Assembly: GCA_018303845.1 (NCBI GenBank)
Contig: JAGVXH010000004.1
Location: 197,165 to 261,164 of the forward strand
DNA from: Candidatus Pacearchaeota archaeon
GTDB lineage: Archaea; Nanobdellota; Nanobdellia; Pacearchaeales; GW2011-AR1
Length of the DNA stretch: 64,000 bases
Direction: 5' to 3'
Shown: piece by piece, positions 1 through 64,000 of the stretch
Numbering within the stretch: position 1 is the stretch's first letter
How the letters are laid out: each line of letters begins with the position of its first letter
Notes under the pieces: generated by a model
What the model was told of the DNA's origin: nothing
What the model saw: the letters and a program-made list of their open reading frames with translations, nothing else
The model's database searches: none
Program-made: the position numbers and the translations under genes

Positions 1-166
1 CAACGAAATTTTTTAACTTCCCAACACTGCAATATCCAAATATTCCAGTAAACCACCCATTTGTACATTTTAATTTAGTTTTCCCATGAACTATTTCATT
101 CGGGAAAATATCTATTCGTCCATATAGCAATTGAGAAACCCCCGCTGCATATTCGTCAATATCCAT
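1..166 (-). CDS. hypothetical protein, N-terminal fragment (gene runs off the window start)
   Basis: ATG at 166-164 (minus strand) opens the frame MDIDEYAAGVSQLLYGRIDIFPNEIVHGK..., which stays open to position 1. It is shorter than the ORF-track cutoff. No motif recognised. Confidence 0.3.
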   Translation of the reverse strand, partial: MDIDEYAAGVSQLLYGRIDIFPNEIVHGKTKLKCTNGWFTGIFGYCSVGKLKNFV

Positions 167-216
167 AAAAAAGAAACCACCCTAGACTTTATAACAATTA
201 TTGTAATCAAAAACAA

Positions 217-834
217 CTAAAACTCGTTCTCGTCTTCTTCCTTCTTTTTCGCTAAATCCTTAATTCTCTTCAGTGCAGCTCGAACATTTTTATTCAACTG
301 AACCATCGAATCATCCAATTGCGCCTTGTTTTTCGTTCCAGTACAAACCAGCTTTCCATTACTAAACAACAAAAAAGTAGCTGTAGGATTATCTAATTTG
401 TAGACAAGTCCAGGAAACTGCTCAGGCTCATATTCAGTATTTTCTAGTTCTAAAGATAAAGTATTCAAATTCAAATCCAAATCAATAGCACCACTTGCAA
501 CAATATTTTGTACCGTAATCTTTGGGGTAATGGTAACATTCACGCCAATTTTCTTCAACTGTTTAATCACCTGTGAAACAACATCTCGAACCTGCGAAAC
601 CGATTTGGTCCCAGTACAAACCAAATTTCCACTACTAAAAACCAAAACCGCACTCTTTGGCTCCTTAACTCTCAAAACCAGCCCAGGAAATGTATCTGGA
701 TTATATTCAGTATTAGGTTGCGTCCGAGCAAGCTTAGTCAGACTAACTTCTTTCTCAAGCGAAGTAGTCGCAACAATGTTTTGTACCTTTAATTTGGTAT
801 CTTCTCTAGAAACAACTTTTGCCACTGCCATCAA
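217..834 (-). CDS. tbp: TATA-box binding protein
   Basis: Two internal TBP repeats: QNIVATTSL...FPGLVLRV...LVFSSGNLVCTGTKS and QNIVASGAI...FPGLVYKL...LLFSNGKLVCTGTKN. Acidic C-terminal tail. Confidence 0.95.
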   Translation of the reverse strand: MMAVAKVVSREDTKLKVQNIVATTSLEKEVSLTKLARTQPNTEYNPDTFPGLVLRVKEPKSAVLVFSSGNLVCTGTKSVSQVRDVVSQVIKQLKKIGVNVTITPKITVQNIVASGAIDLDLNLNTLSLELENTEYEPEQFPGLVYKLDNPTATFLLFSNGKLVCTGTKNKAQLDDSMVQLNKNVRAALKRIKDLAKKKEEDENEF

Positions 835-881
835 ATACTATAAATCATTTTCCTTTATAAAGGCTTTGATTTATGCGACGA

Positions 882-2576
882 TTAATTCTTTTCAACTTCC
901 GCCTCAATCTCATCAATAGTCGCAATATCCATAATCCCACGGTCAGGTCTAACTCTTAAAATTCTAGGGAATCTCAAAGCAAACCCAGAGGAATTAGTCG
1001 GACTCTTTTGCACATTTTGAAACTGCACCGAAACAACAATTTCAGGCTTAACCTCAACATGTCTTCCTTCCGCCTTCAAGACAACCTTCTCCAGCATATT
1101 CGTCATCTCCTCAAAAGACAAACCTTCATCTTTTAATTCTTTTAACCCAGTAGAAACTTTACCAATCCCGAGTAGCTCGCCATCTTCTCCGCTACAAGCA
1201 ACATCAAAACTAGTCAGCCATCCAGCCCTCTTCCCAGTTCCCCACTCAGCCCCCGTAATCACCAAATCAAAGTCATTATCCTCAGGCTTCAACTTAACAG
1301 CATAACCAATTCGCGCCCCAGGTTTATACGGAGAATCCAATCTTCGCCCCATCAAGCCTTCCTGATTATCGTCCAATGCCTCATCATAAAACCTCTCAAC
1401 CTCACCACTATTTCCAGTCACAATCTGCTTAGCCAAAACAATTTTCTTTTCCTCAGTTCTTACAATCCTTTCCAAAATCTTTCGCCTCTTCTCAAACGGA
1501 GCATCAATCAAGTTATCTCCATCCAAAAATACAACATCAAAAACGACCAACTCAACTGGGAGACTTTTCATCATCTCGCCGATTCCATGCTTCCGTCGGA
1601 TCCTTTGACTAATGGCCTGAAAATCTGTATACTCTCCCGTAGCCGAATCAAACCCAACAGCCTCACAATCTAAAATAAAATTATCACCCAAAACATGCGA
1701 TTCGGCATATTTAGACAATTCAGGAAATTGCTTAGTTACATTCTCTAAAGCCCTAGTAAAAATCTTAACATCCCCACTCTTAGCTTTATTTACCATAACC
1801 CGAAACCCATCATACTTATATTCGAAAGCAGCTGGTCGTCCCACAATCCTAAATGCATCTTCAACATCCTTCGCCTTCGGGAAAAGCATAACCTTCAACG
1901 GCTTCCCAGGCATCAATTTAATCTTTTCCAAACTATCGCTACACGCCCTCTCAAAAACTTCCTTAAAATCCGTAGCCTTATCATAAGCTTCCTGGACAGC
2001 CTTGACACAAGCCTTCTTATCATCCAAATCTTTAGGCTCAAAACAATAAACTGCAATCGCATCTCGCAAAGTCCCAATCCCAACACCAATCTTCAAATCA
2101 TTCAAAACAGTTCTAACGATATATTTCGCCTCAACAGTTGTCGCCGAATGCAACAAATCAACAATATACCCAATTTTCAAATCCACCGTCCCCGCGCCAT
2201 CAATCTCCGGCAATTTCCTTAAATTATCCAAAACTTTTTCAACACTTAATTTTTTCTCAAACAATCCTCGCTGTTTCTTCTTCTTCCCTAAAACTTTTTC
2301 GGCAACATCTCCCAAATCCCCAAGCTTTCGAAAATCATCAACAACCTCGTCCTCCAAAATCCCCGCTGCTCGAGCTATCGCCTTAATAATTAACTGAACC
2401 GAAATCCCAAGTTCCTTAGATTCATAGTCCGCAAATAACTGCCCTCGAAGCAAATAAATAAATTCAGGGTTGTCCCGAATCTTTCCTAAAAACCCAGCAA
2501 GAATATCAGTCTTCTCAAGTCCACTAGGGGTAGCTTCAAGTTCACTATAGACATCACACAATTTCGAATAATCCAT
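882..2576 (-). CDS. lig: ATP-dependent DNA ligase
   Basis: Adenylation motif EYKYDGFRV plus a ligase N-terminal domain and an OB-fold C-terminus. The ORF-track start at 2591 is TTG. The first ATG (2576) gives MDYSKLCDVYSELE, typical of archaeal ligases. Confidence 0.93.
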   Translation of the reverse strand: MDYSKLCDVYSELEATPSGLEKTDILAGFLGKIRDNPEFIYLLRGQLFADYESKELGISVQLIIKAIARAAGILEDEVVDDFRKLGDLGDVAEKVLGKKKKQRGLFEKKLSVEKVLDNLRKLPEIDGAGTVDLKIGYIVDLLHSATTVEAKYIVRTVLNDLKIGVGIGTLRDAIAVYCFEPKDLDDKKACVKAVQEAYDKATDFKEVFERACSDSLEKIKLMPGKPLKVMLFPKAKDVEDAFRIVGRPAAFEYKYDGFRVMVNKAKSGDVKIFTRALENVTKQFPELSKYAESHVLGDNFILDCEAVGFDSATGEYTDFQAISQRIRRKHGIGEMMKSLPVELVVFDVVFLDGDNLIDAPFEKRRKILERIVRTEEKKIVLAKQIVTGNSGEVERFYDEALDDNQEGLMGRRLDSPYKPGARIGYAVKLKPEDNDFDLVITGAEWGTGKRAGWLTSFDVACSGEDGELLGIGKVSTGLKELKDEGLSFEEMTNMLEKVVLKAEGRHVEVKPEIVVSVQFQNVQKSPTNSSGFALRFPRILRVRPDRGIMDIATIDEIEAEVEKN

Positions 2577-2710
2577 ACTATAAACTACCAATCGAGCTTT
2601 TTATATTTTTTATTATAGTGTTTTCTCTACTCCCTGCGAAAATGATTTATATCAAAAGAGAAAACTTATATAACGATTACAACATTTAATTTATTAAGGA
2701 GCCAGATAGT

Positions 2711-3181
2711 ATGAAAATTTTAACGAACGAAAAATTTTATGAAAAGTATGCGTGGGTAGTTTTCCTAATTATTGGAGTTATGGTTTTAGCGGGCGCAATT
2801 CCTCATACATTGGGCATTAATACTGACCCGACATTAGTACAAGCTATTAGCGGCAAAACAATAGACGAACTTAAAATCTCAAATCCAATGTTTTTTAATT
2901 TATACAATTTCTATTTTAGAGGCGGAGGTTTATCTGACTTAGGATTTGCCTTTTTCCTCATAGTCATTTCTCTATTCGCTTATAGGCAAGGACAAAAATG
3001 GGCTTGGTATGCTTTTTGGTTTATTCCAGTTTACTTTCTAACTTGGGTTGCCCTTAGCTTGAACCTACCACCCGCATCACAATCATCATTACTCCCACCA
3101 TTAATAGTGATTATAATTTTAAGTCTCACGGGATTGCTCTTGCCTTTTAGAAAGTTTTTCCCAAAAAATAAAATAAAATAA
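2711..3181 (+). CDS. hypothetical polytopic membrane protein
   Basis: Four hydrophobic segments. A GGAG-like sequence lies upstream of the ATG. No family motif recognised. Confidence 0.5.
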   Translation: MKILTNEKFYEKYAWVVFLIIGVMVLAGAIPHTLGINTDPTLVQAISGKTIDELKISNPMFFNLYNFYFRGGGLSDLGFAFFLIVISLFAYRQGQKWAWYAFWFIPVYFLTWVALSLNLPPASQSSLLPPLIVIIILSLTGLLLPFRKFFPKNKIK

Positions 3182-3311
3182 TGTCTTGCAACAAAAACTT
3201 CCAGCATTTCACACAAGTATTCACGACATACTAGTCAAAACTATCTACGTTAGCAGATTTTCAACCGCCAAATTTATAAACAAAACATTATAACAATCAT
3301 CAGGTGATACT

Positions 3312-5705
3312 ATGTTTAACAAAAAAGCTTTCGTGATACCATTCAAAGATTTAGGAATAAAAGATGTCCCAATAGCAGGAGGGAAAAACGCTTCCCTTGG
3401 AGAAATGTACCGAGAGTTAAAAAAGAAAGGAGTTGAAGTTCCCAATGGATTCGCGGTAACGGCATTAGCCTACCGATACTTCATGGAAAAAGCAAACCTC
3501 CAAGATAAAATAAAATCAATCCTCTCAGATTTGAATACACATGATACCAGAAACCTAATGGAGAGAGGGAAGAAAGTCAGGGACATAATTTTAAACGCAG
3601 AAGTTCCAAAAGAAATAGAAGAGGAAATAATTAACAGTTACAAAAAGTTATCTAGGGAATCCGGAGAAAAATATACCGACGTTGCAGTTCGGTCGTCAGC
3701 GACAGCAGAGGATTTGCCAGATGCTTCATTCGCGGGGCAACAAGAAACTTTCCTAAACATCGTAGGGGAAAAGGCAATCCTAGAAGCATGTAAAAAATGT
3801 TTCGCCTCTCTTTTTACAAACAGAGCAATCTCATATCGAGTAGACAAAGGCTTCGACCATTTCAGTATAGCATTATCAATTGGAGTCCAAAAAATGGTAA
3901 GAAGCGATATCTCATCAAGCGGAGTAATGTTCTCAATTGACACAGAATCTGGCTTCAAAGACGCCGTATTTATAACAGGAATCTACGGGCTAGGAGAAAA
4001 TATTGTACAAGGAGCAGTAAACCCTGATGAGTTTTACGTACACAAGCCAACGCTAAAACAAGGTTACAGTCCAATTATTTCAAAGAAAGTAGGCAACAAG
4101 TCACTAAGAATGATTTATAATTCAAAAGGTCCAAACCCAGTAAAAAATATACCAGTCCCAAAAGCCCAGCGAAATCAGTTCTGCATCACCGATATAGAAA
4201 TCTTAAAATTAGCAAAGTGGGCAGTAATAATCGAAGAGCATTACAACAAAGCAATGGATATTGAATGGGCAAAAGACGGCAAGACAGGAAAACTTTTCAT
4301 CGTCCAAGCCAGGCCAGAAACAGTCCAGAGTCAAAAAGACGTAAACAAACTAGAAGAATATGTATTAAATGAAAAAGGAAAAATATTAGTTTCAGGAAGT
4401 AGCGTAGGGTCAAAAATAGGAGCGGGGGCAGCTAAAGTGATAAAAAATGTTTCAGGAATTCATTCTTTCAAAAAAGGAGATGTTCTGGTAACAGAAATGA
4501 CCGATCCAGATTGGGAGCCAATTATGAAAATAGCTTCAGCAATTGTAACCGAAAAAGGTGGACGAACATGTCATGCGGCAATCATTTCTAGAGAACTAGG
4601 AATTCCTTGTATTGTTGGGACAAACGATGCAACAAAAAAATTAAAGACAGGCGACAAGATAACGGCAAGTTGTGCGGAAGGAGAAAATGGATATGTCTAT
4701 GAAGGAATATTAAAGTATTCAATTAAAACACACGACCTAAAATCAATACCAAGAACAAAAACCAAAATCATGATGAACATAGGCAATCCAGAATCTGCCT
4801 TTGAACAAAGTTTCATCCCTAATGATGGAGTTGGCCTAGCAAGAGAAGAATTCATAATAAATTCCCACATTAAGATTCATCCAAAAGCATTAATTGAATT
4901 CGATAAATTAAAAGACAAAAAAGTAATAAAGCAAATTGAAGAAATCACAATTGGATATAAGGACAAAAAACAATTCTTCATAGACAAATTAGCCGAAGGT
5001 ATCGGTATGATAGGGGCAGCGTTTTTTCCTAAAGACGTAATCGTAAGAATGTCTGATTTCAAATCTAACGAATATAGAAATCTAATTGGCGGAAAAGAAT
5101 ACGAGCCTTCAGAAGAAAATCCGATGATAGGATGGCGTGGTGCTTCAAGATATTACAAAGAACAATATCGACCAGCTTTCGAACTAGAATGCGAAGCAAT
5201 CAAAAAAGCAAGAAACGAATTCGGATTAAAAAATATTAAAGTCATGATACCATTTTGTCGAACAATCGAAGAAGGAATAAAAGTTCAAAAGATAATGGAG
5301 AAGAAAGGATTGAAGAGAGGTCGTGATGGATTAGAAATTTATGTAATGTGTGAGATTCCTTCTAATGTAATATTAGCAGACGAATTTTCAAAAATCTTCG
5401 ACGGATTTTCAATCGGTTCAAATGACCTAACCCAATTGACACTAGGTTTAGACAGAGATTCAGAAATTGTTTCAGATGTTTATGACGAGAGAAACGCAGC
5501 TGTAAAAATGTTGATTGCAACAGTTATAGCAAAAGCAAAAAAGAATGAAAAGAAAATAGGAATCTGTGGGCAAGCCCCTTCAGACTTTCCAGACTTTGCG
5601 CAATTCTTAGTCAGATGCGGGATAGATTCAATATCTCTAAACCCAGATACAGTAATTAAAACAACATTAAAGATAGCAGAACAAGAAAAAAAGCTAGAAA
5701 AGTAA
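3312..5705 (+). CDS. ppsA: phosphoenolpyruvate synthase (pyruvate, water dikinase)
   Basis: 797 aa. ATP-grasp N-terminus, phosphohistidine swivel motif GGRTCHAAIISRELGIPCIVG, and a PEP-utilising C-terminal TIM barrel (SIGSNDLTQL). Confidence 0.95.
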   Translation: MFNKKAFVIPFKDLGIKDVPIAGGKNASLGEMYRELKKKGVEVPNGFAVTALAYRYFMEKANLQDKIKSILSDLNTHDTRNLMERGKKVRDIILNAEVPKEIEEEIINSYKKLSRESGEKYTDVAVRSSATAEDLPDASFAGQQETFLNIVGEKAILEACKKCFASLFTNRAISYRVDKGFDHFSIALSIGVQKMVRSDISSSGVMFSIDTESGFKDAVFITGIYGLGENIVQGAVNPDEFYVHKPTLKQGYSPIISKKVGNKSLRMIYNSKGPNPVKNIPVPKAQRNQFCITDIEILKLAKWAVIIEEHYNKAMDIEWAKDGKTGKLFIVQARPETVQSQKDVNKLEEYVLNEKGKILVSGSSVGSKIGAGAAKVIKNVSGIHSFKKGDVLVTEMTDPDWEPIMKIASAIVTEKGGRTCHAAIISRELGIPCIVGTNDATKKLKTGDKITASCAEGENGYVYEGILKYSIKTHDLKSIPRTKTKIMMNIGNPESAFEQSFIPNDGVGLAREEFIINSHIKIHPKALIEFDKLKDKKVIKQIEEITIGYKDKKQFFIDKLAEGIGMIGAAFFPKDVIVRMSDFKSNEYRNLIGGKEYEPSEENPMIGWRGASRYYKEQYRPAFELECEAIKKARNEFGLKNIKVMIPFCRTIEEGIKVQKIMEKKGLKRGRDGLEIYVMCEIPSNVILADEFSKIFDGFSIGSNDLTQLTLGLDRDSEIVSDVYDERNAAVKMLIATVIAKAKKNEKKIGICGQAPSDFPDFAQFLVRCGIDSISLNPDTVIKTTLKIAEQEKKLEK

Positions 5706-5758
5706 TTTCGTTAACGCTGCTCCCAAACCTTTATAATAAATAAACAATTTGACATAAC

Positions 5759-6082
5759 ATGGAAATAGATGTAACAGACGCAAACTTCCAAAGAGAAGTA
5801 ATAGAAAAATCAAAAACAACTCCAGTTTTAGTAGATTTTTGGGCAAGCTGGTGTGGGCCTTGCATGATGTTAAAACCAACTCTGGAAAAAATTGCAAAAG
5901 AATATGAAGGCAAACTAATTTTAGCAAAGGCGTCTACAGACAAAAACCCAACTGCAGCATCCAAATTCGGAGTAATGTCAATCCCTTCAGTGAAGTTATT
6001 CAAAGGTGGGAAAATAGTCGACGAATTCGTAGGCGCGCAACCAGAAGCTACAATTAAGCGATGGCTAAACCAAAAGTTGTAA
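5759..6082 (+). CDS. trxA: thioredoxin
   Basis: WCGPC active site (FWASWCGPCMML). 107 aa thioredoxin fold pattern. Confidence 0.9.
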   Translation: MEIDVTDANFQREVIEKSKTTPVLVDFWASWCGPCMMLKPTLEKIAKEYEGKLILAKASTDKNPTAASKFGVMSIPSVKLFKGGKIVDEFVGAQPEATIKRWLNQKL

Positions 6083-6111
6083 TTTTATTTAAATAAATTT
6101 ATTGATATCTA

Positions 6112-6447
6112 ATGAAAAATTCATTTGCAAAAGTTGACAGAAGAAGTGTGGACTTCGAAGTAGACGTAAAAGATTCTACTCTAATTATTTTTAGTAACTA
6201 CTTATACTCTCATGAAAAATTTCAGACTTATCCAGCTAATCGAGGAAGCACACCAAATGACGATTATTCAGAGCTAGAACTAGAATTAGATAAAGAGTGG
6301 AGCTACAATTTCAAAGGAATTTTCGCAAAAGCGATGGAATATTCCGGGACACTAATGTTCTTTGAATTAAATAAAAAAATAGTAGATGGGAAACACTTAA
6401 CTATAGAAAATTTAATAATTAAATATAAAATGAGAACAAGACATTAA
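6112..6447 (+). CDS. hypothetical protein
   Basis: 111 aa ORF in a gap not covered by another gene. No motif recognised. Confidence 0.4.
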   Translation: MKNSFAKVDRRSVDFEVDVKDSTLIIFSNYLYSHEKFQTYPANRGSTPNDDYSELELELDKEWSYNFKGIFAKAMEYSGTLMFFELNKKIVDGKHLTIENLIIKYKMRTRH

Positions 6448-6450
6448 TAA

Positions 6451-6657
6451 TTAATTTCTTCTAGGCATAATAATCCACATAACAATATATCCAATAATCC
6501 CAGGTCCAAAAACGGTAAGCATAGTCATAACAACCCAAACCAATCTCACAACAGTCGGATCAACTTCAAAATAATCAGCAATGCCAGCACAAACTCCGCC
6601 AAGCATAGAATCTTTCTTGTCAGCCCGATACAATCTTTTAATGTTTTTCTTAGCCAT
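6451..6657 (-). CDS. PspC domain-containing membrane protein
   Basis: LYRADKKDSMLGGVCAGIADYFEVDPTVVRLVWVV followed by one TM segment. This is the classic PspC-domain pattern. Confidence 0.75.
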   Translation of the reverse strand: MAKKNIKRLYRADKKDSMLGGVCAGIADYFEVDPTVVRLVWVVMTMLTVFGPGIIGYIVMWIIMPRRN

Positions 6658-6718
6658 AATTATACCAATATCCTTTCCTTTATAAAATTACTCCAAAAAA
6701 TAAAATAGTAAACAAAAA

Positions 6719-7285
6719 TTAATTTCCACGCCTTCTATTAGCCCTTAAACTCGGGAAAGCCTTAGGAACTTTAACCCTAGAATTCATTTGCCCTCTCGCT
6801 TTCTTTCCAGCAGTAGTCAAGCCTCGCAAAGCTCTCTTCTTAGGCGCGGCAACAAATGGACCCAATTGCTTATCAACTAAAATACCAGGTTCATTTCGGT
6901 CAACCAAAATAACTTCGTAAAAATAATTCATACCATCCTTGCCAATCCAGTAACTTCCTAAAACTTCGCAGTTATCATATTTCCTAGCAACTCTAGTTTC
7001 AGCAATTTCTTTATAATTCATATTCAAATTTTTTCTGTTATGCAGTCTCTTAGTTCGCCGTGCCTTATTCGGTCTACTTCTGTGGTGTCCGCCTCTCTTA
7101 ATTTTAACACGAACTACAACAATACCTTTCTTTGCTTTATACCCTAAACTACGAGCCCTATCAAGCCTCAATGGTTTCTCAACCTGAGTAATAGCTCCAT
7201 CTTTCCTCCACAAAATCATACGCTCACGGAGCACTTTCACATCTGGCTTTCTCCAAGCTTCACGCAAAAATTTCATTAAACCCAT
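6719..7285 (-). CDS. rpl15e: 50S ribosomal protein L15e
   Basis: N-terminus FLREAWRKPD, basic core KRGGHHRSRPNKARRTKR, 188 aa. Family specific to archaea and eukaryotes. Confidence 0.9.
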   Translation of the reverse strand: MGLMKFLREAWRKPDVKVLRERMILWRKDGAITQVEKPLRLDRARSLGYKAKKGIVVVRVKIKRGGHHRSRPNKARRTKRLHNRKNLNMNYKEIAETRVARKYDNCEVLGSYWIGKDGMNYFYEVILVDRNEPGILVDKQLGPFVAAPKKRALRGLTTAGKKARGQMNSRVKVPKAFPSLRANRRRGN

Positions 7286-7418
7286 AACATCTCAACAAAA
7301 ATTTCCTTTTTAAAGTTTTAGTATGCCAAAATTTTCATCATCACAAAAATCTCAAATCTCAATCTTCCCATATTTTTAGGATATAAATAATTATAAAGAA
7401 ATAAGTCTAAACACAATT

Positions 7419-8063
7419 ATGAGTAAAGAGCAAAATCTTGATGTTGTTAGAATGGGCGGAACATTAATAGGAGCACAAATTTATGAAAATTGTAAATCGA
7501 AAAAGACAGGTATTCCTTTCGTTGGCATATTAGGAGTTGGAAGTCAACATGCAAGAAATGGTAAAAAAAGTATATGGATAAATGGACAAAACTTAAGTCC
7601 AAATATCAGGTTGAATAACAATTGTGCTGGACATGGGCAACTAGAAGGAATCGCAACAGAAGAAGGTGCAATAAGATTTCTTGAAACAATTTATGATTTC
7701 CCAGCAATTGAGGGCTCATGTGTAGAATATAATTTAGATTCAATCAAGAATGAAGGCGGAAGAATATTGCTAAAAGGAAATTCTACAAGGAGAGATTATC
7801 GCTCTAATCCAAAACAAGAAATAGGAGAAATTCATTTGACATTTGATCCAAACTGGGAAAGAGAATTAGAAGAAGTCTGGCAATTCGAAATACCGAGTTT
7901 ATCTTTCGGAAGACAACATAGAATCAACGGACTCTCCCTACCTAAATATTTCAAAATCTTTTTAGGGGGAATAGAAGAACAAGGTTTCGACCATCCATAT
8001 GGAGCAGTTACTGAAAGCTTACAAAAAGAAAGAGCTCAAAGCGAGTCAAAAATTAATTTCTAA
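7419..8063 (+). CDS. hypothetical protein
   Basis: 214 aa ORF with an ATG start in an otherwise empty interval. No motif recognised. Confidence 0.5.
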   Translation: MSKEQNLDVVRMGGTLIGAQIYENCKSKKTGIPFVGILGVGSQHARNGKKSIWINGQNLSPNIRLNNNCAGHGQLEGIATEEGAIRFLETIYDFPAIEGSCVEYNLDSIKNEGGRILLKGNSTRRDYRSNPKQEIGEIHLTFDPNWERELEEVWQFEIPSLSFGRQHRINGLSLPKYFKIFLGGIEEQGFDHPYGAVTESLQKERAQSESKINF

Positions 8064-8067
8064 ATGC

Positions 8068-8100
8068 TTATCCGTGCCAACCCGCGTAATCTGTGAGCTA
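8068..8100 (+). repeat. triple 9-10 nt repeat family, copy a (ttatccgtgccaacccgcgtaatctgtgagcta)
   Basis: Three tandem units of type AAYCYGYG(T) ending in GTGAGC, 5 nt after the stop of 7419..8063. Same + orientation as all other copies. Confidence 0.7.
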
Positions 8101-8164
8101 TTATCCATCCACCAAATCCTCTCTCCCAAAATCTTATAAACCAAAATCACACCCAATATTCTAT

Positions 8165-8238
8165 GAGGCTGTAGCGCAGCCAGGTAGCGCACTGCTCTGA
8201 TAAGGCAGGGGTCCCAGGTTCAAATCCTGGCAGCCTCA
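8165..8238 (+). tRNA. tRNA-Ile (anticodon GAT)
   Basis: Cloverleaf folded by hand. Acceptor GAGGCTG/CAGCCTC, D arm GCGC-AGCCAGGTA-GCGC, anticodon stem CTGCT/GGCAG with loop CTGATAA, T arm CCAGG-TTCAAAT-CCTGG, discriminator A. No encoded CCA. Confidence 0.85.
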
Positions 8239-8337
8239 TAAATGAAAATTTGAAACTGGGACATTGGTCCCTGGTTTAAAATTTCTTTAGAAATTTTAGA
8301 AACGAAGTTTCGTGTCCGAGCTTCTCCGAAGCGAAGG

Positions 8338-8357
8338 CAAATCCTGGCAGCCTCATA
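8338..8357 (+). repeat. perfect 20-bp duplicate of the tRNA-Ile 3' end (caaatcctggcagcctcata)
   Basis: Identical to 8221..8240 (T-loop, 3' T stem, 3' acceptor strand, discriminator). It lies 97 nt downstream of the first copy. Confidence 0.9.
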
Positions 8358-8491
8358 TTAATTTCAAAAAATAACCTAAATTAAAATATAAAATTTAACC
8401 AAGCCCCCACTTTAGTGAGCTTCTCCACGAAGTGAACTCCACCAATAAAGTTGAGCTATTCCATTCCAATGAGCTTTCCGCACGAAAGCGA

Positions 8492-9097
8492 CTATCCCCT
8501 CATCTCAACTGAAACCTTTTCCCTGTCAATCCTCATCCCTAAAATCTCAACTTTCATAGGAATTGTCTTAATATAACATTTGTCCCGAGCATATGCCCTA
8601 ATCTCAACCCCAGTTTCAAGTTCTGTTACAACAACATCTTCACTTTTTTGAATGCCAGGTGCCTCAATCTCATAAATAATCACATCCCCAAGTCTTTTAA
8701 CCCTAGACTCAGCATTAACTTTTTCCAAACTACTCCTTCTCTCTGCTTCTTCTCTAGAAACAACAATACTAGCCCTTCTTTTCTCAGAACCATTAGGAAC
8801 AACCTGTGGCCTCATAGGACCTCGCGCAATCTGAATCTTAAAATTCTTCGGCATCCCAGTCTTGCCATCAACCTCCATGTTTTCAAGTTGCTTCTCTAAT
8901 TGCTTAACTAAACTTCCCATAATCTTCTCAACACCAAATGGCAACCTCAACTCTTCTTCAACTCGACCAGAATCATCCATTCCCAACATCCCAAAATCCT
9001 CTTCGCTGCCAGCCTTCATGGACGCCCCACAGTGAGGACAATAGTTAAATTTCTTGTCAACTTTCTCCGCACAGCCTCGACACTTCTTAGCAAACAT
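8492..9097 (-). CDS. zinc-ribbon protein with Hsp20/alpha-crystallin-like C-terminal domain
   Basis: N-terminal CRGC...CPHC ribbon. The C-terminus GDVIIYEIEAPGIQKSEDVVVTELETGVEIRAY...IPMKVEI...VSVEMRG follows the alpha-crystallin-domain pattern. Confidence 0.6.
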   Translation of the reverse strand: MFAKKCRGCAEKVDKKFNYCPHCGASMKAGSEEDFGMLGMDDSGRVEEELRLPFGVEKIMGSLVKQLEKQLENMEVDGKTGMPKNFKIQIARGPMRPQVVPNGSEKRRASIVVSREEAERRSSLEKVNAESRVKRLGDVIIYEIEAPGIQKSEDVVVTELETGVEIRAYARDKCYIKTIPMKVEILGMRIDREKVSVEMRG

Positions 9098-9154
9098 TCA
9101 ATAGAAAAAAATTCTAACTACTTAAATCTTTGTAAACACAGTTAAAATTCCAAC

Positions 9155-10633
9155 TTATATCCTATGTTCTTTTTTTGCCAACTCAAATTCCGCCTTTTCC
9201 TTAGGAGAAACATAGTACTCAATCTTCTCAACTATGTGTTCCAAGTTATGAATCTCCCTAATAATTCCCTGTGCCGGAGCAAACTCCCTAACCCAAAACT
9301 GTGAAGAAAAATGTCTGACATTGCGAACTTCATGTAGACGCTTAGCCCCATAAATGGCAATTCCAAAACGACATACTCCAGAAACTACAAAGATGAACAA
9401 CATAGAAGAATTCATAAAAGAAATATCCATCCAAGCAATAATTGAACCAAGTCCAGCTCCGACAAATCCACCAATCCCAATCAACAAATTCATATATGAC
9501 AAACCAAATCCTCGTTTCCTATTACTGACCGCGTCATAAACATAATTATTCAAAGCCAAATTGTAGCCAGCCCAACCAAATCCAGCGACAGCCGACGGTA
9601 CAATCAACAAATAAATTTTAACCATTAAACTGTTTTCAATCAAAATAGACGCAACCCAAAGAAAAGGAACAGCTCCTAAGATAAGAGAACAAATTCTCAT
9701 CAATTTAATATTCCCATACTTATCACTAAATTTTCCAAGCAAAGGCAAAAAGACCAATTGAAAAATAACACTAGCAACCGTAATTGCCATAAACCAAACA
9801 TATGAAAATCCCAAATCCCGAATCATATAGACTGCCCAAAATGGACTCGAAATTCCAACCGCAAAAGTAAACGCAGCGGCGAATAAACTAAATCTTCCAA
9901 ATGGTGTGTCTTTGCATCGCTTCATAAAATCCGTAAAAGAAAAACAATCTTTCTTTCGAATCTTAATCTTGGGCTCATAAGACCTTCTAAGTAATTCCCA
10001 TGACCAAAGTCTAGACGCTCCACTAAGCACAAAAAGAATTCCAAATCCAAGCAGCGTGAACCCAACAACATTCCCATAAAGTCCACCAGCTTTCTCCATC
10101 CCATCTAGAATAAAAGCCCCAGCAATCATACTCACAACACCAAAAAGTCCCACAATGCGATTCCTCTTAGAGAAATATTTTCCCCTCTTCTCTTCAGGGA
10201 CTAGTGAGCCCATCCAAGAAAACCAAGCAGGATGAATAATCGCCTGAAAACAGTAATGCAAACCAACAATCCCAATGAAAGCCCAAACCATATGTGGCAC
10301 TCCAATCCAATGCAAATACCCAATCAACAGCAAAGGAAACACGAGAAAAATTTTCCACATCACTCCAGTCAAAACAATCCTTCTTCGCGAAAACCTCTCA
10401 ATCAAAGCAGCTGCCTTCAACTGCACGATATTCGGCAACAAGCTAATAACAGCATGTAAAATACCCATCTGAACAACACTAGCTCCCATAGCCAAAGCAG
10501 CCGGAGCAAAATATGACAAACTAAAACTTGAAGCAATGGAGGCCGCCGCGCCATCTTGAACACTTAATTTCAAACTCCGATCAATCTTCTTTTGCACAAT
10601 AGGATGATCAGCCTTGACAACACCACTCTTCAT
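9155..10633 (-). CDS. MFS transporter
   Basis: About 12 TM segments arranged in two halves. An internal ATG (MKSGVV...) is preferred over the ORF-track start at 10681, which abuts tRNA-Gly. A TATA-like box lies about 27 nt upstream of this ATG. Confidence 0.75.
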   Translation of the reverse strand: MKSGVVKADHPIVQKKIDRSLKLSVQDGAAASIASSFSLSYFAPAALAMGASVVQMGILHAVISLLPNIVQLKAAALIERFSRRRIVLTGVMWKIFLVFPLLLIGYLHWIGVPHMVWAFIGIVGLHYCFQAIIHPAWFSWMGSLVPEEKRGKYFSKRNRIVGLFGVVSMIAGAFILDGMEKAGGLYGNVVGFTLLGFGILFVLSGASRLWSWELLRRSYEPKIKIRKKDCFSFTDFMKRCKDTPFGRFSLFAAAFTFAVGISSPFWAVYMIRDLGFSYVWFMAITVASVIFQLVFLPLLGKFSDKYGNIKLMRICSLILGAVPFLWVASILIENSLMVKIYLLIVPSAVAGFGWAGYNLALNNYVYDAVSNRKRGFGLSYMNLLIGIGGFVGAGLGSIIAWMDISFMNSSMLFIFVVSGVCRFGIAIYGAKRLHEVRNVRHFSSQFWVREFAPAQGIIREIHNLEHIVEKIEYYVSPKEKAEFELAKKEHRI

Positions 10634-10652
10634 AAAACCTATCCGACAGAAG

Positions 10653-10667
10653 AATATAAAAATATAA
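10653..10667 (-). promoter_or_regulatory. candidate TATA box for a leaderless MFS transcript
   Basis: On the minus strand it reads ttatatttttatatt, centred about 27 nt upstream of the ATG at 10633. No SD-like sequence lies between them. Confidence 0.3.
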
Positions 10668-10685
10668 CTATCCCAAAACATTTAC

Positions 10686-10757
10686 GCGTGGATAGTATAA
10701 TGGTTCGCATGTGAGCTTCCCAAGCTCGAGATCCGGGTTCAATTCCCGGTCCGCGCA
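10686..10757 (+). tRNA. tRNA-Gly (anticodon CCC)
   Basis: Acceptor GCGTGGA/TCCGCGC (one G-T pair), anticodon stem TGAGC/GCTCG with loop TTCCCAA, T arm CCGGG-TTCAATT-CCCGG, discriminator A. I could not fold the D arm cleanly by eye. Confidence 0.72.
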
Positions 10758-10818
10758 TTTATGGGGAATCAAACCCTGTGTGAAATTTGACTCGAAGAGT
10801 CATGCAGTTCACTGCCGA

Positions 10819-10829
10819 GGTCCGCGCAT
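10819..10829 (+). repeat. 11-bp duplicate of the tRNA-Gly 3' end (ggtccgcgcat)
   Basis: Identical to 10748..10758. It lies 61 nt downstream of the tRNA, the same arrangement as at tRNA-Ile. Confidence 0.7.
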
Positions 10830-10866
10830 AAATCAATAGAACCCTTGGGTTTAAAGGAAAACCAAA

Positions 10867-11228
10867 ATGCCAAAACAAATTATAATCCCAAAAATAAAAA
10901 TTACAGACAGACATCTCAGATGGAATTGGGAGCAGTCTCCAGACAACGACGAAAAAGCAAGATATCATTTTATCATAGTTGACAACAAAAGAAGAGAGGA
11001 ACTCAATTCCAAAAATTCGGTTCAGTAGAAATAACGAGAACAACAGAAGGAAAAGTCGAAGGCTCGCCTCATAGATATTTATTCAATTCTTTCGACATAA
11101 ACGTAGCACCCAGGGAAATAGATTTAACAAAATTAAGTTACCCAATCATAAAAGATAAAAATTTATACGAAAGACAAATAGGCTCCGTGGAAGACTACGT
11201 AATGAAATTATATTCAAAAAATAGTTAG
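10867..11228 (+). pseudogene. frameshifted small ORF (about 120 codons in two frames), unknown function
   Basis: Frame 1 runs from ATG 10867 to TAG 11026-11028 (MPKQIIIPKIKITDRHLRWNWEQSPDND...). The -1 frame is open from 10983 to TAG 11226-11228 (..FGSVEITRTTEGKVEGSPHRYLFNSFDINVAPREIDL...) and has no ATG of its own. The frames overlap at an A5 run (11011-11015). Confidence 0.35.
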
Positions 11229-11258
11229 TCTTTTATATCAACTAAAACTCAATATATT

Positions 11259-13091
11259 ATGGCAGAAAAATTTTACATAACAACACCAATATACTACCCA
11301 AACGACGTCCCACACATAGGTCACGCCTATACAACAATTGCAGCTGACGTCATCGCTAGATGGAACAAGCTCCAAGGTAAAGAGGTATTTTTCCTAACTG
11401 GAACAGATGACCACGGGAAAAAAATTCTAGAAGCGGCAACAAAAGCAAACAAAATACCAAAACAATTCACAGATGACCTAATTCCAGAATTCAAATCGGC
11501 ATGGAAAAAATTAAACGTGAACTACGATAGATTCATCAGGACAACAGACCCAGATCATGAAGCAGTAGTCCAGCAAATTCTCCAAAAATGCTTCGATAAT
11601 GGCGACATCTACAAAGGAGAATATGAAGGATTTTATTGCACAGGTTGCGAAGCCTATTTCACGGAAAAAGATCTAGAAGACGGTTGCTGCCCAATTCATA
11701 AAAAGCCAATCGAATTATTAAAAGAAGAAACCTATATGTTCCGCCTCTCAAAATACCAAAACAAACTTCTAGAACTTTACGAGAAAACAAACTTCCTAGC
11801 GCCAAGACATCGAAAACAAGAAATCATAAACAGAGTAAAAGAAGGACTTAGAGATTTAAGCATCTCAAGAAATTCGTTCAATTGGGGAATCCCACTTCCA
11901 TTCGACAAAACCCACGTAACATACGTTTGGTTCGACGCACTCTTTAATTATTATTCGGCAACTCGAGAAAAAGGAAAAGAAGATTTTTGGCCAGCAAATG
12001 TCCACATAGTCGGTAAAGATATCTTCTGGTTCCACACAGTATACTGGCCGGCATTCCTAATGTCAGCAGGATTAGAACTCCCAAAGCAAGTTTTCGCGCA
12101 TGGTTGGTGGACTTTAGATAAAGAAAAAATTTCAAAGTCACGAGGAAAAGTAATAAGTATCGACGAACTAATCGGAATTGCAGGCCTAGACTCCGCCAGA
12201 TATTTTCTTTTTCGAGAAGCCTCATTTGGAGAAGATGGTGACTTTAGTAAAGAAGCCCTAATCGACCGCCACAACAACGAACTAGCAAACAAACTCGGAA
12301 ACCTAATCTCAAGAACCTCGAGCCTAGCAGAAAAATACGGCATAGAAAAAATAGCATGCCCCAACCAAGATGAATCTAATATTTGTGAGGGTACAGAAAA
12401 CAATTTATTAAAAAAATTAAACTTAAAACAAATAGAAGAATATTTCGAAGAATACAGGATTGACAAAGCCCTCTCCGAAATATTCGCATTCATAGACCAT
12501 TGCAACGAATTCGTTCAGCATGAGAAACCATGGGAAACCCACGACACCAAAGTCCTTTACCAGCTGGTAGAATCAATCAGACAAATCGCAAAACTCCTAT
12601 CCCCCTTCATTCCAGACACGGCAGAAAGAATCCAAGAAGTATTTGCCAAAGACCAAATCAAAAAAGCCCCAATCCTTTTCACAAAAATAGAAACATCAGA
12701 ATCAATTAGCCCAAAACTTAATAATACAGAAATCCCAAATAAAACAATGGAAAACGTAACCACAATCCAATTCGAAGACTTCGCAAAACTAGACCTTCGC
12801 GTAGCCGAAATAGAAAACATAGAAGACATCCCAGGTGCCGACAAATTATACAAACTAACACTAGGCGTAGGCGAACTAGGAGAAAGAACAATCTGCGCCG
12901 GAATAAAACAATTCTACAATCACGACGACCTAAAAGGAAAAAAAATAATAATCATAGCAAATCTAGAACCCAGAAAACTAAAAGGAATAACTTCACAAGG
13001 AATGCTTCTTGCCGCCTCGACCAAAGACAAAAAAACCGTCTCCTTAATATCTCCAGACTCTGACATTGCCCCAGGCTCAACAGTTGGCTAA
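11259..13091 (+). CDS. metG: methionine--tRNA ligase with C-terminal tRNA-binding (EMAP-like) domain
   Basis: HIGH motif (PHIGHAYT), KMSKS variant (KISKSRG), Zn knuckle CTGCEAYF...CCPIH. C-terminal DLRVAEI...KLYKLTL...GMLLAA domain. Confidence 0.95.
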   Translation: MAEKFYITTPIYYPNDVPHIGHAYTTIAADVIARWNKLQGKEVFFLTGTDDHGKKILEAATKANKIPKQFTDDLIPEFKSAWKKLNVNYDRFIRTTDPDHEAVVQQILQKCFDNGDIYKGEYEGFYCTGCEAYFTEKDLEDGCCPIHKKPIELLKEETYMFRLSKYQNKLLELYEKTNFLAPRHRKQEIINRVKEGLRDLSISRNSFNWGIPLPFDKTHVTYVWFDALFNYYSATREKGKEDFWPANVHIVGKDIFWFHTVYWPAFLMSAGLELPKQVFAHGWWTLDKEKISKSRGKVISIDELIGIAGLDSARYFLFREASFGEDGDFSKEALIDRHNNELANKLGNLISRTSSLAEKYGIEKIACPNQDESNICEGTENNLLKKLNLKQIEEYFEEYRIDKALSEIFAFIDHCNEFVQHEKPWETHDTKVLYQLVESIRQIAKLLSPFIPDTAERIQEVFAKDQIKKAPILFTKIETSESISPKLNNTEIPNKTMENVTTIQFEDFAKLDLRVAEIENIEDIPGADKLYKLTLGVGELGERTICAGIKQFYNHDDLKGKKIIIIANLEPRKLKGITSQGMLLAASTKDKKTVSLISPDSDIAPGSTVG

Positions 13092-13094
13092 AAA

Positions 13095-13463
13095 TTATTC
13101 TCTTAAAACAGCAATAAGATTACCACTTTCATCAACTTCCTCCACTCTGGAGTTATATTTTTCTGCAAATATTATAGCGTCTTTTCTGGTACAATTAGCT
13201 AATTTTTCTAAAACGTCTTTATTTCCATATTCATCAGGTCTGATGATACCCAATACAGTTTTAATCTCTTTCCCGAAATTGCTGACATGAATACGTTGTA
13301 CTAAACCATAATCATCATTTCGTTCAGTAAAATCAGGAATACTGGACACATGAAAATAAGAGTGAGTATTGTTCCCCTCCCCTTGTATTCTCCACATCCA
13401 ACATGTAAAAATATCGTAACCAGGAGGAGTCACTTCGATAGTAGGACCTTTTATCTTGTTCAT
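13095..13463 (-). CDS. hypothetical protein
   Basis: The ORF is open to 13511. The ATG giving MNKIKGPTIEV is preferred. No motif recognised. Confidence 0.4.
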   Translation of the reverse strand: MNKIKGPTIEVTPPGYDIFTCWMWRIQGEGNNTHSYFHVSSIPDFTERNDDYGLVQRIHVSNFGKEIKTVLGIIRPDEYGNKDVLEKLANCTRKDAIIFAEKYNSRVEEVDESGNLIAVLRE

Positions 13464-13517
13464 GGGATTATCAACCTTAAGATACTTTATAACAATTATT
13501 ATACTTAACAATTCAAA

Positions 13518-13545
13518 AATCCGTGTAATCTGTGTAATCTGTGGC
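13518..13545 (+). repeat. triple 9-nt repeat family, copy b (aatccgtgtaatctgtgtaatctgtggc)
   Basis: Three tandem 9-mers in the gap between the stop of minD-like 13552..14304 and the start of 13095..13463. Confidence 0.85.
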
Positions 13546-13551
13546 TAAAAA

Positions 13552-14304
13552 TCACCTTCCAAAAACCCTAGAAAAAAACCCAACCCTCTCAACAACCATC
13601 TCCCCATTCACCTTCCGCGCAATCTCCAAATACTTCCGTGCAACCCGACTTCTAGGATGCGTATGCGAAACAGCATCCCTCAAATTCAAAGCCTCTTTAA
13701 CAGCCTTATCCTCAGGAACAACACCAATAATTTGTGCCTCAAGCATCGACTTAATAGAACTTAAAGGCATCTCATATTTCGCATCAGCATGTCGAGTAAC
13801 AATCACTCCATTAATTTCCTTGCCCATTTCCCTCGCAACCTTAACAGCCTTAAGCGCGTCAGTAACAGCTGGCATCTCAGGATTTGTAACAATAATAATT
13901 TCATCAGCACATTCCAAGACAGCAATAACTTCTTCCCCGAAACCAGCAGCAGAATCAATAATTACATAATCGCAAAGTTTTCCCAAAGCCTGAGTAATCT
14001 CTGGCAACTTCTTAACATTAAATTTAGTCAATTCCTTAATCGATAAACTCGACGGAACAATCTTCGTTCCAGAATGATGCTCGTAAATAGCGTCTTCAAT
14101 CTCAGCCTTCCCTTTCAAAACGTGATTCAAAGTAATAGGAACAATCGGAGCACCAAGTTGCAAACCAATGTTTGGCGTGTTCAAATTAGCATCAACAATA
14201 ATAACTTCCATCTTCAGTTTATTCAAACTCACACCCAAATTAATCGCAGTAGTAGTCTTCCCGACGCCGCCCTTCCCCGAATTTATCACAATTATCCTTG
14301 CCAT
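13552..14304 (-). CDS. minD: MinD/ParA-family P-loop ATPase
   Basis: Deviant Walker A SGKGGVGKTT near the N-terminus. 250 aa, MinD-like layout. Confidence 0.88.
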   Translation of the reverse strand: MARIIVINSGKGGVGKTTTAINLGVSLNKLKMEVIIVDANLNTPNIGLQLGAPIVPITLNHVLKGKAEIEDAIYEHHSGTKIVPSSLSIKELTKFNVKKLPEITQALGKLCDYVIIDSAAGFGEEVIAVLECADEIIIVTNPEMPAVTDALKAVKVAREMGKEINGVIVTRHADAKYEMPLSSIKSMLEAQIIGVVPEDKAVKEALNLRDAVSHTHPRSRVARKYLEIARKVNGEMVVERVGFFSRVFGR

Positions 14305-14431
14305 CTATTTTATTTCTTGTTATCAACGGTGTTCCCTTTCCCGTTTCTAACAAATGTGTATCTACCAGAAAAGGTTGCTTTATAAATTTTGTTAACTCGA
14401 GGGCTAAGAGAAATATCCCGAAAATCAACAA

Positions 14432-14899
14432 TCACTTAGAAAGAATAGCCTTAACCCTTATCATAAAAGCTTCAACAACATCATAATATTCGCTCAACTT
14501 TTCCATATTAATATCAACATTTTTAGTGGGGGTAACAACAATCTTCAAATTTACATTTTTCCGAAATTCCCCACTCCGAACCTTCTTTAATTCCGGAACC
14601 CTCTTGAAAAAAACATAAAGCGGAACAACCTTCTGAATCGCATCATCCTTAGAAAAATACTTATTAATAAATTCAATTCTCTGTTTAGGCGTAGCATGCA
14701 TACAGGCAATTGACCCATCTTCACAACCTTTCTCTAAAATAGCATCAAAAGAAATCTCAATCAAACTTTTCCATCTAGCCAAAAGATTCAAAATTACATC
14801 ACAAGTCTTTGTGTACTTTAAGCTCACATACATCAAATGGTCTGCACTAGTTTTTTCCTTGATAATTTCTTCATCCATAATTTTGCCCTCCCTATGCAA
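14432..14899 (-). CDS. hypothetical helical protein (paralogue of 14915..15340)
   Basis: 155 aa. It shares its length and a loose pattern with its neighbour (N-terminal helix A.HL.VS.., later K.R/K..EF.K...L). Confidence 0.5.
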   Translation of the reverse strand: MHREGKIMDEEIIKEKTSADHLMYVSLKYTKTCDVILNLLARWKSLIEISFDAILEKGCEDGSIACMHATPKQRIEFINKYFSKDDAIQKVVPLYVFFKRVPELKKVRSGEFRKNVNLKIVVTPTKNVDINMEKLSEYYDVVEAFMIRVKAILSK

Positions 14900-14914
14900 C
14901 AGGAACGAACCGAA

Positions 14915-15340
14915 TTACCTTTTTATATCTGTCGGAAAACTGCTAACAATATCGCTAACAGACTCAACAAATTCTCGAAGTCGCGAAACCTTCAAAATCT
15001 TCCAATCCCCATTAACTTCCATCAGCACCTCATCTTTCCTAGCAAATTCAACTTTACAAATTCTCTGTGCCCTCTCCACTTCCAAAATATTTACCAAATT
15101 CAAAACAGCAATCTCATTCAAATACTTCGGAGCCACTTTATCCACAAACGTTTTCAAATTCCCTTTCACTCCTTCCCTGATTAAAAATGCCCGAACTAAT
15201 TTCCCAGCAGCCTTCGCCCCCTCACGAATCACCCCGACCAAAACCCGCTTTTCCGCATACTCTTCGTAAATCCCAAGCATCCGCTGTGCCACACTCAAAT
15301 GATACTTAGCCTCATAAAACTCAAGCAAATAATCCATCAA
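14915..15340 (-). CDS. hypothetical helical protein (paralogue of 14432..14899)
   Basis: 141 aa, in tandem with and on the same strand as 14432..14899. Confidence 0.5.
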   Translation of the reverse strand: MMDYLLEFYEAKYHLSVAQRMLGIYEEYAEKRVLVGVIREGAKAAGKLVRAFLIREGVKGNLKTFVDKVAPKYLNEIAVLNLVNILEVERAQRICKVEFARKDEVLMEVNGDWKILKVSRLREFVESVSDIVSSFPTDIKR

Positions 15341-15387
15341 CCATTAATTAAAAACTTCTTTATATTAATTATCGTGATAAGAAACAA

Positions 15388-15717
15388 CTAACTCTTCAAC
15401 TCCATTATCGCCTCAGCAATATCCCCATCAACTTTTTCCAAAGCTTCCCGAACCTCATCTTCACTCTTTCCGGTCTGCCCCATAACCATCTTCACGTCAT
15501 CCTCACTAAAACTTTCAGCCTCTTCCTCAACAACGTCCCCAGTCACCTGAAAACTTACCTGCCCTTGCATCTTAATCTTCATAACATTAGGATTCTCAAT
15601 AACCAAATTTCCATCCGCCATTTCAAAAACAACACGTCTCACCGGCAAATCCTCTTGGCTAATCCCCATCTTCTTCATCATTCCCTTCATCTGTGCTGGA
15701 TTCACTCCGCCAAACAT
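15388..15717 (-). CDS. nac: nascent polypeptide-associated complex protein (NAC + UBA)
   Basis: MFGGVNPAQMKGMMKKMGI N-terminus, NAC beta-barrel (VVFEMADGNLVIENPNVMKIKMQGQVSFQV), C-terminal UBA-like EDEVREALEKVDGDIAEAIMELK. Internal ATG chosen. Confidence 0.85.
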   Translation of the reverse strand: MFGGVNPAQMKGMMKKMGISQEDLPVRRVVFEMADGNLVIENPNVMKIKMQGQVSFQVTGDVVEEEAESFSEDDVKMVMGQTGKSEDEVREALEKVDGDIAEAIMELKS

Positions 15718-15718
15718 C

Positions 15719-15832
15719 TTATCCGTAAAACATACGAAGTCCAACAACCAAAATAATCGTCGCGATAATCATCCCGACAACAGCACCTGGTCCAAACTTC
15801 AATTTAGAATTATATTCTTCGTTATAACGCAT
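15719..15832 (-). CDS. possible 37-aa single-TM micro-protein
   Basis: MRYNEEYNSKLKFGPGAVVGMIIATIILVVGLRMFYG. Its stop codon ends 1 nt before the NAC ATG. Below the ORF-track cutoff and unverified. Confidence 0.25.
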   Translation of the reverse strand: MRYNEEYNSKLKFGPGAVVGMIIATIILVVGLRMFYG

Positions 15833-15955
15833 CAACCCACCAAAACCGGAGGGCATCGACATTGTATTATCAGCCATATTAAAAACAAACACATATAGTT
15901 TATAAGTTTTCCGAACGAATTTTCGTCTTCGACAAATAATCTCAAAACAAAAACA

Positions 15956-16003
15956 TTTAAATATAACATTCTCGACAATAAAACAACTAAGGGAGAAGGA
16001 GGT
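15956..16003 (+). promoter_or_regulatory. candidate TATA box (tttaaatata) plus strong SD (gggagaaggaggt) for the pilin gene
   Basis: TATA-like 15956-15965. The GGAGG-containing purine tract 15991-16003 ends 4 nt before ATG 16008. Confidence 0.4.
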
Positions 16004-16007
16004 AAAA

Positions 16008-16448
16008 ATGTATAAAAAAAGAGGACAAGCAGCTTTGGAATTCCTAATGACATACGGCTGGGCAATTCTATCAGCAATTATCGTTATTGGAGCACTCGGA
16101 TCATACTTCTACTTTAATCAAGGAGGTACTACTACCGTGGTAGTAAATGCACCATTCTACGGAGTATCAGCTGCAGCAACTACAACTACTCTAAGCCTAG
16201 AAATAGCAAATAAAGGCGGAGAAGACTTGAATACAGTATTAGTTAATGTAACTGGAAATGGACTTGGATGTACTCAACAGACTATAGCTAGTATGGCTGG
16301 AGCATCGCAAGAAGTTGTTGCAATACCTTGTGCTGGTTTAGGCGCATCTGGCTCTGCAGTTAAGGGAAACATTGAGATATCATATCTAAGAGCAGGTAGT
16401 ACGCTTCCATTAACAGTCACAGGATCGGTTTCAACATCTGTTGCATAA
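16008..16448 (+). CDS. archaeal type IV pilin-like protein (class III signal peptide)
   Basis: MYKKRGQAALEFLMTYGWAILSAIIVIGALG. This is a K/R-G-Q prepilin-peptidase-type site, a QxxxE pattern and a hydrophobic helix, followed by a Thr/Ala/Gly-rich beta region. Confidence 0.78.
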   Translation: MYKKRGQAALEFLMTYGWAILSAIIVIGALGSYFYFNQGGTTTVVVNAPFYGVSAAATTTTLSLEIANKGGEDLNTVLVNVTGNGLGCTQQTIASMAGASQEVVAIPCAGLGASGSAVKGNIEISYLRAGSTLPLTVTGSVSTSVA

Positions 16449-16451
16449 ATT

Positions 16452-16492
16452 GATTTTATTTAATTTTTACTTTATTATTTTTTATTTTTTAA
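16452..16492 (+). terminator. T-rich tract, candidate archaeal intrinsic terminator
   Basis: Several T5-T6 runs immediately after the pilin stop codon. Confidence 0.3.
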
Positions 16493-16574
16493 TCCTAAGT
16501 CGAGAGACTCAAAAATCAAAAACTAGAAAACAACGTACAATAATTTTTAATTTTTAAAATCCAATTTTCAATAT

Positions 16575-17441
16575 CTATTTCATCTGAAATCTATGCAAAC
16601 TTCCAGGATAAGGCCTACTGGAAACATTAATACCAGTCCCTTGACAAATTTTGTAAGAATAAATGCTTGTGGAATGATTTGTTCCTCTCATCTTGTAAAC
16701 CTCTAAAAATCTCTCTCTCTCTTTTTTAATCCTAGTAAAATAAAGCAGTATCAAAGAGTCCGCCTCAAACTCCAAAATTCTTGATGATTCTCTTTTGTCA
16801 ATTAGCGGATCCCTTTCATAAATTAAAAGCGAAGTGCAAGTCCAACTTCTCAAAAGTGAGAACAAAGCAAGTGTCTTTTCTCTCATTTCAACATCTCGAT
16901 CAAACAACATAACAAAAGCTGTAATACTATCAATTGCAATTCTTTTAATTTTCTTTGTCAAAACAATTGTCTCAATATCTCCGCCACCTTCTTCAAGCAT
17001 AGTTCTAATTTTTTCTGGCGTATATGATAAAAAGAAAAATTTCCCATTCTTTTCAGCTTCTTCTAAATCCCAGCCAAGTTCCGACATATTAATATAAAAT
17101 TCTTTCTTTTTCTCTTCAAAAGAAACATATAAAACATTTTCTCCTTTCTTCAGCCCTTCAATTAAAAATTGCGTGGCAAAAATAGACTTTCCATTCCCAC
17201 TTCCTCCGACGAGCAAATTAGTAGAATTTTTCTCGAAACCTCCCTCAATAACATTATCTAAATTGGCAATTCCAGTAGAAACTCTTTCAATATTATGCTT
17301 AGGTTTCTTTTTATTCAAACGACGGGATGTCCCAAGTTTACTTACTCCAATTTTTAAGTTCACTTTCTTTCCATCTTTAGCGATAACCCTCTTAGAAACC
17401 TTTTTCACAACCCTCTTAGAAACCTTTTTCTTAGTCACCAT
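16575..17441 (-). CDS. KaiC/RecA-superfamily ATPase (FlaH-like) with Lys-rich N-terminal extension
   Basis: GIANLDNVIEGGFEKNSTNLLVGGSGNGKSIFATQFLIEG (KaiC-type Walker A context). Walker B-like RIAIDSI. About 55 aa of K/V-rich N-terminus. Confidence 0.8.
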   Translation of the reverse strand: MVTKKKVSKRVVKKVSKRVIAKDGKKVNLKIGVSKLGTSRRLNKKKPKHNIERVSTGIANLDNVIEGGFEKNSTNLLVGGSGNGKSIFATQFLIEGLKKGENVLYVSFEEKKKEFYINMSELGWDLEEAEKNGKFFFLSYTPEKIRTMLEEGGGDIETIVLTKKIKRIAIDSITAFVMLFDRDVEMREKTLALFSLLRSWTCTSLLIYERDPLIDKRESSRILEFEADSLILLYFTRIKKERERFLEVYKMRGTNHSTSIYSYKICQGTGINVSSRPYPGSLHRFQMK

Positions 17442-17512
17442 ACATCATAATATTAAATCATATATAAAAACATTCCGCCAATAACCATATTTTAAAAATA
17501 ATTAGAGAATAA

Positions 17513-18415
17513 TTAAGCCAGTCCGCCCATAAGTACGCCCAATATTTTCCCCAAGGCAAAAAATATACCTAAGCTCAAAATCAACATGGCAGGCAGATAC
17601 CTTAATCCTTCTTTCTCGTCTCCTTTACTCACCAGGCCTAAGACAAGCGCAGCCATAACATCCATTACAATAATAAAAAAAAGTGAAAAATAAAAAATAA
17701 AAGTAGTAGAAATACTAATCGCAGAAAAAGAAATAGGAATATTTTGTGGCATAGAATCCGTATTAACATCAGCCATTAATTCCGTCATGGTTTCAACCAA
17801 AACTCCACTAAGCGAAAAAAGCCCAGGTGCAAAAACAGAAACTGCTAAGAAAATAAAAATCACATACATCAAAACTTGCGATGCCGCCTTCTTTTCAACA
17901 AATTCTCGTTGCCTCATATTTCGCGAAGTTTCCTCAAGCAAAATCGCTAAATCCCCTCCGGCACGAATCCCGGACAAAATAATTGAGAGCGTCTTATCAA
18001 TCTTTTCAGAATTAATTCTTTTAGACATAACTCTAAGCGCAATATCAACCGGCTTTCCCGTGGAGATATCTTTCCCGGCTTGCATAATTTCTTTATCAAG
18101 TGGGTCAAACTCAGGTCGAGCACTAAGTAACATGGCACGGTCAACAGTCATTCCAGCTCGTAAATTACTAGAAACCAAACTTAAAAAATCGGGGAAAACA
18201 TCCTCTATCCTTTTAATACGAGCAGTTTCTTTTAGCCCATTCATAAATCTTAAGCCAAAAAAGGTTACAGCCCCACCAATCCCAAATCCGATTCCAGTTT
18301 GAATAAATTCCCCATAAATAATATATGTAATCAGTCCAACTATCAAAGCAAGAATACCAGAAATTAAAATCCTTTTCCGATCTTCCAAAACTTTTTCTCT
18401 ATCCTTTCCTCTCAT
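17513..18415 (-). CDS. type II secretion system F-domain platform protein (TadC/EpdK/FlaJ-half-like)
   Basis: 300 aa. N-terminal TM pair, cytoplasmic helical T2SSF-like domain, C-terminal TM cluster. Adjacent to the secretion ATPase. Confidence 0.72.
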   Translation of the reverse strand: MRGKDREKVLEDRKRILISGILALIVGLITYIIYGEFIQTGIGFGIGGAVTFFGLRFMNGLKETARIKRIEDVFPDFLSLVSSNLRAGMTVDRAMLLSARPEFDPLDKEIMQAGKDISTGKPVDIALRVMSKRINSEKIDKTLSIILSGIRAGGDLAILLEETSRNMRQREFVEKKAASQVLMYVIFIFLAVSVFAPGLFSLSGVLVETMTELMADVNTDSMPQNIPISFSAISISTTFIFYFSLFFIIVMDVMAALVLGLVSKGDEKEGLRYLPAMLILSLGIFFALGKILGVLMGGLA

Positions 18416-18461
18416 GGTTTAACTCTCCAGATTGTCCAAAACTTCAGTCTTTTATGCGGCA

Positions 18462-19346
18462 TCATAGTAAGCTCGGACGTTTAGATTTAATCATTCCTAA
18501 AAACATGATTTGAAACAAAACAACAAAAACAAAAAATCCCAAAAACAAACCCATGGTCAAATTTTTTTCTAGCCCAATCATCGAAGCAACTACTGTCATA
18601 AAACTAACTGACAACGCAGGCACAATAACCGAAATCAACATATACATCATAATCAAAGGATTTAACTTGTTCCCATAATTCTGAATCTGAATCATCTGTT
18701 CTTCATTGAGCGTTCTAATATTTTCAACAATTATCATAGACATATCACTCCCCGCGTTAAGTCCATTACTAATCTGCCAAAGCGTCCTCTTTAAAAAAAC
18801 CGAATGACTCTTTGCGCTAATATCAGCCAAGACTTCAGCTTCGGGTTCGCCAGCTCCAATTTTCTTAACAGCATTCCGAAATTCAAGACTCAACTCTCCA
18901 TAATCTGACATTGAAATATTTGTCAAAATATCAAATAGCGGAATTCCAGAATTCAACTGAATCAAAATATCCTCTAAAGCAAAAATTAAATTCTTCTCAA
19001 TGTCTTTCTCCCGTTTAGATGCAAAAACCTTAGGGTAGGCCAACTGACTAAAAGCAATCGATATGGAAAAAATACCACTTAATCCTAAAGCATAGACCCA
19101 AAATCCAGGAATGCCTGCAACCATCAAAAGCGAAGCAAACACAATTAACAAGATCAAAAACGTATTAACAAAACTCCTGAAAACAATTCCTAAATATTCT
19201 TCTCGAGTTAATTTAATATTAATTTCTTCAAGATATTCCTTCAAAGAAGATTTTTTCTTATAATGAAACTTTGACGCAAAAAACTTTGATCTTGATTTTA
19301 ACTTCTCAATATTGGAATCAGCAAGCGGAATTCTAAAAACGACCAT
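18462..19346 (-). CDS. type II secretion system F-domain platform protein (TadB/EpdJ/FlaJ-half-like)
   Basis: 294 aa with the same architecture as 17513..18415. Overlaps the ATPase gene by 1 nt. Confidence 0.72.
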   Translation of the reverse strand: MVVFRIPLADSNIEKLKSRSKFFASKFHYKKKSSLKEYLEEINIKLTREEYLGIVFRSFVNTFLILLIVFASLLMVAGIPGFWVYALGLSGIFSISIAFSQLAYPKVFASKREKDIEKNLIFALEDILIQLNSGIPLFDILTNISMSDYGELSLEFRNAVKKIGAGEPEAEVLADISAKSHSVFLKRTLWQISNGLNAGSDMSMIIVENIRTLNEEQMIQIQNYGNKLNPLIMMYMLISVIVPALSVSFMTVVASMIGLEKNLTMGLFLGFFVFVVLFQIMFLGMIKSKRPSLL

Positions 19347-21112
19347 TAATTCCTCCTCATTTTTTTCTTTTTCTTTGAACTTTTCTTTGCAAAATTTTCT
19401 GCGGTCTTTTTCTTAACAGTCACATTAACGTCAACCGGCAATCGGTCTTCGGAAATCTTTTTATCAGTACTAGCAAACAACTTAACATTATTAGCTTGAA
19501 TCTCCTTTATCAATCTAGCCTTATCAGAATAATAATAATTCATAACTTTCCCAATCTCGGACAAACTCCGAATTTTGTGTTTAATCAACCAAGCTAAAAT
19601 CTTCTTTTTCTCTTCCAGATTCGCATCAATCTCCGTTTGTGTCATTCCAGTATTCCTAGAAATATCCTCGAAAAATCGAGAACTTTCCCCATGCCGGATA
19701 ATCTTATCCCCTTCAGGAATCCAACGATAAATAATATTCGCGTCAGCAGTATTCCCCTTGACATTAAATTCACCAACCTGCAAAATTCGCCTAATCCCAC
19801 GTCGCCTATCCCTAAACATAACAACATTCAAATTAACGGCATCAAGCAAATTGGCAGGAATACTCAAAGGCGGATTAATCAAACGCGAAACAGTTTCCGA
19901 AGCAGAATTCGCATGCATCGTAGCATAAACAGAATGTCCAGTATGCATAGCTTCAAACATAACCATTGCTTCTTCCTGTCGACGCATTTCACCTAAAACA
20001 ATCCTATCCGGTCTCATCCTAAGTGAGTTCACCAGCAAATCAAGCATCGTAATCGCACCCTTCCCCTCAGGATTAGCGCTCCTAGTCACAAGCGGAGTCC
20101 AATACAAAAAGTCAGGCAACATCAATTCTCTAGTATCCTCAACAGTCAAAATCCTATGGTTAGGCGGAATAAACGGCATGCATGCATTCAAAATAACAGT
20201 CTTCCCAGAAGCAGTCCCTCCAGAAACGATAACGTTCATTTCATATTCAACAGCCAGCCAGAGCAAAACTGTAACATCCAAATCCATCGTCTTGTTCCCA
20301 ATCAAATCTATAATCGTATACGGGTCACGTGCGAAACGTCTAATCGTAATAGTATTCCCCTTTGTAGAAATTGGATAAAGTACAGCATTAACTCTATCCC
20401 CAGAAACCAAATGCGCATCAAGTAAAGGACTAAGCACCGTAATTTGTCGACCGACACGCCGCGCAACAATATTAGAATAATTAATAATTTCATCTTCCCT
20501 TTTAATACTAAAACTAGTTCGAAGCCAACCATACTTTTTATGATAAACCCGAAGTGGCTCTTTCGCCGACGGAATCACAATCTCTTCTAAATTAGAATCA
20601 TTAACCAAAAACTCAATCTCGCCAAGTCCCAACATGTCCTGCATCAACTTATTCACCAAAACCTGCTTCGTGTCTTTCCCGATAGTTGGAATCTTTTTCA
20701 TCAACATCTCTCCAGCATTCTCGCTAAACTTTTTCCGAATCCCTTCAACCGCATCAGGGTCAACAATCTCTCTCATCCCAACCGTAGTCAAACTAATCAA
20801 CTCATTTCGAACATCTTCAAGCAAAACACTCGTGGCGTCATCTACTTCAGGAATTTCCAAATCATAAATAATCATCGTGCCCTTTTTCTTAATACGAACC
20901 GTAACATCCATATTCCCTTCGGATTTTATCTCATAACTTTCAAGGATTTTCTGGTCCTTTTCTTCTTTTTCCCCCTCAACAATTTTTGTTATAACATTTT
21001 CAACAACAGAATCAGCCACGCCCTTCCCATTGACGGCATCTTTAACTTTCTCTCCAAATGCAACCTCTTCGGATCCTTTCACTCCCTTTCTTATTTCATT
21101 TATCTTTTTCAT
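19346..21112 (-). CDS. type II/IV secretion-system ATPase (FlaI/PilB/VirB11 family)
   Basis: Walker A VSGGTASGKTV, TVEDTRELMLP, Walker B/His box DRIVLGEMRRQEEAMVMFEAMHTGHSVYATMHANS. Lys-rich C-terminal tail. Confidence 0.9.
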   Translation of the reverse strand: MKKINEIRKGVKGSEEVAFGEKVKDAVNGKGVADSVVENVITKIVEGEKEEKDQKILESYEIKSEGNMDVTVRIKKKGTMIIYDLEIPEVDDATSVLLEDVRNELISLTTVGMREIVDPDAVEGIRKKFSENAGEMLMKKIPTIGKDTKQVLVNKLMQDMLGLGEIEFLVNDSNLEEIVIPSAKEPLRVYHKKYGWLRTSFSIKREDEIINYSNIVARRVGRQITVLSPLLDAHLVSGDRVNAVLYPISTKGNTITIRRFARDPYTIIDLIGNKTMDLDVTVLLWLAVEYEMNVIVSGGTASGKTVILNACMPFIPPNHRILTVEDTRELMLPDFLYWTPLVTRSANPEGKGAITMLDLLVNSLRMRPDRIVLGEMRRQEEAMVMFEAMHTGHSVYATMHANSASETVSRLINPPLSIPANLLDAVNLNVVMFRDRRRGIRRILQVGEFNVKGNTADANIIYRWIPEGDKIIRHGESSRFFEDISRNTGMTQTEIDANLEEKKKILAWLIKHKIRSLSEIGKVMNYYYSDKARLIKEIQANNVKLFASTDKKISEDRLPVDVNVTVKKKTAENFAKKSSKKKKKMRRN

Positions 21113-21115
21113 TTA

Positions 21116-21778
21116 TCACCTTTTCTTTTTCATTCTATGCACAATCTTTTTCTTAGTAACTTTTTTCTTAGCCCCACTCTCTTTCCCCTTAACTTTCTCA
21201 TTGACAATCATTAACATTTTTTTCACAATAACCTCTTCTTTCTTCTTGGCGTAATCAATAATCTCTTCCCCTTCCTTCTTCTTCTCAAGCAATCTTAAAA
21301 CCGGCTTTCCAAATCTGGGATAATCAATTTCAGCAAGGTCTCCATTCTCAAAAACTTTAGCCCATCCAAGTGCAACTTCTGGATCAACCCGAAAAACTCC
21401 TTCGATATCCTCTAGGTCAATTTCCTTTTTCTTCTTTAGCATTTCATATAAAATATCAAGGTCAGTACGGGACCGCCGCGTTCCGTCTTTTATTAGATAA
21501 TCTCCTTTGGATAAAATTTCCTTTTTTCTAAATCTTCTAACAATAAAAAAAGCCGCGACAATAATAATCAATAACAACAAAACTTGAGATAAAATGAAAA
21601 TTCTTTGATTAATAGAACTAGTTTCATAAAAAATATTAACAGCCTCTCTTATGGAATTTCCAGTCAGTCCGTTGGCAGGACTATCTGCTAGATAAGACAA
21701 ATACGGCCAACTCGCGACAATCAAAAACAATCCAACCAAAAGCCCAAGCAAAGCCACGCCACTTCTCCTTATCACCAT
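21116..21778 (-). CDS. membrane protein, first gene of the pilus-machinery operon
   Basis: Two TM segments, then a soluble helical domain and a Lys-rich tail. Its stop lies 3 nt from the ATPase start. No family recognised. Confidence 0.5.
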   Translation of the reverse strand: MVIRRSGVALLGLLVGLFLIVASWPYLSYLADSPANGLTGNSIREAVNIFYETSSINQRIFILSQVLLLLIIIVAAFFIVRRFRKKEILSKGDYLIKDGTRRSRTDLDILYEMLKKKKEIDLEDIEGVFRVDPEVALGWAKVFENGDLAEIDYPRFGKPVLRLLEKKKEGEEIIDYAKKKEEVIVKKMLMIVNEKVKGKESGAKKKVTKKKIVHRMKKKR

Positions 21779-21877
21779 GTATCTAATTAATCTCCAAATC
21801 TTATAAACATATTGTTTAACGGCTCCCTATCTTTCAACAACTTTATTAACATAAATCTCCATTAAACAACAAAGAGG

Positions 21878-22351
21878 ATGGCATTAAAATTTACACTAAC
21901 ATTAGTTCACCAAGTAGTCCCAAATACTTTTAAGAAACGTGCGCAATCAAGTATGGAACTCTTAATTTTAATGGGCTTCCTAACTTTCGTAATAATTGGG
22001 ATCATGGGAGTTGGTTACTTTTACTCAAACACAATCAACGACAGAATCAAATCAAACGAAATCAATAACTTCGCAACAAAAATAACTTCAACAGCCGAAA
22101 CTGTTTTCTACTCCGGTGAACCATCAAAATCAACAATCTTAGCACATCTCCCAGAAAATGTTAAAGACATAGAAATAATAAACAACACTCTAATCATAAC
22201 ATATAACTTGGCAACAGGAGAAAATAAAGGAGCTTTCCAGAGTAACGTTCCAATTATAGAAAATTCTTTATCTCAACTCACAACATCTTCAGGAATAAAA
22301 AACATAGTAATTATTGCAAACCAAACCCATGCAATAATTTCCCAGAACTAA
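21878..22351 (+). CDS. class III signal-peptide (pilin-like) protein
   Basis: KKRAQSSMELLILMGFLTFVIIGIMGVGYF. Exact QxSxExxxL class III signal motif after a basic stretch. RBS agagg before the ATG. Confidence 0.62.
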   Translation: MALKFTLTLVHQVVPNTFKKRAQSSMELLILMGFLTFVIIGIMGVGYFYSNTINDRIKSNEINNFATKITSTAETVFYSGEPSKSTILAHLPENVKDIEIINNTLIITYNLATGENKGAFQSNVPIIENSLSQLTTSSGIKNIVIIANQTHAIISQN

Positions 22352-22352
22352 A

Positions 22353-22775
22353 ATGGGTCCCAATTATTTGCCATCTACCATCTACGTGAAGCGAGCACAA
22401 GTCGCCATAGAATTTCTAATAATAATAGGAGCGGTAGTTTTTTTCGTTTCTATTTTTTTATTAGCAATTCAAAATAGTCAACAAGAAAAAACATATCAAC
22501 AACAAAACATTCAACTAAAAGAAATTGCACTAACAGTCCAAAACGAAATCAACCTAGCCTCCGAATCAAGTGATGGATATGTGAGAGAATTCATCATTCC
22601 CAAAACAGCAGGAAGTCAAGAATACCAAATCACACTAGACTTGGGGATAGTATACATAAAAACTACAGATAACAAACACGCACTCACACTCCCAGTTCAA
22701 GAAGTGACAGGCAACATCAACAAAACCCAAAACACAATACAAAAAATAAATGGGCAAATCCTACTAAACCAATGA
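22353..22775 (+). CDS. class III signal-peptide (pilin-like) protein
   Basis: VKRAQVAIEFLIIIGAVVFFVSIFLLA. Confidence 0.65.
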   Translation: MGPNYLPSTIYVKRAQVAIEFLIIIGAVVFFVSIFLLAIQNSQQEKTYQQQNIQLKEIALTVQNEINLASESSDGYVREFIIPKTAGSQEYQITLDLGIVYIKTTDNKHALTLPVQEVTGNINKTQNTIQKINGQILLNQ

Positions 22776-23308
22776 AGTTGTATCTACAAACCACATCCCC
22801 AAAGCAAAATCGCAAAGCACAAATCTGGAGTCTCGACCTGATGACAGGGCTGGCTCTTTTTCTCGTAGGCATAATGATATTCTTTATCTATTCTTTAAAC
22901 CAGCCATCTCAAGCGAAAGAAACATTTGCCTTTCTAAACTACGATGGCAAAGTTATCGCAGACAATCTACTCTCACAGGGCTACCCAAATAATTGGAACC
23001 CAAGCAATGTAATAACAATCGGTATAATATCCGACAGCAAAATTAACCAATCAAAACTAGAAAACCTTTACCAAATGATTTACGTCCAAAATAACTACAC
23101 CAAAACGAAAAACATCTTCAACACTGAATACGATTACTATTTCTTTCTAAGTGAAAACATGACAGTTAGCTCAGGGAAAATAGAAGGAATAGGAAAGCCA
23201 GGGGCAACCCCAAATAACATCAACGCAAAAGACTTAATCAAAATAACTAGATTCACAATTTACGAAAATAAAACAACTCCACTTTATTTATACCTATGGC
23301 AAGAATAA
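22772..23308 (+). CDS. class III signal-peptide (pilin-like) protein
   Basis: NRKAQIWSLDLMTGLALFLVGIMIFFIY. ATGA overlap with the upstream gene. Confidence 0.6.
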   Translation: MKLYLQTTSPKQNRKAQIWSLDLMTGLALFLVGIMIFFIYSLNQPSQAKETFAFLNYDGKVIADNLLSQGYPNNWNPSNVITIGIISDSKINQSKLENLYQMIYVQNNYTKTKNIFNTEYDYYFFLSENMTVSSGKIEGIGKPGATPNNINAKDLIKITRFTIYENKTTPLYLYLWQE

Positions 23309-25938
23309 ACAGCTCATTCATCACCGCACGAAATGCCCAATTTTTCACCCTAGATGCACTTATTGCTCTAACTATAATAATCCTAACGGTAATCGCAATT
23401 TCGCCGGTTCTAAAACAATCCCGTCAAGAGCCGACAATAACTTCCGACATCTTAGAATCCCTAGGCTCAATATCAATAGGCGATTTCAACAATAGCTATG
23501 CAAAACAACTAATCGCCGAAGGAAAAATCACAGATACATCAAAATCTCTTCTAGAACAAATCGGAGAATTCTATGTAACGAATACAACCATTGCAACAAT
23601 CCTAGCCCAAGAAACATTGTCTACAATATCCCCAACAGAAAACATAGGGATATGGTACGGCTCAACACTTCTAGCTTCGAAAAACATAACTCCATTCGAA
23701 ACATCAGAGAACATTTTCGTAGATAGACAAACCATAAGCGGAGTCGGAGGAAATGGTAGTGTAACAGGGTTCTCAACACGAGCGTCCTTATCAAGCTCAT
23801 CGAGAACAGCTTATACCTATTTCGGCGGATATATCGGAGAAGGAAACACGACGCACATAATAGAATATCAAGGGACAATAAAATCAGCGAGTATAGAATT
23901 AGTAGTAAACAAAAACTTCCAACTAATAGTAAACGGTAACTCTCTAGGAATATTCACTGCGTCCCCAAATGATTTCATTCCAGTAAACTATAGTCTAAAC
24001 ACGACCCACTTTTCGTCAGGCACAAACACAATTCAAATCAAAGGAGAAAATCTACATATCGCAGGTGGTTTTATAAAAATAAGTTATGAAAGTAATGTTA
24101 CATATGAACAACCCGTACGATATTATTTCCCAGGAATTACCGGAATCATAAACCTCTACGACGGATTCTACGTGCCAGGTAACCTAACCGGACTTTCAAT
24201 CTCTCTCCACTTCAACAACTCACTAACAACATTCCTAACTCTCGGCAAAACCCAAGTCTTCAACGCATCCTCATCGGGAACCTCGTCAATCACAATCCCA
24301 AATGCAACTCTAGCCTCGCTCCTAAATTTTTCAGACCTAAGCAAAAAAACAATTCCTATAAGATTCGGAATGGAAGACATGAACTACGTAACAAATAACA
24401 CAAATGAAATAGATGTCTTTTCGGCAACCGACATCTCAGGAAGCATGGCGGCAGATTGTAGTGGAGAAAGTTCTATCTGTTGTAATACTTTCAACTGTGA
24501 TAAAAATAGGAATTCTTGTGAATCCTGTGGAGGAACACTAGTCAGTTGGTGGGGTTGGACATATTGCTCAGGAGAAAGTACCTCTTGTTGCGAAGCACTT
24601 CTTTGTAATGCCAACGAAACAAGCTGTACCACATGCTCAGGATCATTCGAAAATAAAATTCAAGATGCAAAAGATGCAAACGAACTTTTCATCGATATGA
24701 TACTAAACGAAACAGACAGCCGTGTTGGGCTAACTGCATATTCAACCTCAGCATTAACTTCAAATTACCACGCCCTATCAAATAATACAGCCTCGTTAAA
24801 AGCCGAAGTGGTCTCATGGAACGAAGGCGGCTCTACCTGCATATGTTGCGGAATAAACAAAGCGGTAGCTGGATTTCTAGCAGATTCTAATTCCTCAGAA
24901 AAATTCCAATCCATAGTAATGATGAGTGATGGAGATGCGAATGTGCGATGTGCACAGCAAGGAACAGGAACAGCAAATGGAGATGCAATAATGGCAGCAT
25001 GCGACGCCTATAATGATTATGGAATAAAAGTCTACACAATCGGCTTCGGCTCAGATGCAAACGTAGCAACTTTGACCAGCATGGCCGCTTGCGCCGACGG
25101 AAGCTTCTACTCAGCAATAGATGATCTAGAAGACATCTACGAAAAAATAGCCGAAGAGATAATTCAAACAGCATACTACGAACAAACAGTCGAAGTCTCA
25201 GGCGATTTCTTCTCAGAACTTTTCCCAGACTCCTACATAGAATTTAATTATACCAAAGAAGCCTCTCCAGTAGGACTCCTGGCAACACTAGAGCAACCTT
25301 TCACAGATTCAGAAAACGCGACATTCTCACTTCCACTAAACTCTAGCATATTAGAAGCAACCGCAATATCATACTCCGGACCAAAATGGACAGCACTCGT
25401 AAAGTTAAACAATAATTCAATCTACAATCTCAGCGAATACCAAACAGATTTTCTAAAACTCGGCGACCCATACTCAATCAATATCCCAGCCTCATCAGTC
25501 TTACAAAATAACAACGTCACATTAAAAGCCGGACTAGCGGCAGACAACATAAGCCAAGGTTCAATCTACAACAAAATAATTTACACAATATCAAAACCTC
25601 TAGCTTCATACACATCAGTCTCAGCAACGGCACAAGGATGCAATTGGACAGTTCATTTCAACACATACAATCTAACACTTCCAATCCCAGAAGATTACTC
25701 AGGATCTCAAGTATGCGAATACTCAAGCACGCCATACTGCGGAATTTATCCAAATTGTGCAGGTGCAACAGACTCTGCCCAAATAGCTACATACAATCTT
25801 TTCAAACTTCTAGACTTTGATACCAATGGCAAAGTAGACGTAGACCTTTCAGCTCAAGACATGCAAATATCGACATCAAATCTAGGCGGCGTCCCATTTC
25901 TATATTCAACAGAGGTACAAATAAGAAAATGGTATTAA
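23296..25938 (+). CDS. large pilin-like surface protein with von Willebrand factor A domain (candidate tip adhesin)
   Basis: N-terminus ARNAQFFTLDALIALTIIILTVIAI. vWA MIDAS DISGSM ... SIVMMSDGDAN ... VYTIGFGSDAN. Very many N-x-S/T sequons. Cys-rich insert at 24457-24642. Confidence 0.78.
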   Translation: MARINSSFITARNAQFFTLDALIALTIIILTVIAISPVLKQSRQEPTITSDILESLGSISIGDFNNSYAKQLIAEGKITDTSKSLLEQIGEFYVTNTTIATILAQETLSTISPTENIGIWYGSTLLASKNITPFETSENIFVDRQTISGVGGNGSVTGFSTRASLSSSSRTAYTYFGGYIGEGNTTHIIEYQGTIKSASIELVVNKNFQLIVNGNSLGIFTASPNDFIPVNYSLNTTHFSSGTNTIQIKGENLHIAGGFIKISYESNVTYEQPVRYYFPGITGIINLYDGFYVPGNLTGLSISLHFNNSLTTFLTLGKTQVFNASSSGTSSITIPNATLASLLNFSDLSKKTIPIRFGMEDMNYVTNNTNEIDVFSATDISGSMAADCSGESSICCNTFNCDKNRNSCESCGGTLVSWWGWTYCSGESTSCCEALLCNANETSCTTCSGSFENKIQDAKDANELFIDMILNETDSRVGLTAYSTSALTSNYHALSNNTASLKAEVVSWNEGGSTCICCGINKAVAGFLADSNSSEKFQSIVMMSDGDANVRCAQQGTGTANGDAIMAACDAYNDYGIKVYTIGFGSDANVATLTSMAACADGSFYSAIDDLEDIYEKIAEEIIQTAYYEQTVEVSGDFFSELFPDSYIEFNYTKEASPVGLLATLEQPFTDSENATFSLPLNSSILEATAISYSGPKWTALVKLNNNSIYNLSEYQTDFLKLGDPYSINIPASSVLQNNNVTLKAGLAADNISQGSIYNKIIYTISKPLASYTSVSATAQGCNWTVHFNTYNLTLPIPEDYSGSQVCEYSSTPYCGIYPNCAGATDSAQIATYNLFKLLDFDTNGKVDVDLSAQDMQISTSNLGGVPFLYSTEVQIRKWY

Positions 25939-26861
25939 ATAAAAAAGGAATCTTCTTCACGTTAATAACAATAACAATCCTAACACTCTTCGCAACAACT
26001 TACTCAACTTACACCCTCTTTCAAGATCGCGAACCAATCAACTCCAGAATCCAAACCTTAAACAACTTCGTCGCATCCGTAGAGCAAGACCTTCCAAGAC
26101 AAACCTACATCTCAGGCTACCGTTCCATTCTTCTCTTCAATAAATACATAGTAGAAACTGGAACTTACATTTCGGACCCACAAGCCTCACTCTCCGAATT
26201 ATTCTTTAACGCAACACTAAACGGAGTGCCCCAAGACCTAATGACCGATGCGACATTTTCAAACCTAGAATCCTTTCTGCAAGACAACGCCGAAAAAATC
26301 AACGCCAACCTAACCCTACAAAATCCAACAATAACAATTTCTCAAGACGACCCATGGAATCTAAAAATAACCCTAGTCACAACCCTAACAATTCAGGACA
26401 AAGGTGGACTAGCAACATGGAACAAAACGTCGATAACTTCTTCCTACATCCCAATCAAAAATTTCGACGACCCAATTTATTCAGTTAATACCGCAGGCAA
26501 AGTCCTCCTAAAAATAAACCAAACCCCATACACAAACTTCGTAGTTGGAGGAGACTACTCAAACTTAACCGACCACTTCCGAAACTCATTCTACAAAACC
26601 TCAACTTCAGGCCCGTCCTTTCTAATGCGACTAGAAGGAAACCTATCATCTGACCCAAACGGAATCGAATCCCTAGTAAACCCGCAAACCCTAGCAAACG
26701 CAGGAATATCTGCAAAATACAAATCCGTCGTCGACTACATCTACTTCTCTACCGACAATCCAACAAAATATTCAGTTCCAGCGGTTAGCAATTTGATTTT
26801 AGATGATGAGGATAATCACTTAACAACATATAATGTTTCAAGTGTCGCAGTTCCAATATAA
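25929..26861 (+). CDS. pilin-like/secreted protein with N-terminal hydrophobic helix
   Basis: MVLNKKGIFFTLITITILTLFATTY. 10-nt overlap with the vWA gene. Many N-x-S/T sequons. Confidence 0.55.
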   Translation: MVLNKKGIFFTLITITILTLFATTYSTYTLFQDREPINSRIQTLNNFVASVEQDLPRQTYISGYRSILLFNKYIVETGTYISDPQASLSELFFNATLNGVPQDLMTDATFSNLESFLQDNAEKINANLTLQNPTITISQDDPWNLKITLVTTLTIQDKGGLATWNKTSITSSYIPIKNFDDPIYSVNTAGKVLLKINQTPYTNFVVGGDYSNLTDHFRNSFYKTSTSGPSFLMRLEGNLSSDPNGIESLVNPQTLANAGISAKYKSVVDYIYFSTDNPTKYSVPAVSNLILDDEDNHLTTYNVSSVAVPI

Positions 26862-26938
26862 AATTATTTTATAAGAATATAGTTAAGATTAGAATCTATG
26901 ATGCAAAGTATTAAAAATAATTTTTGTAGAAAATAATT

Positions 26939-27283
26939 ATGAAACAAAAGCCCTTAGAAATCTTAGCGGGAAAATACTTTTCCCTCCAAGAAGCAATTGG
27001 GGTAGAAGAGTTCCATAACGTATACGATGAAATAAAAGAATATCAATCCGATGCAGTTTTCGATAGTTATATTCAAGCGTTGTCAAAAATGGCAGTGTAT
27101 TCAGAGGGGGTAATAAGAAGACAATACGACAAAACATTAGAAATATTAACACAGTTTCCTTCAAAACTGAGAATAATAAAAGGGGACGATGCCAAAAAAG
27201 ACAGCCTCTCCCAAGTGATATTAACATTAATAACACTCAACGCATTAATCCCCGCATTAGAAAAAGAAACCATGAATCGTTAG
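26939..27283 (+). CDS. hypothetical protein
   Basis: 114 aa, predicted helical. No motif recognised. Confidence 0.4.
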   Translation: MKQKPLEILAGKYFSLQEAIGVEEFHNVYDEIKEYQSDAVFDSYIQALSKMAVYSEGVIRRQYDKTLEILTQFPSKLRIIKGDDAKKDSLSQVILTLITLNALIPALEKETMNR

Positions 27284-27291
27284 GCTATCTA

Positions 27292-28587
27292 TCAATTTCT
27301 CTTCTTCGAGATAACTTTAACCCCACCCATATAAGACCTCAAAACCTCAGGCACGCTAACACTCCCATCCTTATTCTGAAAATTCTCCAAAATTGCAACC
27401 AAAGCTCTCGAGGTAGCAATCGCCGTATTATTCAAAGTATGAGGAACAACCCTCTCGCCCTTAACTCTAGTAAAAATCTTCAACTTCCTAGCCTGTGCCT
27501 CCGTCAAATTCGAACAACTCCCAACTTCAAACCAACCATTCTTCCGCGGACTCCAAGCCTCAATATCAACCTGCTCATATTTCAAATCTCCCAAATCTCC
27601 ACTACAAATCCTCAAAACCCTAACCGGAATCCCTAAGTTCTTAAAAATCTCAAGAGTAATATCCTGCATCTCCTTCCAATATTTCTCCGAAACTTTCAAA
27701 TCAGGCTCACAAATCACAACCATCTCAATCTTGTTAAACTGATGCGTCCGAAACAGCCCCTTCTCATCAATCCCGTGCGCTCCAATTTCCTTTCTAAAAC
27801 ACATCGAATAACTAGTCTGCTTAATAGGAAGCTTAGCAAAATCAATCTCAGTCCCAGCAAACCGCCCAATCAAAGAATGCTCACTCGTCCCAATCAAAGC
27901 CAACTTCGGCTCGTCATTAGTCAAGTAAATCTGCGCAACCTTGTCTCCTAAATCCGTAACTTCATCAATAATATTCTCTCTCAAAAGATAAGGCGTCTCA
28001 ACATAACGAAAACCCTTCGACCTCATAACATCCCTCGCATAACTAATCAAAGCAACATTAAGCATCGCAACCTCATCTTCCAAATAATAAAATCCAGTCC
28101 CACTAACTCTCGCCGAACTCTCAAAATCTGCCATCCCCAAATTTTCTAAAATCTCAACATGACTCTTCACTTCAAAATCAAACTTCTTCGGACTTCCAAC
28201 CCGTCTCTCCTCAACATTTTCGGCATCACTTTTCCCCAAAGGAACCTTACCAGACATAATATTTGGCAACTTCATCTGCAACTTCAAAATCTTTTCCTCG
28301 AGTTTCTTCCTCTTTTCACAAATCGCATCAATTTTCCCAGGAATCTCTTTCGCTCTCTTCATTTCGGCATCAGCATTTTCTTTCTTCTTCTTCTTAGCAC
28401 TAATCGCCTCACTAACTTTATTCCTCTCACTTCGAAGAGAATCTTCTTCATACTTCAACTTCCGCCATTCACCATCAAGCCTCACGACCTCGTCAACAAT
28501 TTCTAAATCCTTTCGATTCTTCCGCCTCATATTCTCGCAAACGACGTCACTATTCTCCTTTACAAACTTAATATCTAACATAATCAA
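27292..28587 (-). CDS. serS: serine--tRNA ligase
   Basis: N-terminal coiled-coil arm (MLDIKFVKEN...). Class II motifs: FRKEIGAHG.., TSEHSLIG, GSCSNLTEAQARKL, LNNTAIATSRALVAILENFQ. Confidence 0.95.
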   Translation of the reverse strand: MIMLDIKFVKENSDVVCENMRRKNRKDLEIVDEVVRLDGEWRKLKYEEDSLRSERNKVSEAISAKKKKKENADAEMKRAKEIPGKIDAICEKRKKLEEKILKLQMKLPNIMSGKVPLGKSDAENVEERRVGSPKKFDFEVKSHVEILENLGMADFESSARVSGTGFYYLEDEVAMLNVALISYARDVMRSKGFRYVETPYLLRENIIDEVTDLGDKVAQIYLTNDEPKLALIGTSEHSLIGRFAGTEIDFAKLPIKQTSYSMCFRKEIGAHGIDEKGLFRTHQFNKIEMVVICEPDLKVSEKYWKEMQDITLEIFKNLGIPVRVLRICSGDLGDLKYEQVDIEAWSPRKNGWFEVGSCSNLTEAQARKLKIFTRVKGERVVPHTLNNTAIATSRALVAILENFQNKDGSVSVPEVLRSYMGGVKVISKKRN

Positions 28588-28616
28588 CTACGCCCACCCA
28601 ATTACTTAAACTTTTC

Positions 28617-28640
28617 CGTAGCAAACCCGCGTAACCACTT
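28617..28640 (+). repeat. repeat family, degenerate copy c (ccgtagcaaacccgcgtaaccac)
   Basis: AACCCGCGTAACCAC closely resembles copy j (AATCCGCGACTAACCAC). It lies in the divergent serS / wHTH intergenic region. Confidence 0.5.
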
Positions 28641-28765
28641 CAAAATGTTCTGTCACCAAACCCAAATTATGTCTCTACTAAAAGTGGACGAAATTCCCCC
28701 ACAAAACTTATAAGCCAATACTACTCTAATATATACATTGGAACATATACTTCCAGAAAAACAAA

Positions 28766-29044
28766 ATGGCAGAAAATATAGCAGAAAATTTTGACCTCTT
28801 CTTCAGAAGAAAACCAGCTATGATGTTAATTGCTCTCGGGAAAGTTACTCGTGCGAAATACGGTTCTCAACTAGCAAAAGAAGTTGACTGCACATATTCC
28901 CACGCAGTTAAAATTCTCCAAACCCTAGAAGAGCTAGGACTTGTAAGCTTCGAAAAAAAAGGCCGAATCAAAGTAATAAAGCTAACAAAAAAAGGCTCCG
29001 AAGTTTCAGAACACATAGCAGCAATACGAAAACTGGTTGTTTAA
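28766..29044 (+). CDS. winged helix-turn-helix transcriptional regulator (ArsR/MarR-like)
   Basis: 92 aa. KYGSQLAKEVDCTYSHAVKILQTLEELGLVSFEKKGRIKVIKLTKKG is an HTH-plus-wing pattern. Confidence 0.7.
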   Translation: MAENIAENFDLFFRRKPAMMLIALGKVTRAKYGSQLAKEVDCTYSHAVKILQTLEELGLVSFEKKGRIKVIKLTKKGSEVSEHIAAIRKLVV

Positions 29045-29182
29045 ATTTTCAGAATGAATACTTTTTAAAATAAACCCAATCATTATATTTAAATTGCAAA
29101 TAAGGTTTAAATCTCCTATAATTTTTTTCAGAATAATCAACTCAGATACTTTTTTAAACCAAACTCCTCATAAACATTTATT

Positions 29183-29257
29183 GGCTTCGTAGCTCAGCCT
29201 GGTCAGAGCACTAGACTCTTAATCTAGGTGTCGGGGGTTCAAATCCCCTCGAGGCCA
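29183..29257 (+). tRNA. tRNA-Lys (anticodon CTT)
   Basis: Acceptor GGCTTCG/CGAGGCC, D arm AGCTCAGCCTGGTCAGAGC, anticodon stem CTAGA/TCTAG with loop CTCTTAA, T arm GGGGG-TTCAAAT-CCCCT, discriminator A. Confidence 0.9.
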
Positions 29258-29339
29258 TTTTATATTAATTCGGATATCATGTTTTCTATGCGCTCCAATA
29301 TATCCTTAATGACATCTTGCGATATTTCTCTTTCCATTT

Positions 29340-29744
29340 TTAGATTTTAGTAAAATGTTCTTTCATATCTTTTTTATTTGGGGAGGGCATTTTGTTAATT
29401 ATTTTTTCTAGCCTTTCAACATCTACTTTAAGGTCGTGTTTGTAAATTCCTTTTATTAAGCTTCCAATCTTAAAGATCCTGTCCCTTTCTTTTAATATTT
29501 TTATTTTTCTGAGGATTGAGGGAACAAGCCAACTAAGAAAGAAAAAGGCAAAGGATATAATAAAATTCTTAAATCCAAAAGTAAGATATACCGGGAAGGA
29601 AATTCCTATTATTAAAGCCATATAGATACCCGTGGAAGATATTTGGTTGGAGATTAAAATATCTAAATTTACTAATCTTGCCTCCGTTTTATTTTTTAAA
29701 AAAGAGATTTGATGTTCTATATTTTCTTTTGTTTCTTTATCCAT
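29340..29744 (-). CDS. hypothetical membrane protein
   Basis: Two central TM segments. Markedly AT-rich. No motif recognised. Confidence 0.45.
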   Translation of the reverse strand: MDKETKENIEHQISFLKNKTEARLVNLDILISNQISSTGIYMALIIGISFPVYLTFGFKNFIISFAFFFLSWLVPSILRKIKILKERDRIFKIGSLIKGIYKHDLKVDVERLEKIINKMPSPNKKDMKEHFTKI

Positions 29745-29905
29745 ACCTCAACCAAAGAATTAAACTATTAAAAACTTGGGTATTTTACGAAATATCAACT
29801 CATTTCTTAATCTATAAAACTTAAACTTCTGCTGTCCTCCATCTATCATCCCACCTCCAAATCCGCCCCATTAACATTTATAAAATCAAACACCTAAACA
29901 GAATT

Positions 29906-30772
29906 ATGAAAAGAGGACAAGTTATAACCTTGACAAGAGAATCCTTCTTAATAATCCTAGGTATATTAATCGCAGGCTTCGGGCTTGAAAGCTTCCTAAT
30001 TCCAAACGGCTTTATCGATGGAGGAATAACAGGAATTTCATTGTTAATTTCCTTTCTAACTCCAATATCAGTGTCGGCTCTAATCTTTATTCTAAATATT
30101 CCTTTCATGTTTCTAGCAAGAAAACAAATAGGAAAAACCTTCGCCATAAAAACCTTCCTAGCTATTTTCGGGCTTTCGCTGTGTCTTATATTCGTCCACT
30201 ATCCAATAATCACTTCAGATAAACTTCTCGTGGCAATTTTCGGAGGATTCCTTTTAGGTGCAGGAATTGGATTATCCGTCAGAGGTGGTGGCGTCCTAGA
30301 CGGAACCGAAGTCCTTTCAATCTACTTAAGCAAAAAAATCGGATTAAGTATGGGAGAAATAATATTTGTAATAAACATAGTTATATTTTCTTTCGCAGCA
30401 TTTTTATTAGGAATTGAAACCATGCTTTATTCCATTCTAACATATCTAGCAGCTTCAAGAACAGTAGACTTTTTCATTCAAGGAGTGGAGGAATATATCG
30501 GAATAACAATAATATCCAAAAAAAGCGAAGAAGTAAGAAAGAAATTAGTAAAGGATTTCGGAAAAGGAGTTACTATATACAGTGGCAAAAGTGGATATAC
30601 GGAAGACGCTAAAAAGGATATAGAAATATTATTCACGTTCGTAACAAGATTAGAAGTTACAAAGATAAAGAAGGGAATAATCTCAATAGATCCAGAAGTA
30701 GTAATAATAGAACAGGGAATAAAAGATGTTAGAGGCGGAATAATAAAAAAAAGACCTACAATAATTAATTAA
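29906..30772 (+). CDS. YitT-family membrane protein (DUF2179 C-terminal domain)
   Basis: Repeated FLIPNGFIDGGITG / GGGVLDGTEV motifs in the TM region. C-terminus GVTIYSGKSGYT...VTRLEV..IK..I..IDP..VI. Confidence 0.8.
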   Translation: MKRGQVITLTRESFLIILGILIAGFGLESFLIPNGFIDGGITGISLLISFLTPISVSALIFILNIPFMFLARKQIGKTFAIKTFLAIFGLSLCLIFVHYPIITSDKLLVAIFGGFLLGAGIGLSVRGGGVLDGTEVLSIYLSKKIGLSMGEIIFVINIVIFSFAAFLLGIETMLYSILTYLAASRTVDFFIQGVEEYIGITIISKKSEEVRKKLVKDFGKGVTIYSGKSGYTEDAKKDIEILFTFVTRLEVTKIKKGIISIDPEVVIIEQGIKDVRGGIIKKRPTIIN

Positions 30773-30774
30773 AT

Positions 30775-31089
30775 TTAATCATCAACCCTAACTGTCTTCC
30801 CACACTTCACGCACTTATAAAATTTCGACTCCGGTTCATCCCCAGACCTCATTTGCCTAATCCAAAATTCCGCCTTTTTCGAACCGCAAGCATGACAATC
30901 CCAATCAGTTACCGGGTTAACAGTCGCATCCTTACCACAAGCAACTCTAACATTATTCTTTTCATCAACTTCTTCCTTCATCTCCATGCAGACCTTCCCC
31001 TTCGCAACATAACTACACTTCGGACAACCAACTCGACTAGTTTTCATCATCAATATCGCACCACATTTCGGACAAAATTCCATAACCAA
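30775..31089 (-). CDS. tfs: transcription factor S / RNA polymerase subunit M-type zinc-ribbon protein
   Basis: N-terminal CPKC...CPKC ribbon. C-terminal TFIIS ribbon CHAC..(K)AEFWIRQMRSGDEPESKFYKCVKCG with the acidic DE hairpin. Confidence 0.85.
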   Translation of the reverse strand: MVMEFCPKCGAILMMKTSRVGCPKCSYVAKGKVCMEMKEEVDEKNNVRVACGKDATVNPVTDWDCHACGSKKAEFWIRQMRSGDEPESKFYKCVKCGKTVRVDD

Positions 31090-31191
31090 CCCTACATTCT
31101 CAACTTTAAAAAATTTGCCCTAACACATTCCTCCCTAAAGAATAACAAATCCCGCCAAGTTAGCTAACAGCTAAAGACTATCAGCTAAAGA

Positions 31192-31761
31192 CTATCGACA
31201 CATTCCCCTATCACTAGGAGAGCGTCCTATCTCAAAAAAAATCAACTTCGCCCATCCAATTCCAGGTACTTTAAACAATGCCCGACCAACCAACTGGTCC
31301 TCAGCAATATTTTTCTCGCTGTTCAATTGCAACGAATTAGTCTTATAATTATCTCCCTTAGTGGCATAACTATCCTCAGCCTTAACAACTCGATGAATCA
31401 AAGGATATTGCCGTCCCCCATCAAAAATAATCACATCCCCAACTTTAACATCTTTCGCCCCAATAACAAAAATCACATCACCCTTACTAAATCCATTCTG
31501 AAAATCCCAGCCCGTCGTGTCTTCTAACCCCAATCCATAGTCCTCATAAACTGAGCTTTCAAACGTTCTAGCAAATCCATCCTGATGATGATACATGCTG
31601 CAAGACTCAACAATAACCAAAGGCAAGCTCGTCCCAGTTAAAAAACTTAAACCAGGGAAAAACAAAAATTTAATCACAATAAAAGCTAAAACTAGTGTAA
31701 CAAAAAAAGACGGCCAACTATCCTCTTGCAAAAAATCCCACATCTTCTTAAAAAATTTCAT
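31192..31761 (-). CDS. signal peptidase I (archaeal/ER type)
   Basis: N-terminal TM. Candidate catalytic Ser box VESCSMYHH. GDVIIF and LIHRV boxes. Confidence 0.68.
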   Translation of the reverse strand: MKFFKKMWDFLQEDSWPSFFVTLVLAFIVIKFLFFPGLSFLTGTSLPLVIVESCSMYHHQDGFARTFESSVYEDYGLGLEDTTGWDFQNGFSKGDVIFVIGAKDVKVGDVIIFDGGRQYPLIHRVVKAEDSYATKGDNYKTNSLQLNSEKNIAEDQLVGRALFKVPGIGWAKLIFFEIGRSPSDRGMCR

Positions 31762-31835
31762 AACCTAAACAAATGCTTTCCATTTATAACCTTTGCCACC
31801 ACAATATTTAAATAATATACACTACTCGTATACAC

Positions 31836-32171
31836 ATGGAAGATATCTTTGAAAACACAATCCTTTGTAAGCACTGCAACAAAAAAATGCAGCCAGAACA
31901 AATTTCTAGGAAGGGCTTCATTCTTCGAACTCTAAAATGTGAACCTTGTAAAAATCTAATTGTTCATCCAGAAGACTTAAAAGAATACGAAAGTTTTCAA
32001 AATATCAAGAAAAAACAATTCAAAGTCAAACTTCGATACGTTGGAAATTCCTATGCGGTATCAATACCAAGAGAAATAATTGACTTCATGAATGAACAAG
32101 AAAAACAAATGGATAATATAGTAAATATGTGTATGGAGGATATGAGGAAACTTTCCTTAAGATTTAGATGA
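31836..32171 (+). CDS. zinc-ribbon + AbrB/SpoVT-like DNA-binding protein
   Basis: CKHC...CEPC ribbon, then [23 protein letters not shown] (AbrB swapped-hairpin pattern). ATGA overlap with cdc48. Confidence 0.6.
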
Positions 32172-34483
32172 AAGAAGACAAAGAACAAACATTAAAATTA
32201 AGAGTAGTTGAAGCACTCCAAGAAGATGCCTACAAGGGAATCGTAAGAATAGATCCAAATCTAATGAAAAAACTTTCCTTAGACAGAGGAGACATAGTCT
32301 CAATATCCGGAGGTAGAGAGACATACGTGATAGTAGACCAAGCATATCCAGCAGATCATGGAGAAGCAATAATCCGGATGGATGGGATAACAAGAAAAAA
32401 CGCAAAGACCGGAATTGGAGAGCATGTCCAAATAAAAAAAGGCAAAATTCTAGAGGCAAAAAAAATTACAATAGCTCCAGCCCAAGCAGGAATCATGGTC
32501 AAAGGAAATCCTGATAATTTTAGACGCGGGCTTCTAGGAAAACCTGTGAATAAAGGAGACATTGTAGTAATGGGAGGCGCACAACAGCGTCGAGACATTA
32601 TGTCAGAAGATCTAAACAATTTATTCGGTGGCGACATAAGTGAAGTCTTCAATCAAATGGGATTCGGTGGTATACCAGGCGGACTAACCCAAGTCAGATT
32701 CGTAATCGCTTCAACAACTCCAAGCAAACCTTGCATCATAACAGAAAACACCGAAATCATACTCTCTCCAAAAGCATTAGAAGTATCCGAAGAATCAATA
32801 CCGCAAATAACTTACGAAGATATCGGAGGACTAACTGATGAAGTAAAAAAAGTTCGAGAGATGGTGGAACTCCCATTGAAACGTCCAGAAATTTTCATGC
32901 GACTAGGAATCGAGCCACCAAAAGGAGTCCTGCTTTACGGTCCGCCAGGAACAGGAAAAACTCTCCTTGCAAAAGCCGTCGCAAATGAATCCGAAGCACA
33001 TTTTATTTTACTAAACGGCCCAGAAATTATGTCAAAGTTCTACGGAGAATCCGAAAAGAAAATCCGTTCAATATTTGAAGAAGCAGAAAAGAACGCACCG
33101 GCAATAATTTTTATAGACGAAATAGATTCACTTGCCCCGAAGCGAGAAGAGGCAGGTGGAGAAGTCGAAAGAAGAGTAGTCTCACAATTACTAACAATGA
33201 TGGACGGATTACAAGCAAGAGGAAAAGTCGTAGTCATCGGAGCGACAAACCGTCCAAATGCAATAGACCCAGCTCTTCGTCGTCCAGGAAGATTTGACAG
33301 AGAAGTAGAAATTTCCGTACCAGACAAAGCCGGCCGAATGCAAATATTACAAATTCACACAAGAAATATGCCACTTACAAAGTCCGTAAAACTAGATGAG
33401 CTAGCCAGAAAAACACACGGCTTCGTAGGTGCCGACATAAATTCCCTAGCAAAAGAAGCCGCAATGATAGTTATAAGAAAAAATCTAGATAAACTAAAAT
33501 TAGAAGAAGATAAAGAAATATCACAAGAAATCTTAGACCAGTTAAAAATTTCAGGCAAAGATTTTGAAGAAGCATTAAGAGTAGTAAGGCCTTCCGCAAT
33601 GAGAGAAGTCTTAGTAGAAACCCCGAACACAAAATGGGCAGACATCGGAGGAGTAGACGAAGTTAAGCGAGATCTTCGAGAGGCAGTAGAATGGCCATTG
33701 AAATTTCCAGACGCATTTTCAAGAATGGGAATCACTCCGCCAAAAGGAGTTTTGCTCTATGGTCCACCAGGTACGGGAAAAACTCTTCTCGCAAAAGCCG
33801 TCGCGAATGAATCCGAGGCAAACTTCATCCAAATCAAAGGACCAAGCCTACTAAGTATGTGGGTAGGAAAGTCCGAAGAGGGTGTCCGGAAAATATTTGA
33901 ACGAGCTCGTCAAGTTTCACCATGCATAGTATTTTTCGACGAGATAGATTCTCTAGCTGGTAAACGGGGAACAGGGATGAGCGGTGGCTCTAAAGTAACA
34001 GAAAACGTCCTAAACCAACTCTTAGCTGAAATGGACGGAATCGAAGACTTAACAAATGTCATAGTAATTGGAGCAACAAACCGACCAGACATTTTAGACC
34101 CCGCACTTCTAAGGCCAGGAAGATTCGACAGAATAGTCTATGTCCCAGTCCCAACAAAAGAAGGCAGATTAGAAATCTTAAAAATTCATACAAACAAAAT
34201 GCCAATTGAAAATAAAGAAAAACTAGTAGAAAGTTTATCGGAAGAAACAGAAGGATTCACAGGGGCAGACTTAGAAGCACTGGCAAGAGAAGCCGCAATG
34301 CTTTCCTTACGAGAGGATATATACGCCAAAAAAGTTAAAAAAGAACACTTCGTAAAAGCTATGGAAAAGGTCAGACCTTCCGTGTCAAAAAGCGACGAAG
34401 AGAGGTATAAACAAATCGAATCAAAATATCTAAAATCAGCAAAGGCGGCACTGCTGGATAAAAGTGCGAGCTACACAGGTTAA
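32168..34483 (+). CDS. cdc48: Cdc48/VCP-like AAA+ ATPase (N domain + D1 + D2)
   Basis: Double-psi N domain ([21 protein letters not shown]). Two [15 protein letters not shown] Walker A boxes. Walker [10 protein letters not shown] / IVFFDEIDS. Second region of homology in both rings. Confidence 0.95.
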
Positions 34484-34484
34484 A

Positions 34485-34844
34485 ATGTTCGGAGACGATT
34501 CATTCGCAGGAATCGAAGATTTATTCAACCAACTATCTGGCGCGAGAAGACAATCTTCTTACAGTTCAAGGATTCAAACTCAAACTCTTTTAGGCACAGT
34601 TGAATCAAAAAAAGAAACAAGATTAATTTTTGATTTATCAGGTAAAAAAATAATATCATTAGGAGTTAAAGATGGACTTGAAACAAACGAATATGGAGAA
34701 AGGGTTCACAACGGGCAAAAAACTTTAGAAATAAAACTCGAAGACAATGAAAGCCTAAAATATATTCTTCCAACAGCTCTCGCGAAAAGAAAAATCAGCC
34801 ATACATTTTCTAACGGAATACTGGAGGTTTCCATCCAAAAATGA
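34485..34844 (+). CDS. Hsp20/alpha-crystallin-like small protein
   Basis: The ATG lies 1 nt after the cdc48 stop. C-terminus ...LKYILPTALAKRKISHTFSNGILEVSIQK resembles the end of an alpha-crystallin domain. ATGA overlap with the next cdc48 paralogue. Confidence 0.5.
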   Translation: MFGDDSFAGIEDLFNQLSGARRQSSYSSRIQTQTLLGTVESKKETRLIFDLSGKKIISLGVKDGLETNEYGERVHNGQKTLEIKLEDNESLKYILPTALAKRKISHTFSNGILEVSIQK

Positions 34845-37054
34845 AAAGCAAAATAACTCTCGAAGTAATAGAAACAAATCAAAAATATGTTGGAAAAAAT
34901 TTAGTAACAATATCCAATGTTGATATGGAAGGCTTAGGAATCGTATCGGGAGATATCGTAAAAATAGGAATTAGAAAAGAGCTTTATCTTAGGGCGATAA
35001 GAGTAAGCGATGAGTTCAAAGGAAAACTAAGTATCGACGGAGAAGCCAGATCATTCTTGGGTTTATCAGTCGGAGAAAAAACAACAATATTAAAAGCAGA
35101 AGAAATGCCATTGTTAAAATCGGCAACACTTTCAATTTTACCTCACGAATCATTTTCTAACGAACAACTAAAATCCTACAACTCCCAGTTAAGAGAATCC
35201 GAAGAATTCCAAAAAATTTTAGTAGACTCTCCACTTTCAATCGGACAAAAAATCACAATTCCAACATCAGTGGGAAAGCTCGCATATTCCGTAACAAAAA
35301 TTTTGCCGAAGAAAACAAATTTCGGACTAGTGACAGATTCGAGTAAAATTGAAATTTCCGAAGATATAGGAGAAGGCTCCGGCGCAAACATCTACTACGA
35401 AGACATAGGCGGATTAAAAGAAGAAATCGAAAAAATAAGAGAAATGGTAGAATTTCCAATGAAGCATCCTGATATTTTCCAAAGACTAGGAATCTCTGCA
35501 CCAAAAGGAGTTCTAATGACAGGTCCGCCAGGCACAGGAAAAACTCTTCTAGCAAAAGCAGTCGCAACAGAAACCGACGCAAAATTCATCTCAATTGCCG
35601 GTCCAGAAATCATGTCTAAATATCACGGAGGCTCCGAAGAAAATTTAAGGGCAAAATTTGAAGAGGCAGAAAAAAACACGCCAGCAATAATCTTCATTGA
35701 CGAAATAGATGCAATCGCACCAAAGCGAGGCGAGTCACATGACCAAGCAGAAAAGCGAGTTGTAACTCAACTCCTAACACTAATGGATGGACTAAAGTCA
35801 AGGGGACAAGTAGTCGTAATGGCAGCGACAAACAGGCCAGAAGATTTAGACGAAGCATTGAGAAGACCAGGCAGATTCGACAGAGAACTAAGAATCAACC
35901 CACCAACAGAAGAAGGCAGAAAAGAAATCTTACAAATTCACACAAGAAACATGCCACTCGAAGACAAAGAAGCTTTACTAGAAGAATTTTCAAACAAAAC
36001 AATTGGATACACAGGAGCAGACTTAGAAGTCCTGTGCAAAGAAGCAGCACTTCATTCCGTAAAGCCTTTCTATAGTGCAATCATTTCAATTGGAGAACAA
36101 ATCGACGAACAAGACCAAGAAAAATTACAAGAGTTAGAAGCAAAGAAAAGAGAACTTCTAAACAAAATAATAATCTCAAGAGACGATTTCGTCTACGCGA
36201 TGAAAATGGTCGAGCCGTCGGCCATGAGAGAGGTTCTAATTAAAAAACCAAATGTAAGATGGACAGATGTGGCAGGATTAGAAGAAGCAAAAGAAAAACT
36301 TCGAGAGTTAGTTGAACTTCCATTATTAAGACCAGACTTATACCGAGCAGCCGGAATCAAACCAAGTAAGGGAATCCTTCTTTACGGCCCGCCAGGCACA
36401 GGAAAAACTCTCCTAGCAAAAGCCGTAGCAACGGAATCAAACGCAAATTTCATTTCAGTAAAAGGCCCAGAGTTAATTTCAAAATGGGTAGGCGAATCCG
36501 AAAAACATATAAGAGACATATTCAAAAAAGCAAACCAAGTTTCCCCTGCAATAATTTTCTTCGATGAATTCGACTCAATCTCAAAGTCCCGTGGTTCTGG
36601 AATCGGAAGCGACTCATCAGAAAAAGTAGTCAACCAACTCCTAACTGAACTGGATGGAATAGAAGAATTAGAAAACGTAATAATTATAGCGGCAACAAAC
36701 CGAAAAGACCTAATCGACCCAGCACTTCTAAGGCCAGGAAGAATCGAAGCCCATGTCGAACTAACCAACCCAGATGACGAAACAATAAAAGAAATCTTCA
36801 AAGTCCACACGCGAGAAATGCCACTAGAAAAATCCGTCTCACTAGAAGAACTAGGAAAAATGGCAAGAGGCTGGACGGGTGCAGAAATAGAAAGCGTTTG
36901 CAGAAGGGCAGGGCTAAATGCAATTAAGAGGAATTACAAAGAAACAGATTCCAAAAAACTAACAATCACAAAGGAAGATTTCAAAGAAGCAATGGAAGAA
37001 GTTTCTAAAACAATTGGCAAGTCATTAGAAGAAACAAAACCAAAGAAAAAATAA
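34841..37054 (+). CDS. second Cdc48/VCP-like AAA+ ATPase paralogue
   Basis: Divergent N domain. Two [17 protein letters not shown] Walker A boxes. Walker [10 protein letters not shown] / IIFFDEFDS. Extra linker (EQIDEQDQEKLQELEAKKREL). Ends in KPKKK. Confidence 0.9.
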   Translation: MKSKITLEVIETNQKYVGKNLVTISNVDMEGLGIVSGDIVKIGIRKELYLRAIRVSDEFKGKLSIDGEARSFLGLSVGEKTTILKAEEMPLLKSATLSILPHESFSNEQLKSYNSQLRESEEFQKILVDSPLSIGQKITIPTSVGKLAYSVTKILPKKTNFGLVTDSSKIEISEDIGEGSGANIYYEDIGGLKEEIEKIREMVEFPMKHPDIFQRLGISAPKGVLMTGPPGTGKTLLAKAVATETDAKFISIAGPEIMSKYHGGSEENLRAKFEEAEKNTPAIIFIDEIDAIAPKRGESHDQAEKRVVTQLLTLMDGLKSRGQVVVMAATNRPEDLDEALRRPGRFDRELRINPPTEEGRKEILQIHTRNMPLEDKEALLEEFSNKTIGYTGADLEVLCKEAALHSVKPFYSAIISIGEQIDEQDQEKLQELEAKKRELLNKIIISRDDFVYAMKMVEPSAMREVLIKKPNVRWTDVAGLEEAKEKLRELVELPLLRPDLYRAAGIKPSKGILLYGPPGTGKTLLAKAVATESNANFISVKGPELISKWVGESEKHIRDIFKKANQVSPAIIFFDEFDSISKSRGSGIGSDSSEKVVNQLLTELDGIEELENVIIIAATNRKDLIDPALLRPGRIEAHVELTNPDDETIKEIFKVHTREMPLEKSVSLEELGKMARGWTGAEIESVCRRAGLNAIKRNYKETDSKKLTITKEDFKEAMEEVSKTIGKSLEETKPKKK

Positions 37055-37057
37055 TAG

Positions 37058-37324
37058 TTATTTTTTCCTTTTCTCGCAATACTCCAAAACCTCTCGACAC
37101 ACACTTCGAAACGGCTCATCAACAGGATCTGCCTTCATAGTTACTCTCATATCCTTTCCACTTACTTCGGACCCGTCTATCATCCGCCTTAGACTCGACA
37201 AATCCGAAGACAAAACAACTAAAGAATTAGTCATCTTATCTAGCCCATCTTCACATATGGGAGACATGTTCTTCTTAACAATTTCGTAAATCTTCCCCCT
37301 TCTTATCTTTACATCGTCGTACAT
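37058..37324 (-). CDS. hypothetical protein
   Basis: 88 aa. Overlaps the 3' end of map by 16 nt. No motif recognised. Confidence 0.4.
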   Translation of the reverse strand: MYDDVKIRRGKIYEIVKKNMSPICEDGLDKMTNSLVVLSSDLSSLRRMIDGSEVSGKDMRVTMKADPVDEPFRSVCREVLEYCEKRKK

Positions 37325-38238
37325 ATAACTTCACCTCCCGCAATAACAAAAGTATTCTCAATCTGACTAACAGGCATCCGACTCTTCTCAACTAAAATCG
37401 GATACTCATAAAAAACTCCAGCCCGAACCAAATTTCCCAATATAAATTTAAGTTTAGTCTCCGAACCCCCGAACCCCAAAACCCCCGAACCCCCGTCTGC
37501 TTTCGCTAGCCAGCGAAGGCAGAATGGACGCGTTCCATATTCCCTTTTGACAAATTCCAAAACCTTCCTCGCATCCAAATCTCGAACCTGCCCTTCTCCC
37601 TTCAAAACATAAATCCCACCGCCTTTCCCTTCAATAACATCTCCAACTCCCATAGTCACAAACGGCTCGATCGCAAAAGCAACATTGTCCAAAATTTTCT
37701 TATTCTCATTTCGATAATTAGAAATCGTCAAACCAGCGTGAATATTATTTCGCCCCAATGCGTGTCCACACAAACTCTTAATCACAGCAAACCGCTTATC
37801 ATCCCACTTTTCAACAACTTTCTGCACAGCCTCTCCAACATCTTTAACCTTCATTCCAACTTTCACAATCTTACTAGCCTCAGCCAAAATTTCCTCATTG
37901 AATCTAATCATGTCATCAAATCTTCCATCGTCAGTCAAATCAAAACTAATTGCACAATCTGCAATAAACCCATCAACAGCAACTCCAATGTCAATTTTCA
38001 AAATCCCTTCAGCAACAATATCACAATCACTAGTCGGAGTAAAATGTGCCGCAATTTCATTCAACCCCAAATTAACAGGAAAGGCCCCCTCACCACCAAG
38101 CTCTAAAATCTTAGCGTCTATTAGATTAGCAATATCAATCAACTTCATCCCAGGCTTAACTATCTCACGCGCAAAAACTTTAATTTCCCGAGCAATTTTA
38201 CCAGCCTTAACATAAGAATCAATTTCATTTTTATCCAT
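37309..38238 (-). CDS. map: type 2 methionine aminopeptidase
   Basis: Aligns by eye with archaeal MetAP: AGKIAREI, AFPVNLGLNEIAAHFTP, IDIGVAVDGFIAD, LCGHAL, FAIEPF, PFCLRWL, YEYPILVE. Contains the in-frame G-run insert GGSGVLGFGGS. Confidence 0.95.
   Translation of the reverse strand: MDKNEIDSYVKAGKIAREIKVFAREIVKPGMKLIDIANLIDAKILELGGEGAFPVNLGLNEIAAHFTPTSDCDIVAEGILKIDIGVAVDGFIADCAISFDLTDDGRFDDMIRFNEEILAEASKIVKVGMKVKDVGEAVQKVVEKWDDKRFAVIKSLCGHALGRNNIHAGLTISNYRNENKKILDNVAFAIEPFVTMGVGDVIEGKGGGIYVLKGEGQVRDLDARKVLEFVKREYGTRPFCLRWLAKADGGSGVLGFGGSETKLKFILGNLVRAGVFYEYPILVEKSRMPVSQIENTFVIAGGEVICTTM
37461..37494 (+). repeat. C5-run repeat, variant unit CCCCCGAA (inside the map CDS)
   Basis: ccgaacccccgaaccccaaaacccccgaaccccc. 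On the coding (minus) strand this gives four G4-5 runs. Confidence 0.85.
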
Positions 38239-38338
38239 AAAATAACAAAGCCAAAATCCTATTTATGTATTTCTATACATTCTAACAACCATATTCGCCA
38301 CCATTTATTTAAACAAAATATCCGAAAAGCAACAAGGG

Positions 38339-38728
38339 ATGATAAAAAAAACCTGGATAATTTTGGGAATCTTAATCCTAATAATAGTATCAACAGCATT
38401 TTTTTACTTTCAAAAAGACAACTCGCGAATAGAAGGACAAGTGATACGATTAGAAGAAATACCGACAAAACCAGAAGAACCTTCACTCGTCCCAGAAATA
38501 ACCAAAACAGAATTCACGAAACATAATACTAAAGAAGATTGCTGGATAGCCTATGGAGAAAAAATCTACAATTTTTCAAATGCAGTAATGCACCCAAACA
38601 TGGAGAAAACATTTTTTTCCCATTGCGGAAAACTCACATTCCAAGAAGCTGCGATATCTAAACATGAAACAAAGTCAAGTGAATCAAGAGTAGAAAATTT
38701 CGGAGTTTACATAGGAGAAATGATATAA
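38339..38728 (+). CDS. membrane-anchored cytochrome b5-like heme/steroid-binding domain protein
   Basis: N-terminal TM. FTKHNTKEDCWIAYGEKIYNFSNAVMHPN follows the b5-domain pattern, but HPGG is replaced by HPNM. Confidence 0.55.
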   Translation: MIKKTWIILGILILIIVSTAFFYFQKDNSRIEGQVIRLEEIPTKPEEPSLVPEITKTEFTKHNTKEDCWIAYGEKIYNFSNAVMHPNMEKTFFSHCGKLTFQEAAISKHETKSSESRVENFGVYIGEMI

Positions 38729-38973
38729 TGGCACTCGACCCAACACTCGCGATAAGATTAGTCTACATATTCGGAATCACAAACATAATCAGTATACTCT
38801 TAGTCCTAACCTCTTGTCGTTGTATGGGCATAGCAACTATAACAAATAGATTTTTCGACTATCCATGGTATCAAAAATATTACAGCCATCACTGCAAATA
38901 TTGGTGGATATTCATAATTTCAGTTCTACTTCACACGTCATTAGCATTTTATATATTTGGAGTCCCAGTATAA
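38728..38973 (+). CDS. small membrane protein
   Basis: 81 aa, two or three TM segments. Its start overlaps the previous stop (TAATG). Confidence 0.4.
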   Translation: MALDPTLAIRLVYIFGITNIISILLVLTSCRCMGIATITNRFFDYPWYQKYYSHHCKYWWIFIISVLLHTSLAFYIFGVPV

Positions 38974-39059
38974 AAGGAATTCGCAAAATAAAATGTACCT
39001 ATTCTAAATTTCAACAAATACACAACATTTTCTAATCCCTAACATCTAATTTCTAGGCC

Positions 39060-39557
39060 CTAACTTATCCTCTCTTTCCTTCTTCTCTCCTTAGGCAAAA
39101 ACCCAAACAACTTCATCCCATCCGCCCCGACCTTCCCAATCCCAACAAAATCCTTCCCATCAAACGACTTAACGCAAACAAAACCTTCATCCATTTTTTG
39201 CTTCTCCTCTAATTCAATATCCCTTCCCAAAAACCATTCAATCTCCTGTTCCTCTGTCAAAACTAAAACCCGACCCTCAAGTTGCTCCTTCCAAACATGC
39301 ATCCCATCAAGCGAAAGCCTTACCTCACGAACCCCACTTCGATTAACCATATCTTTCCCAACATACAACCCAACACCTTCAATTGGCAACAATTTCCAAA
39401 GATCCATAATCTGCTCCCGGTCCAAATCTCCACTAAACGCCCGAATCCTTTCCTCCCCGCTTCGAACTAGCATCTCTGAAATCTTCGTTATCCCAAACTC
39501 ATTTAATCCATCAACAAACTTTTTCTTCTTCGTTCTGTCCAAAATTTGAATCTTCAT
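39060..39557 (-). CDS. NIP7-like pre-PUA/PUA RNA-binding protein
   Basis: 165 aa. The C-terminus GFVCVKSFDGKDFVGIGKVGADGMKLFGFLPKERR is PUA-like. Length and layout match archaeal NIP7 homologues. Assigned from memory only. Confidence 0.5.
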   Translation of the reverse strand: MKIQILDRTKKKKFVDGLNEFGITKISEMLVRSGEERIRAFSGDLDREQIMDLWKLLPIEGVGLYVGKDMVNRSGVREVRLSLDGMHVWKEQLEGRVLVLTEEQEIEWFLGRDIELEEKQKMDEGFVCVKSFDGKDFVGIGKVGADGMKLFGFLPKERRRKERIS

Positions 39558-39600
39558 TTCCCACCTCTCAATTCAAAATAATCACAATAGTCAAGTCTTC

Positions 39601-39652
39601 CCAAACCCCCAAACCCCCAAACCCCCAAACCCCCATGAAAATCTCCGATTTT
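39601..39652 (+). repeat. (CCCCCAAA)4 + hairpin element, copy 1
   Basis: cc(aaaccccc)x4-atgaaaatctccgatttt. 51/52 identical to copy 2. Confidence 0.95.
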
Positions 39653-39681
39653 AAAAGCCGCCAACTCGGGCGAAGCCCTAA

Positions 39682-39733
39682 CCAAACCCCCAAACCCCCA
39701 AACCCCCAAACCCCCATGAAAATCTCTGATTTT
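39682..39733 (+). repeat. (CCCCCAAA)4 + hairpin element, copy 2
   Basis: cc(aaaccccc)x4-atgaaaatctctgatttt. The flank atgaaaatc-tct-gattttcat (39716-39736) is a perfect 9-bp inverted repeat overlapping the GDPD stop codon. Confidence 0.95.
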
Positions 39734-40488
39734 CATCTCCCACCAGCATAAGCCATATCGTCCGCAATCAATATCGCCAAATTTAATTTCCTAACCTTTT
39801 CATAATCACTCTTAGAAGTCAAACTATAAACTCCAACATCACACCCAGCAAATTTCTTCAAATATTTCTCGCTAACTAAATCCTTCGGTAAAAAAACATA
39901 ATCAACATCAATCAAACGAAAACCAATAATCCCAGCAACCTTCTCAAAAAAACTCTCACTACTAATCAACAATCCAACTTTAACCCCATGAAGCATTCGC
40001 CCTATCTTCATAACAGCAAGAATATTAAAAGATTCAACAATCAAATAATCAAACAACTTTAATCTAGGATTTTTTAAATTAAAATCAATCAACTTCTCAG
40101 CCAATGCATCTTCCAACTTCCCACCAAAATAACCTTTCCTCTTAATCTCCAGCAAAAGATGTTTGGGAATCTTGCCATTTTTCCAATCCTCTAAAACATC
40201 ATCCAGCGTAGGAATAAAACCCTCCTTAAAACCCAAAGCCTTTCCAACATCAATCCTCTTTAAATCATTCATGCCCAAATCGCAAGCATAATTATTCCCG
40301 CCACCAAAACGCTCCAATTTCCTATCATGAAAAACAAAAAGCTTTCCGTCCCTAGACAGCTGAACATCAAATTCAATTCCATCAAACCCCTCTTTCTTCG
40401 CCAACCTAAAAGCCGCAAGTGTATTCTCACAAGCCTTCCCCCGAACACCCCGATGCCCAAATCTCAAACTCTTAAACTTCGCCATCAC
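39733..40488 (-). CDS. glycerophosphodiester phosphodiesterase
   Basis: GHRGVRG..ENTLAAF, GFDGIEFDVQLSRDGKLFVFHD. Typical GDPD motifs. Confidence 0.9.
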   Translation of the reverse strand: MMAKFKSLRFGHRGVRGKACENTLAAFRLAKKEGFDGIEFDVQLSRDGKLFVFHDRKLERFGGGNNYACDLGMNDLKRIDVGKALGFKEGFIPTLDDVLEDWKNGKIPKHLLLEIKRKGYFGGKLEDALAEKLIDFNLKNPRLKLFDYLIVESFNILAVMKIGRMLHGVKVGLLISSESFFEKVAGIIGFRLIDVDYVFLPKDLVSEKYLKKFAGCDVGVYSLTSKSDYEKVRKLNLAILIADDMAYAGGR

Positions 40489-40940
40489 AAAATCCTCTCC
40501 ATAGCAATCCGTCGTCCTTTATAATTTTTTATCATACTCTTCGGAAATAATTTTTTAGAAGGTTTTTCAATTTCAACAAATCCATTCTTCCCGTAAAACC
40601 GAATCGCATTTCCCATTTCAGAATATGTCGTTAAAAGAATTTTTTCAAAACCAGCTTTCTCACAAAAATCAAAACACTTCTTCATAAGCTTATCACCAAC
40701 TCCATTTTTCTGAAAGTCTTTTTGAACATACATCCTTTTCAAGCTCGCAACCTTATCATCAACTTTTTTAATCGCCGCACATCCAATTATTTTCCCATCT
40801 TCCTCGGCTACGAAAAAAACATCATAATAATTAAAATCTTCCCATTCAATTTTAATCGAACCATACATATCGCACAAAATACAACGAATCAATTCTCTAA
40901 TCTTAGCCATGTCCCCAGAATTATATTTCCGAATTTTCAT
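40485..40940 (-). CDS. GNAT-family N-acetyltransferase
   Basis: LKRMYVQKDFQKNGVGDKLMKKCFDFCEKAGFEKILLTT (motif A, Q/RxxGxG/A). Confidence 0.85.
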   Translation of the reverse strand: MKIRKYNSGDMAKIRELIRCILCDMYGSIKIEWEDFNYYDVFFVAEEDGKIIGCAAIKKVDDKVASLKRMYVQKDFQKNGVGDKLMKKCFDFCEKAGFEKILLTTYSEMGNAIRFYGKNGFVEIEKPSKKLFPKSMIKNYKGRRIAMERIL

Positions 40941-41517
40941 CTAAATGCCTCACACAGTTTAACAAAATTTCATTAAAGTTTTTATCTTCATCAATTTCAA
41001 AAATACTAATTGAAGTATTTCCCAAATTAGGAATATCTTTATGCTCACAATTCATTACATGTCTTAAAATATTCTTGCAGATTCCACTATGTCCAACCAA
41101 AAGAATATTTTCGAAATCCAAAGTCAAAATATAATTCAACAAATCTTTAGCTCTGGCAAGAATCTCTTCATGAGTTTCAACATCATCTCCCTTGATAACG
41201 TCAGCAATAAGCTTATCCTTTCCAATTCCCAAGTCTTCTTTTTCTCTTTTCCCTTGAAAACTTCCAAGATATCTTTCCCTCAATCTCTCATCAAACAAAA
41301 TTTCACAATCATGAAACCTCGCAACTTCTCTCGTCGTATCAACCGCTCGAGCCAAATCACTAGAAATAATCAAATCTATCTTTTCATCCTTTAATTTTTT
41401 CGCCAATCTCTGAGCCTGTTCCCTCCCTAAATCCGAAAGAACTCCAGGCAAATGTCCTTGAATAATTCCCGCCCGATTCTCTACTGTTTCTCCATGCCTA
41501 GTAATAATAAGCCTCAT
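40921..41517 (-). CDS. histidine phosphatase (phosphoglycerate mutase family)
   Basis: MRLIITRHGETVEN (RHG catalytic motif) and a later LLVGHSG. The internal ATG is preceded by GGAGG. Confidence 0.85.
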   Translation of the reverse strand: MRLIITRHGETVENRAGIIQGHLPGVLSDLGREQAQRLAKKLKDEKIDLIISSDLARAVDTTREVARFHDCEILFDERLRERYLGSFQGKREKEDLGIGKDKLIADVIKGDDVETHEEILARAKDLLNYILTLDFENILLVGHSGICKNILRHVMNCEHKDIPNLGNTSISIFEIDEDKNFNEILLNCVRHLDENSEI

Positions 41518-41540
41518 CCCAAAACCTCCCAACTCAAAAA

Positions 41541-41571
41541 GTCCGCGTTAGTCCGCGTTAGTCCGCGTGCC
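41541..41571 (+). repeat. triple 10-nt repeat family, copy d (gtccgcgtta x2 + gtccgcgtgcc)
   Basis: Three tandem 10-mers in the 55-nt gap between two minus-strand genes. Confidence 0.85.
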
Positions 41572-41572
41572 A

Positions 41573-42208
41573 TTATTTCCCTTCCCTCATCAATTTATTC
41601 ATCTCATCATAAGAAATCCTAAACCCATAAACTCTTTCAAACAAATCATAAAACTGATCCTCACTTTTAATAGAACCCAATCCTTTCAAAAGCTCCAATA
41701 CATTTTCTTTACCAAATTCTTCAACTAAAATCTTAACAACAAATCCAGATTCATTATAAACAAATTTTCCATATTCGCCATAAAAATCCAAAAAGTTAAC
41801 AAACTTTTCAGGACAAGTTCGAGTCTTGTATTGCCCAGCCAAATAAAGTGCCAATCCCTCACTTAACCAAACAGGAGTATGCGAATAATGAAAAAGATTC
41901 CAAAAGGAGTGCGTAAGTTCGTGTTTAATTAGCATAAAAAATCTTTCATCAGAATAGATATGACCATCAGCATCTTTCTCGTAAGCTTCAGGATCTAAAA
42001 GATAAATAGAGTCATTACATGCAAAAGCAATTTCCCAACCATCAGTTTCTTTATCTCTAATAGAGTTGTAAGTCTTTCTGTCAGGAACAAAAACAATTTT
42101 AGTCCTATTCATAATCCAATCTCTCTCAAAAAATTCATCTAATTCCTTCATTGCCCGCTCATAAAATTCATCAAATTTCTCATTCTTAATTTTCTCAATC
42201 TTAAACAT
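41573..42208 (-). CDS. putative HExxH zinc metallopeptidase (peptidase MA-like)
   Basis: LIKHELTHSFWNLF ... WLSEGLALYLAG (HExxH plus a downstream Glu). Internal ATG chosen just after the upstream stop. Confidence 0.6.
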   Translation of the reverse strand: MFKIEKIKNEKFDEFYERAMKELDEFFERDWIMNRTKIVFVPDRKTYNSIRDKETDGWEIAFACNDSIYLLDPEAYEKDADGHIYSDERFFMLIKHELTHSFWNLFHYSHTPVWLSEGLALYLAGQYKTRTCPEKFVNFLDFYGEYGKFVYNESGFVVKILVEEFGKENVLELLKGLGSIKSEDQFYDLFERVYGFRISYDEMNKLMREGK

Positions 42209-43208
42209 TTTTTCCCTCCTCCCCCAACTTCCGAATCCGCGCCACGAAAAATCCGTCGGTATCATTATCCTGCGGGTACAGCCTCAAACACTTACTAACT
42301 TCATCTGAAAACTTCTCTCCTTCCCATTCACAAACCCCGCTTCTAAACTTCAAAGGCAAACTCAATTTTTCAACCTCACAATCAAACTTCCTAAGTAAAG
42401 AATTAACCGTCATCTCATTTTCTTCCGGACTCAAAGTGCAAGTCGAATAAATCATAACCCCGCCAACTTTTAGCAAATTAAACGCAGCCCCAGCTAGCGC
42501 CCTTTGAGTCTTCGCAATCTTTCTAATCATATGTGGATTCCACATCTCAAAAGTCTTAGGACTCTTCCTCAAAGTCCCCTCCCCCGAACAAGGCGCGTCC
42601 ACCAAAATCTTATCAAACCTAAACTGCGACTTCTTAAACAGCCTATCACAAAGCGCAACGCCTTCCATCCGACAAACAATCGTATTCATGACCCCACACC
42701 TTTCCAAATTAGAATTCAAAATCCCAATCCTCCCCATGTTCAACTCATTTGCCAAAATAAACCCGCCATTCCCCATCATCGCTGCGGCTTGCGTAGTCTT
42801 ACTCCCAGGCGAAGCACACAAATCCAAAACATGGTCTCCCTCCTCAGGACGCAAAGCCATCATCGGAAGCATAGAAGAAATTTCCTGAACATAATAATAC
42901 CCAAGCAAATGCTCCCTAGTCTTCCCCAAATCCCCAGGAAGAGGCCCAGAATCCACAATCATTACCTCGGGAAAATCCTTAAACGGCTGTCGAACAACCC
43001 ATCCATAATTCTGCAATCTCTTAAGCAACTCCTTAGCATCCATCTTCAAAGTATTACACCGAATCGAGCTAGGACACTTAGTATAAGAAATATCAAAAAA
43101 TTCCTTCGCTCCAGCCTCACCTAAAAGCACCTCCATCTTTTTCACAAAACCTTCTTTCGGAGGAAACTTCTCTCTCAAGTACGCAGAATAACTCTTCCGT
43201 TCATCCAT
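42201..43208 (-). CDS. NOL1/NOP2/Sun-family RNA cytosine-C5 methyltransferase
   Basis: VLDLCASPGSKT (SAM site), ILVDAPCSGEGT (motif IV), MIYSTCTLSPEENE (motif VI), C-terminal TDGFFVARIRK. Confidence 0.9.
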   Translation of the reverse strand: MDERKSYSAYLREKFPPKEGFVKKMEVLLGEAGAKEFFDISYTKCPSSIRCNTLKMDAKELLKRLQNYGWVVRQPFKDFPEVMIVDSGPLPGDLGKTREHLLGYYYVQEISSMLPMMALRPEEGDHVLDLCASPGSKTTQAAAMMGNGGFILANELNMGRIGILNSNLERCGVMNTIVCRMEGVALCDRLFKKSQFRFDKILVDAPCSGEGTLRKSPKTFEMWNPHMIRKIAKTQRALAGAAFNLLKVGGVMIYSTCTLSPEENEMTVNSLLRKFDCEVEKLSLPLKFRSGVCEWEGEKFSDEVSKCLRLYPQDNDTDGFFVARIRKLGEEGKNV

Positions 43209-43248
43209 AAAAACAAAACATTTTCTCTGTATAAAAACCTAACCAACC

Positions 43249-45183
43249 CTACTCAAAAAACACCTGCGAAACTCCCCTCACTTTTCCAACCCTACCAACC
43301 ATCCAACAAACATCATCAAGCCCTCGAGGGATAACAACAAAATCACATTCAACATCCCCATTTCCAACAATTCGCGCATTCGCACTCCGAACAACAAACC
43401 CACCTCTCGAAATCGTATTCAACAAATCTGCCAAAATCCCACTCCTGTCTCCGCAAAGAGCTTTAAGTCTCAAAGGTCGATTAAACTTTTCCTTCCAAAA
43501 AACAGGAACAGCATTTTTCAAATTTCCAGCAAGTCGCGGACAATCACTTTTATGAACCAAAATCTTTTTCTGCGATTTCGCAACCCCAAGCAACTCGTCT
43601 TTCGGTAAAGGGTAACAACACTTCGCAAAAGAAAAATCACTTCGCAAAAAATCAGCAGATTCAACCAAGCTATCAAAATCCCTCTCGTCGCCAATCAAAA
43701 TATTCGGTTTCTTCGGAACAGGAATAGATTCATATCTTTTAATCCCCTGTCTAATCTTAGATTTCGCTCTAGATGAAACAACAAACTTCAACCAGTCCCT
43801 TCGTGGCCTCTGATTCTTATTGGTCAAAATCTCAACAACACATCCATTCTTCAAGACTTCCTTCAACGAAACAAATTTCCCATCAATCCTCCCGCCAATA
43901 GCCCGCTCTCCAATCTGCTGATGAATTGAATAAGCAAAATCCAAAAGCGTAGCGTCCTTAGGAAGTTCACGGACATCGCCCTTTGGAGTATAGCAATAAA
44001 TTTTATCCGCAAACAAATCAAGTTTCAAATTCTTCATAAATTCTTTATCAGTTGAATCCCTCTGCGACTCCATCAAAGCCTTCATCCATCCAACCTTCTT
44101 CTCAAAACCAGCATCTCCAGAAACACCCTTATAATTCCAATGAGAAGCAATCCCCTCCTCTGCCTCTTCGTCCATTTTCTCAGTCCTAATCTGCACTTCA
44201 ATTTCCTTAGCATTCTCGTCTCCTGCCTCCCGTTTCCCATCCGCATTTCCAACAGACACCCGCACGACCGTATGAAGCGACTGGTATCCACTAAGTTTTG
44301 GAGAATTAATATAATCTTTTAATCTCCCCTCAACCGGAATAAATCTTTCGTGCAAAATCCCAAGCACATCATAGCAATCTCGCTCTCCCTTAACGATAAT
44401 CCTAATCGCATAATGATCTTTCTGTTTGCTAAGCGGCTCGCCCCTTTTATGTATTTTATCAAAAATACTTTTAATCTGTTTATTTCTCCCCTTAATTTTC
44501 ACAACTCCAACTCGTGGTTTCAAAATCTCTCCAAGTTCCTCAATAAACTTCCTAAGAAATTCTTCTCGTTCACTTTTCGTCTCCTTAAAAAAATTAGAAA
44601 TCTCTTCGTACTTTCGCGGGTGAAGTGTCTTAAACGCAAGGTCTTCCAAATTATTTTTAATATAATCAAGCCCAAGCCTCATCGCCAAAGGAACATAAAT
44701 CTCCAAAATATCCTCGGCAATTCGCCTTTGCTCCTTTTCTTTTAACGCAGAAATAATTCTCAAATTCGCAAGCTTAACAGCAAGCTTAACAAAAACAACT
44801 CGAACATCATCAAGCCCAGTAAGCAAAATCTTCCTAACCATTTCCGCCTGAACCAAAGTATTATTCTTTTTTATTACCCGAAGTTGCAACTGCCCAAAAA
44901 CAATTTTAGCAATCTCTTCACCAAACTCCATAGCAATATCTTTGAAGGCAAGGTCCTTTTCAACGCCATACAAAATACCAGCGACTACAATTTCAGCAGA
45001 TAAACCACTCATGACCAAAATCTCTCCAACGTCAAGATTAAATTCAGAAAGCGGCGTCCTAGAAAATTCTTTTTCTCCAACCAGATTTAGCTCGACAAAT
45101 TCAATCGACTTATTTATCAATCGCAGATCCTTATTAGAATATTTTCTCTCGCAAAGTTCAAGAAATCTTTCCTTATTTTTCAT
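43249..45183 (-). CDS. long RelA/SpoT homologue ((p)ppGpp synthetase; hydrolase domain apparently degenerate)
   Basis: Synthetase motifs GRNKQIKSIFDKI, DHYAIRIIV, YINSPKLSGYQSLHT, EVQIRTEKMDEEAEEGIASHWNYKG. TGS domain (IYCYTPKGDVRELPKDATLLDFAYSIH). CC/zinc-finger region (AKCCYPLP). ACT/RRM-like C-terminus. The HD signature position reads GILYGVEKD instead of LLHDxxED. Confidence 0.88.
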   Translation of the reverse strand: MKNKERFLELCERKYSNKDLRLINKSIEFVELNLVGEKEFSRTPLSEFNLDVGEILVMSGLSAEIVVAGILYGVEKDLAFKDIAMEFGEEIAKIVFGQLQLRVIKKNNTLVQAEMVRKILLTGLDDVRVVFVKLAVKLANLRIISALKEKEQRRIAEDILEIYVPLAMRLGLDYIKNNLEDLAFKTLHPRKYEEISNFFKETKSEREEFLRKFIEELGEILKPRVGVVKIKGRNKQIKSIFDKIHKRGEPLSKQKDHYAIRIIVKGERDCYDVLGILHERFIPVEGRLKDYINSPKLSGYQSLHTVVRVSVGNADGKREAGDENAKEIEVQIRTEKMDEEAEEGIASHWNYKGVSGDAGFEKKVGWMKALMESQRDSTDKEFMKNLKLDLFADKIYCYTPKGDVRELPKDATLLDFAYSIHQQIGERAIGGRIDGKFVSLKEVLKNGCVVEILTNKNQRPRRDWLKFVVSSRAKSKIRQGIKRYESIPVPKKPNILIGDERDFDSLVESADFLRSDFSFAKCCYPLPKDELLGVAKSQKKILVHKSDCPRLAGNLKNAVPVFWKEKFNRPLRLKALCGDRSGILADLLNTISRGGFVVRSANARIVGNGDVECDFVVIPRGLDDVCWMVGRVGKVRGVSQVFFE

Positions 45184-45275
45184 AATAGTATAAAGAAGTC
45201 CAAATTAATAAATCTAACACAAAACATACTTTCAATCCCAATAATCCTTATTAACTAAAATCACCCTTCTCTCTT

Positions 45276-46406
45276 ATGCCATCAAAGAAAAGAGTAGTCC
45301 ACCTAATTATCACAAACCTAATTCGCTTCATCCTTTTCTTAACCTTTATTTACGCCATTACATCAAATCGAACTCTTGTTCAAACCATTTCTGCAATCGC
45401 TTTTGTAATAACCTTCATCCCAACAATCCTAAACAAAATCTTCAACATCCAAATCCCAGCGAGTGCTGAAATTCTCTACCTGATGTTTGTCTACGGACTT
45501 CTAATCCTAGGAGAACAAAGAGGTTTTTACCACGGCCTTTGGTGGTGGGACATATTAATGACATTCACCGCATCTCTCGCCCTAGGCTTCACGGCTCTTT
45601 CAATCATTCACGTCCTCCATAAAACAAACCGAATCAACACAAATCCATTTTTAGCAGCAATTCTAATATTCAGCCTAACTCTTTCTCTAGCAACACTATG
45701 GGAAGTATTCGAATTCACATTAGACACCTTAATCAGCTCAGGACTTCAAGCAAGTTTAATCGACACAATGCAAGACATTTCAATTAATGTTCTAGGCGCA
45801 GTCTTAATATCAATCGCAGGATACACATCTCTCAAGAAAGGAAATTCAATTTTTGCAAGCACATTTCTAACAAGCCTAATAGAAAAAACTCCTCTACTCT
45901 TAGGTCCAAAAAGGAAAGAAAAAGACCCCAAAAAAATAGCGCAAGAAATAATTCAGATTGGAGAGACTTCAAAAATAGAATTCAAGTCAACATTAAGAAC
46001 AAACCTTCACACAAATCAACCCGACAAAAAAATGGAACTAGCAGTAATAAAAACAATCGCAGCGTTCCTAAATACAAAAGGCGGAAATCTCATAGTTGGA
46101 ATCTCAGACGACAAAAGCATTTTAGGATTAGAACTAGACGGTTTTCAAAATGACGATAAAATAAATCTTCATTTAACAAATCTAATCAAGTCTCACATCG
46201 GAAACGAATTTCTCCCCTTCATAAAAACAGCAATAGTAGAAATAGAAAATAAAAAAATCCTCCTAATCTTATGCAGGGAATCCAAAAAAAGAGTATTTCT
46301 AAAATCAGATAACAAAGAAGAATTCTATATTAGAAACGGACCAGCAAGTGTGAAGCTAGAAGGCAACGCTCTAATCGATTACATTAATCACAAGTTCCAA
46401 AGTTAA
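45276..46406 (+). CDS. membrane-anchored AlbA_2 (Schlafen-type divergent AAA) domain protein
   Basis: About 6 N-terminal TM segments. The C-terminus GETSKIEFKSTLRTNL...ELAVIKTIAAFLNTKGGNLIVGISDDKSILGLE follows the AlbA_2 pattern. Confidence 0.68.
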   Translation: MPSKKRVVHLIITNLIRFILFLTFIYAITSNRTLVQTISAIAFVITFIPTILNKIFNIQIPASAEILYLMFVYGLLILGEQRGFYHGLWWWDILMTFTASLALGFTALSIIHVLHKTNRINTNPFLAAILIFSLTLSLATLWEVFEFTLDTLISSGLQASLIDTMQDISINVLGAVLISIAGYTSLKKGNSIFASTFLTSLIEKTPLLLGPKRKEKDPKKIAQEIIQIGETSKIEFKSTLRTNLHTNQPDKKMELAVIKTIAAFLNTKGGNLIVGISDDKSILGLELDGFQNDDKINLHLTNLIKSHIGNEFLPFIKTAIVEIENKKILLILCRESKKRVFLKSDNKEEFYIRNGPASVKLEGNALIDYINHKFQS

Positions 46407-46409
46407 ATT

Positions 46410-47036
46410 CTATTTGCCATCGTGCCAATGCCCACAACTCTCACAAGGCTTATTCAAAAACAAAATAGGAAAAACAATATCCGAAATACAACACGGAACA
46501 TAAACAGTCAAAAAGACTAGCCCAGAAATAAGCAAAATCCCTAAGGAATTAAGCTCAATTGAAAACGCCAAAATATAAAACAGACTAGCAAAGATAGACA
46601 AAAAAACATGCAACACATGACTCACACGAAACAAATCAGAATACATTCCAAGAACAGCTCCGAACAAAGCAACCCCCAAAATTAACAAAGGTTCTTCGAT
46701 AATAGGAAGATGAAAAGTCGTATCAAGCGACAATAAATTCCCAGCCAAAAAAGGAAAAACCACATCACTTAAACTTCCAATAGAAATTGCTCCAACTATC
46801 CCAATTAAAACACTTTCCCAAATAGATTTTTTATATTTCCAATAAAGAGCAGAAGTAGCAACTGCAGAAACTGCAACATGAGCAGGATGCGCAATTTCAA
46901 ATAACTCTTCACTCGGAACTCGTCCCAAATAATAAAAGACAGCAACCAAAATACCAGCAAATAAACTCGCACCCAAAGTAAATGGCAAATGATGTTTCAT
47001 TTCTCGCGAAATAGTTTGAATCTTTTTTTCTTTCAT
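46410..47036 (-). CDS. polytopic membrane protein with His/Cys-rich termini (possible metal-related)
   Basis: 6-7 TM segments. HHLPF, HPAHV, and C-terminal CC...CESCGHWHDGK. Family not recognised. Confidence 0.45.
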   Translation of the reverse strand: MKEKKIQTISREMKHHLPFTLGASLFAGILVAVFYYLGRVPSEELFEIAHPAHVAVSAVATSALYWKYKKSIWESVLIGIVGAISIGSLSDVVFPFLAGNLLSLDTTFHLPIIEEPLLILGVALFGAVLGMYSDLFRVSHVLHVFLSIFASLFYILAFSIELNSLGILLISGLVFLTVYVPCCISDIVFPILFLNKPCESCGHWHDGK

Positions 47037-47063
47037 GAAGCAACCAAAGAAATGTGTTTTAAA

Positions 47064-47918
47064 TTACTTTTCATCCAACAACAAACTCGCCCCAATAACC
47101 CCACCCATATCAACCTTCCCCCAAACAACCCTAATCTTCGTCGGCAAAAAAGAATACTTCGAAACACTCTTATTCACCATTTCTAAAAAGACCTTTCCAC
47201 TATCCCGAATCCCTCCTCCCAAAACAACAACCTCACTATCAAGCACACTAACAATACTCGCAATCCCCTCACCCAAATAATCCGCCGCCTCTTCCAGAAT
47301 TTCCCTAGCTTTCTCTCTTTTTCTAATGCCTAATTTCTTATTTCTTATTTCTCTAGTTAGATCTCTAACTAGCACTCCCTTCCCAAACTCTTTCTCAATT
47401 CTTCTTTTAGTCTCCTTCCACAAACTCTCAAAATCTTTACCTCGAACGAAAATATGCCCAAGCTCACTCCCATACCCACCAGCGCCACGATAAAGCTTCC
47501 CATCAATCACAACGCCTCCTCCAATCCCAGTCCCAAGCGCAATCACAAAAAAATTCCTCCTCTTAATCCCCATCTTCAACTCAGCCAAAGCAACACATCC
47601 AACATCATTAGCAACCTCAACCCGCTTTCCAAATTTTTTCTCTAGATACTTCTTCAAATTAAAATTCTTCAAATCAACATTTGGAGGATTCTTCACAACC
47701 CCATCCTTAACCGGAGCCGGAAATCCAACACCAATACCAACGACATCGTCCCTCATAAAATTCCCTGCAAGTTCACAAATCTTTTCCAAAAGTAATTTCC
47801 GACTCTTAGGCGTATCACAAGAAACAACTTTCAAAATCTTATTATTCAAAACCAATCCGCATCTAATACTAGTTCCCCCAATGTCAAACGCAATCACCGC
47901 TCTTTTATTTCCAAACAT
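47064..47918 (-). CDS. ROK-family glucokinase
   Basis: IAFDIGGTSIRCG (phosphate-1). ALGTGIGGGVVIDGKLYRGAGGYGSELGH (ROK signature). Confidence 0.85.
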   Translation of the reverse strand: MFGNKRAVIAFDIGGTSIRCGLVLNNKILKVVSCDTPKSRKLLLEKICELAGNFMRDDVVGIGVGFPAPVKDGVVKNPPNVDLKNFNLKKYLEKKFGKRVEVANDVGCVALAELKMGIKRRNFFVIALGTGIGGGVVIDGKLYRGAGGYGSELGHIFVRGKDFESLWKETKRRIEKEFGKGVLVRDLTREIRNKKLGIRKREKAREILEEAADYLGEGIASIVSVLDSEVVVLGGGIRDSGKVFLEMVNKSVSKYSFLPTKIRVVWGKVDMGGVIGASLLLDEK

Positions 47919-47953
47919 AAAAACAAAACATAAATCAACTTTATAATTCTTAC

Positions 47954-48169
47954 TTATTCAAAATACCCATAAACATAATCCCCCTTGGAAACAATCCGCC
48001 CCCCATCATCATGCTCCATCGAAACATTATCCCTCACCAAATCATAACTAACACTCCCACCGCAAACCATCGGCAACAATGTCATGCACAATAGAACCGC
48101 AAAAAAAATGCCCCGCCCCGAACCAAGAACGCTTTCTCTTTCAATTTTTTGTTTTGTTTGTTTTTTCAT
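47954..48169 (-). CDS. small secreted/anchored protein (third gene of the RHS module)
   Basis: Basic N-terminus, a hydrophobic segment ending ..LLPMVCGG, 71 aa. ATGA overlap with the upstream gene. Confidence 0.4.
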   Translation of the reverse strand: MKKQTKQKIERESVLGSGRGIFFAVLLCMTLLPMVCGGSVSYDLVRDNVSMEHDDGGRIVSKGDYVYGYFE

Positions 48170-48609
48170 AGGGCTAAAATGAGAAATACCATAGAGACTA
48201 TGAAAAGTATCATAGAGCTCAATATCACAATTTTATAAAATTTTAATTTTTTATCTTTTTCATTCAAATGTAAAATAAAGCTAAAAAATGCATAAGGATT
48301 ATATCTGGTATATTCCGGCATTTGTTTTGAGATAAAAGGGATTTCGGTCATATCTGTTAACTTATCTAGATATTTATGATTCTTGTTCTTTAAGTGTAAA
48401 TACATCTTAAAATTAAGATTATAAGATAAAAAGAGAAGAGCTATTGCTAATATATTAAAAAATATTTCAAGTAAATAAAAAGTAGACATCTCTCCTTTTA
48501 TCATTCCATAGATTATGGCTCCTTGTATTATTATGAATATCGGTAGGCCAAAAATGATGATTGCTATCAAAAAACCCCTCCACAAAGCATAGTTTTTTTT
48601 ATTCTTCAT
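48166..48609 (-). CDS. 4-TM membrane protein, candidate immunity protein for the RHS C-terminal domain
   Basis: Lies immediately downstream of the RHS ORF and overlaps it. Four hydrophobic segments. Visibly more AT-rich than its neighbours. Confidence 0.5.
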   Translation of the reverse strand: MKNKKNYALWRGFLIAIIIFGLPIFIIIQGAIIYGMIKGEMSTFYLLEIFFNILAIALLFLSYNLNFKMYLHLKNKNHKYLDKLTDMTEIPFISKQMPEYTRYNPYAFFSFILHLNEKDKKLKFYKIVILSSMILFIVSMVFLILAL

Positions 48610-50162
48610 TCTTTAGACTCTCCAAATATTTTATTATTAGAGCTAGTAAATACTGAGTTCATTGAACATGAAGGCTGGTTAGCATTGATGACATTATTTA
48701 AACCAGAAGTACTTTCTAAAGTTGTAGTGGATGTTGTGAGATATGCAGAGGCCGGAACTGGTGCATTAAAATCTGCAGACAAAGTCACTCCGATAGAAAA
48801 TCCACTCCACTCCACCTTATTATTCTTAATAGGGTAACTAAATCCGAAACCCGCACTATATCCTTCACCGAAATCTACACCACCTTCAGCAGTATCGCCC
48901 TGGAAATCCGCAATATTTGACCTAAAAGGAACAATACCGAATTCAGTACCAACACTTGTTGTTGGAGTCATTAAGCCAATACCTTCTCTATTGTAATTGT
49001 CAAACTCGAGTCCATTAGAGAAACTAATACTTGCAACTCTACCCCCAGCTCCAGAAACACCTGCTCCAGATCCAGCAGCGCCTTGTCCTCCCCAGTACAC
49101 CAAGACATGCCCCGAAGGATCAGTATAACTATAAGGATTCCCCTTCTCAAACATATACCTATTCAACTGCTGAGGATCATAAACATCAGGTAACATACTA
49201 TCAGCCTGAACAAAAATTCGCTTCGAGGGATCATAATACCTAAACCCATAATAATAAAGCCCAGTCTCATCCAACTCTTTATTTTCATAAAGCTTCTTAT
49301 CTGATTCTCCACCTTCCAAAACCCCACCAAACGGCAAATAACTAGTATCTTCAACAACCTCCCCACTTTCATCCGTAATCAAACTCGTACTCCCTAAATG
49401 GTCACTATGATAAAACCACTTACTACCATCTGGATTTATCCTAGCAACCAAAACATCTCCATCATAAACATAACTAAAATTAAACCTCCCGCTCTCATTA
49501 ACAATAACCATCACTTCTTTAAACGGCGTATACACAGTCTCATTCTTCACCATATTGTAAGTCTTAACTCTCACCCCCAAATGATCGTAACTATACTCTT
49601 CTAAAATATCACCACTTATATTATTACCGCTTCTAACCCGAACCAACTGCCCAAACTCATTCCACTCCCGATAATAACCATCTCCAGTCACCAAATTACC
49701 TCCTCCAAAAGTATGATTAACCAAATTCCCATTTCCATCATAACTAAAATTCACCCAACCAACATCAGGACTCTTCTCAGCTATCTTCCTTCCAAGAGAA
49801 TCAAACTCAAAAACCCAATCATTCCCCAAATCGTCCTCAATCCCAACCAAATTCCCAAGCGAATCATAACTATAAGAAGTAGTATAAGTCTCGTTATCAT
49901 TATACTCTCTAACCCCTAACACCTCTCCCCTAACACCTAGCGTTCGGTCAACCCGATTCCCATTCTCATCAAACAAACTAGCATCAAGCCCAGAATAATT
50001 AAAATTCTTTGACGTATTGTCTTGATTGGTTATCTTAGTAACCCTGTCAAGAATATCATACCCCACCTCAAAACAAAAAATTTGTGAGCATTCGTGTAAT
50101 TCGTGGATAAAAACCAACCTACCCAAAAACCAACCGTTTAAACTCAGGCTTCGCTCCACCAA
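48606..50162 (-). CDS. RHS/YD-repeat polymorphic-toxin fragment (5'-truncated, possibly a pseudogene) with unclassified Gly-rich C-terminal domain
   Basis: YD repeats (YSYDSLGNLVGIED, FEFDSLGRKIAE, FSYDGNGNLVNH, YSYDHLGVRV). RHS core end GLYYYGFRYYDPSKRIFVQADSMLP...YTDPSGH. Then about 190 aa of Gly-rich tail. The first about 30 codons read through the GxxExxY 3' end and repeat copy e. The start codon is TTG, and there is no ATG until about codon 205. Confidence 0.75.
   Translation of the reverse strand: MVERSLSLNGWFLGRLVFIHELHECSQIFCFEVGYDILDRVTKITNQDNTSKNFNYSGLDASLFDENGNRVDRTLGVRGEVLGVREYNDNETYTTSYSYDSLGNLVGIEDDLGNDWVFEFDSLGRKIAEKSPDVGWVNFSYDGNGNLVNHTFGGGNLVTGDGYYREWNEFGQLVRVRSGNNISGDILEEYSYDHLGVRVKTYNMVKNETVYTPFKEVMVIVNESGRFNFSYVYDGDVLVARINPDGSKWFYHSDHLGSTSLITDESGEVVEDTSYLPFGGVLEGGESDKKLYENKELDETGLYYYGFRYYDPSKRIFVQADSMLPDVYDPQQLNRYMFEKGNPYSYTDPSGHVLVYWGGQGAAGSGAGVSGAGGRVASISFSNGLEFDNYNREGIGLMTPTTSVGTEFGIVPFRSNIADFQGDTAEGGVDFGEGYSAGFGFSYPIKNNKVEWSGFSIGVTLSADFNAPVPASAYLTTSTTTLESTSGLNNVINANQPSCSMNSVFTSSNNKIFGESKE
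50081..50110 (+). repeat. triple repeat family, copy e (tttgtgagcattcgtgtaattcgtggataa)
   Basis: Lies 8 nt downstream of the GxxExxY stop codon. It contains AATTCGTGGATAA (50098-50110), identical to 50540-50552. Confidence 0.85.
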
Positions 50163-50481
50163 AATTAAAAATCAACCCAACCCTTTTTCCAGTCCCCCTC
50201 AAATAATTCAAAAGCTGAGCCTCATCAACCCCGTTCAAATTACTCTTAGCCTTAATTTCAACCACAACATTTCCCACGATAAAATCCGCAACATAGTCTC
50301 CAACCACCTTACTCTTGTAACAAACCTCAATAGGGACTTGGCTTCCAAAACCAATTCCCAAACTAGAAAATTCAACTTTCATAGCATTCTCATAAACCTT
50401 CTCTAAAAACCCAGACCCAACAACATTATAGACCTCATAATAAGCTCCGATAATATCCTTGGTGCCATCATCAAACTCCAT
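50119..50481 (-). CDS. GxxExxY protein (PD-(D/E)XK nuclease-superfamily small protein)
   Basis: KDIIGAYYEVYNVVGSGFLEKVYENAM (the G-x-x-E-x-x-Y signature), then DFIVGNVVVEIKA (D...E.K nuclease-like core) and QLLNYL. The first ATG gives MEFDDGTK. Confidence 0.85.
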   Translation of the reverse strand: MEFDDGTKDIIGAYYEVYNVVGSGFLEKVYENAMKVEFSSLGIGFGSQVPIEVCYKSKVVGDYVADFIVGNVVVEIKAKSNLNGVDEAQLLNYLRGTGKRVGLIFNFGGAKPEFKRLVFG

Positions 50482-50520
50482 AAAAATCAAAACACTTTGC
50501 AACTAATAAGCCTTATTGAA

Positions 50521-50552
50521 AATTCGTGACCATCCGCACAATTCGTGGATAA
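50521..50552 (+). repeat. triple repeat family, copy f (aattcgtgaccatccgcacaattcgtggataa)
   Basis: Lies 40-70 nt upstream of the GxxExxY start. It contains the second copy of AATTCGTGGATAA. Its GTG is the spurious ORF-track start of hydB. Confidence 0.85.
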
Positions 50553-50616
50553 TATTTTATCATCCCTCCCCAAAAACCTTATAACCAACCCCAACCTAAA
50601 AACAAAGAGGTGCCCA

Positions 50617-51561
50617 ATGCAAAAGATAATCCCTAAATCAGATTTCCCAAAATTCATAAACAACCTAATAAAATCAAACCTCGTCATAGCCCCAATATTC
50701 GCCCCCGACACAAAATTCCAAAAAGTAAAATCCTTCGACGAAATATATCTAGACAAAATAACTTGGATTCCAGCAAAACAACATTTCCAACCAGAGCAAG
50801 AAACCCTCCTAGAATTCAAGAAAAACAAGCCAACAGAACTAGAAGGACAGATCCCAAAAACAATCCTCTTCGGACTAAGGAAGTGCGACCTGAACGCAAT
50901 CCAAGTTCTAGACAAAGTAATGTATGATAAACAGTATCTAGCAAAAAGAAAAAACACTGTCCTAATAGGCATCCACTGCGAAACTCGGGACAAATTCTGT
51001 TTCTGCAATTCAATGGAGCTCCAAAACTTCCACGACCTCTACATATTCCCAAAAGGAAAAAACTACATAATAGACGTCCAAGGAGAAAAGGGAAAAGCCC
51101 TAGTAGAAAATCTTCAAACACTAGAAAAAGAACTTCCAATTCCAATTCCAAAGAACTCAAAAAAATTAAAAAATCTTAACATAGCAAAAAATTACAAAGA
51201 TTCAATCTGGGAAGCTGACACCTCCAACTGTTTATCTTGCTCAGCCTGCACCGTATACTGTCCAACCTGCAACTGTTTCGACATCAAAGATAACCTTAAC
51301 ATCGACCTAAAATCAGGAACAAGAACTCGTAGCTCCTCATCTTGCCAACTAAAATCCTTCTCCAAAGTCGCCGGAGGAAAGTCCTACAGAGACTCCCGCC
51401 TCTCCCGTTTCAAACATTTCGTCTACCACAAAATCTCATATTTCAAATCCCAACACGGTCGCCCAATGTGTGTCGGATGTGGAAGATGTCTTCGAGTCTG
51501 CCCAACAAAAATCGACTGGGTCAAAACAATAAATAAACTGCCAAAAAAGAAGAATGGATGA
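50617..51561 (+). CDS. hydB: sulfhydrogenase beta-type subunit (4Fe-4S ferredoxin-domain protein)
   Basis: ATG 50617 is preceded by agaggtg. Two ferredoxin-type cluster motifs, CLSCSACTVYCPTCNC and CVGCGRCLRVCP. It sits upstream of the gamma, delta and alpha subunits, as in Pyrococcus hydBGDA. Confidence 0.78.
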   Translation: MQKIIPKSDFPKFINNLIKSNLVIAPIFAPDTKFQKVKSFDEIYLDKITWIPAKQHFQPEQETLLEFKKNKPTELEGQIPKTILFGLRKCDLNAIQVLDKVMYDKQYLAKRKNTVLIGIHCETRDKFCFCNSMELQNFHDLYIFPKGKNYIIDVQGEKGKALVENLQTLEKELPIPIPKNSKKLKNLNIAKNYKDSIWEADTSNCLSCSACTVYCPTCNCFDIKDNLNIDLKSGTRTRSSSSCQLKSFSKVAGGKSYRDSRLSRFKHFVYHKISYFKSQHGRPMCVGCGRCLRVCPTKIDWVKTINKLPKKKNG

Positions 51562-52321
51562 AAAAATAAAAAACATAGTAGAAAAATTCCTTAAAAGTTG
51601 GAAAGAATTAGATAAAGTAAGTGCAGTAATTATTTGCGGAAGTTATGTAACGGGAAACCCAACAAAACATTCCGACATAGACGTCCAAATAATTCTTAAA
51701 AATGGAACAAAATGGAGAGAAAGAGGAAATAAAATAATAGATGGAATACTTTTAGAATATTTTGCAAATCCGAAAAGTGAAATATTGAGGTCTATGGAAA
51801 AAGAATTCTTAGAAAGAGATAGGGCTACTGCACATATGTTTTTTACAGGGGAAATTATAATGGATAAATTTAGCGAAGCAAAAGAATTAAAAAAATTGTC
51901 AAAAAAATATTTATCAAAAAATTATAAGTCAACAAATAAAGTAAAAATAGGTTCGGAGAAGTATTCATTATGGGATATGCAAGATAATTTAGAGGAAGTC
52001 TATGAAAAACAATTAGGAGATTTTAGATTTGTTTATTATAACTATATGTCAAATATTTTTTCAAATTATTGCGAATATATCGGATTCCCAGAAGTGCCAA
52101 ATAATAAAATTCTAAGATTTTTAACGGATAAAAATGATAGAAAAAAATATATAATTCCAGAATTTCCAGACAAGAAATTCATAAAAATATTTTCTAAGAT
52201 GATAAAATTAAAAGAAGAAGAGAAGATGGTGAATGAATATAAAAAAATAACAAAACATGTCATAGGTAAAATGGGGGGCTTCTCAATAAATGATTTTAAG
52301 CAGAGGTTGAAAATAAAATGA
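51554..52321 (+). CDS. Pol-beta-superfamily nucleotidyltransferase (KNTase-like), inserted within the hydrogenase operon
   Basis: SAVIICGSYVTGNPTKHSDIDVQII (G-S ... D-x-D NTase motif) plus a helical C-terminal half. 8-nt overlap with the hydB stop. Confidence 0.72.
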   Translation: MDEKIKNIVEKFLKSWKELDKVSAVIICGSYVTGNPTKHSDIDVQIILKNGTKWRERGNKIIDGILLEYFANPKSEILRSMEKEFLERDRATAHMFFTGEIIMDKFSEAKELKKLSKKYLSKNYKSTNKVKIGSEKYSLWDMQDNLEEVYEKQLGDFRFVYYNYMSNIFSNYCEYIGFPEVPNNKILRFLTDKNDRKKYIIPEFPDKKFIKIFSKMIKLKEEEKMVNEYKKITKHVIGKMGGFSINDFKQRLKIK

Positions 52322-52326
52322 AAAAT

Positions 52327-52356
52327 AAATTCGTATGCATTCACGTAAATTCGCGG
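52327..52356 (+). repeat. triple repeat family, copy g (aaattcgtatgcattcacgtaaattcgcgg)
   Basis: Three ATTCRYG-type units 6 nt after the NTase stop. Confidence 0.7.
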
Positions 52357-52387
52357 AAAGAAAAGAAAAATCCGAGACTAAATTATT

Positions 52388-52433
52388 CCAAACCCCCAAA
52401 CCCCCAAACCCCCAAACCCCCAAAATCGGAGGG
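52388..52433 (+). repeat. (CCCCCAAA)4 element, copy 3, ending in aaaatcggaggg
   Basis: cc(aaaccccc)x4 then aaaatcggaggg. The GGAGG lies 7 nt before the hydG ATG. Confidence 0.95.
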
Positions 52434-52439
52434 ACCCAA

Positions 52440-53243
52440 ATGAGCTATCTCCCTATTCCCCACAAAATAGAATCCATAAAATCCTACACCCCAGATGTAA
52501 AACTCTTCCGCATTAAATCCAATCTAAATCCTGCTCCAGGAACTTTCTTAGAAGTCTCAATTCCAGGAATCGGAGAATGTCCCTTGGCGTCATGCTCTCA
52601 TAATAAAGGATACATAGAACTCCTAACAAAAAACGCTGGCAATGTAACTCAAGCAATCTTCAACCTAAAAAAAGGCGACACAATCTTAATTCGAGGGCCC
52701 CACGGTCACGGCTTCCCCTTAGAAGAATTAAAAAACAAAAACCTAATCCTAATCGCAGGCGGAACAGGAATAGCCCCAATAACTTCCATGATAAATTACA
52801 TCGAACAAAACAAATCCCAATTCAAAAAAATATTCATCTACTTCGGCTTCCGCGACGAACAAAACATTCTCCTTAAAGAAAGAATAAAAAAATGGGAGAG
52901 TGTATTCCATCTACACATAGGCCTATCAAATGATCCAAATAATCATGACTACGAAAAAGGCTTCATTAATCAAATCATAGAACATCACAAACCTTCCGTC
53001 CAAGACACCGTAGCCCTTCTTTGCGGTCCAGAAATAATGATGGACTGTGCAACAAAAGAATTGAATTTTCTAGGAATCCCAAATTCACAAATCTATTGGT
53101 CGTTAGAGCGAAGAATGGAATGTGCCTTCGGCTCCTGCGGCAGGTGCCAAATCCAAGACCTCTACGTCTGCAAAGACGGACCCATATTCCAATATTCAAA
53201 AATTAAATCTAGGTTAGACAATGAAAATTCAAGCCAAGCCTAA
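52440..53243 (+). CDS. hydG: sulfhydrogenase gamma-type subunit (FAD/NAD(P)-binding, C-terminal 2Fe-2S)
   Basis: Ferredoxin-reductase-type fold (LIAGGTGIAPITSMI). C-terminus CAFGSCGRCQ...YVCKDGP. ATG 52440 is chosen because the ORF-track N-terminus is translated repeat sequence. Confidence 0.8.
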   Translation: MSYLPIPHKIESIKSYTPDVKLFRIKSNLNPAPGTFLEVSIPGIGECPLASCSHNKGYIELLTKNAGNVTQAIFNLKKGDTILIRGPHGHGFPLEELKNKNLILIAGGTGIAPITSMINYIEQNKSQFKKIFIYFGFRDEQNILLKERIKKWESVFHLHIGLSNDPNNHDYEKGFINQIIEHHKPSVQDTVALLCGPEIMMDCATKELNFLGIPNSQIYWSLERRMECAFGSCGRCQIQDLYVCKDGPIFQYSKIKSRLDNENSSQA

Positions 53244-53997
53244 AGTCGGTTTCTACGGAATCTCGGGTTGCTCAGGTTGCCTACTAACCGTTCTCTACGA
53301 AGATTGCTTCCTAGAACTGCTAAACTTAGTAGACATAAAATCCTTCCCTTTCATAAAAGAAAACAACTATGAAGGAAAGCTAGATTATTGTTTTATAGAA
53401 GGAACAGTTTGCTTCGACGAAGATATCCTAACAATAAACAAATTAAGAGAACGTTCAAATAAAATAATAGCCCTAGGTTCCTGTGCCTGCTTCGGTTGTG
53501 TCCCATCAATGGGAAACTTTCGAAACAAAGAAAAAATAATGAGCTTTGTCTATCCAAAGCACAACCACCTAAAAGAAACCCCACCAACTCCAATCAATCG
53601 CCATATCAAAGTAGACTACCACATTCCACAATGTCCGCCAGACAAAAAAGAAATTCTAGAATTCATAAAATGCATATTAACAGAAAGGGAATTCAACCCC
53701 ACAAAAAACCCAGTCTGTTTCGAATGCAGAAAAAAAGGAAATCATTGTTTACTTGAAGACAATAAAATTTGTTTAGGACCAGTAACTTCAGGTGGTTGCA
53801 ACGCCCTTTGCCCAACCAACAAAACAGTCTGTTACGGATGTCGAGGACCAAATCCAGATGCGAATTACGAAGCCTTTTTCAAAATGTTAAAAAAGTCAAA
53901 GCATACCAACAAAGAAATAAAAGACAAACTCGAAACATTTGCAGGATTAGCATTTAAAGAAAAAGAAGGAGATTCAAGTAAATGGCTAGAGAAATAA
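53221..53997 (+). CDS. hydD: [NiFe] hydrogenase small (delta-type) subunit
   Basis: KVGFYGISGCSGCLLTVL and later GSCACFGC. Further Cys clusters (CFECRKKGNHC, GGCNALCP, CYGCRGP). Confidence 0.85.
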   Translation: MKIQAKPKVGFYGISGCSGCLLTVLYEDCFLELLNLVDIKSFPFIKENNYEGKLDYCFIEGTVCFDEDILTINKLRERSNKIIALGSCACFGCVPSMGNFRNKEKIMSFVYPKHNHLKETPPTPINRHIKVDYHIPQCPPDKKEILEFIKCILTEREFNPTKNPVCFECRKKGNHCLLEDNKICLGPVTSGGCNALCPTNKTVCYGCRGPNPDANYEAFFKMLKKSKHTNKEIKDKLETFAGLAFKEKEGDSSKWLEK

Positions 53998-55262
53998 ACC
54001 TTAACCACATTTGTAAAATAGAAGGGCACGCAAGTTTAAATTTAAAGATAGAAAAAAATAGAGTCATAAAATGCGAACTTAAAGCTTCAGAAGGAGCAAG
54101 ATTCTTCGAAGCGTTAGTCCTCGGAAGAAACATCGAAGACATTCAAGAAATCGTCTCCAGAATTTGCGGCATCTGTTCCTGCTCTCATTCAGTCGCCTCA
54201 GTCCAAGGGTTAGAAGAGGCTTTAGGCATTAAACCTTCAGAGCAACAAAAATTCATAAGAGAAATTCTTCTTCTGGCAGAACGAATCCGAAGTCATGCAA
54301 CACATCTTTATTTCCTTTCTCTTCCAGATTATCTAGGAGCGTCCTCGGCGATAACATTAAAACAAGAACATAAATCAAAAGTTCTAGACGCTCTAAAAAT
54401 AGTGACGCTTGGAAATAAAATAGTAGAAAAATTCGGAGGCAGAGAAATGCACCCATTTTTAAAAATCCAAGAAGAGTTAAGAAAGGAAAACTTCGAAGAA
54501 TTAATCGCTCAATTAAAAGAAACAAAACCCCTAATCCTAAAAACAATAGAACTCTTTAATAATTTAGACTATCAAAAATTAGAAAGAAAATCAGAATATC
54601 TTTCTTTAAACGAAAAAGACAAATATGCCAACGTCTCAGGAAAAATCTATGCTGGAAAAGAAACCTTCGTAGATGACGACTATAAAACTCATCTTGCCGA
54701 AAATATCAAAGAATACGCAACGTCAAAATTCGTCCTTCATAACAAACACACATTTTCAGTAGGTGCAACTGCCAGGATTTCGAATAACCACAATCAACTA
54801 GATTTAGAAACAAAAAAAGAATTATCAAAAACAAAAATAACTTTCCCCATAACAAACCCACATCACAACTTAATCTGCCAAGCCTTAGAAATATTAAATG
54901 CAGTCAGCAGAATAACAGAATTGCTTCAGTCGCCCCCAACCCCCCAAACTTCAAACCCCCAAACCCCCAAACTTCCAAACCACCAAAACGGGACAGGAGT
55001 TTCCGCTGTTGAAGCCCCACGTGGCACTCTCTTTCACGAATACAAAATAAACAAATCTGGAATAATAGAATATTGCAACATAATAACTCCAACGGCGCAA
55101 AATCTCAATATAATGGAATCCGACATAACTCTTCTAGTAAACATTCTACTAGAACAAAAGACTTCACAAAAAGAAATCGTAGAACAAATAGAAAAATTAA
55201 TCCGTTCCTACGACCCATGTTTTAGTTGCTCAACACATTTTCTAAAAGTCAACTGGATATAA
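53982..55262 (+). CDS. hydA: [NiFe] hydrogenase large (alpha-type) subunit
   Basis: N-terminal RICGICSCSHS (RxCGxCxxxH). EAPRGTLFHEY. C-terminal DPCFSCSTH (DPCxxCxxH). Contains the repeat-derived insert PPTPQTSNPQTPKLPNHQ. Confidence 0.92.
   Translation: MAREINLNHICKIEGHASLNLKIEKNRVIKCELKASEGARFFEALVLGRNIEDIQEIVSRICGICSCSHSVASVQGLEEALGIKPSEQQKFIREILLLAERIRSHATHLYFLSLPDYLGASSAITLKQEHKSKVLDALKIVTLGNKIVEKFGGREMHPFLKIQEELRKENFEELIAQLKETKPLILKTIELFNNLDYQKLERKSEYLSLNEKDKYANVSGKIYAGKETFVDDDYKTHLAENIKEYATSKFVLHNKHTFSVGATARISNNHNQLDLETKKELSKTKITFPITNPHHNLICQALEILNAVSRITELLQSPPTPQTSNPQTPKLPNHQNGTGVSAVEAPRGTLFHEYKINKSGIIEYCNIITPTAQNLNIMESDITLLVNILLEQKTSQKEIVEQIEKLIRSYDPCFSCSTHFLKVNWI
54933..54993 (+). 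repeat. degenerate (CCCCCAAA)n element inside the hydA CDS
   Basis: cccccaaccccccaaacttcaaacccccaaacccccaaacttccaaaccaccaaaacggga. The tail aaaacggga resembles the aaaatcggaggga tail of copy 3. Confidence 0.8.
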
Positions 55263-55290
55263 TCTGTGTCAATCCGTGTAATCTGTGGCC
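55261..55290 (+). repeat. triple 9-10 nt repeat family, copy h (aatctgtgtcaatccgtgtaatctgtggcc)
   Basis: Lies between convergent hydA and the protease gene. The last codons of the protease ORF (ATDYTD) are read from it. Confidence 0.85.
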
Positions 55291-55637
55291 AATTTATTCT
55301 TTACATCTAACAATATTTTTTCTTTATTCCCAGTTCTAGGCATCCCAATAATCTTAACATCATTCCCCATCAAGCCCAAAACATATCCCGCATCAAAATC
55401 ATGCACCGACAAAATAGAATCAACCTTCAAATCTGTAACATCAATAAAACAAACTTCTTTTAGTCCATCGACAACATCCAAAATAACAAAATCCTCTCCA
55501 GAAGAAACAATGCCCATCAAACCAAAAGAATCCTTAACATTCACAACTTCAAACTCCCCACAAAGCAAAGCCCCAACTTCCTTGGCAAAACAATCCTCCT
55601 CAATAAACTCATTCCCCAAACAAACAATCTTCATCAC
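55269..55637 (-). CDS. hydrogenase maturation endopeptidase (HycI/HybD-like)
   Basis: MKIVCLGNEFIEEDCFA (GN..xxDD/E pattern), about 120 aa, next to hyp genes. The C-terminal residues derive from repeat copy h. Confidence 0.62.
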   Translation of the reverse strand: MMKIVCLGNEFIEEDCFAKEVGALLCGEFEVVNVKDSFGLMGIVSSGEDFVILDVVDGLKEVCFIDVTDLKVDSILSVHDFDAGYVLGLMGNDVKIIGMPRTGNKEKILLDVKNKLATDYTD

Positions 55638-56110
55638 AACTTCCTCACAATATGTCCTCGATGTATCCTAACCTCTTTTCCTTTTTTAATATCGAAACCA
55701 AGATATTCCCCAGACACAGCAGATCTTTCATTACTATATTCTACTACATACTTGTCCCCATCTAATTTTCTTAAAACAACAGCATCGCGGGAAACACATA
55801 ATTTACAAAAAGCTTCAGGGTAAAAAGAATAATCACCTTCCTTTTTATGAATTTTATGATTGTGTTCTCCCATAAAATAACTATCAACAGCTTCTCCATC
55901 AGCGCCATCTACAGAATCAACAACCAGCTTAAAGTGTTTCAGAATTAAATCATCTGGAATCTCATTTTCCCTTCCCAAATAAGAAAGAAGTTCATTATAT
56001 TCTTCTCGACTAACAGTCCCAAGTGAAACCCTATCCTTTACACACGGCATTCCATATCGAAATATTGCTTTCTTATAACTCCAATCTTCCAATTTATCTT
56101 CCAACATCAA
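55634..56110 (-). CDS. hypothetical protein embedded in the hyp cluster
   Basis: 158 aa. Overlaps both hypC (upstream) and the protease gene (downstream). No motif recognised. Confidence 0.45.
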   Translation of the reverse strand: MMLEDKLEDWSYKKAIFRYGMPCVKDRVSLGTVSREEYNELLSYLGRENEIPDDLILKHFKLVVDSVDGADGEAVDSYFMGEHNHKIHKKEGDYSFYPEAFCKLCVSRDAVVLRKLDGDKYVVEYSNERSAVSGEYLGFDIKKGKEVRIHRGHIVRKL

Positions 56111-56297
56111 TCACCTCTAAAAACTTTAATGCCCTCTCCTTATCAACCTTGTTCACAACAATCCCACCTGAAACAATCACAAAATCTCCAACAGCCAAAT
56201 CAATTAAACTCAAGTTCACAATACGTTTCCCACCAGGATACCTTAAAACAATTTTCTCTCCCAATTCAACAACCTCACCAGGCACGCTTAGACACAT
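56094..56297 (-). CDS. hypC: hydrogenase assembly chaperone HypC
   Basis: The ATG start gives MCLSVPGEVVEL, the invariant N-terminal Cys of HypC. About 67 aa. Confidence 0.87.
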   Translation of the reverse strand: MCLSVPGEVVELGEKIVLRYPGGKRIVNLSLIDLAVGDFVIVSGGIVVNKVDKERALKFLEVIDVGR

Positions 56298-56617
56298 CAA
56301 TTATAAATAATTTTCAGAATTTTTATATCCTTGCCTTCCAAGACTTCTGGTACCCACCCGCATTGTGCACATTCAAAAATAACAATATCATGCAACCTCT
56401 CAACTACCCTAGCTCGCCCTTCAAATCCACACTCACACTTAACCTTAGAGTCCTTATCAATAATCTCAACCACCCAATTAAACCTTCCCAAAATATGCTC
56501 CCTCAAATGTCTAGTCTCAATTCCAACCAACTCTCCAACCTCTAAAACAATTTCCTTTACATCATCCCGATTATTAACATCCTTCAATATCGCCTCAATA
56601 AAACTGTGTTCATGCAT
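56297..56617 (-). CDS. hypA: hydrogenase nickel-insertion protein HypA
   Basis: MHEHSFIEAIL N-terminus (MHE nickel site). CxC ... CxxC zinc site (CECG...CAQCG). 106 aa. Confidence 0.87.
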   Translation of the reverse strand: MHEHSFIEAILKDVNNRDDVKEIVLEVGELVGIETRHLREHILGRFNWVVEIIDKDSKVKCECGFEGRARVVERLHDIVIFECAQCGWVPEVLEGKDIKILKIIYN

Positions 56618-56676
56618 TACATATCAAGGATATTCAAAGTTAAAAACGTTCCTACCCAAGTTAAAATAAATTATAT

Positions 56677-57309
56677 TTATTTTTCTAACAACTTCCTTAA
56701 AACTTTCTCAGGATTTTTTGCCGTAGTCACTGCCGACGACAATGCAACCCCACTCGCACCAAACTTCATTGCCACTTCAATATCCTCGTGATTATGAATC
56801 CCAGCCCCAACCAGAAATTTACCTTTCAATTTCTTCCCAATCTCCGCAATCAACTCTGGGCGCGCCGTAGATACACTAACCTCTCCACCAACAAGCTCAG
56901 CCGGCTCAATACAAACATAATCCACACCAAGCTTCTCAATTCTTTTAGCATCTTTCAAACTCCCAGCAAACACAAGCGTCTTCAGCCCAACTTCCTTACA
57001 TCTCAAAACAGTCTTCTTCAAAACATCCCAAGTCAAAGGATGTTCACTATGATTCAAAAAAACCCCAACCGCTCCGTCACTTTTAACTCCTTCAACAGCA
57101 ACAAACCCAGTATTCCTGCCGGGCTCCACCGCATCAACATGCTGACAATAAACTTTCAAAGAAGTCTTGTGCGCGACCTCATAAACATCTCCAACCTGAA
57201 CCCCAACAACAATATCTTTAGAAACCTTCTCAATCTTTCTACAAAGTTTCAAAACTTCTTTACCCTGTTGATAAGTTTTCAAATTAACAACAATTAAAGG
57301 GTTCATCAT
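56677..57309 (-). CDS. tpiA: triosephosphate isomerase (archaeal short type)
   Basis: VVNLKTY, FLNHSEH, CIEPAELVGG, VGAGI. The ORF-track start is TTG; the ATG at 57309 is used. Confidence 0.9.
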   Translation of the reverse strand: MMNPLIVVNLKTYQQGKEVLKLCRKIEKVSKDIVVGVQVGDVYEVAHKTSLKVYCQHVDAVEPGRNTGFVAVEGVKSDGAVGVFLNHSEHPLTWDVLKKTVLRCKEVGLKTLVFAGSLKDAKRIEKLGVDYVCIEPAELVGGEVSVSTARPELIAEIGKKLKGKFLVGAGIHNHEDIEVAMKFGASGVALSSAVTTAKNPEKVLRKLLEK

Positions 57310-57311
57310 CT

Positions 57312-57788
57312 TCAAAGTCCCCACATGCCCCAACTTTCGGGAAATTTTAAATCCAGTACCCTAATATAAACAACCAACTCTCCGTGATGAAGAATCTCAT
57401 GTTCAATCAAAGAATTCAAATGCTCTTCCAAATTCAATTTCTCTCCAAACCAATCAATCTTCACATCCTCTTTTTCTTCAATTAACTTAAGCATCTCCAT
57501 ATTAACTTCTTCCAAAAATTCCAAAAGTTTCATCTTCGAAGTTTCAACCGAATAATCCCTTCGATATTTCCCAAAATCAACCTTTCCAGTTTTAATCGCT
57601 TCATTATAACAAATCTGAACATCCCCAATATGTCGATACTGCTTACCAATGGTCCCCATATTTTTCCCAACACTAAAAGACAAATTTTCCTCAGGGAGTT
57701 CACTTAACAAATCAAGAGTTAACTGCCTCAAGTCTTTCCATTTTTCTAATAAGTGCTTCAGCTCCTCTCTCATAATAAATACAATCAT
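57312..57788 (-). CDS. DinB-superfamily protein
   Basis: Four-helix pattern with widely spaced His residues (..QYRHIGD.., ..LIEHEILHHGELVVY). Confidence 0.55.
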   Translation of the reverse strand: MIVFIMREELKHLLEKWKDLRQLTLDLLSELPEENLSFSVGKNMGTIGKQYRHIGDVQICYNEAIKTGKVDFGKYRRDYSVETSKMKLLEFLEEVNMEMLKLIEEKEDVKIDWFGEKLNLEEHLNSLIEHEILHHGELVVYIRVLDLKFPESWGMWGL

Positions 57789-57803
57789 CTAACAATTAAA
57801 AAC

Positions 57804-58733
57804 CTATCCCAAGCAAGAACCCTTATTGTATACATCATCAAAAACATTACTCAACTGATGAACCACAACCTTACCATTATTAAAATCCTCATTATTAAAA
57901 ACAATCTCAGGGCAATCCCATCCAGTTCGAAATCCATTCAACTTCTCAATATCACTACTCCTCATCTTAAAATCCAAAGCCCCAAGATTCTCATCAATAT
58001 GCTTCAAATTACTAGATTTAGTTAATGGTAAAAATCCACGAGAAATAAGCCAATTAAAAATAATCTGATTCTGTGTCTTCCCATACTTCTCACTCAACTC
58101 CACTAACAACGGCCAATTTCTAGCAATAGTTTTATTTCTCCGAATAGGCTGATAAATAACATTCAAAATATTATTTTCATCCGCAAACTCAATAATACCC
58201 ATATGCTCATTTTCTCTAATCTCAAAATTAAAATTCAACTCATGACAAAACATCTTGTCTCCAAAAATTTCTTTAAACTTTTTCAAATACTTCAAATCAG
58301 AATTAGTAATACTAACAAACTTAGTTTCTCCAGACTCCAAAACATCCTTCAAGAATTGAGCAACATTATCAAAACCATATTTTTCAATACCAGTAACATC
58401 AAACTCAACAGAATCCATATAATTAGTATCCAAGATTTCTCTAACCTTTTTCATTTCCTTCCTAACATCCTCCAATGTCTCATTCTTATAACAATAAAGA
58501 GCCTGATGTAAAAACAACTTCTCCCTATCAACTCCAGATTTCTCAATAGCTTCAGCCAAAAGCTCCACATTATGCCCCTCGGAATTCCAATAATTGACCT
58601 CAATAAAATTCATCCCCTTCTTCAAAGAATAAACCAAAGCCTCAATATCTTTCTTATCATTTCCAGAATCTTTCTTAGCGAACCCACCAATACCCCATCC
58701 ACCAATACCAATTGGAAAAATATTTTTATCCAT
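57804..58733 (-). CDS. aldo/keto reductase
   Basis: IGIGGWGIGG N-terminus. (beta/alpha)8 AKR-like length and layout (..FIEVNYWNSEGH.., ..QPIRRN..). Confidence 0.72.
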   Translation of the reverse strand: MDKNIFPIGIGGWGIGGFAKKDSGNDKKDIEALVYSLKKGMNFIEVNYWNSEGHNVELLAEAIEKSGVDREKLFLHQALYCYKNETLEDVRKEMKKVREILDTNYMDSVEFDVTGIEKYGFDNVAQFLKDVLESGETKFVSITNSDLKYLKKFKEIFGDKMFCHELNFNFEIRENEHMGIIEFADENNILNVIYQPIRRNKTIARNWPLLVELSEKYGKTQNQIIFNWLISRGFLPLTKSSNLKHIDENLGALDFKMRSSDIEKLNGFRTGWDCPEIVFNNEDFNNGKVVVHQLSNVFDDVYNKGSCLG

Positions 58734-58808
58734 ATAAGATATTTAAATAAAAACATTAAATACTTTCGGGCTCACTTTGAGCTCATACCATGCGTATACC
58801 AAAACAAA

Positions 58809-58837
58809 AATCTGTGTAATCTGTGTAATCTGTGGCC
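58809..58837 (+). repeat. triple 9-nt repeat family, copy i (aatctgtgtaatctgtgtaatctgtggcc)
   Basis: Three tandem 9-mers 10 nt downstream of the second GxxExxY stop. Confidence 0.9.
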
Positions 58838-58847
58838 AATTTTTTCC

Positions 58848-59230
58848 TCACCCAAAAACCATTCTTTTAATCCCAGCCTCTTTACCAAAGTTTAACAACA
58901 ACCCAACTTCAATTCCAGTAGCCTTCAAATAATTAATCAATTGCGCTTCTTCGGACCCACAAAAATTATTCAAGGCCTTAACTTCAACAATTACTTTCCC
59001 GTCAACAATAAAGTCTGCAAAATAATCTCCCATAATCTTATTCTTATAAAAAACTCTAACAGGAGCTTGCTTAATAAAACTCAAACCAGCTTCAGAAAAT
59101 TCTAAAGCCAAAGCGTTCTCATAAATTTTTTCCAAAAATCCAGAACCCAAAGTATTATACACACGATAAAAACATCCAATAATTTCTCAGTCAATTCCTT
59201 ATGTTTGTATTCTTCCATTTCAAAATCCAT
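58848..59230 (-). pseudogene. GxxExxY protein, second copy, with an N-terminal frameshift
   Basis: The body YRVYNTLGSGFLEKIYENAL...DFIVDGKVIVEVKA...QLINYL is intact from 59162 (GTG). ATG 59230 opens MDFEMEEYKHKELTEK in another frame. The frames meet at the A3 run at 59183-59185; one extra A would restore ..KELTEKIIGCFYRVYN.. as in copy 1. Confidence 0.7.
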
Positions 59231-59237
59231 ATCGATT

Positions 59238-59259
59238 CACATAATCCGCGACTAACCAC
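59238..59259 (+). repeat. repeat family, degenerate copy j (cacataatccgcgactaaccac)
   Basis: Lies 8 nt upstream of the second GxxExxY ATG. Closely resembles copy c. Confidence 0.5.
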
Positions 59260-60026
59260 TACTTAGCCCAAACAATATCCCGAATCTTCCCAGCCAACTC
59301 CAACGGCTCCTTCGCCTGCCAAACATTTCGCCCAATCGCCATCCCACTCGCCCCATTCTCCATATACCCTTTAATCTTCTCCAAAAGCTTCCCCTCACTA
59401 ACCTTACCCCCTCCAGCACAAATCACCTTCACCCTTCCAGCCGACTTAACCGCCCAAGCAAAATCTTTCATGTTCCCCTCCGGATGAATCTTAACAATAT
59501 CAGCCCCAATACTCAATGCAACCTGAGTAGCATACGACATCAATTCATTCTTAGGAATATCTTCCAACCCAGCCCCTCGTGGATAAACCCAAACAATCAA
59601 AGGCAAACCCCGTCGATGCGCCTCCGCCTGAATCTTCGAAACTTCACTCAGCATCTCCTCCTCATGAAAACTCCCAATGTAAATTGTATATCCAACAGCA
59701 CAAGCACCCAAATCAACAGCCTCGTCAATTGTCGCAATCTGTCGCGAAATCGGGTCACCCTTAACTAGACTAGTCTTTCCGTTCAACTTCAAAACAAGCG
59801 GAACCTTAGCTTTCTTAATCTCATCATAATATTTCTCCGCAACCCCCTTGTGCAAAACCAGTCCAGTAAACCCGCCTTTAGCCGCAATGTCAATCACATA
59901 AGCCGGATCAACATTTCTATCATCAAAATCCGTCGGGCCATGTTCAATGCCCTGATCATAAGCAAGCAAAAGAATTTTCCCCTTTCGAACAATTCGCCTC
60001 AAATTAAAAAATTTCTTCAACCTCAT
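59259..60026 (-). CDS. fba: class I fructose-bisphosphate aldolase (archaeal DhnA type)
   Basis: LLLAYDQGIEHGPTDF, PLVLKLNG, ADIVKIHPEG (Schiff-base Lys context), GMAIGRNVWQ. Confidence 0.85.
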   Translation of the reverse strand: MRLKKFFNLRRIVRKGKILLLAYDQGIEHGPTDFDDRNVDPAYVIDIAAKGGFTGLVLHKGVAEKYYDEIKKAKVPLVLKLNGKTSLVKGDPISRQIATIDEAVDLGACAVGYTIYIGSFHEEEMLSEVSKIQAEAHRRGLPLIVWVYPRGAGLEDIPKNELMSYATQVALSIGADIVKIHPEGNMKDFAWAVKSAGRVKVICAGGGKVSEGKLLEKIKGYMENGASGMAIGRNVWQAKEPLELAGKIRDIVWAK

Positions 60027-61273
60027 TTCTTTTTCACCTTCTTCTGAATCTTCTTAACAATCTTTTCTTTAATAACCTTCTTCTTAACTTTCTTTGTAGC
60101 TCTCTTCACTCTATTTTTAGTCTCCTTATACTTTTCAATCCTAGTCGAACCAGTCCTTCCCAAACCGCCAGACTTCCGAACTTCCGAACCACCTTGCGAA
60201 TCTTTGATTCGCATATGCATATGATTAACATTGTAAACCGCCGTAATAAAAAGCGATTCGCTCCAACCCAAAGGCATATTCTCATTTGGCTTATTCGAAT
60301 TAGAATAATAAAGTTCAGGAACCTCTCCACTTTTACTAACCGTTCCCAAAACTTTCGCTAAAAATTCCTTCGCCTTCTTCTCTTTTCCAAGCTTCTCATA
60401 AATAATCGCAAGCCACGCTAACCCAAATGTCCACTCAGCCTCCTCGGAAAAATTATCCAAATTCTTATTATAATAAGCGTCCCCCTTATACCGAATCACA
60501 CCCTTCTTCTTCAAAAGATGATACTCAACATTTTCCAAAATCTCTTTAGTCTGCCGAGCATTAACAACATCATAAGGCCAAATCAGTGAAAGCAATGCCA
60601 AATCAACAAATTTCTTCTCGCTCTCCCTAGGCAAAAGTTTAGCAAGAGCAGCGTAGCCTTTCTTAATTAAATCTTCATTAACCTCAATCCCATCAAGCCC
60701 TTTAACCATTTCTAAGCCCGCAACACAAGCCCCAATACTTGAAGCGTGAACCTCTTGCGCCTCTTCCCACATTCCAGAATCCGCGTCATGCCAATATTCC
60801 AAAGTCGACAAATAATCAACTAACTTTTGAACAATTCGCCTATCATCATCCTTCAAAATTTTAACCCCAGCTTTTTCGAGTTCACCAATTTTAAACAAAA
60901 TACAACCTATCGAATCATTCTGCTTATTCCCCCATTCCTCCCAAAACTCCTCAAAAGTCTCAGGATTATATCGAGCATGAATAAACTGGTGAGTATACTC
61001 AGGCTTCTGTGAAATCGCATAATCAATTTTAAATTCATGTTTCTTAAAAATATCCAAAAGCGCGCGATAAGTTTCCTCAACAGTTTTCCAATCCTGCACA
61101 ACTTCAAACGCAATACATTCATAAAAATTATCTCGAAGCCATGCCTTATCATAACCAGTCGAAACCGTAGGCTTACTAGCCGAAAACAACCCAGACTTAA
61201 ACCTCAGACCTCCAAGAATTTCTAAATGTTGCTTAACAAGTTTAGTATAATTAATCTTCTTCATCTTCACCAT
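60023..61273 (-). CDS. glycoside hydrolase family 15-like (glucoamylase-type) protein with Lys-rich C-terminal tail
   Basis: YDKAWLRDNFYE, GMWEE, (alpha/alpha)6-like length. The last about 45 aa are K/V-rich. The ORF-track start is TTG; the first ATG (61273) is used. Confidence 0.65.
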   Translation of the reverse strand: MVKMKKINYTKLVKQHLEILGGLRFKSGLFSASKPTVSTGYDKAWLRDNFYECIAFEVVQDWKTVEETYRALLDIFKKHEFKIDYAISQKPEYTHQFIHARYNPETFEEFWEEWGNKQNDSIGCILFKIGELEKAGVKILKDDDRRIVQKLVDYLSTLEYWHDADSGMWEEAQEVHASSIGACVAGLEMVKGLDGIEVNEDLIKKGYAALAKLLPRESEKKFVDLALLSLIWPYDVVNARQTKEILENVEYHLLKKKGVIRYKGDAYYNKNLDNFSEEAEWTFGLAWLAIIYEKLGKEKKAKEFLAKVLGTVSKSGEVPELYYSNSNKPNENMPLGWSESLFITAVYNVNHMHMRIKDSQGGSEVRKSGGLGRTGSTRIEKYKETKNRVKRATKKVKKKVIKEKIVKKIQKKVKKK

Positions 61274-61337
61274 CTTTAAACCAAGAGGAGAATCCACTTT
61301 ATTAACTTTGCCAAGACAAAATAATAAATCCCACAAG

Positions 61338-62246
61338 TTATTTTAGTTTTCTCTTTAGCAAATTATTCTTCGCCCCAAAATACCCAAGCACAGCCTCGCT
61401 CTCCTCAACGCCAAGTTTCAAACAATCTTCCAAAGAATATCCAACAAGTAAACCCGCAACAAAACCAGCAGCAAAAGCGTCTCCAGCTCCAGTCCTCTCA
61501 ACCACCTTCTTCCCCTTATGCGGCACAACAGAATAAATACTCCCCTCAAAATAACACTTCACTTCCTTATCCTTATCCGTCACAACAACAATCCTCGGCC
61601 CCAAGCTGTTCAGCCCCTCAAGTATAGTCCCCTTTGTCTTATATCTTTTACAAAGCATTTCTCCTTCTTCCTTATTCAAAATCAAAACATAACAAAGCTT
61701 CAACAACTTCCTAATATCCTGCTTCTCAATCGAATACGAACTCGGATTAAACGCCAATCTCCCTCCGCCCTCAACAAACTTCTCCGCCAAAATCTTCTGC
61801 GTCTCAAAACTTTTTCCCAAGAGCGACGAATAATAAAGCCACTTAGACTTAAATTTCTTAACATCACCAACACCAATCTCATTACTCTCACCCTTGTAAG
61901 TCAAAACAGTCCTATCGTGTTGGTCGCTATCAATAATCATAGAATACCCAGTTTTCCCCAAACCAACCTTCCCCAAAAATTTAACCTTCTCACGTTTCAA
62001 ACAATCAAGCACTTCTTTCCCATTAGAATCATTCCCGACACCACAAACGCACCCCGTCTTCAATCCAAACCGAGCAAAAGCAACCGCAACATTAGTCCCA
62101 CCTCCCCCGATATCAAACCTCAAACCATCAATCAAATATTTCCCACCAACTTCCAAATCAAGCCGACCATTTTTCTCCCCAACTCCAGTAGAAGCAAAAA
62201 CGTCAACTACCCCACTACCAAAACTAACCACATCAAACTTCACCAT
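61338..62246 (-). CDS. PfkB-family carbohydrate kinase
   Basis: GGGGTNVAVAFARFG (N-terminal GG motif) and TGAGDAFAAGF (C-terminal PfkB signature). Confidence 0.85.
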   Translation of the reverse strand: MVKFDVVSFGSGVVDVFASTGVGEKNGRLDLEVGGKYLIDGLRFDIGGGGTNVAVAFARFGLKTGCVCGVGNDSNGKEVLDCLKREKVKFLGKVGLGKTGYSMIIDSDQHDRTVLTYKGESNEIGVGDVKKFKSKWLYYSSLLGKSFETQKILAEKFVEGGGRLAFNPSSYSIEKQDIRKLLKLCYVLILNKEEGEMLCKRYKTKGTILEGLNSLGPRIVVVTDKDKEVKCYFEGSIYSVVPHKGKKVVERTGAGDAFAAGFVAGLLVGYSLEDCLKLGVEESEAVLGYFGAKNNLLKRKLK

Positions 62247-62319
62247 CTTAAGCTAACCAAAAGCATTCGAAGTTAAAAATGTTGTTATGTAAATCCCTAA
62301 TCCCAAAAGACAAAGTATC

Positions 62320-63504
62320 TTATTTTCTATTGCCTCGCGAAGTGTAATACCCAAGCGCCTTCAGCCCAGCCAACTTCTCTCCAGCGATATAAGATAGACA
62401 TGCCCCGCCCGACAAACTAACATGCCCAAACTTCTTCCTTCTTAAGAACAAGCTCTTCCGAATCACTTCCGACAACTGTCCTCCTCCAACAAGCGAAAAT
62501 CCCTTGCATCTAGAAACAGCCTTTAATATTTCAACCGTCCCTTTTCTAAACCGCCGATCCTCAGCCCATCCCGCCGGCCCCTTAACATAAACACTCTCCG
62601 CGTCCTCAATCATCCGACAAAATCTCTTAATACTCTCCTCTCCAATATCCTCAATTTCAAACTCCATCGGAAAATCATCCAACCCAAACTCTCTTCTCTT
62701 TCCATTGAAATTCACAGCAAAATCAATCGGCAACTCAATCCTTTTCAGTTTACTCTTAAGCTTCTTTAAAAATCCAGCCCAACTACCTTTTGTTAAAAGC
62801 GTCTTCTTCAAAAAAGCATCCTGATACCCAAACTTAAAACCCTTCGCCGCCAAACACACCTGTCCAAACAAGCCACAAGCAATCACCTTATTCCCTCGAC
62901 CAAGTAATTTAATATCACTTTCACCTTTCGCCCCACCCAAAACAAACAAACAATTTTTCATCCGAACTTTTTCCAAAGCCCTAATCTCTTTCTCAAACAA
63001 AAGCCCAATCCCAGACTCTCTGTGAGAAGCAAATCCAACAAGTGAAGTATGGTCCCGATGCGACACCGAAAAAGCATCATTAACATAAATATCAATCAAC
63101 GGCAAAAGCACTTTCAACAAAACATTTCCCTTCTTCCTCGGCTTAAACTCATCCCCAACTCCTCGAACATTATCAAGCAAGACAACATCGCCCTTCTTCA
63201 TTCCCTTAATCGCCTTAACAGCCTTCTCTCCAACGACATCATCCACAAACTTCACATGCCTCCCAAGCAACCTAGCGTGCATCTCTAAGCTCAAAAAATC
63301 TTTTTTACCAGGATTCCCCTGATGCGCCAAAATAACGACACGAGCACCTTTCTTTACAAGCCAATCAATCGTCTTCCCACTTTCAATAATTCGCTCTCCT
63401 TTCAAAACTCGCCCATTAACAACGTCACTATTCAAATCACTCCTAAGCAAAACAGTCAGCCCATGAACATCCAAATCCTTTAGAGTTTTAAGTTTCATAA
63501 TCAC
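62320..63504 (-). CDS. pgk: phosphoglycerate kinase
   Basis: VLLRSDLNSDV (RxDxN region), ILAHQGNPG, FVLGGAK, C-terminal HVSLSGGACLSYIAGEKLAGLKAL. Confidence 0.85.
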   Translation of the reverse strand: MIMKLKTLKDLDVHGLTVLLRSDLNSDVVNGRVLKGERIIESGKTIDWLVKKGARVVILAHQGNPGKKDFLSLEMHARLLGRHVKFVDDVVGEKAVKAIKGMKKGDVVLLDNVRGVGDEFKPRKKGNVLLKVLLPLIDIYVNDAFSVSHRDHTSLVGFASHRESGIGLLFEKEIRALEKVRMKNCLFVLGGAKGESDIKLLGRGNKVIACGLFGQVCLAAKGFKFGYQDAFLKKTLLTKGSWAGFLKKLKSKLKRIELPIDFAVNFNGKRREFGLDDFPMEFEIEDIGEESIKRFCRMIEDAESVYVKGPAGWAEDRRFRKGTVEILKAVSRCKGFSLVGGGQLSEVIRKSLFLRRKKFGHVSLSGGACLSYIAGEKLAGLKALGYYTSRGNRK

Positions 63505-63552
63505 CTTAGATTAGAGAGAGGGGATGTTATTAAATTTAACTCAGAATAATTT

Positions 63553-63675
63553 TTACAAGCCAAGGATTTTCTTAGCTTCTGCCTCTGTATAGAATTCACC
63601 TTTCTTAATTCTTTCTCTGGCTTCTTTAATTTCAAGAATTGTTTTTTGGCTTATCTCTGGTTTTTTCTCGCACAT
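63553..63675 (-). CDS. possible 40-aa protein
   Basis: MCEKKPEISQKTILEIKEARERIKKGEFYTEAEAKKILGL. The longer ORF-track version upstream is a translated 21-bp tandem repeat in another register. Confidence 0.3.
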   Translation of the reverse strand: MCEKKPEISQKTILEIKEARERIKKGEFYTEAEAKKILGL

Positions 63676-63907
63676 TTTCGCTAGATGGATCAATTTTTTC
63701 AAAACCAAAATAATCACGAAGCCAATCAACAAACCCCTCCCAATCTTCTTTTGCTTTCTCCTTGGCAATTTTTTCTTTCTCCTTGGCAATTTTTGCTTTC
63801 TTCTTGGCAAGAATGTTGGCAATGATACATAAAATTATAGCAATCATCAAAATCATTACAGGGGGCAAGGAAATATATATCAAGGTAGGTATATGCAATT
63901 TCACCAA
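63632..63907 (-). CDS. possible single-TM protein with KEKAK-repeat region
   Basis: A TM segment, then AKKKAKIAKEKEKIAKEKAKE encoded by the 21-bp tandem repeat at 63759-63800. It overlaps the previous ORF in another frame, so at most one arrangement is real. Confidence 0.3.
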   Translation of the reverse strand: MVKLHIPTLIYISLPPVMILMIAIILCIIANILAKKKAKIAKEKEKIAKEKAKEDWEGFVDWLRDYFGFEKIDPSSENVREKTRDKPKNNS

Positions 63908-64000
63908 TAAATCTATTATGTGAGGTATTAAAGTGGTTAAAGTAGGCGTATTAGAAATTTCATAAAACGCTACAAAATAACAAAACCCTATAAAAATTAA

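Follow-up and report, generated by a model that had tools for sequence, protein, structure and literature searches.

A GxxExxY nuclease gene bracketed by its own phased repeats in a Pacearchaeota genome: a candidate mobile cassette of archaea and bacteria

The DNA analysed here, a stretch of 64,000 nucleotides (hereafter called the window) from a groundwater archaeon, carries on its minus strand a short gene of the GxxExxY/PDDEXK_3 family (50119-50481; 363 nt including the stop codon at 50119-50121, 120 aa) which, together with the repeats that flank it, forms a cassette located between two conserved neighbours. The left neighbour is a ROK-family kinase gene (47064-47918, minus), and between it and the cassette lies an N-terminally truncated RHS fragment (48606-50066 within the ORF 48606-50162, minus) with YD repeats, an RHS core, and a C-terminal toxin domain, followed by two small ORFs of 147 aa (membrane-like) and 71 aa (47954-48609, minus). 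The right neighbour is a hydB-like gene for a sulfhydrogenase beta subunit of 314 aa (50617-51561, plus), preceded by a promoter region (50553-50616, plus) that contains a CCTTATAACC box and that aligns with the sequence upstream of hydB in relatives both with and without the cassette, to which it is homologous. A second GxxExxY gene (58848-59230, minus) is frameshifted after about 16 codons and is either a pseudogene or the result of a sequencing error recurring across assemblies. As originally predicted, no integrase or transposase gene is present within 10 kb of the cassette.

The protein encoded by the intact gene matches over its full length the profiles TIGR04256 (E 6e-34, 116.9 bits with a cut-off of 35) and PF13366 PDDEXK_3 (E 5.5e-34, 117.5 bits with a cut-off of 22). 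This family, one of the large prokaryotic families without assigned function, comprises 29,297 clusters at 50% identity in the sequence library searched and was listed as of unknown function in the 2012 survey of PD-(D/E)XK proteins (PMC3424549). The AlphaFold model of the protein (pLDDT 92.7) has an alpha-beta-beta-beta-alpha-beta core, and among solved structures those closest to it in fold are Cas4 SSO0001 and lambda exonuclease; this fold search alone was informative, a profile search of PDB sequences having returned no match. The catalytic set is composed of E27, D66, and E75-x-K77, with a RecB-type QxxxY motif at Q89-xxx-Y93; in an alignment of 49 sequences E27, D66, K77, and Q89 are invariant, and the conservation of E75 and Y93 is 90% or higher. 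According to the model, the protein is a minimal PD-(D/E)XK nuclease of the Cas4/RecB type whose catalytic residues are intact.

The boundaries of the cassette were first marked by a perfect direct repeat of 13 bp. The sequence AATTCGTGGATAA occurs exactly twice in the whole window, at 50098-50110 and 50540-50552, with a start-to-start distance of 442 bp, and the number of additional copies expected by chance from base composition is 0.001 per 64 kb and 1.6e-5 within 1 kb. The pair encloses a single gene, that of the nuclease, whose stop codon lies 8 nt from the left 13-mer, and is embedded, as had been predicted, in larger repeats; in fact, the 13-mers are the outer ends of two 34-nt copies (50077-50110 and 50519-50552) which are 28/34 identical (82%) and mutually closest among the repeat copies of the window. 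The downstream boundary repeat, copy e (50063-50110, minus; TTATCCACGAATTACACGAATGCTCACAAATTTTTTGTTTTGAGG), holds the left 13-mer and has three units of about 10 nt and a T-run tail, and the upstream boundary repeat, copy f (50519-50552, minus; TTATCCACGAATTGTGCGGATGGTCACGAATTTT), holds the right one. Both boundary elements, about 35–50 nt long, are built of three tandem ~10-nt units in the same orientation. The repeat of this cassette can be described as a TTA(T/G)CC end, three ~10-nt C-R-C-R-G/A-A-Y units, and a T-run. Between copy f and the gene, the 5' region of the cassette (50482-50518, minus) contains at 50503-50517 a promoter-like box, AATAAGGCTTATTAG, which is kept in the related cassettes compared (L170, L173, L178, and L179) and is a putative promoter of the cassette itself. 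The right repeat had also been predicted to provide a false start for hydB: the long hydB ORF does open with a GTG at 50545, inside the right 13-mer, and this start is spurious, the homologs of 311-314 aa beginning at the equivalent of the ATG at 50617, which is preceded by GAGGTG.

On the other side of the cassette, the RHS fragment matches TIGR03696 and TIGR01643 and retains the YD repeats, the RHS-associated core, and the variable C-terminal domain of a full-length shell whose N-terminal region is absent. RHS character is lost at the left repeat, in agreement with the original prediction: the first 32 codons of the ORF are a read-through of the 3' end of the GxxExxY gene and of the repeat, and RHS sequence is first recognised some 11-14 nt past the first unit of copy e. 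Residue ~33 of the ORF aligns with residue ~366 of an archaeal RHS protein of 898 aa (P0251), so that about 355 N-terminal residues are missing; many archaeal RHS homologs are similarly short, and the fragment is therefore truncated only relative to homologs of about 900 aa. A population variant of it, P0242, has an identical junction and a different C-terminus. The two small ORFs are part of the inserted RHS module, which is absent from the relatives L173 and L176; neither the 147-aa nor the 71-aa product gave any family match, and they may represent immunity genes. The whole is similar to Rhs orphan C-terminal toxin/immunity modules in its RHS core, variable C-terminus, and small downstream ORFs, but no full-length rhs gene is present upstream and the fragment abuts a cassette repeat.

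The formation of the locus can be followed in relatives that represent different states of the same site. L176 has an empty site, in which the ROK gene lies directly beside hydB; 55 nt separate the two start codons, and the repeat is absent. In L173, a repeat-gene-repeat unit with an identical right boundary lies next to hydB and is adjoined by the ROK gene with no RHS sequence; the outer edge of copy f aligns at the same position, the downstream copy is the ortholog of copy e, and L173 also contains a cassette remnant. The window corresponds to a cassette of the L173 type plus the RHS fragment. This synteny series shows that the repeats arrive together with the GxxExxY gene, and it indicates that the cassette is old and conserved, with the RHS module most likely a later arrival that joined the outer edge of the downstream repeat after the cassette, or else was lost in L173. 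The identities between L173 and the window (65% for GxxExxY, 71% for ROK, and 80% for hydB) fit a vertical retention of the cassette. A replacement of the syntenic L173 copy, considered in view of homologs elsewhere that are 73% and 67% identical, was dropped, since plain vertical descent fits a value of 65% beside the 71% of ROK. Movement is indicated by an 86%-identical GxxExxY gene located in another genomic context in L178. The best explanation of the site is that the cassette was inserted between the back-to-back ROK and hydB promoters in an ancestor common to this genome and one or more other Pacearchaeota-like genomes; the exact limits of the insertion, and whether the event was a gain or a loss, are deduced by parsimony, as the empty site of L176 is the only one found and belongs to a relative whose hydB is 75% identical.

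The original prediction corresponds to a model in which the 13-mer is a target-site duplication or att core left by an insertion of the GxxExxY gene that split an RHS gene, which would account for both a perfect direct repeat around one gene and the end of the RHS homology at its left copy. This origin is very improbable, because the sequence across the cassette is the hydB promoter and not the 5' part of an RHS gene, and because L173 has the same cassette and right boundary with no RHS sequence. The RHS gene is truncated, as had been claimed, but not by the cassette. Likewise, an empty ROK-hydB site does exist in L176, but it has no single resident AATTCGTGGATAA nor any other copy of the sequence. 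The repeat is, moreover, at least 34 nt long and borne by the element, occurs in seven other places of the window, and is found beside homologs from other phyla, and no target-site duplications were seen outside the termini of 56 inverted-repeat loci.

In all, the 64 kb contain nine repeat copies, some of which lie at a great distance from either GxxExxY gene. The second GxxExxY gene is followed, about 9 nt past its stop, by a triple repeat, copy i (58806-58839, minus; TTGGCCACAGATTACACAGATTACACAGATTTTTG), and preceded by a degenerate two-unit repeat (59235-59258, minus; TTAGTCGCGGATTATGTGAATCG), which was read by eye and is the weakest copy. A hint of a correspondence between unit subtype and gene is visible in the window, CACGAAT being found with the first gene and CACAGAT with the second. 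Two triple repeats have no adjoining GxxExxY gene: copy b (13515-13548, minus), which is 32/34 identical to copy i and has a MinD-like gene on one side and a 122-aa ORF on the other, and a repeat of the CGCGGAC subtype (41541-41567, minus), which is located directly past a stop codon and is of the subtype that also follows the L177 GxxExxY gene. The others are copy g (52329-52355, minus), a degenerate triple repeat just past an NTP_transf_2 gene inserted in the hydrogenase operon; copy h (55259-55292, minus), a triple repeat between the convergent hydA and hydrogenase-protease genes that encodes the final codons and the stop of the hydrogenase-protease ORF; and copy a (8070-8095, minus), a degenerate repeat upstream of tRNA-Ile. 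The orientation on the G-rich strand is identical in all 22 archaeal copies observed, and in 8/8 copies away from a gene.

Cassettes bracketed by direct repeats recur in archaeal relatives in five further genomic contexts, and flanks are direct in 11/11 of the related archaeal loci. These direct repeats are long and locus-specific, with a perfect one of 43 nt in L170, one of about 70 nt in L172, and others of about 45 nt in L178 and L179, while L010, L011, L012, and L177 show a same-orientation repeat immediately past the stop. The earlier view that the gene and its flanking direct repeats constitute a discrete cassette is supported, and the borders at the second locus of the window and at all the related archaeal loci also have such repeats.

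The association extends to a family-wide set of 160 GxxExxY loci from more than 15 phyla, among which a C-R-C-R-G-A-Y unit with a 10-nt period recurs; the flank k-mers of these loci are CACAGAT/CACGGAT upstream and their complements downstream. An apparent 20-fold enrichment was first obtained in comparison to bulk DNA, a control that was too lenient and was therefore replaced by intergenic regions only: the unit is found in 62% of those adjoining GxxExxY genes and in 11% of those elsewhere (odds ratio 13, p 1e-24). Neighbouring units are spaced by 10 nt in 293/388 cases, and among 245 clusters three units are the commonest number (119), followed by two (114). Significantly similar flanks are present at 88 of 137 loci, 53 with inverted and 35 with direct repeats; bacterial flanks are usually inverted, and the termini of inverted-repeat loci are sharply defined. 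In L097, gene-less hairpin derivatives are arranged in tandem. Protein similarity follows repeat type (permutation p <= 0.001) and unit types are mixed across phyla, with about one quarter to one third of the family loci having no repeat recognised by the pattern used.

Nine copies in 64 kb, several away from GxxExxY, could suggest a generic repeat of the intergenic DNA of this genome, two copies of which flank the gene by chance. This is scarcely credible in view of the odds ratio obtained at 160 unrelated loci, of a copy lying within about 60 nt of the stop in both GxxExxY genes of the window and 11/11 related archaeal loci, and of the greater resemblance among copies within a locus than between loci. 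Other small genes can be found beside such repeats, including a few HepT-like, MNT-type, and PIN genes and, in the window, NTP_transf_2; at repeats away from GxxExxY no consistent alternative cargo was found, the neighbours being mostly ordinary genes, and those of the HepT-like, MNT-type, or PIN kind being too scarce for any generalisation. A gene-repeat package present in both bacteria and archaea suggests a widespread, apparently undescribed mobile cassette and not for a one-off insertion scar; no description of the association was found in the literature searched, whose coverage is incomplete and does not prove novelty.

Four archaeal copies folded as single strands gave no structure beyond that of shuffled controls (z -0.5 to +1.4; copy e -0.5), so that a REP-like hairpin or an intrinsic terminator was rejected for the archaeal clade. 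Rfam at the gathering threshold recognised in the window three tRNAs only and no rRNA, and at an E-value threshold gave for 15 related loci nothing but spurious hits of miRNA hairpins on palindromic copies that have no gene; no known RNA family thus covers the repeats of the window and of these loci. The repeats could, nevertheless, act at the level of the transcript as insulators, terminators, or processing sites travelling with small accessory genes, the nuclease being an unrelated cargo: the T-run ends of the archaeal copies (ATTTTTGTTTTGG) are an archaeal termination signal placed right behind stop codons, the mRNA in bacteria could be enclosed by a long stem formed from the inverted flanks, in the manner of rRNA intervening sequences, and a few toxin-antitoxin-type genes are flanked too. 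Such a role is considered very unlikely, given the lack of structure in the archaeal copies and a unit conserved between bacteria and archaea despite their differing termination and processing machineries. In addition, the rules of upstream and downstream orientation differ between the two domains, copies g, a, and h are on the non-coding strand relative to the adjoining genes, and the repeats show a strong specificity for GxxExxY genes.

Comparison with known systems reveals partial likenesses. As in the REP/REPIN-RAYT system (IS200/IS605-like Y1), copies of a short repeat flank one small gene of nuclease type and are also scattered gene-less in intergenic regions, target-site duplications are absent, bacterial gene-less derivatives are hairpin doublets (L097), and a one-strand orientation bias is observed, here in archaeal genomes. 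In contrast, the GxxExxY enzyme has a PD-(D/E)XK core of the Cas4/RecB type and is not an HUH/Y1 transposase, its repeat consists of three phased ~10-nt units instead of a GC-rich palindrome, and the cassettes of the archaeal clade have direct flanks, with no hairpin in single copies. The bacterial terminal inverted repeats of about 30-35 bp, with three subrepeats and sharp termini, and the short gene-less derivatives recall insertion sequences and MITEs with multi-site ends (Mu, Tn7); however, the cassette has neither a DDE nor a serine/tyrosine recombinase and no target duplication, the whole unit is only about 0.5-0.65 kb, and the ends of the window copy are direct and not inverted. The variable presence of a solitary small nuclease gene between ROK and hydB, which are conserved neighbours in related genomes, recalls free-standing homing endonuclease genes (phage T4 seg/mob), and the PD-(D/E)XK fold can serve homing, as in I-Ssp6803I, but those genes neither have conserved flanking repeats of their own nor leave dispersed gene-less copies. 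The 23S rRNA intervening sequences (S23p/four-helix-bundle protein; Leptospira, Coxiella; PMC4990558) are likewise small selfish inserts with one short ORF and stem-forming inverted repeats, whereas the GxxExxY locus is intergenic, encodes another protein family, and has direct repeats that cannot form a stem. Integron cassettes (attC) and integrase islands share a single-gene cassette delimited by a repeat and direct repeats at both ends, but here there is no integrase, the empty site has no repeat, the repeat is not an imperfect palindrome of the attC type, and the cassette has a putative promoter of its own.

The apparent purifying selection on the GxxExxY protein and the long divergence over which the cassette has been stable at this site would fit a host-beneficial function too. 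Accordingly, the repeats might be cis sites of a non-mobile nuclease useful to the host, such as operators for autoregulation or marks for defence or repair, with cassettes spread passively by horizontal transfer and general recombination. The gene is intact at one site with its catalytic residues conserved, a 10-nt phasing is typical of protein-binding arrays, and Cas4-like folds are known from defence contexts; in addition, the family is nearly absent from plasmids (7/72,556 records) and phages (one virus), which is unusual for an aggressive mobile element. This remains a minority reading, though one with some weight: PADLOC and PHROGs gave zero matches for the nuclease, gene-less copies are scattered at unrelated intergenic sites that differ between relatives and, in L097, stand as tandem hairpins, a decayed copy and a cassette remnant exist, and the package occurs in over 15 phyla, among which the unit types are intermingled.

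The explanation preferred, and considered moderately probable as a whole, is that of a cassette with its own boundary repeats, to which the RHS module was most likely added later, and whose copies may be spread by the nuclease together with host recombination or repair. The unit consists of a repeat, a putative promoter of its own, the 120-aa nuclease gene, and a second repeat, and has stayed intact after its insertion. The small Cas4/RecB-like nuclease may recognise the helically phased units, with several protomers on one face of the DNA, and nick or cut at the repeat boundary; host recombination or repair would then copy the cassette, or gene-less repeats, into new intergenic sites. The outcome would be a selfish system of a nuclease and its cognate repeat, akin to the pairing of RAYT transposases and REPs. 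The gathering of foreign DNA at the repeat edge, as the RHS module of the window and the cassette remnant of L173, would also be accounted for by breaks at that edge. An action of the nuclease on its own repeats, by which they would spread, is a proposal, and the earlier suggestion that the PD-(D/E)XK protein itself is the mobility function appears a reasonable one. Cas4/RecB-type cores are typically end-processing or single-stranded DNA nucleases and not sequence-specific endonucleases, which counts against the proposed mechanism. A broader generalisation is put forward only tentatively, as rather less probable than not: GxxExxY/PDDEXK_3 proteins may be the enzymes of unrecognised pan-prokaryotic selfish elements of about 0.5 kb, whose ends are three phased C-R-C-R-G-A-Y units and whose gene-less copies are intergenic and, in DPANN, strand-specific, representing a second, mechanistically independent and Cas4/RecB-like counterpart of the RAYT/REP relationship.

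Three recurrent annotation artefacts are explained by these repeats, namely spurious long starts, as the GTG of hydB, ORFs running through repeats, as in the first 32 RHS codons and the C-terminus of the hydrogenase protease, and contig breaks close to such loci. GxxExxY cassettes also suggest an origin for some of the short intergenic repeats of many genomes. For the family itself, a phased repeat that travels with the gene in bacteria and archaea is a concrete and testable candidate substrate; if the nuclease does mobilise the repeats, it would be a compact nuclease directed by sequence, and the cassette a minimal mobile element of a new kind.

The 13-mer AATTCGTGGATAA is present in the window at 50098-50110 and 50540-50552 and at no other site, 0.001 further copies being expected in 64 kb from base composition. 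Each 13-mer forms one end of a longer copy of a triple repeat; these copies, at 50077-50110 and 50519-50552 with a start-to-start spacing of 442 bp, are identical at 28/34 positions and are each other's nearest relative among the copies. Three units of about 9-10 nt make up each of them, and every unit carries ATYYGTG on the + strand; in minus-strand orientation the first copy reads TTATCCACGAAT-TACACGAAT-GCTCACAAAT-TTTTT and the second TTATCCACGAAT-TGTGCGGAT-GGTCACGAAT-TTT. As claimed in the original prediction, they enclose a single gene (50119-50481, minus strand, 120 aa), whose stop codon lies 8 nt from the left 13-mer and whose product is a full-length GxxExxY/PDDEXK_3 protein (TIGR04256, E 6e-34; PF13366, E 5.5e-34). 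The GTG at 50545, with which the longer hydB ORF begins and which had been called a fake start, sits within the right 13-mer. Starting from the ATG at 50617, which follows GAGGTG, the protein has 314 aa, in agreement with homologs of 311-314 aa; the hydB homologs carry the names Pacearchaeota or Nanoarchaeota. The RHS ORF (48606-50162) had been said to lose its RHS character at the left repeat; its first 32 codons are a read-through of the GxxExxY gene end and the repeat, and similarity to an 898-aa archaeal RHS protein begins at about residue 33, which pairs with residue ~366 of the homolog. All factual elements of the finding are confirmed. Proteins identical to those of the window are found on Rifle-type aquifer metagenome contigs.

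The 13-mer pair had been read as a target-site duplication at the break point of a truncated RHS gene, and the surroundings of hydB in two relatives speak against both parts of this reading. Three states are observed. In L176, whose hydB is 75% identical, ROK and hydB lie side by side in divergent orientation, their start codons 55 nt apart, and neither the repeat nor a GxxExxY gene is present in the interval: this is an empty site, and one that lacks the single 13-mer which the proposed check had called for. In L173 (identities to the window of 80% for hydB, 71% for ROK and 65% for GxxExxY) the order is ROK, remnant, triple repeat, GxxExxY gene, two-unit repeat, and hydB, with no RHS; the remnant (L173 4360-4420) is a ~55-nt duplicate of the last GxxExxY codons plus one unit, left by a second cassette or by a partial tandem duplication. 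In the window an RHS fragment and two small ORFs separate ROK from the downstream repeat. L173 and the window agree to the nucleotide in where the upstream repeat ends on its outer side, as measured from the conserved hydB promoter (alignment A2). From the three states and the shared boundary it follows that the repeats came with the gene, that the cassette predates the split of the L173 and window lineages with its reading frame kept intact, and that the RHS module was, most parsimoniously, added later, at the downstream repeat's outer edge. The cassette is missing from the orthologous site of one relative, and the 13-mer pair is part of its conserved boundary repeat, not a target scar.

The RHS fragment has a population variant, P0242, with an identical junction and a different C-terminal domain; its first 42 residues match exactly and identity is 85% over ~400 aa. 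Three independent assemblies (L004, L006, L009) end at ~50036, the first polymorphic position, which, together with the variant, suggests toxin-domain exchange in the population. On the other side of hydB, an NTP_transf_2 (MNT-like) gene (51554-52321, + strand) that weakly matches PDC-S09 in PADLOC separates hydB from hydG in the window and in L173, and is absent from this position in L174 and L176.

The GxxExxY genes of related archaea occur in five other genomic contexts with the same build, which upholds the cassette reading and answers the question of whether repeats bound other loci of the family. A perfect 43-nt direct repeat (TAATTTATCCACGGACGAGCACGGATGGCCACGGATTT) lies on either side of the gene in L170/L171 (GxxExxY 73% identity), and direct repeats of ~70 nt in L172 (67%) and ~45 nt in L178 and L179 (86% and 79%); the repeat is ~50 nt in L010, and a same-orientation triple repeat directly follows the stop in L011, L012, and L177. 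The copies of a pair are near-identical inside each locus, while the unit varies between loci (CACGAAT, CACGGAT, CGCGAAT, CGCGGAC or CTCGGAT). Several of them have AATAAG(G/A)CYTATTA, a promoter-like box, after the upstream copy.

Scanning the window for clustered units located further copies at 8070-8095 near tRNA-Ile, 13515-13548 with no GxxExxY gene adjacent, 41541-41567, 52329-52355 (a degenerate triple after the NTP_transf_2 gene), 55259-55292 by hydA and its protease, and 58806-58839, ~9 nt past the stop of a second GxxExxY gene. The latter gene (58848-59230, minus strand) is frameshifted after about 16 codons and has just upstream a two-unit copy (59235-59258) decayed by transitions, and appears to be a cassette of this kind that is being lost; the repeat copy after it is identical at 32/34 positions to that at 13.5 kb. 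The remaining copies occupy short intergenic regions by unrelated genes (MinD-like, peptidase-like, NTP_transf_2, hydA and protease, tRNA-Ile). Gene-less copies exist, and their positions differ among relatives; the copy that separates hydG from hydD in L173, for instance, has no counterpart in the window. All window copies share one chromosomal orientation, and single copies show no secondary structure beyond shuffled controls. GC skew on the + strand is -0.3 to -0.5 independently of gene strand (window; L010-L012, L170, L172, L173, L176), and the repeat reads CCAC..GAT on the G-rich strand in 22/22 copies from eight archaeal loci, among them 8/8 copies away from a GxxExxY gene; this uniformity could reflect replication-strand-specific insertion.

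Other repeats were also observed in the window. The last 20 nt of tRNA-Ile, CAAATCCTGGCAGCCTCATA (8221-8240), recur 117 nt downstream at 8338-8357, which resembles the att duplication of a tRNA-integrated element or its remnant. Arrays of the 8-nt unit CCAAACCC(CC) are found at 37461-37512, 39593-39741, 52388-52447, 54935-55010, and 60160-60211 on one common strand, mostly just upstream of genes, and are G-quadruplex-prone because the unit is GGGGGTTT on the minus strand. One array lies within the hydA ORF and encodes PPTPQTSNPQTPKLP; this loop exceeds that of two relatives by 4 aa and differs from it in sequence. The hydA of L176 (8063-9409) has two similar inserted peptides, GPAPTYDKSGYVRV and GPAPTNDEKVSVRV, which the hydA of the window lacks. 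The four internally repeated segments of ~300 nt at 32813-36747, 60-74% identical, are tandem AAA-ATPase domains of adjacent CDC48-like genes, that is, ordinary paralogy.

The family comprises 29,297 cluster representatives at E <= 1e-3 and is almost missing from plasmid and phage records; a 2012 survey of PD-(D/E)XK proteins listed its function as unknown and the family as transferred multiple times between archaea and bacteria (PMC3424549). In an alignment of 49 sequences E27, D66, K77, and Q89 are invariant and E75 and Y93 near-invariant. Solved structures gave no match by sequence, nor did PADLOC and PHROGs for the nuclease; the AlphaFold model is confident (pLDDT 92.7) and comes closest in fold to the solved structures of Cas4 SSO0001 (E 5e-4), lambda exonuclease, Cas4 Pcal_0546, and further nucleases of RecB type.

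The association was examined in 160 loci of homologs with 45-59% identity, fetched from metagenomes and one genome per species (Planctomycetota, Chloroflexota, Bacteroidota, Acidobacteriota, Desulfobacterota, Verrucomicrobiota, Ignavibacteriota, Nitrospirota, Bacillota, CPR, Methanosarcinales, and others). Within 80 nt upstream, CACAGAT and CACGGAT are the most frequent 7-mers, and downstream their complements ATCTGTG and ATCCGTG; each is found in 25-30 loci, versus 0-5 for control segments at a distance. Two or more tandem units occur in 62% of GxxExxY-adjacent intergenic regions and, within the same loci, in 11% of intergenic regions elsewhere (odds ratio 13, p 1e-24); for at least three units the shares are 35% and 4%. 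Units are spaced by 10 nt in 293/388 cases and are most commonly grouped by three (119/245 clusters), with groups of two in 114/245. Among 137 loci with both flanks, at a 5% false-positive threshold, similarity is inverted in 53 and direct in 35; in the inverted type the termini are sharply defined (AATGGGAC... or TTAGCCAC...), and outside them no target duplication was seen in the 56 loci examined, a further point against the original reading. Unit types are intermixed over phyla, and repeat type is tracked by protein similarity (permutation p <= 0.001). At some bacterial loci the gene is flanked on both sides by complete hairpin elements. The planctomycetotal locus L097 (3450-3810, 4580-4770) carries after its GxxExxY gene three gene-less hairpin copies, each a forward triple, ~35 nt, and a reverse triple, in tandem with a 121-nt period, and similar units within an apparent long methyltransferase-like ORF. 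Intergenic hairpins of L117 (5329-5422, 6083-6164) share the repeated-unit-arm design with other unit sequences (GTGAACA x5; ACAGGAT(A/G)A x3); L027 likewise has an ACAGGAT-type array upstream of its GxxExxY gene.

Confidence in the structural and evolutionary account is high. Since the units travel with the nuclease through both prokaryotic domains, these helically phased elements would most simply be its own binding sites. An action of the repeats at the transcript level is less likely, because their sequence is kept across domains but rules of structure and orientation are not. The spread of cassettes and gene-less copies may depend on the nuclease and host repair, a mechanism proposed tentatively, by analogy; its main rival is a host-beneficial nuclease with the repeats as its cis sites and only passive movement. 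The closest analogy to the nuclease-dependent mechanism is REP/RAYT, in which short intergenic repeats accompany Y1 transposases (PMC3116915), although its defining enzyme and hairpin are absent here; the IS/MITE, integron, att-site, homing-endonuclease, and rRNA-IVS models are each at odds with the locus in at least one defining feature. The literature searched holds no description of repeats flanking GxxExxY genes, and the window locus belongs to a widespread module of gene plus repeats, which we rate as a putative selfish element of the nuclease-with-cognate-repeat kind.
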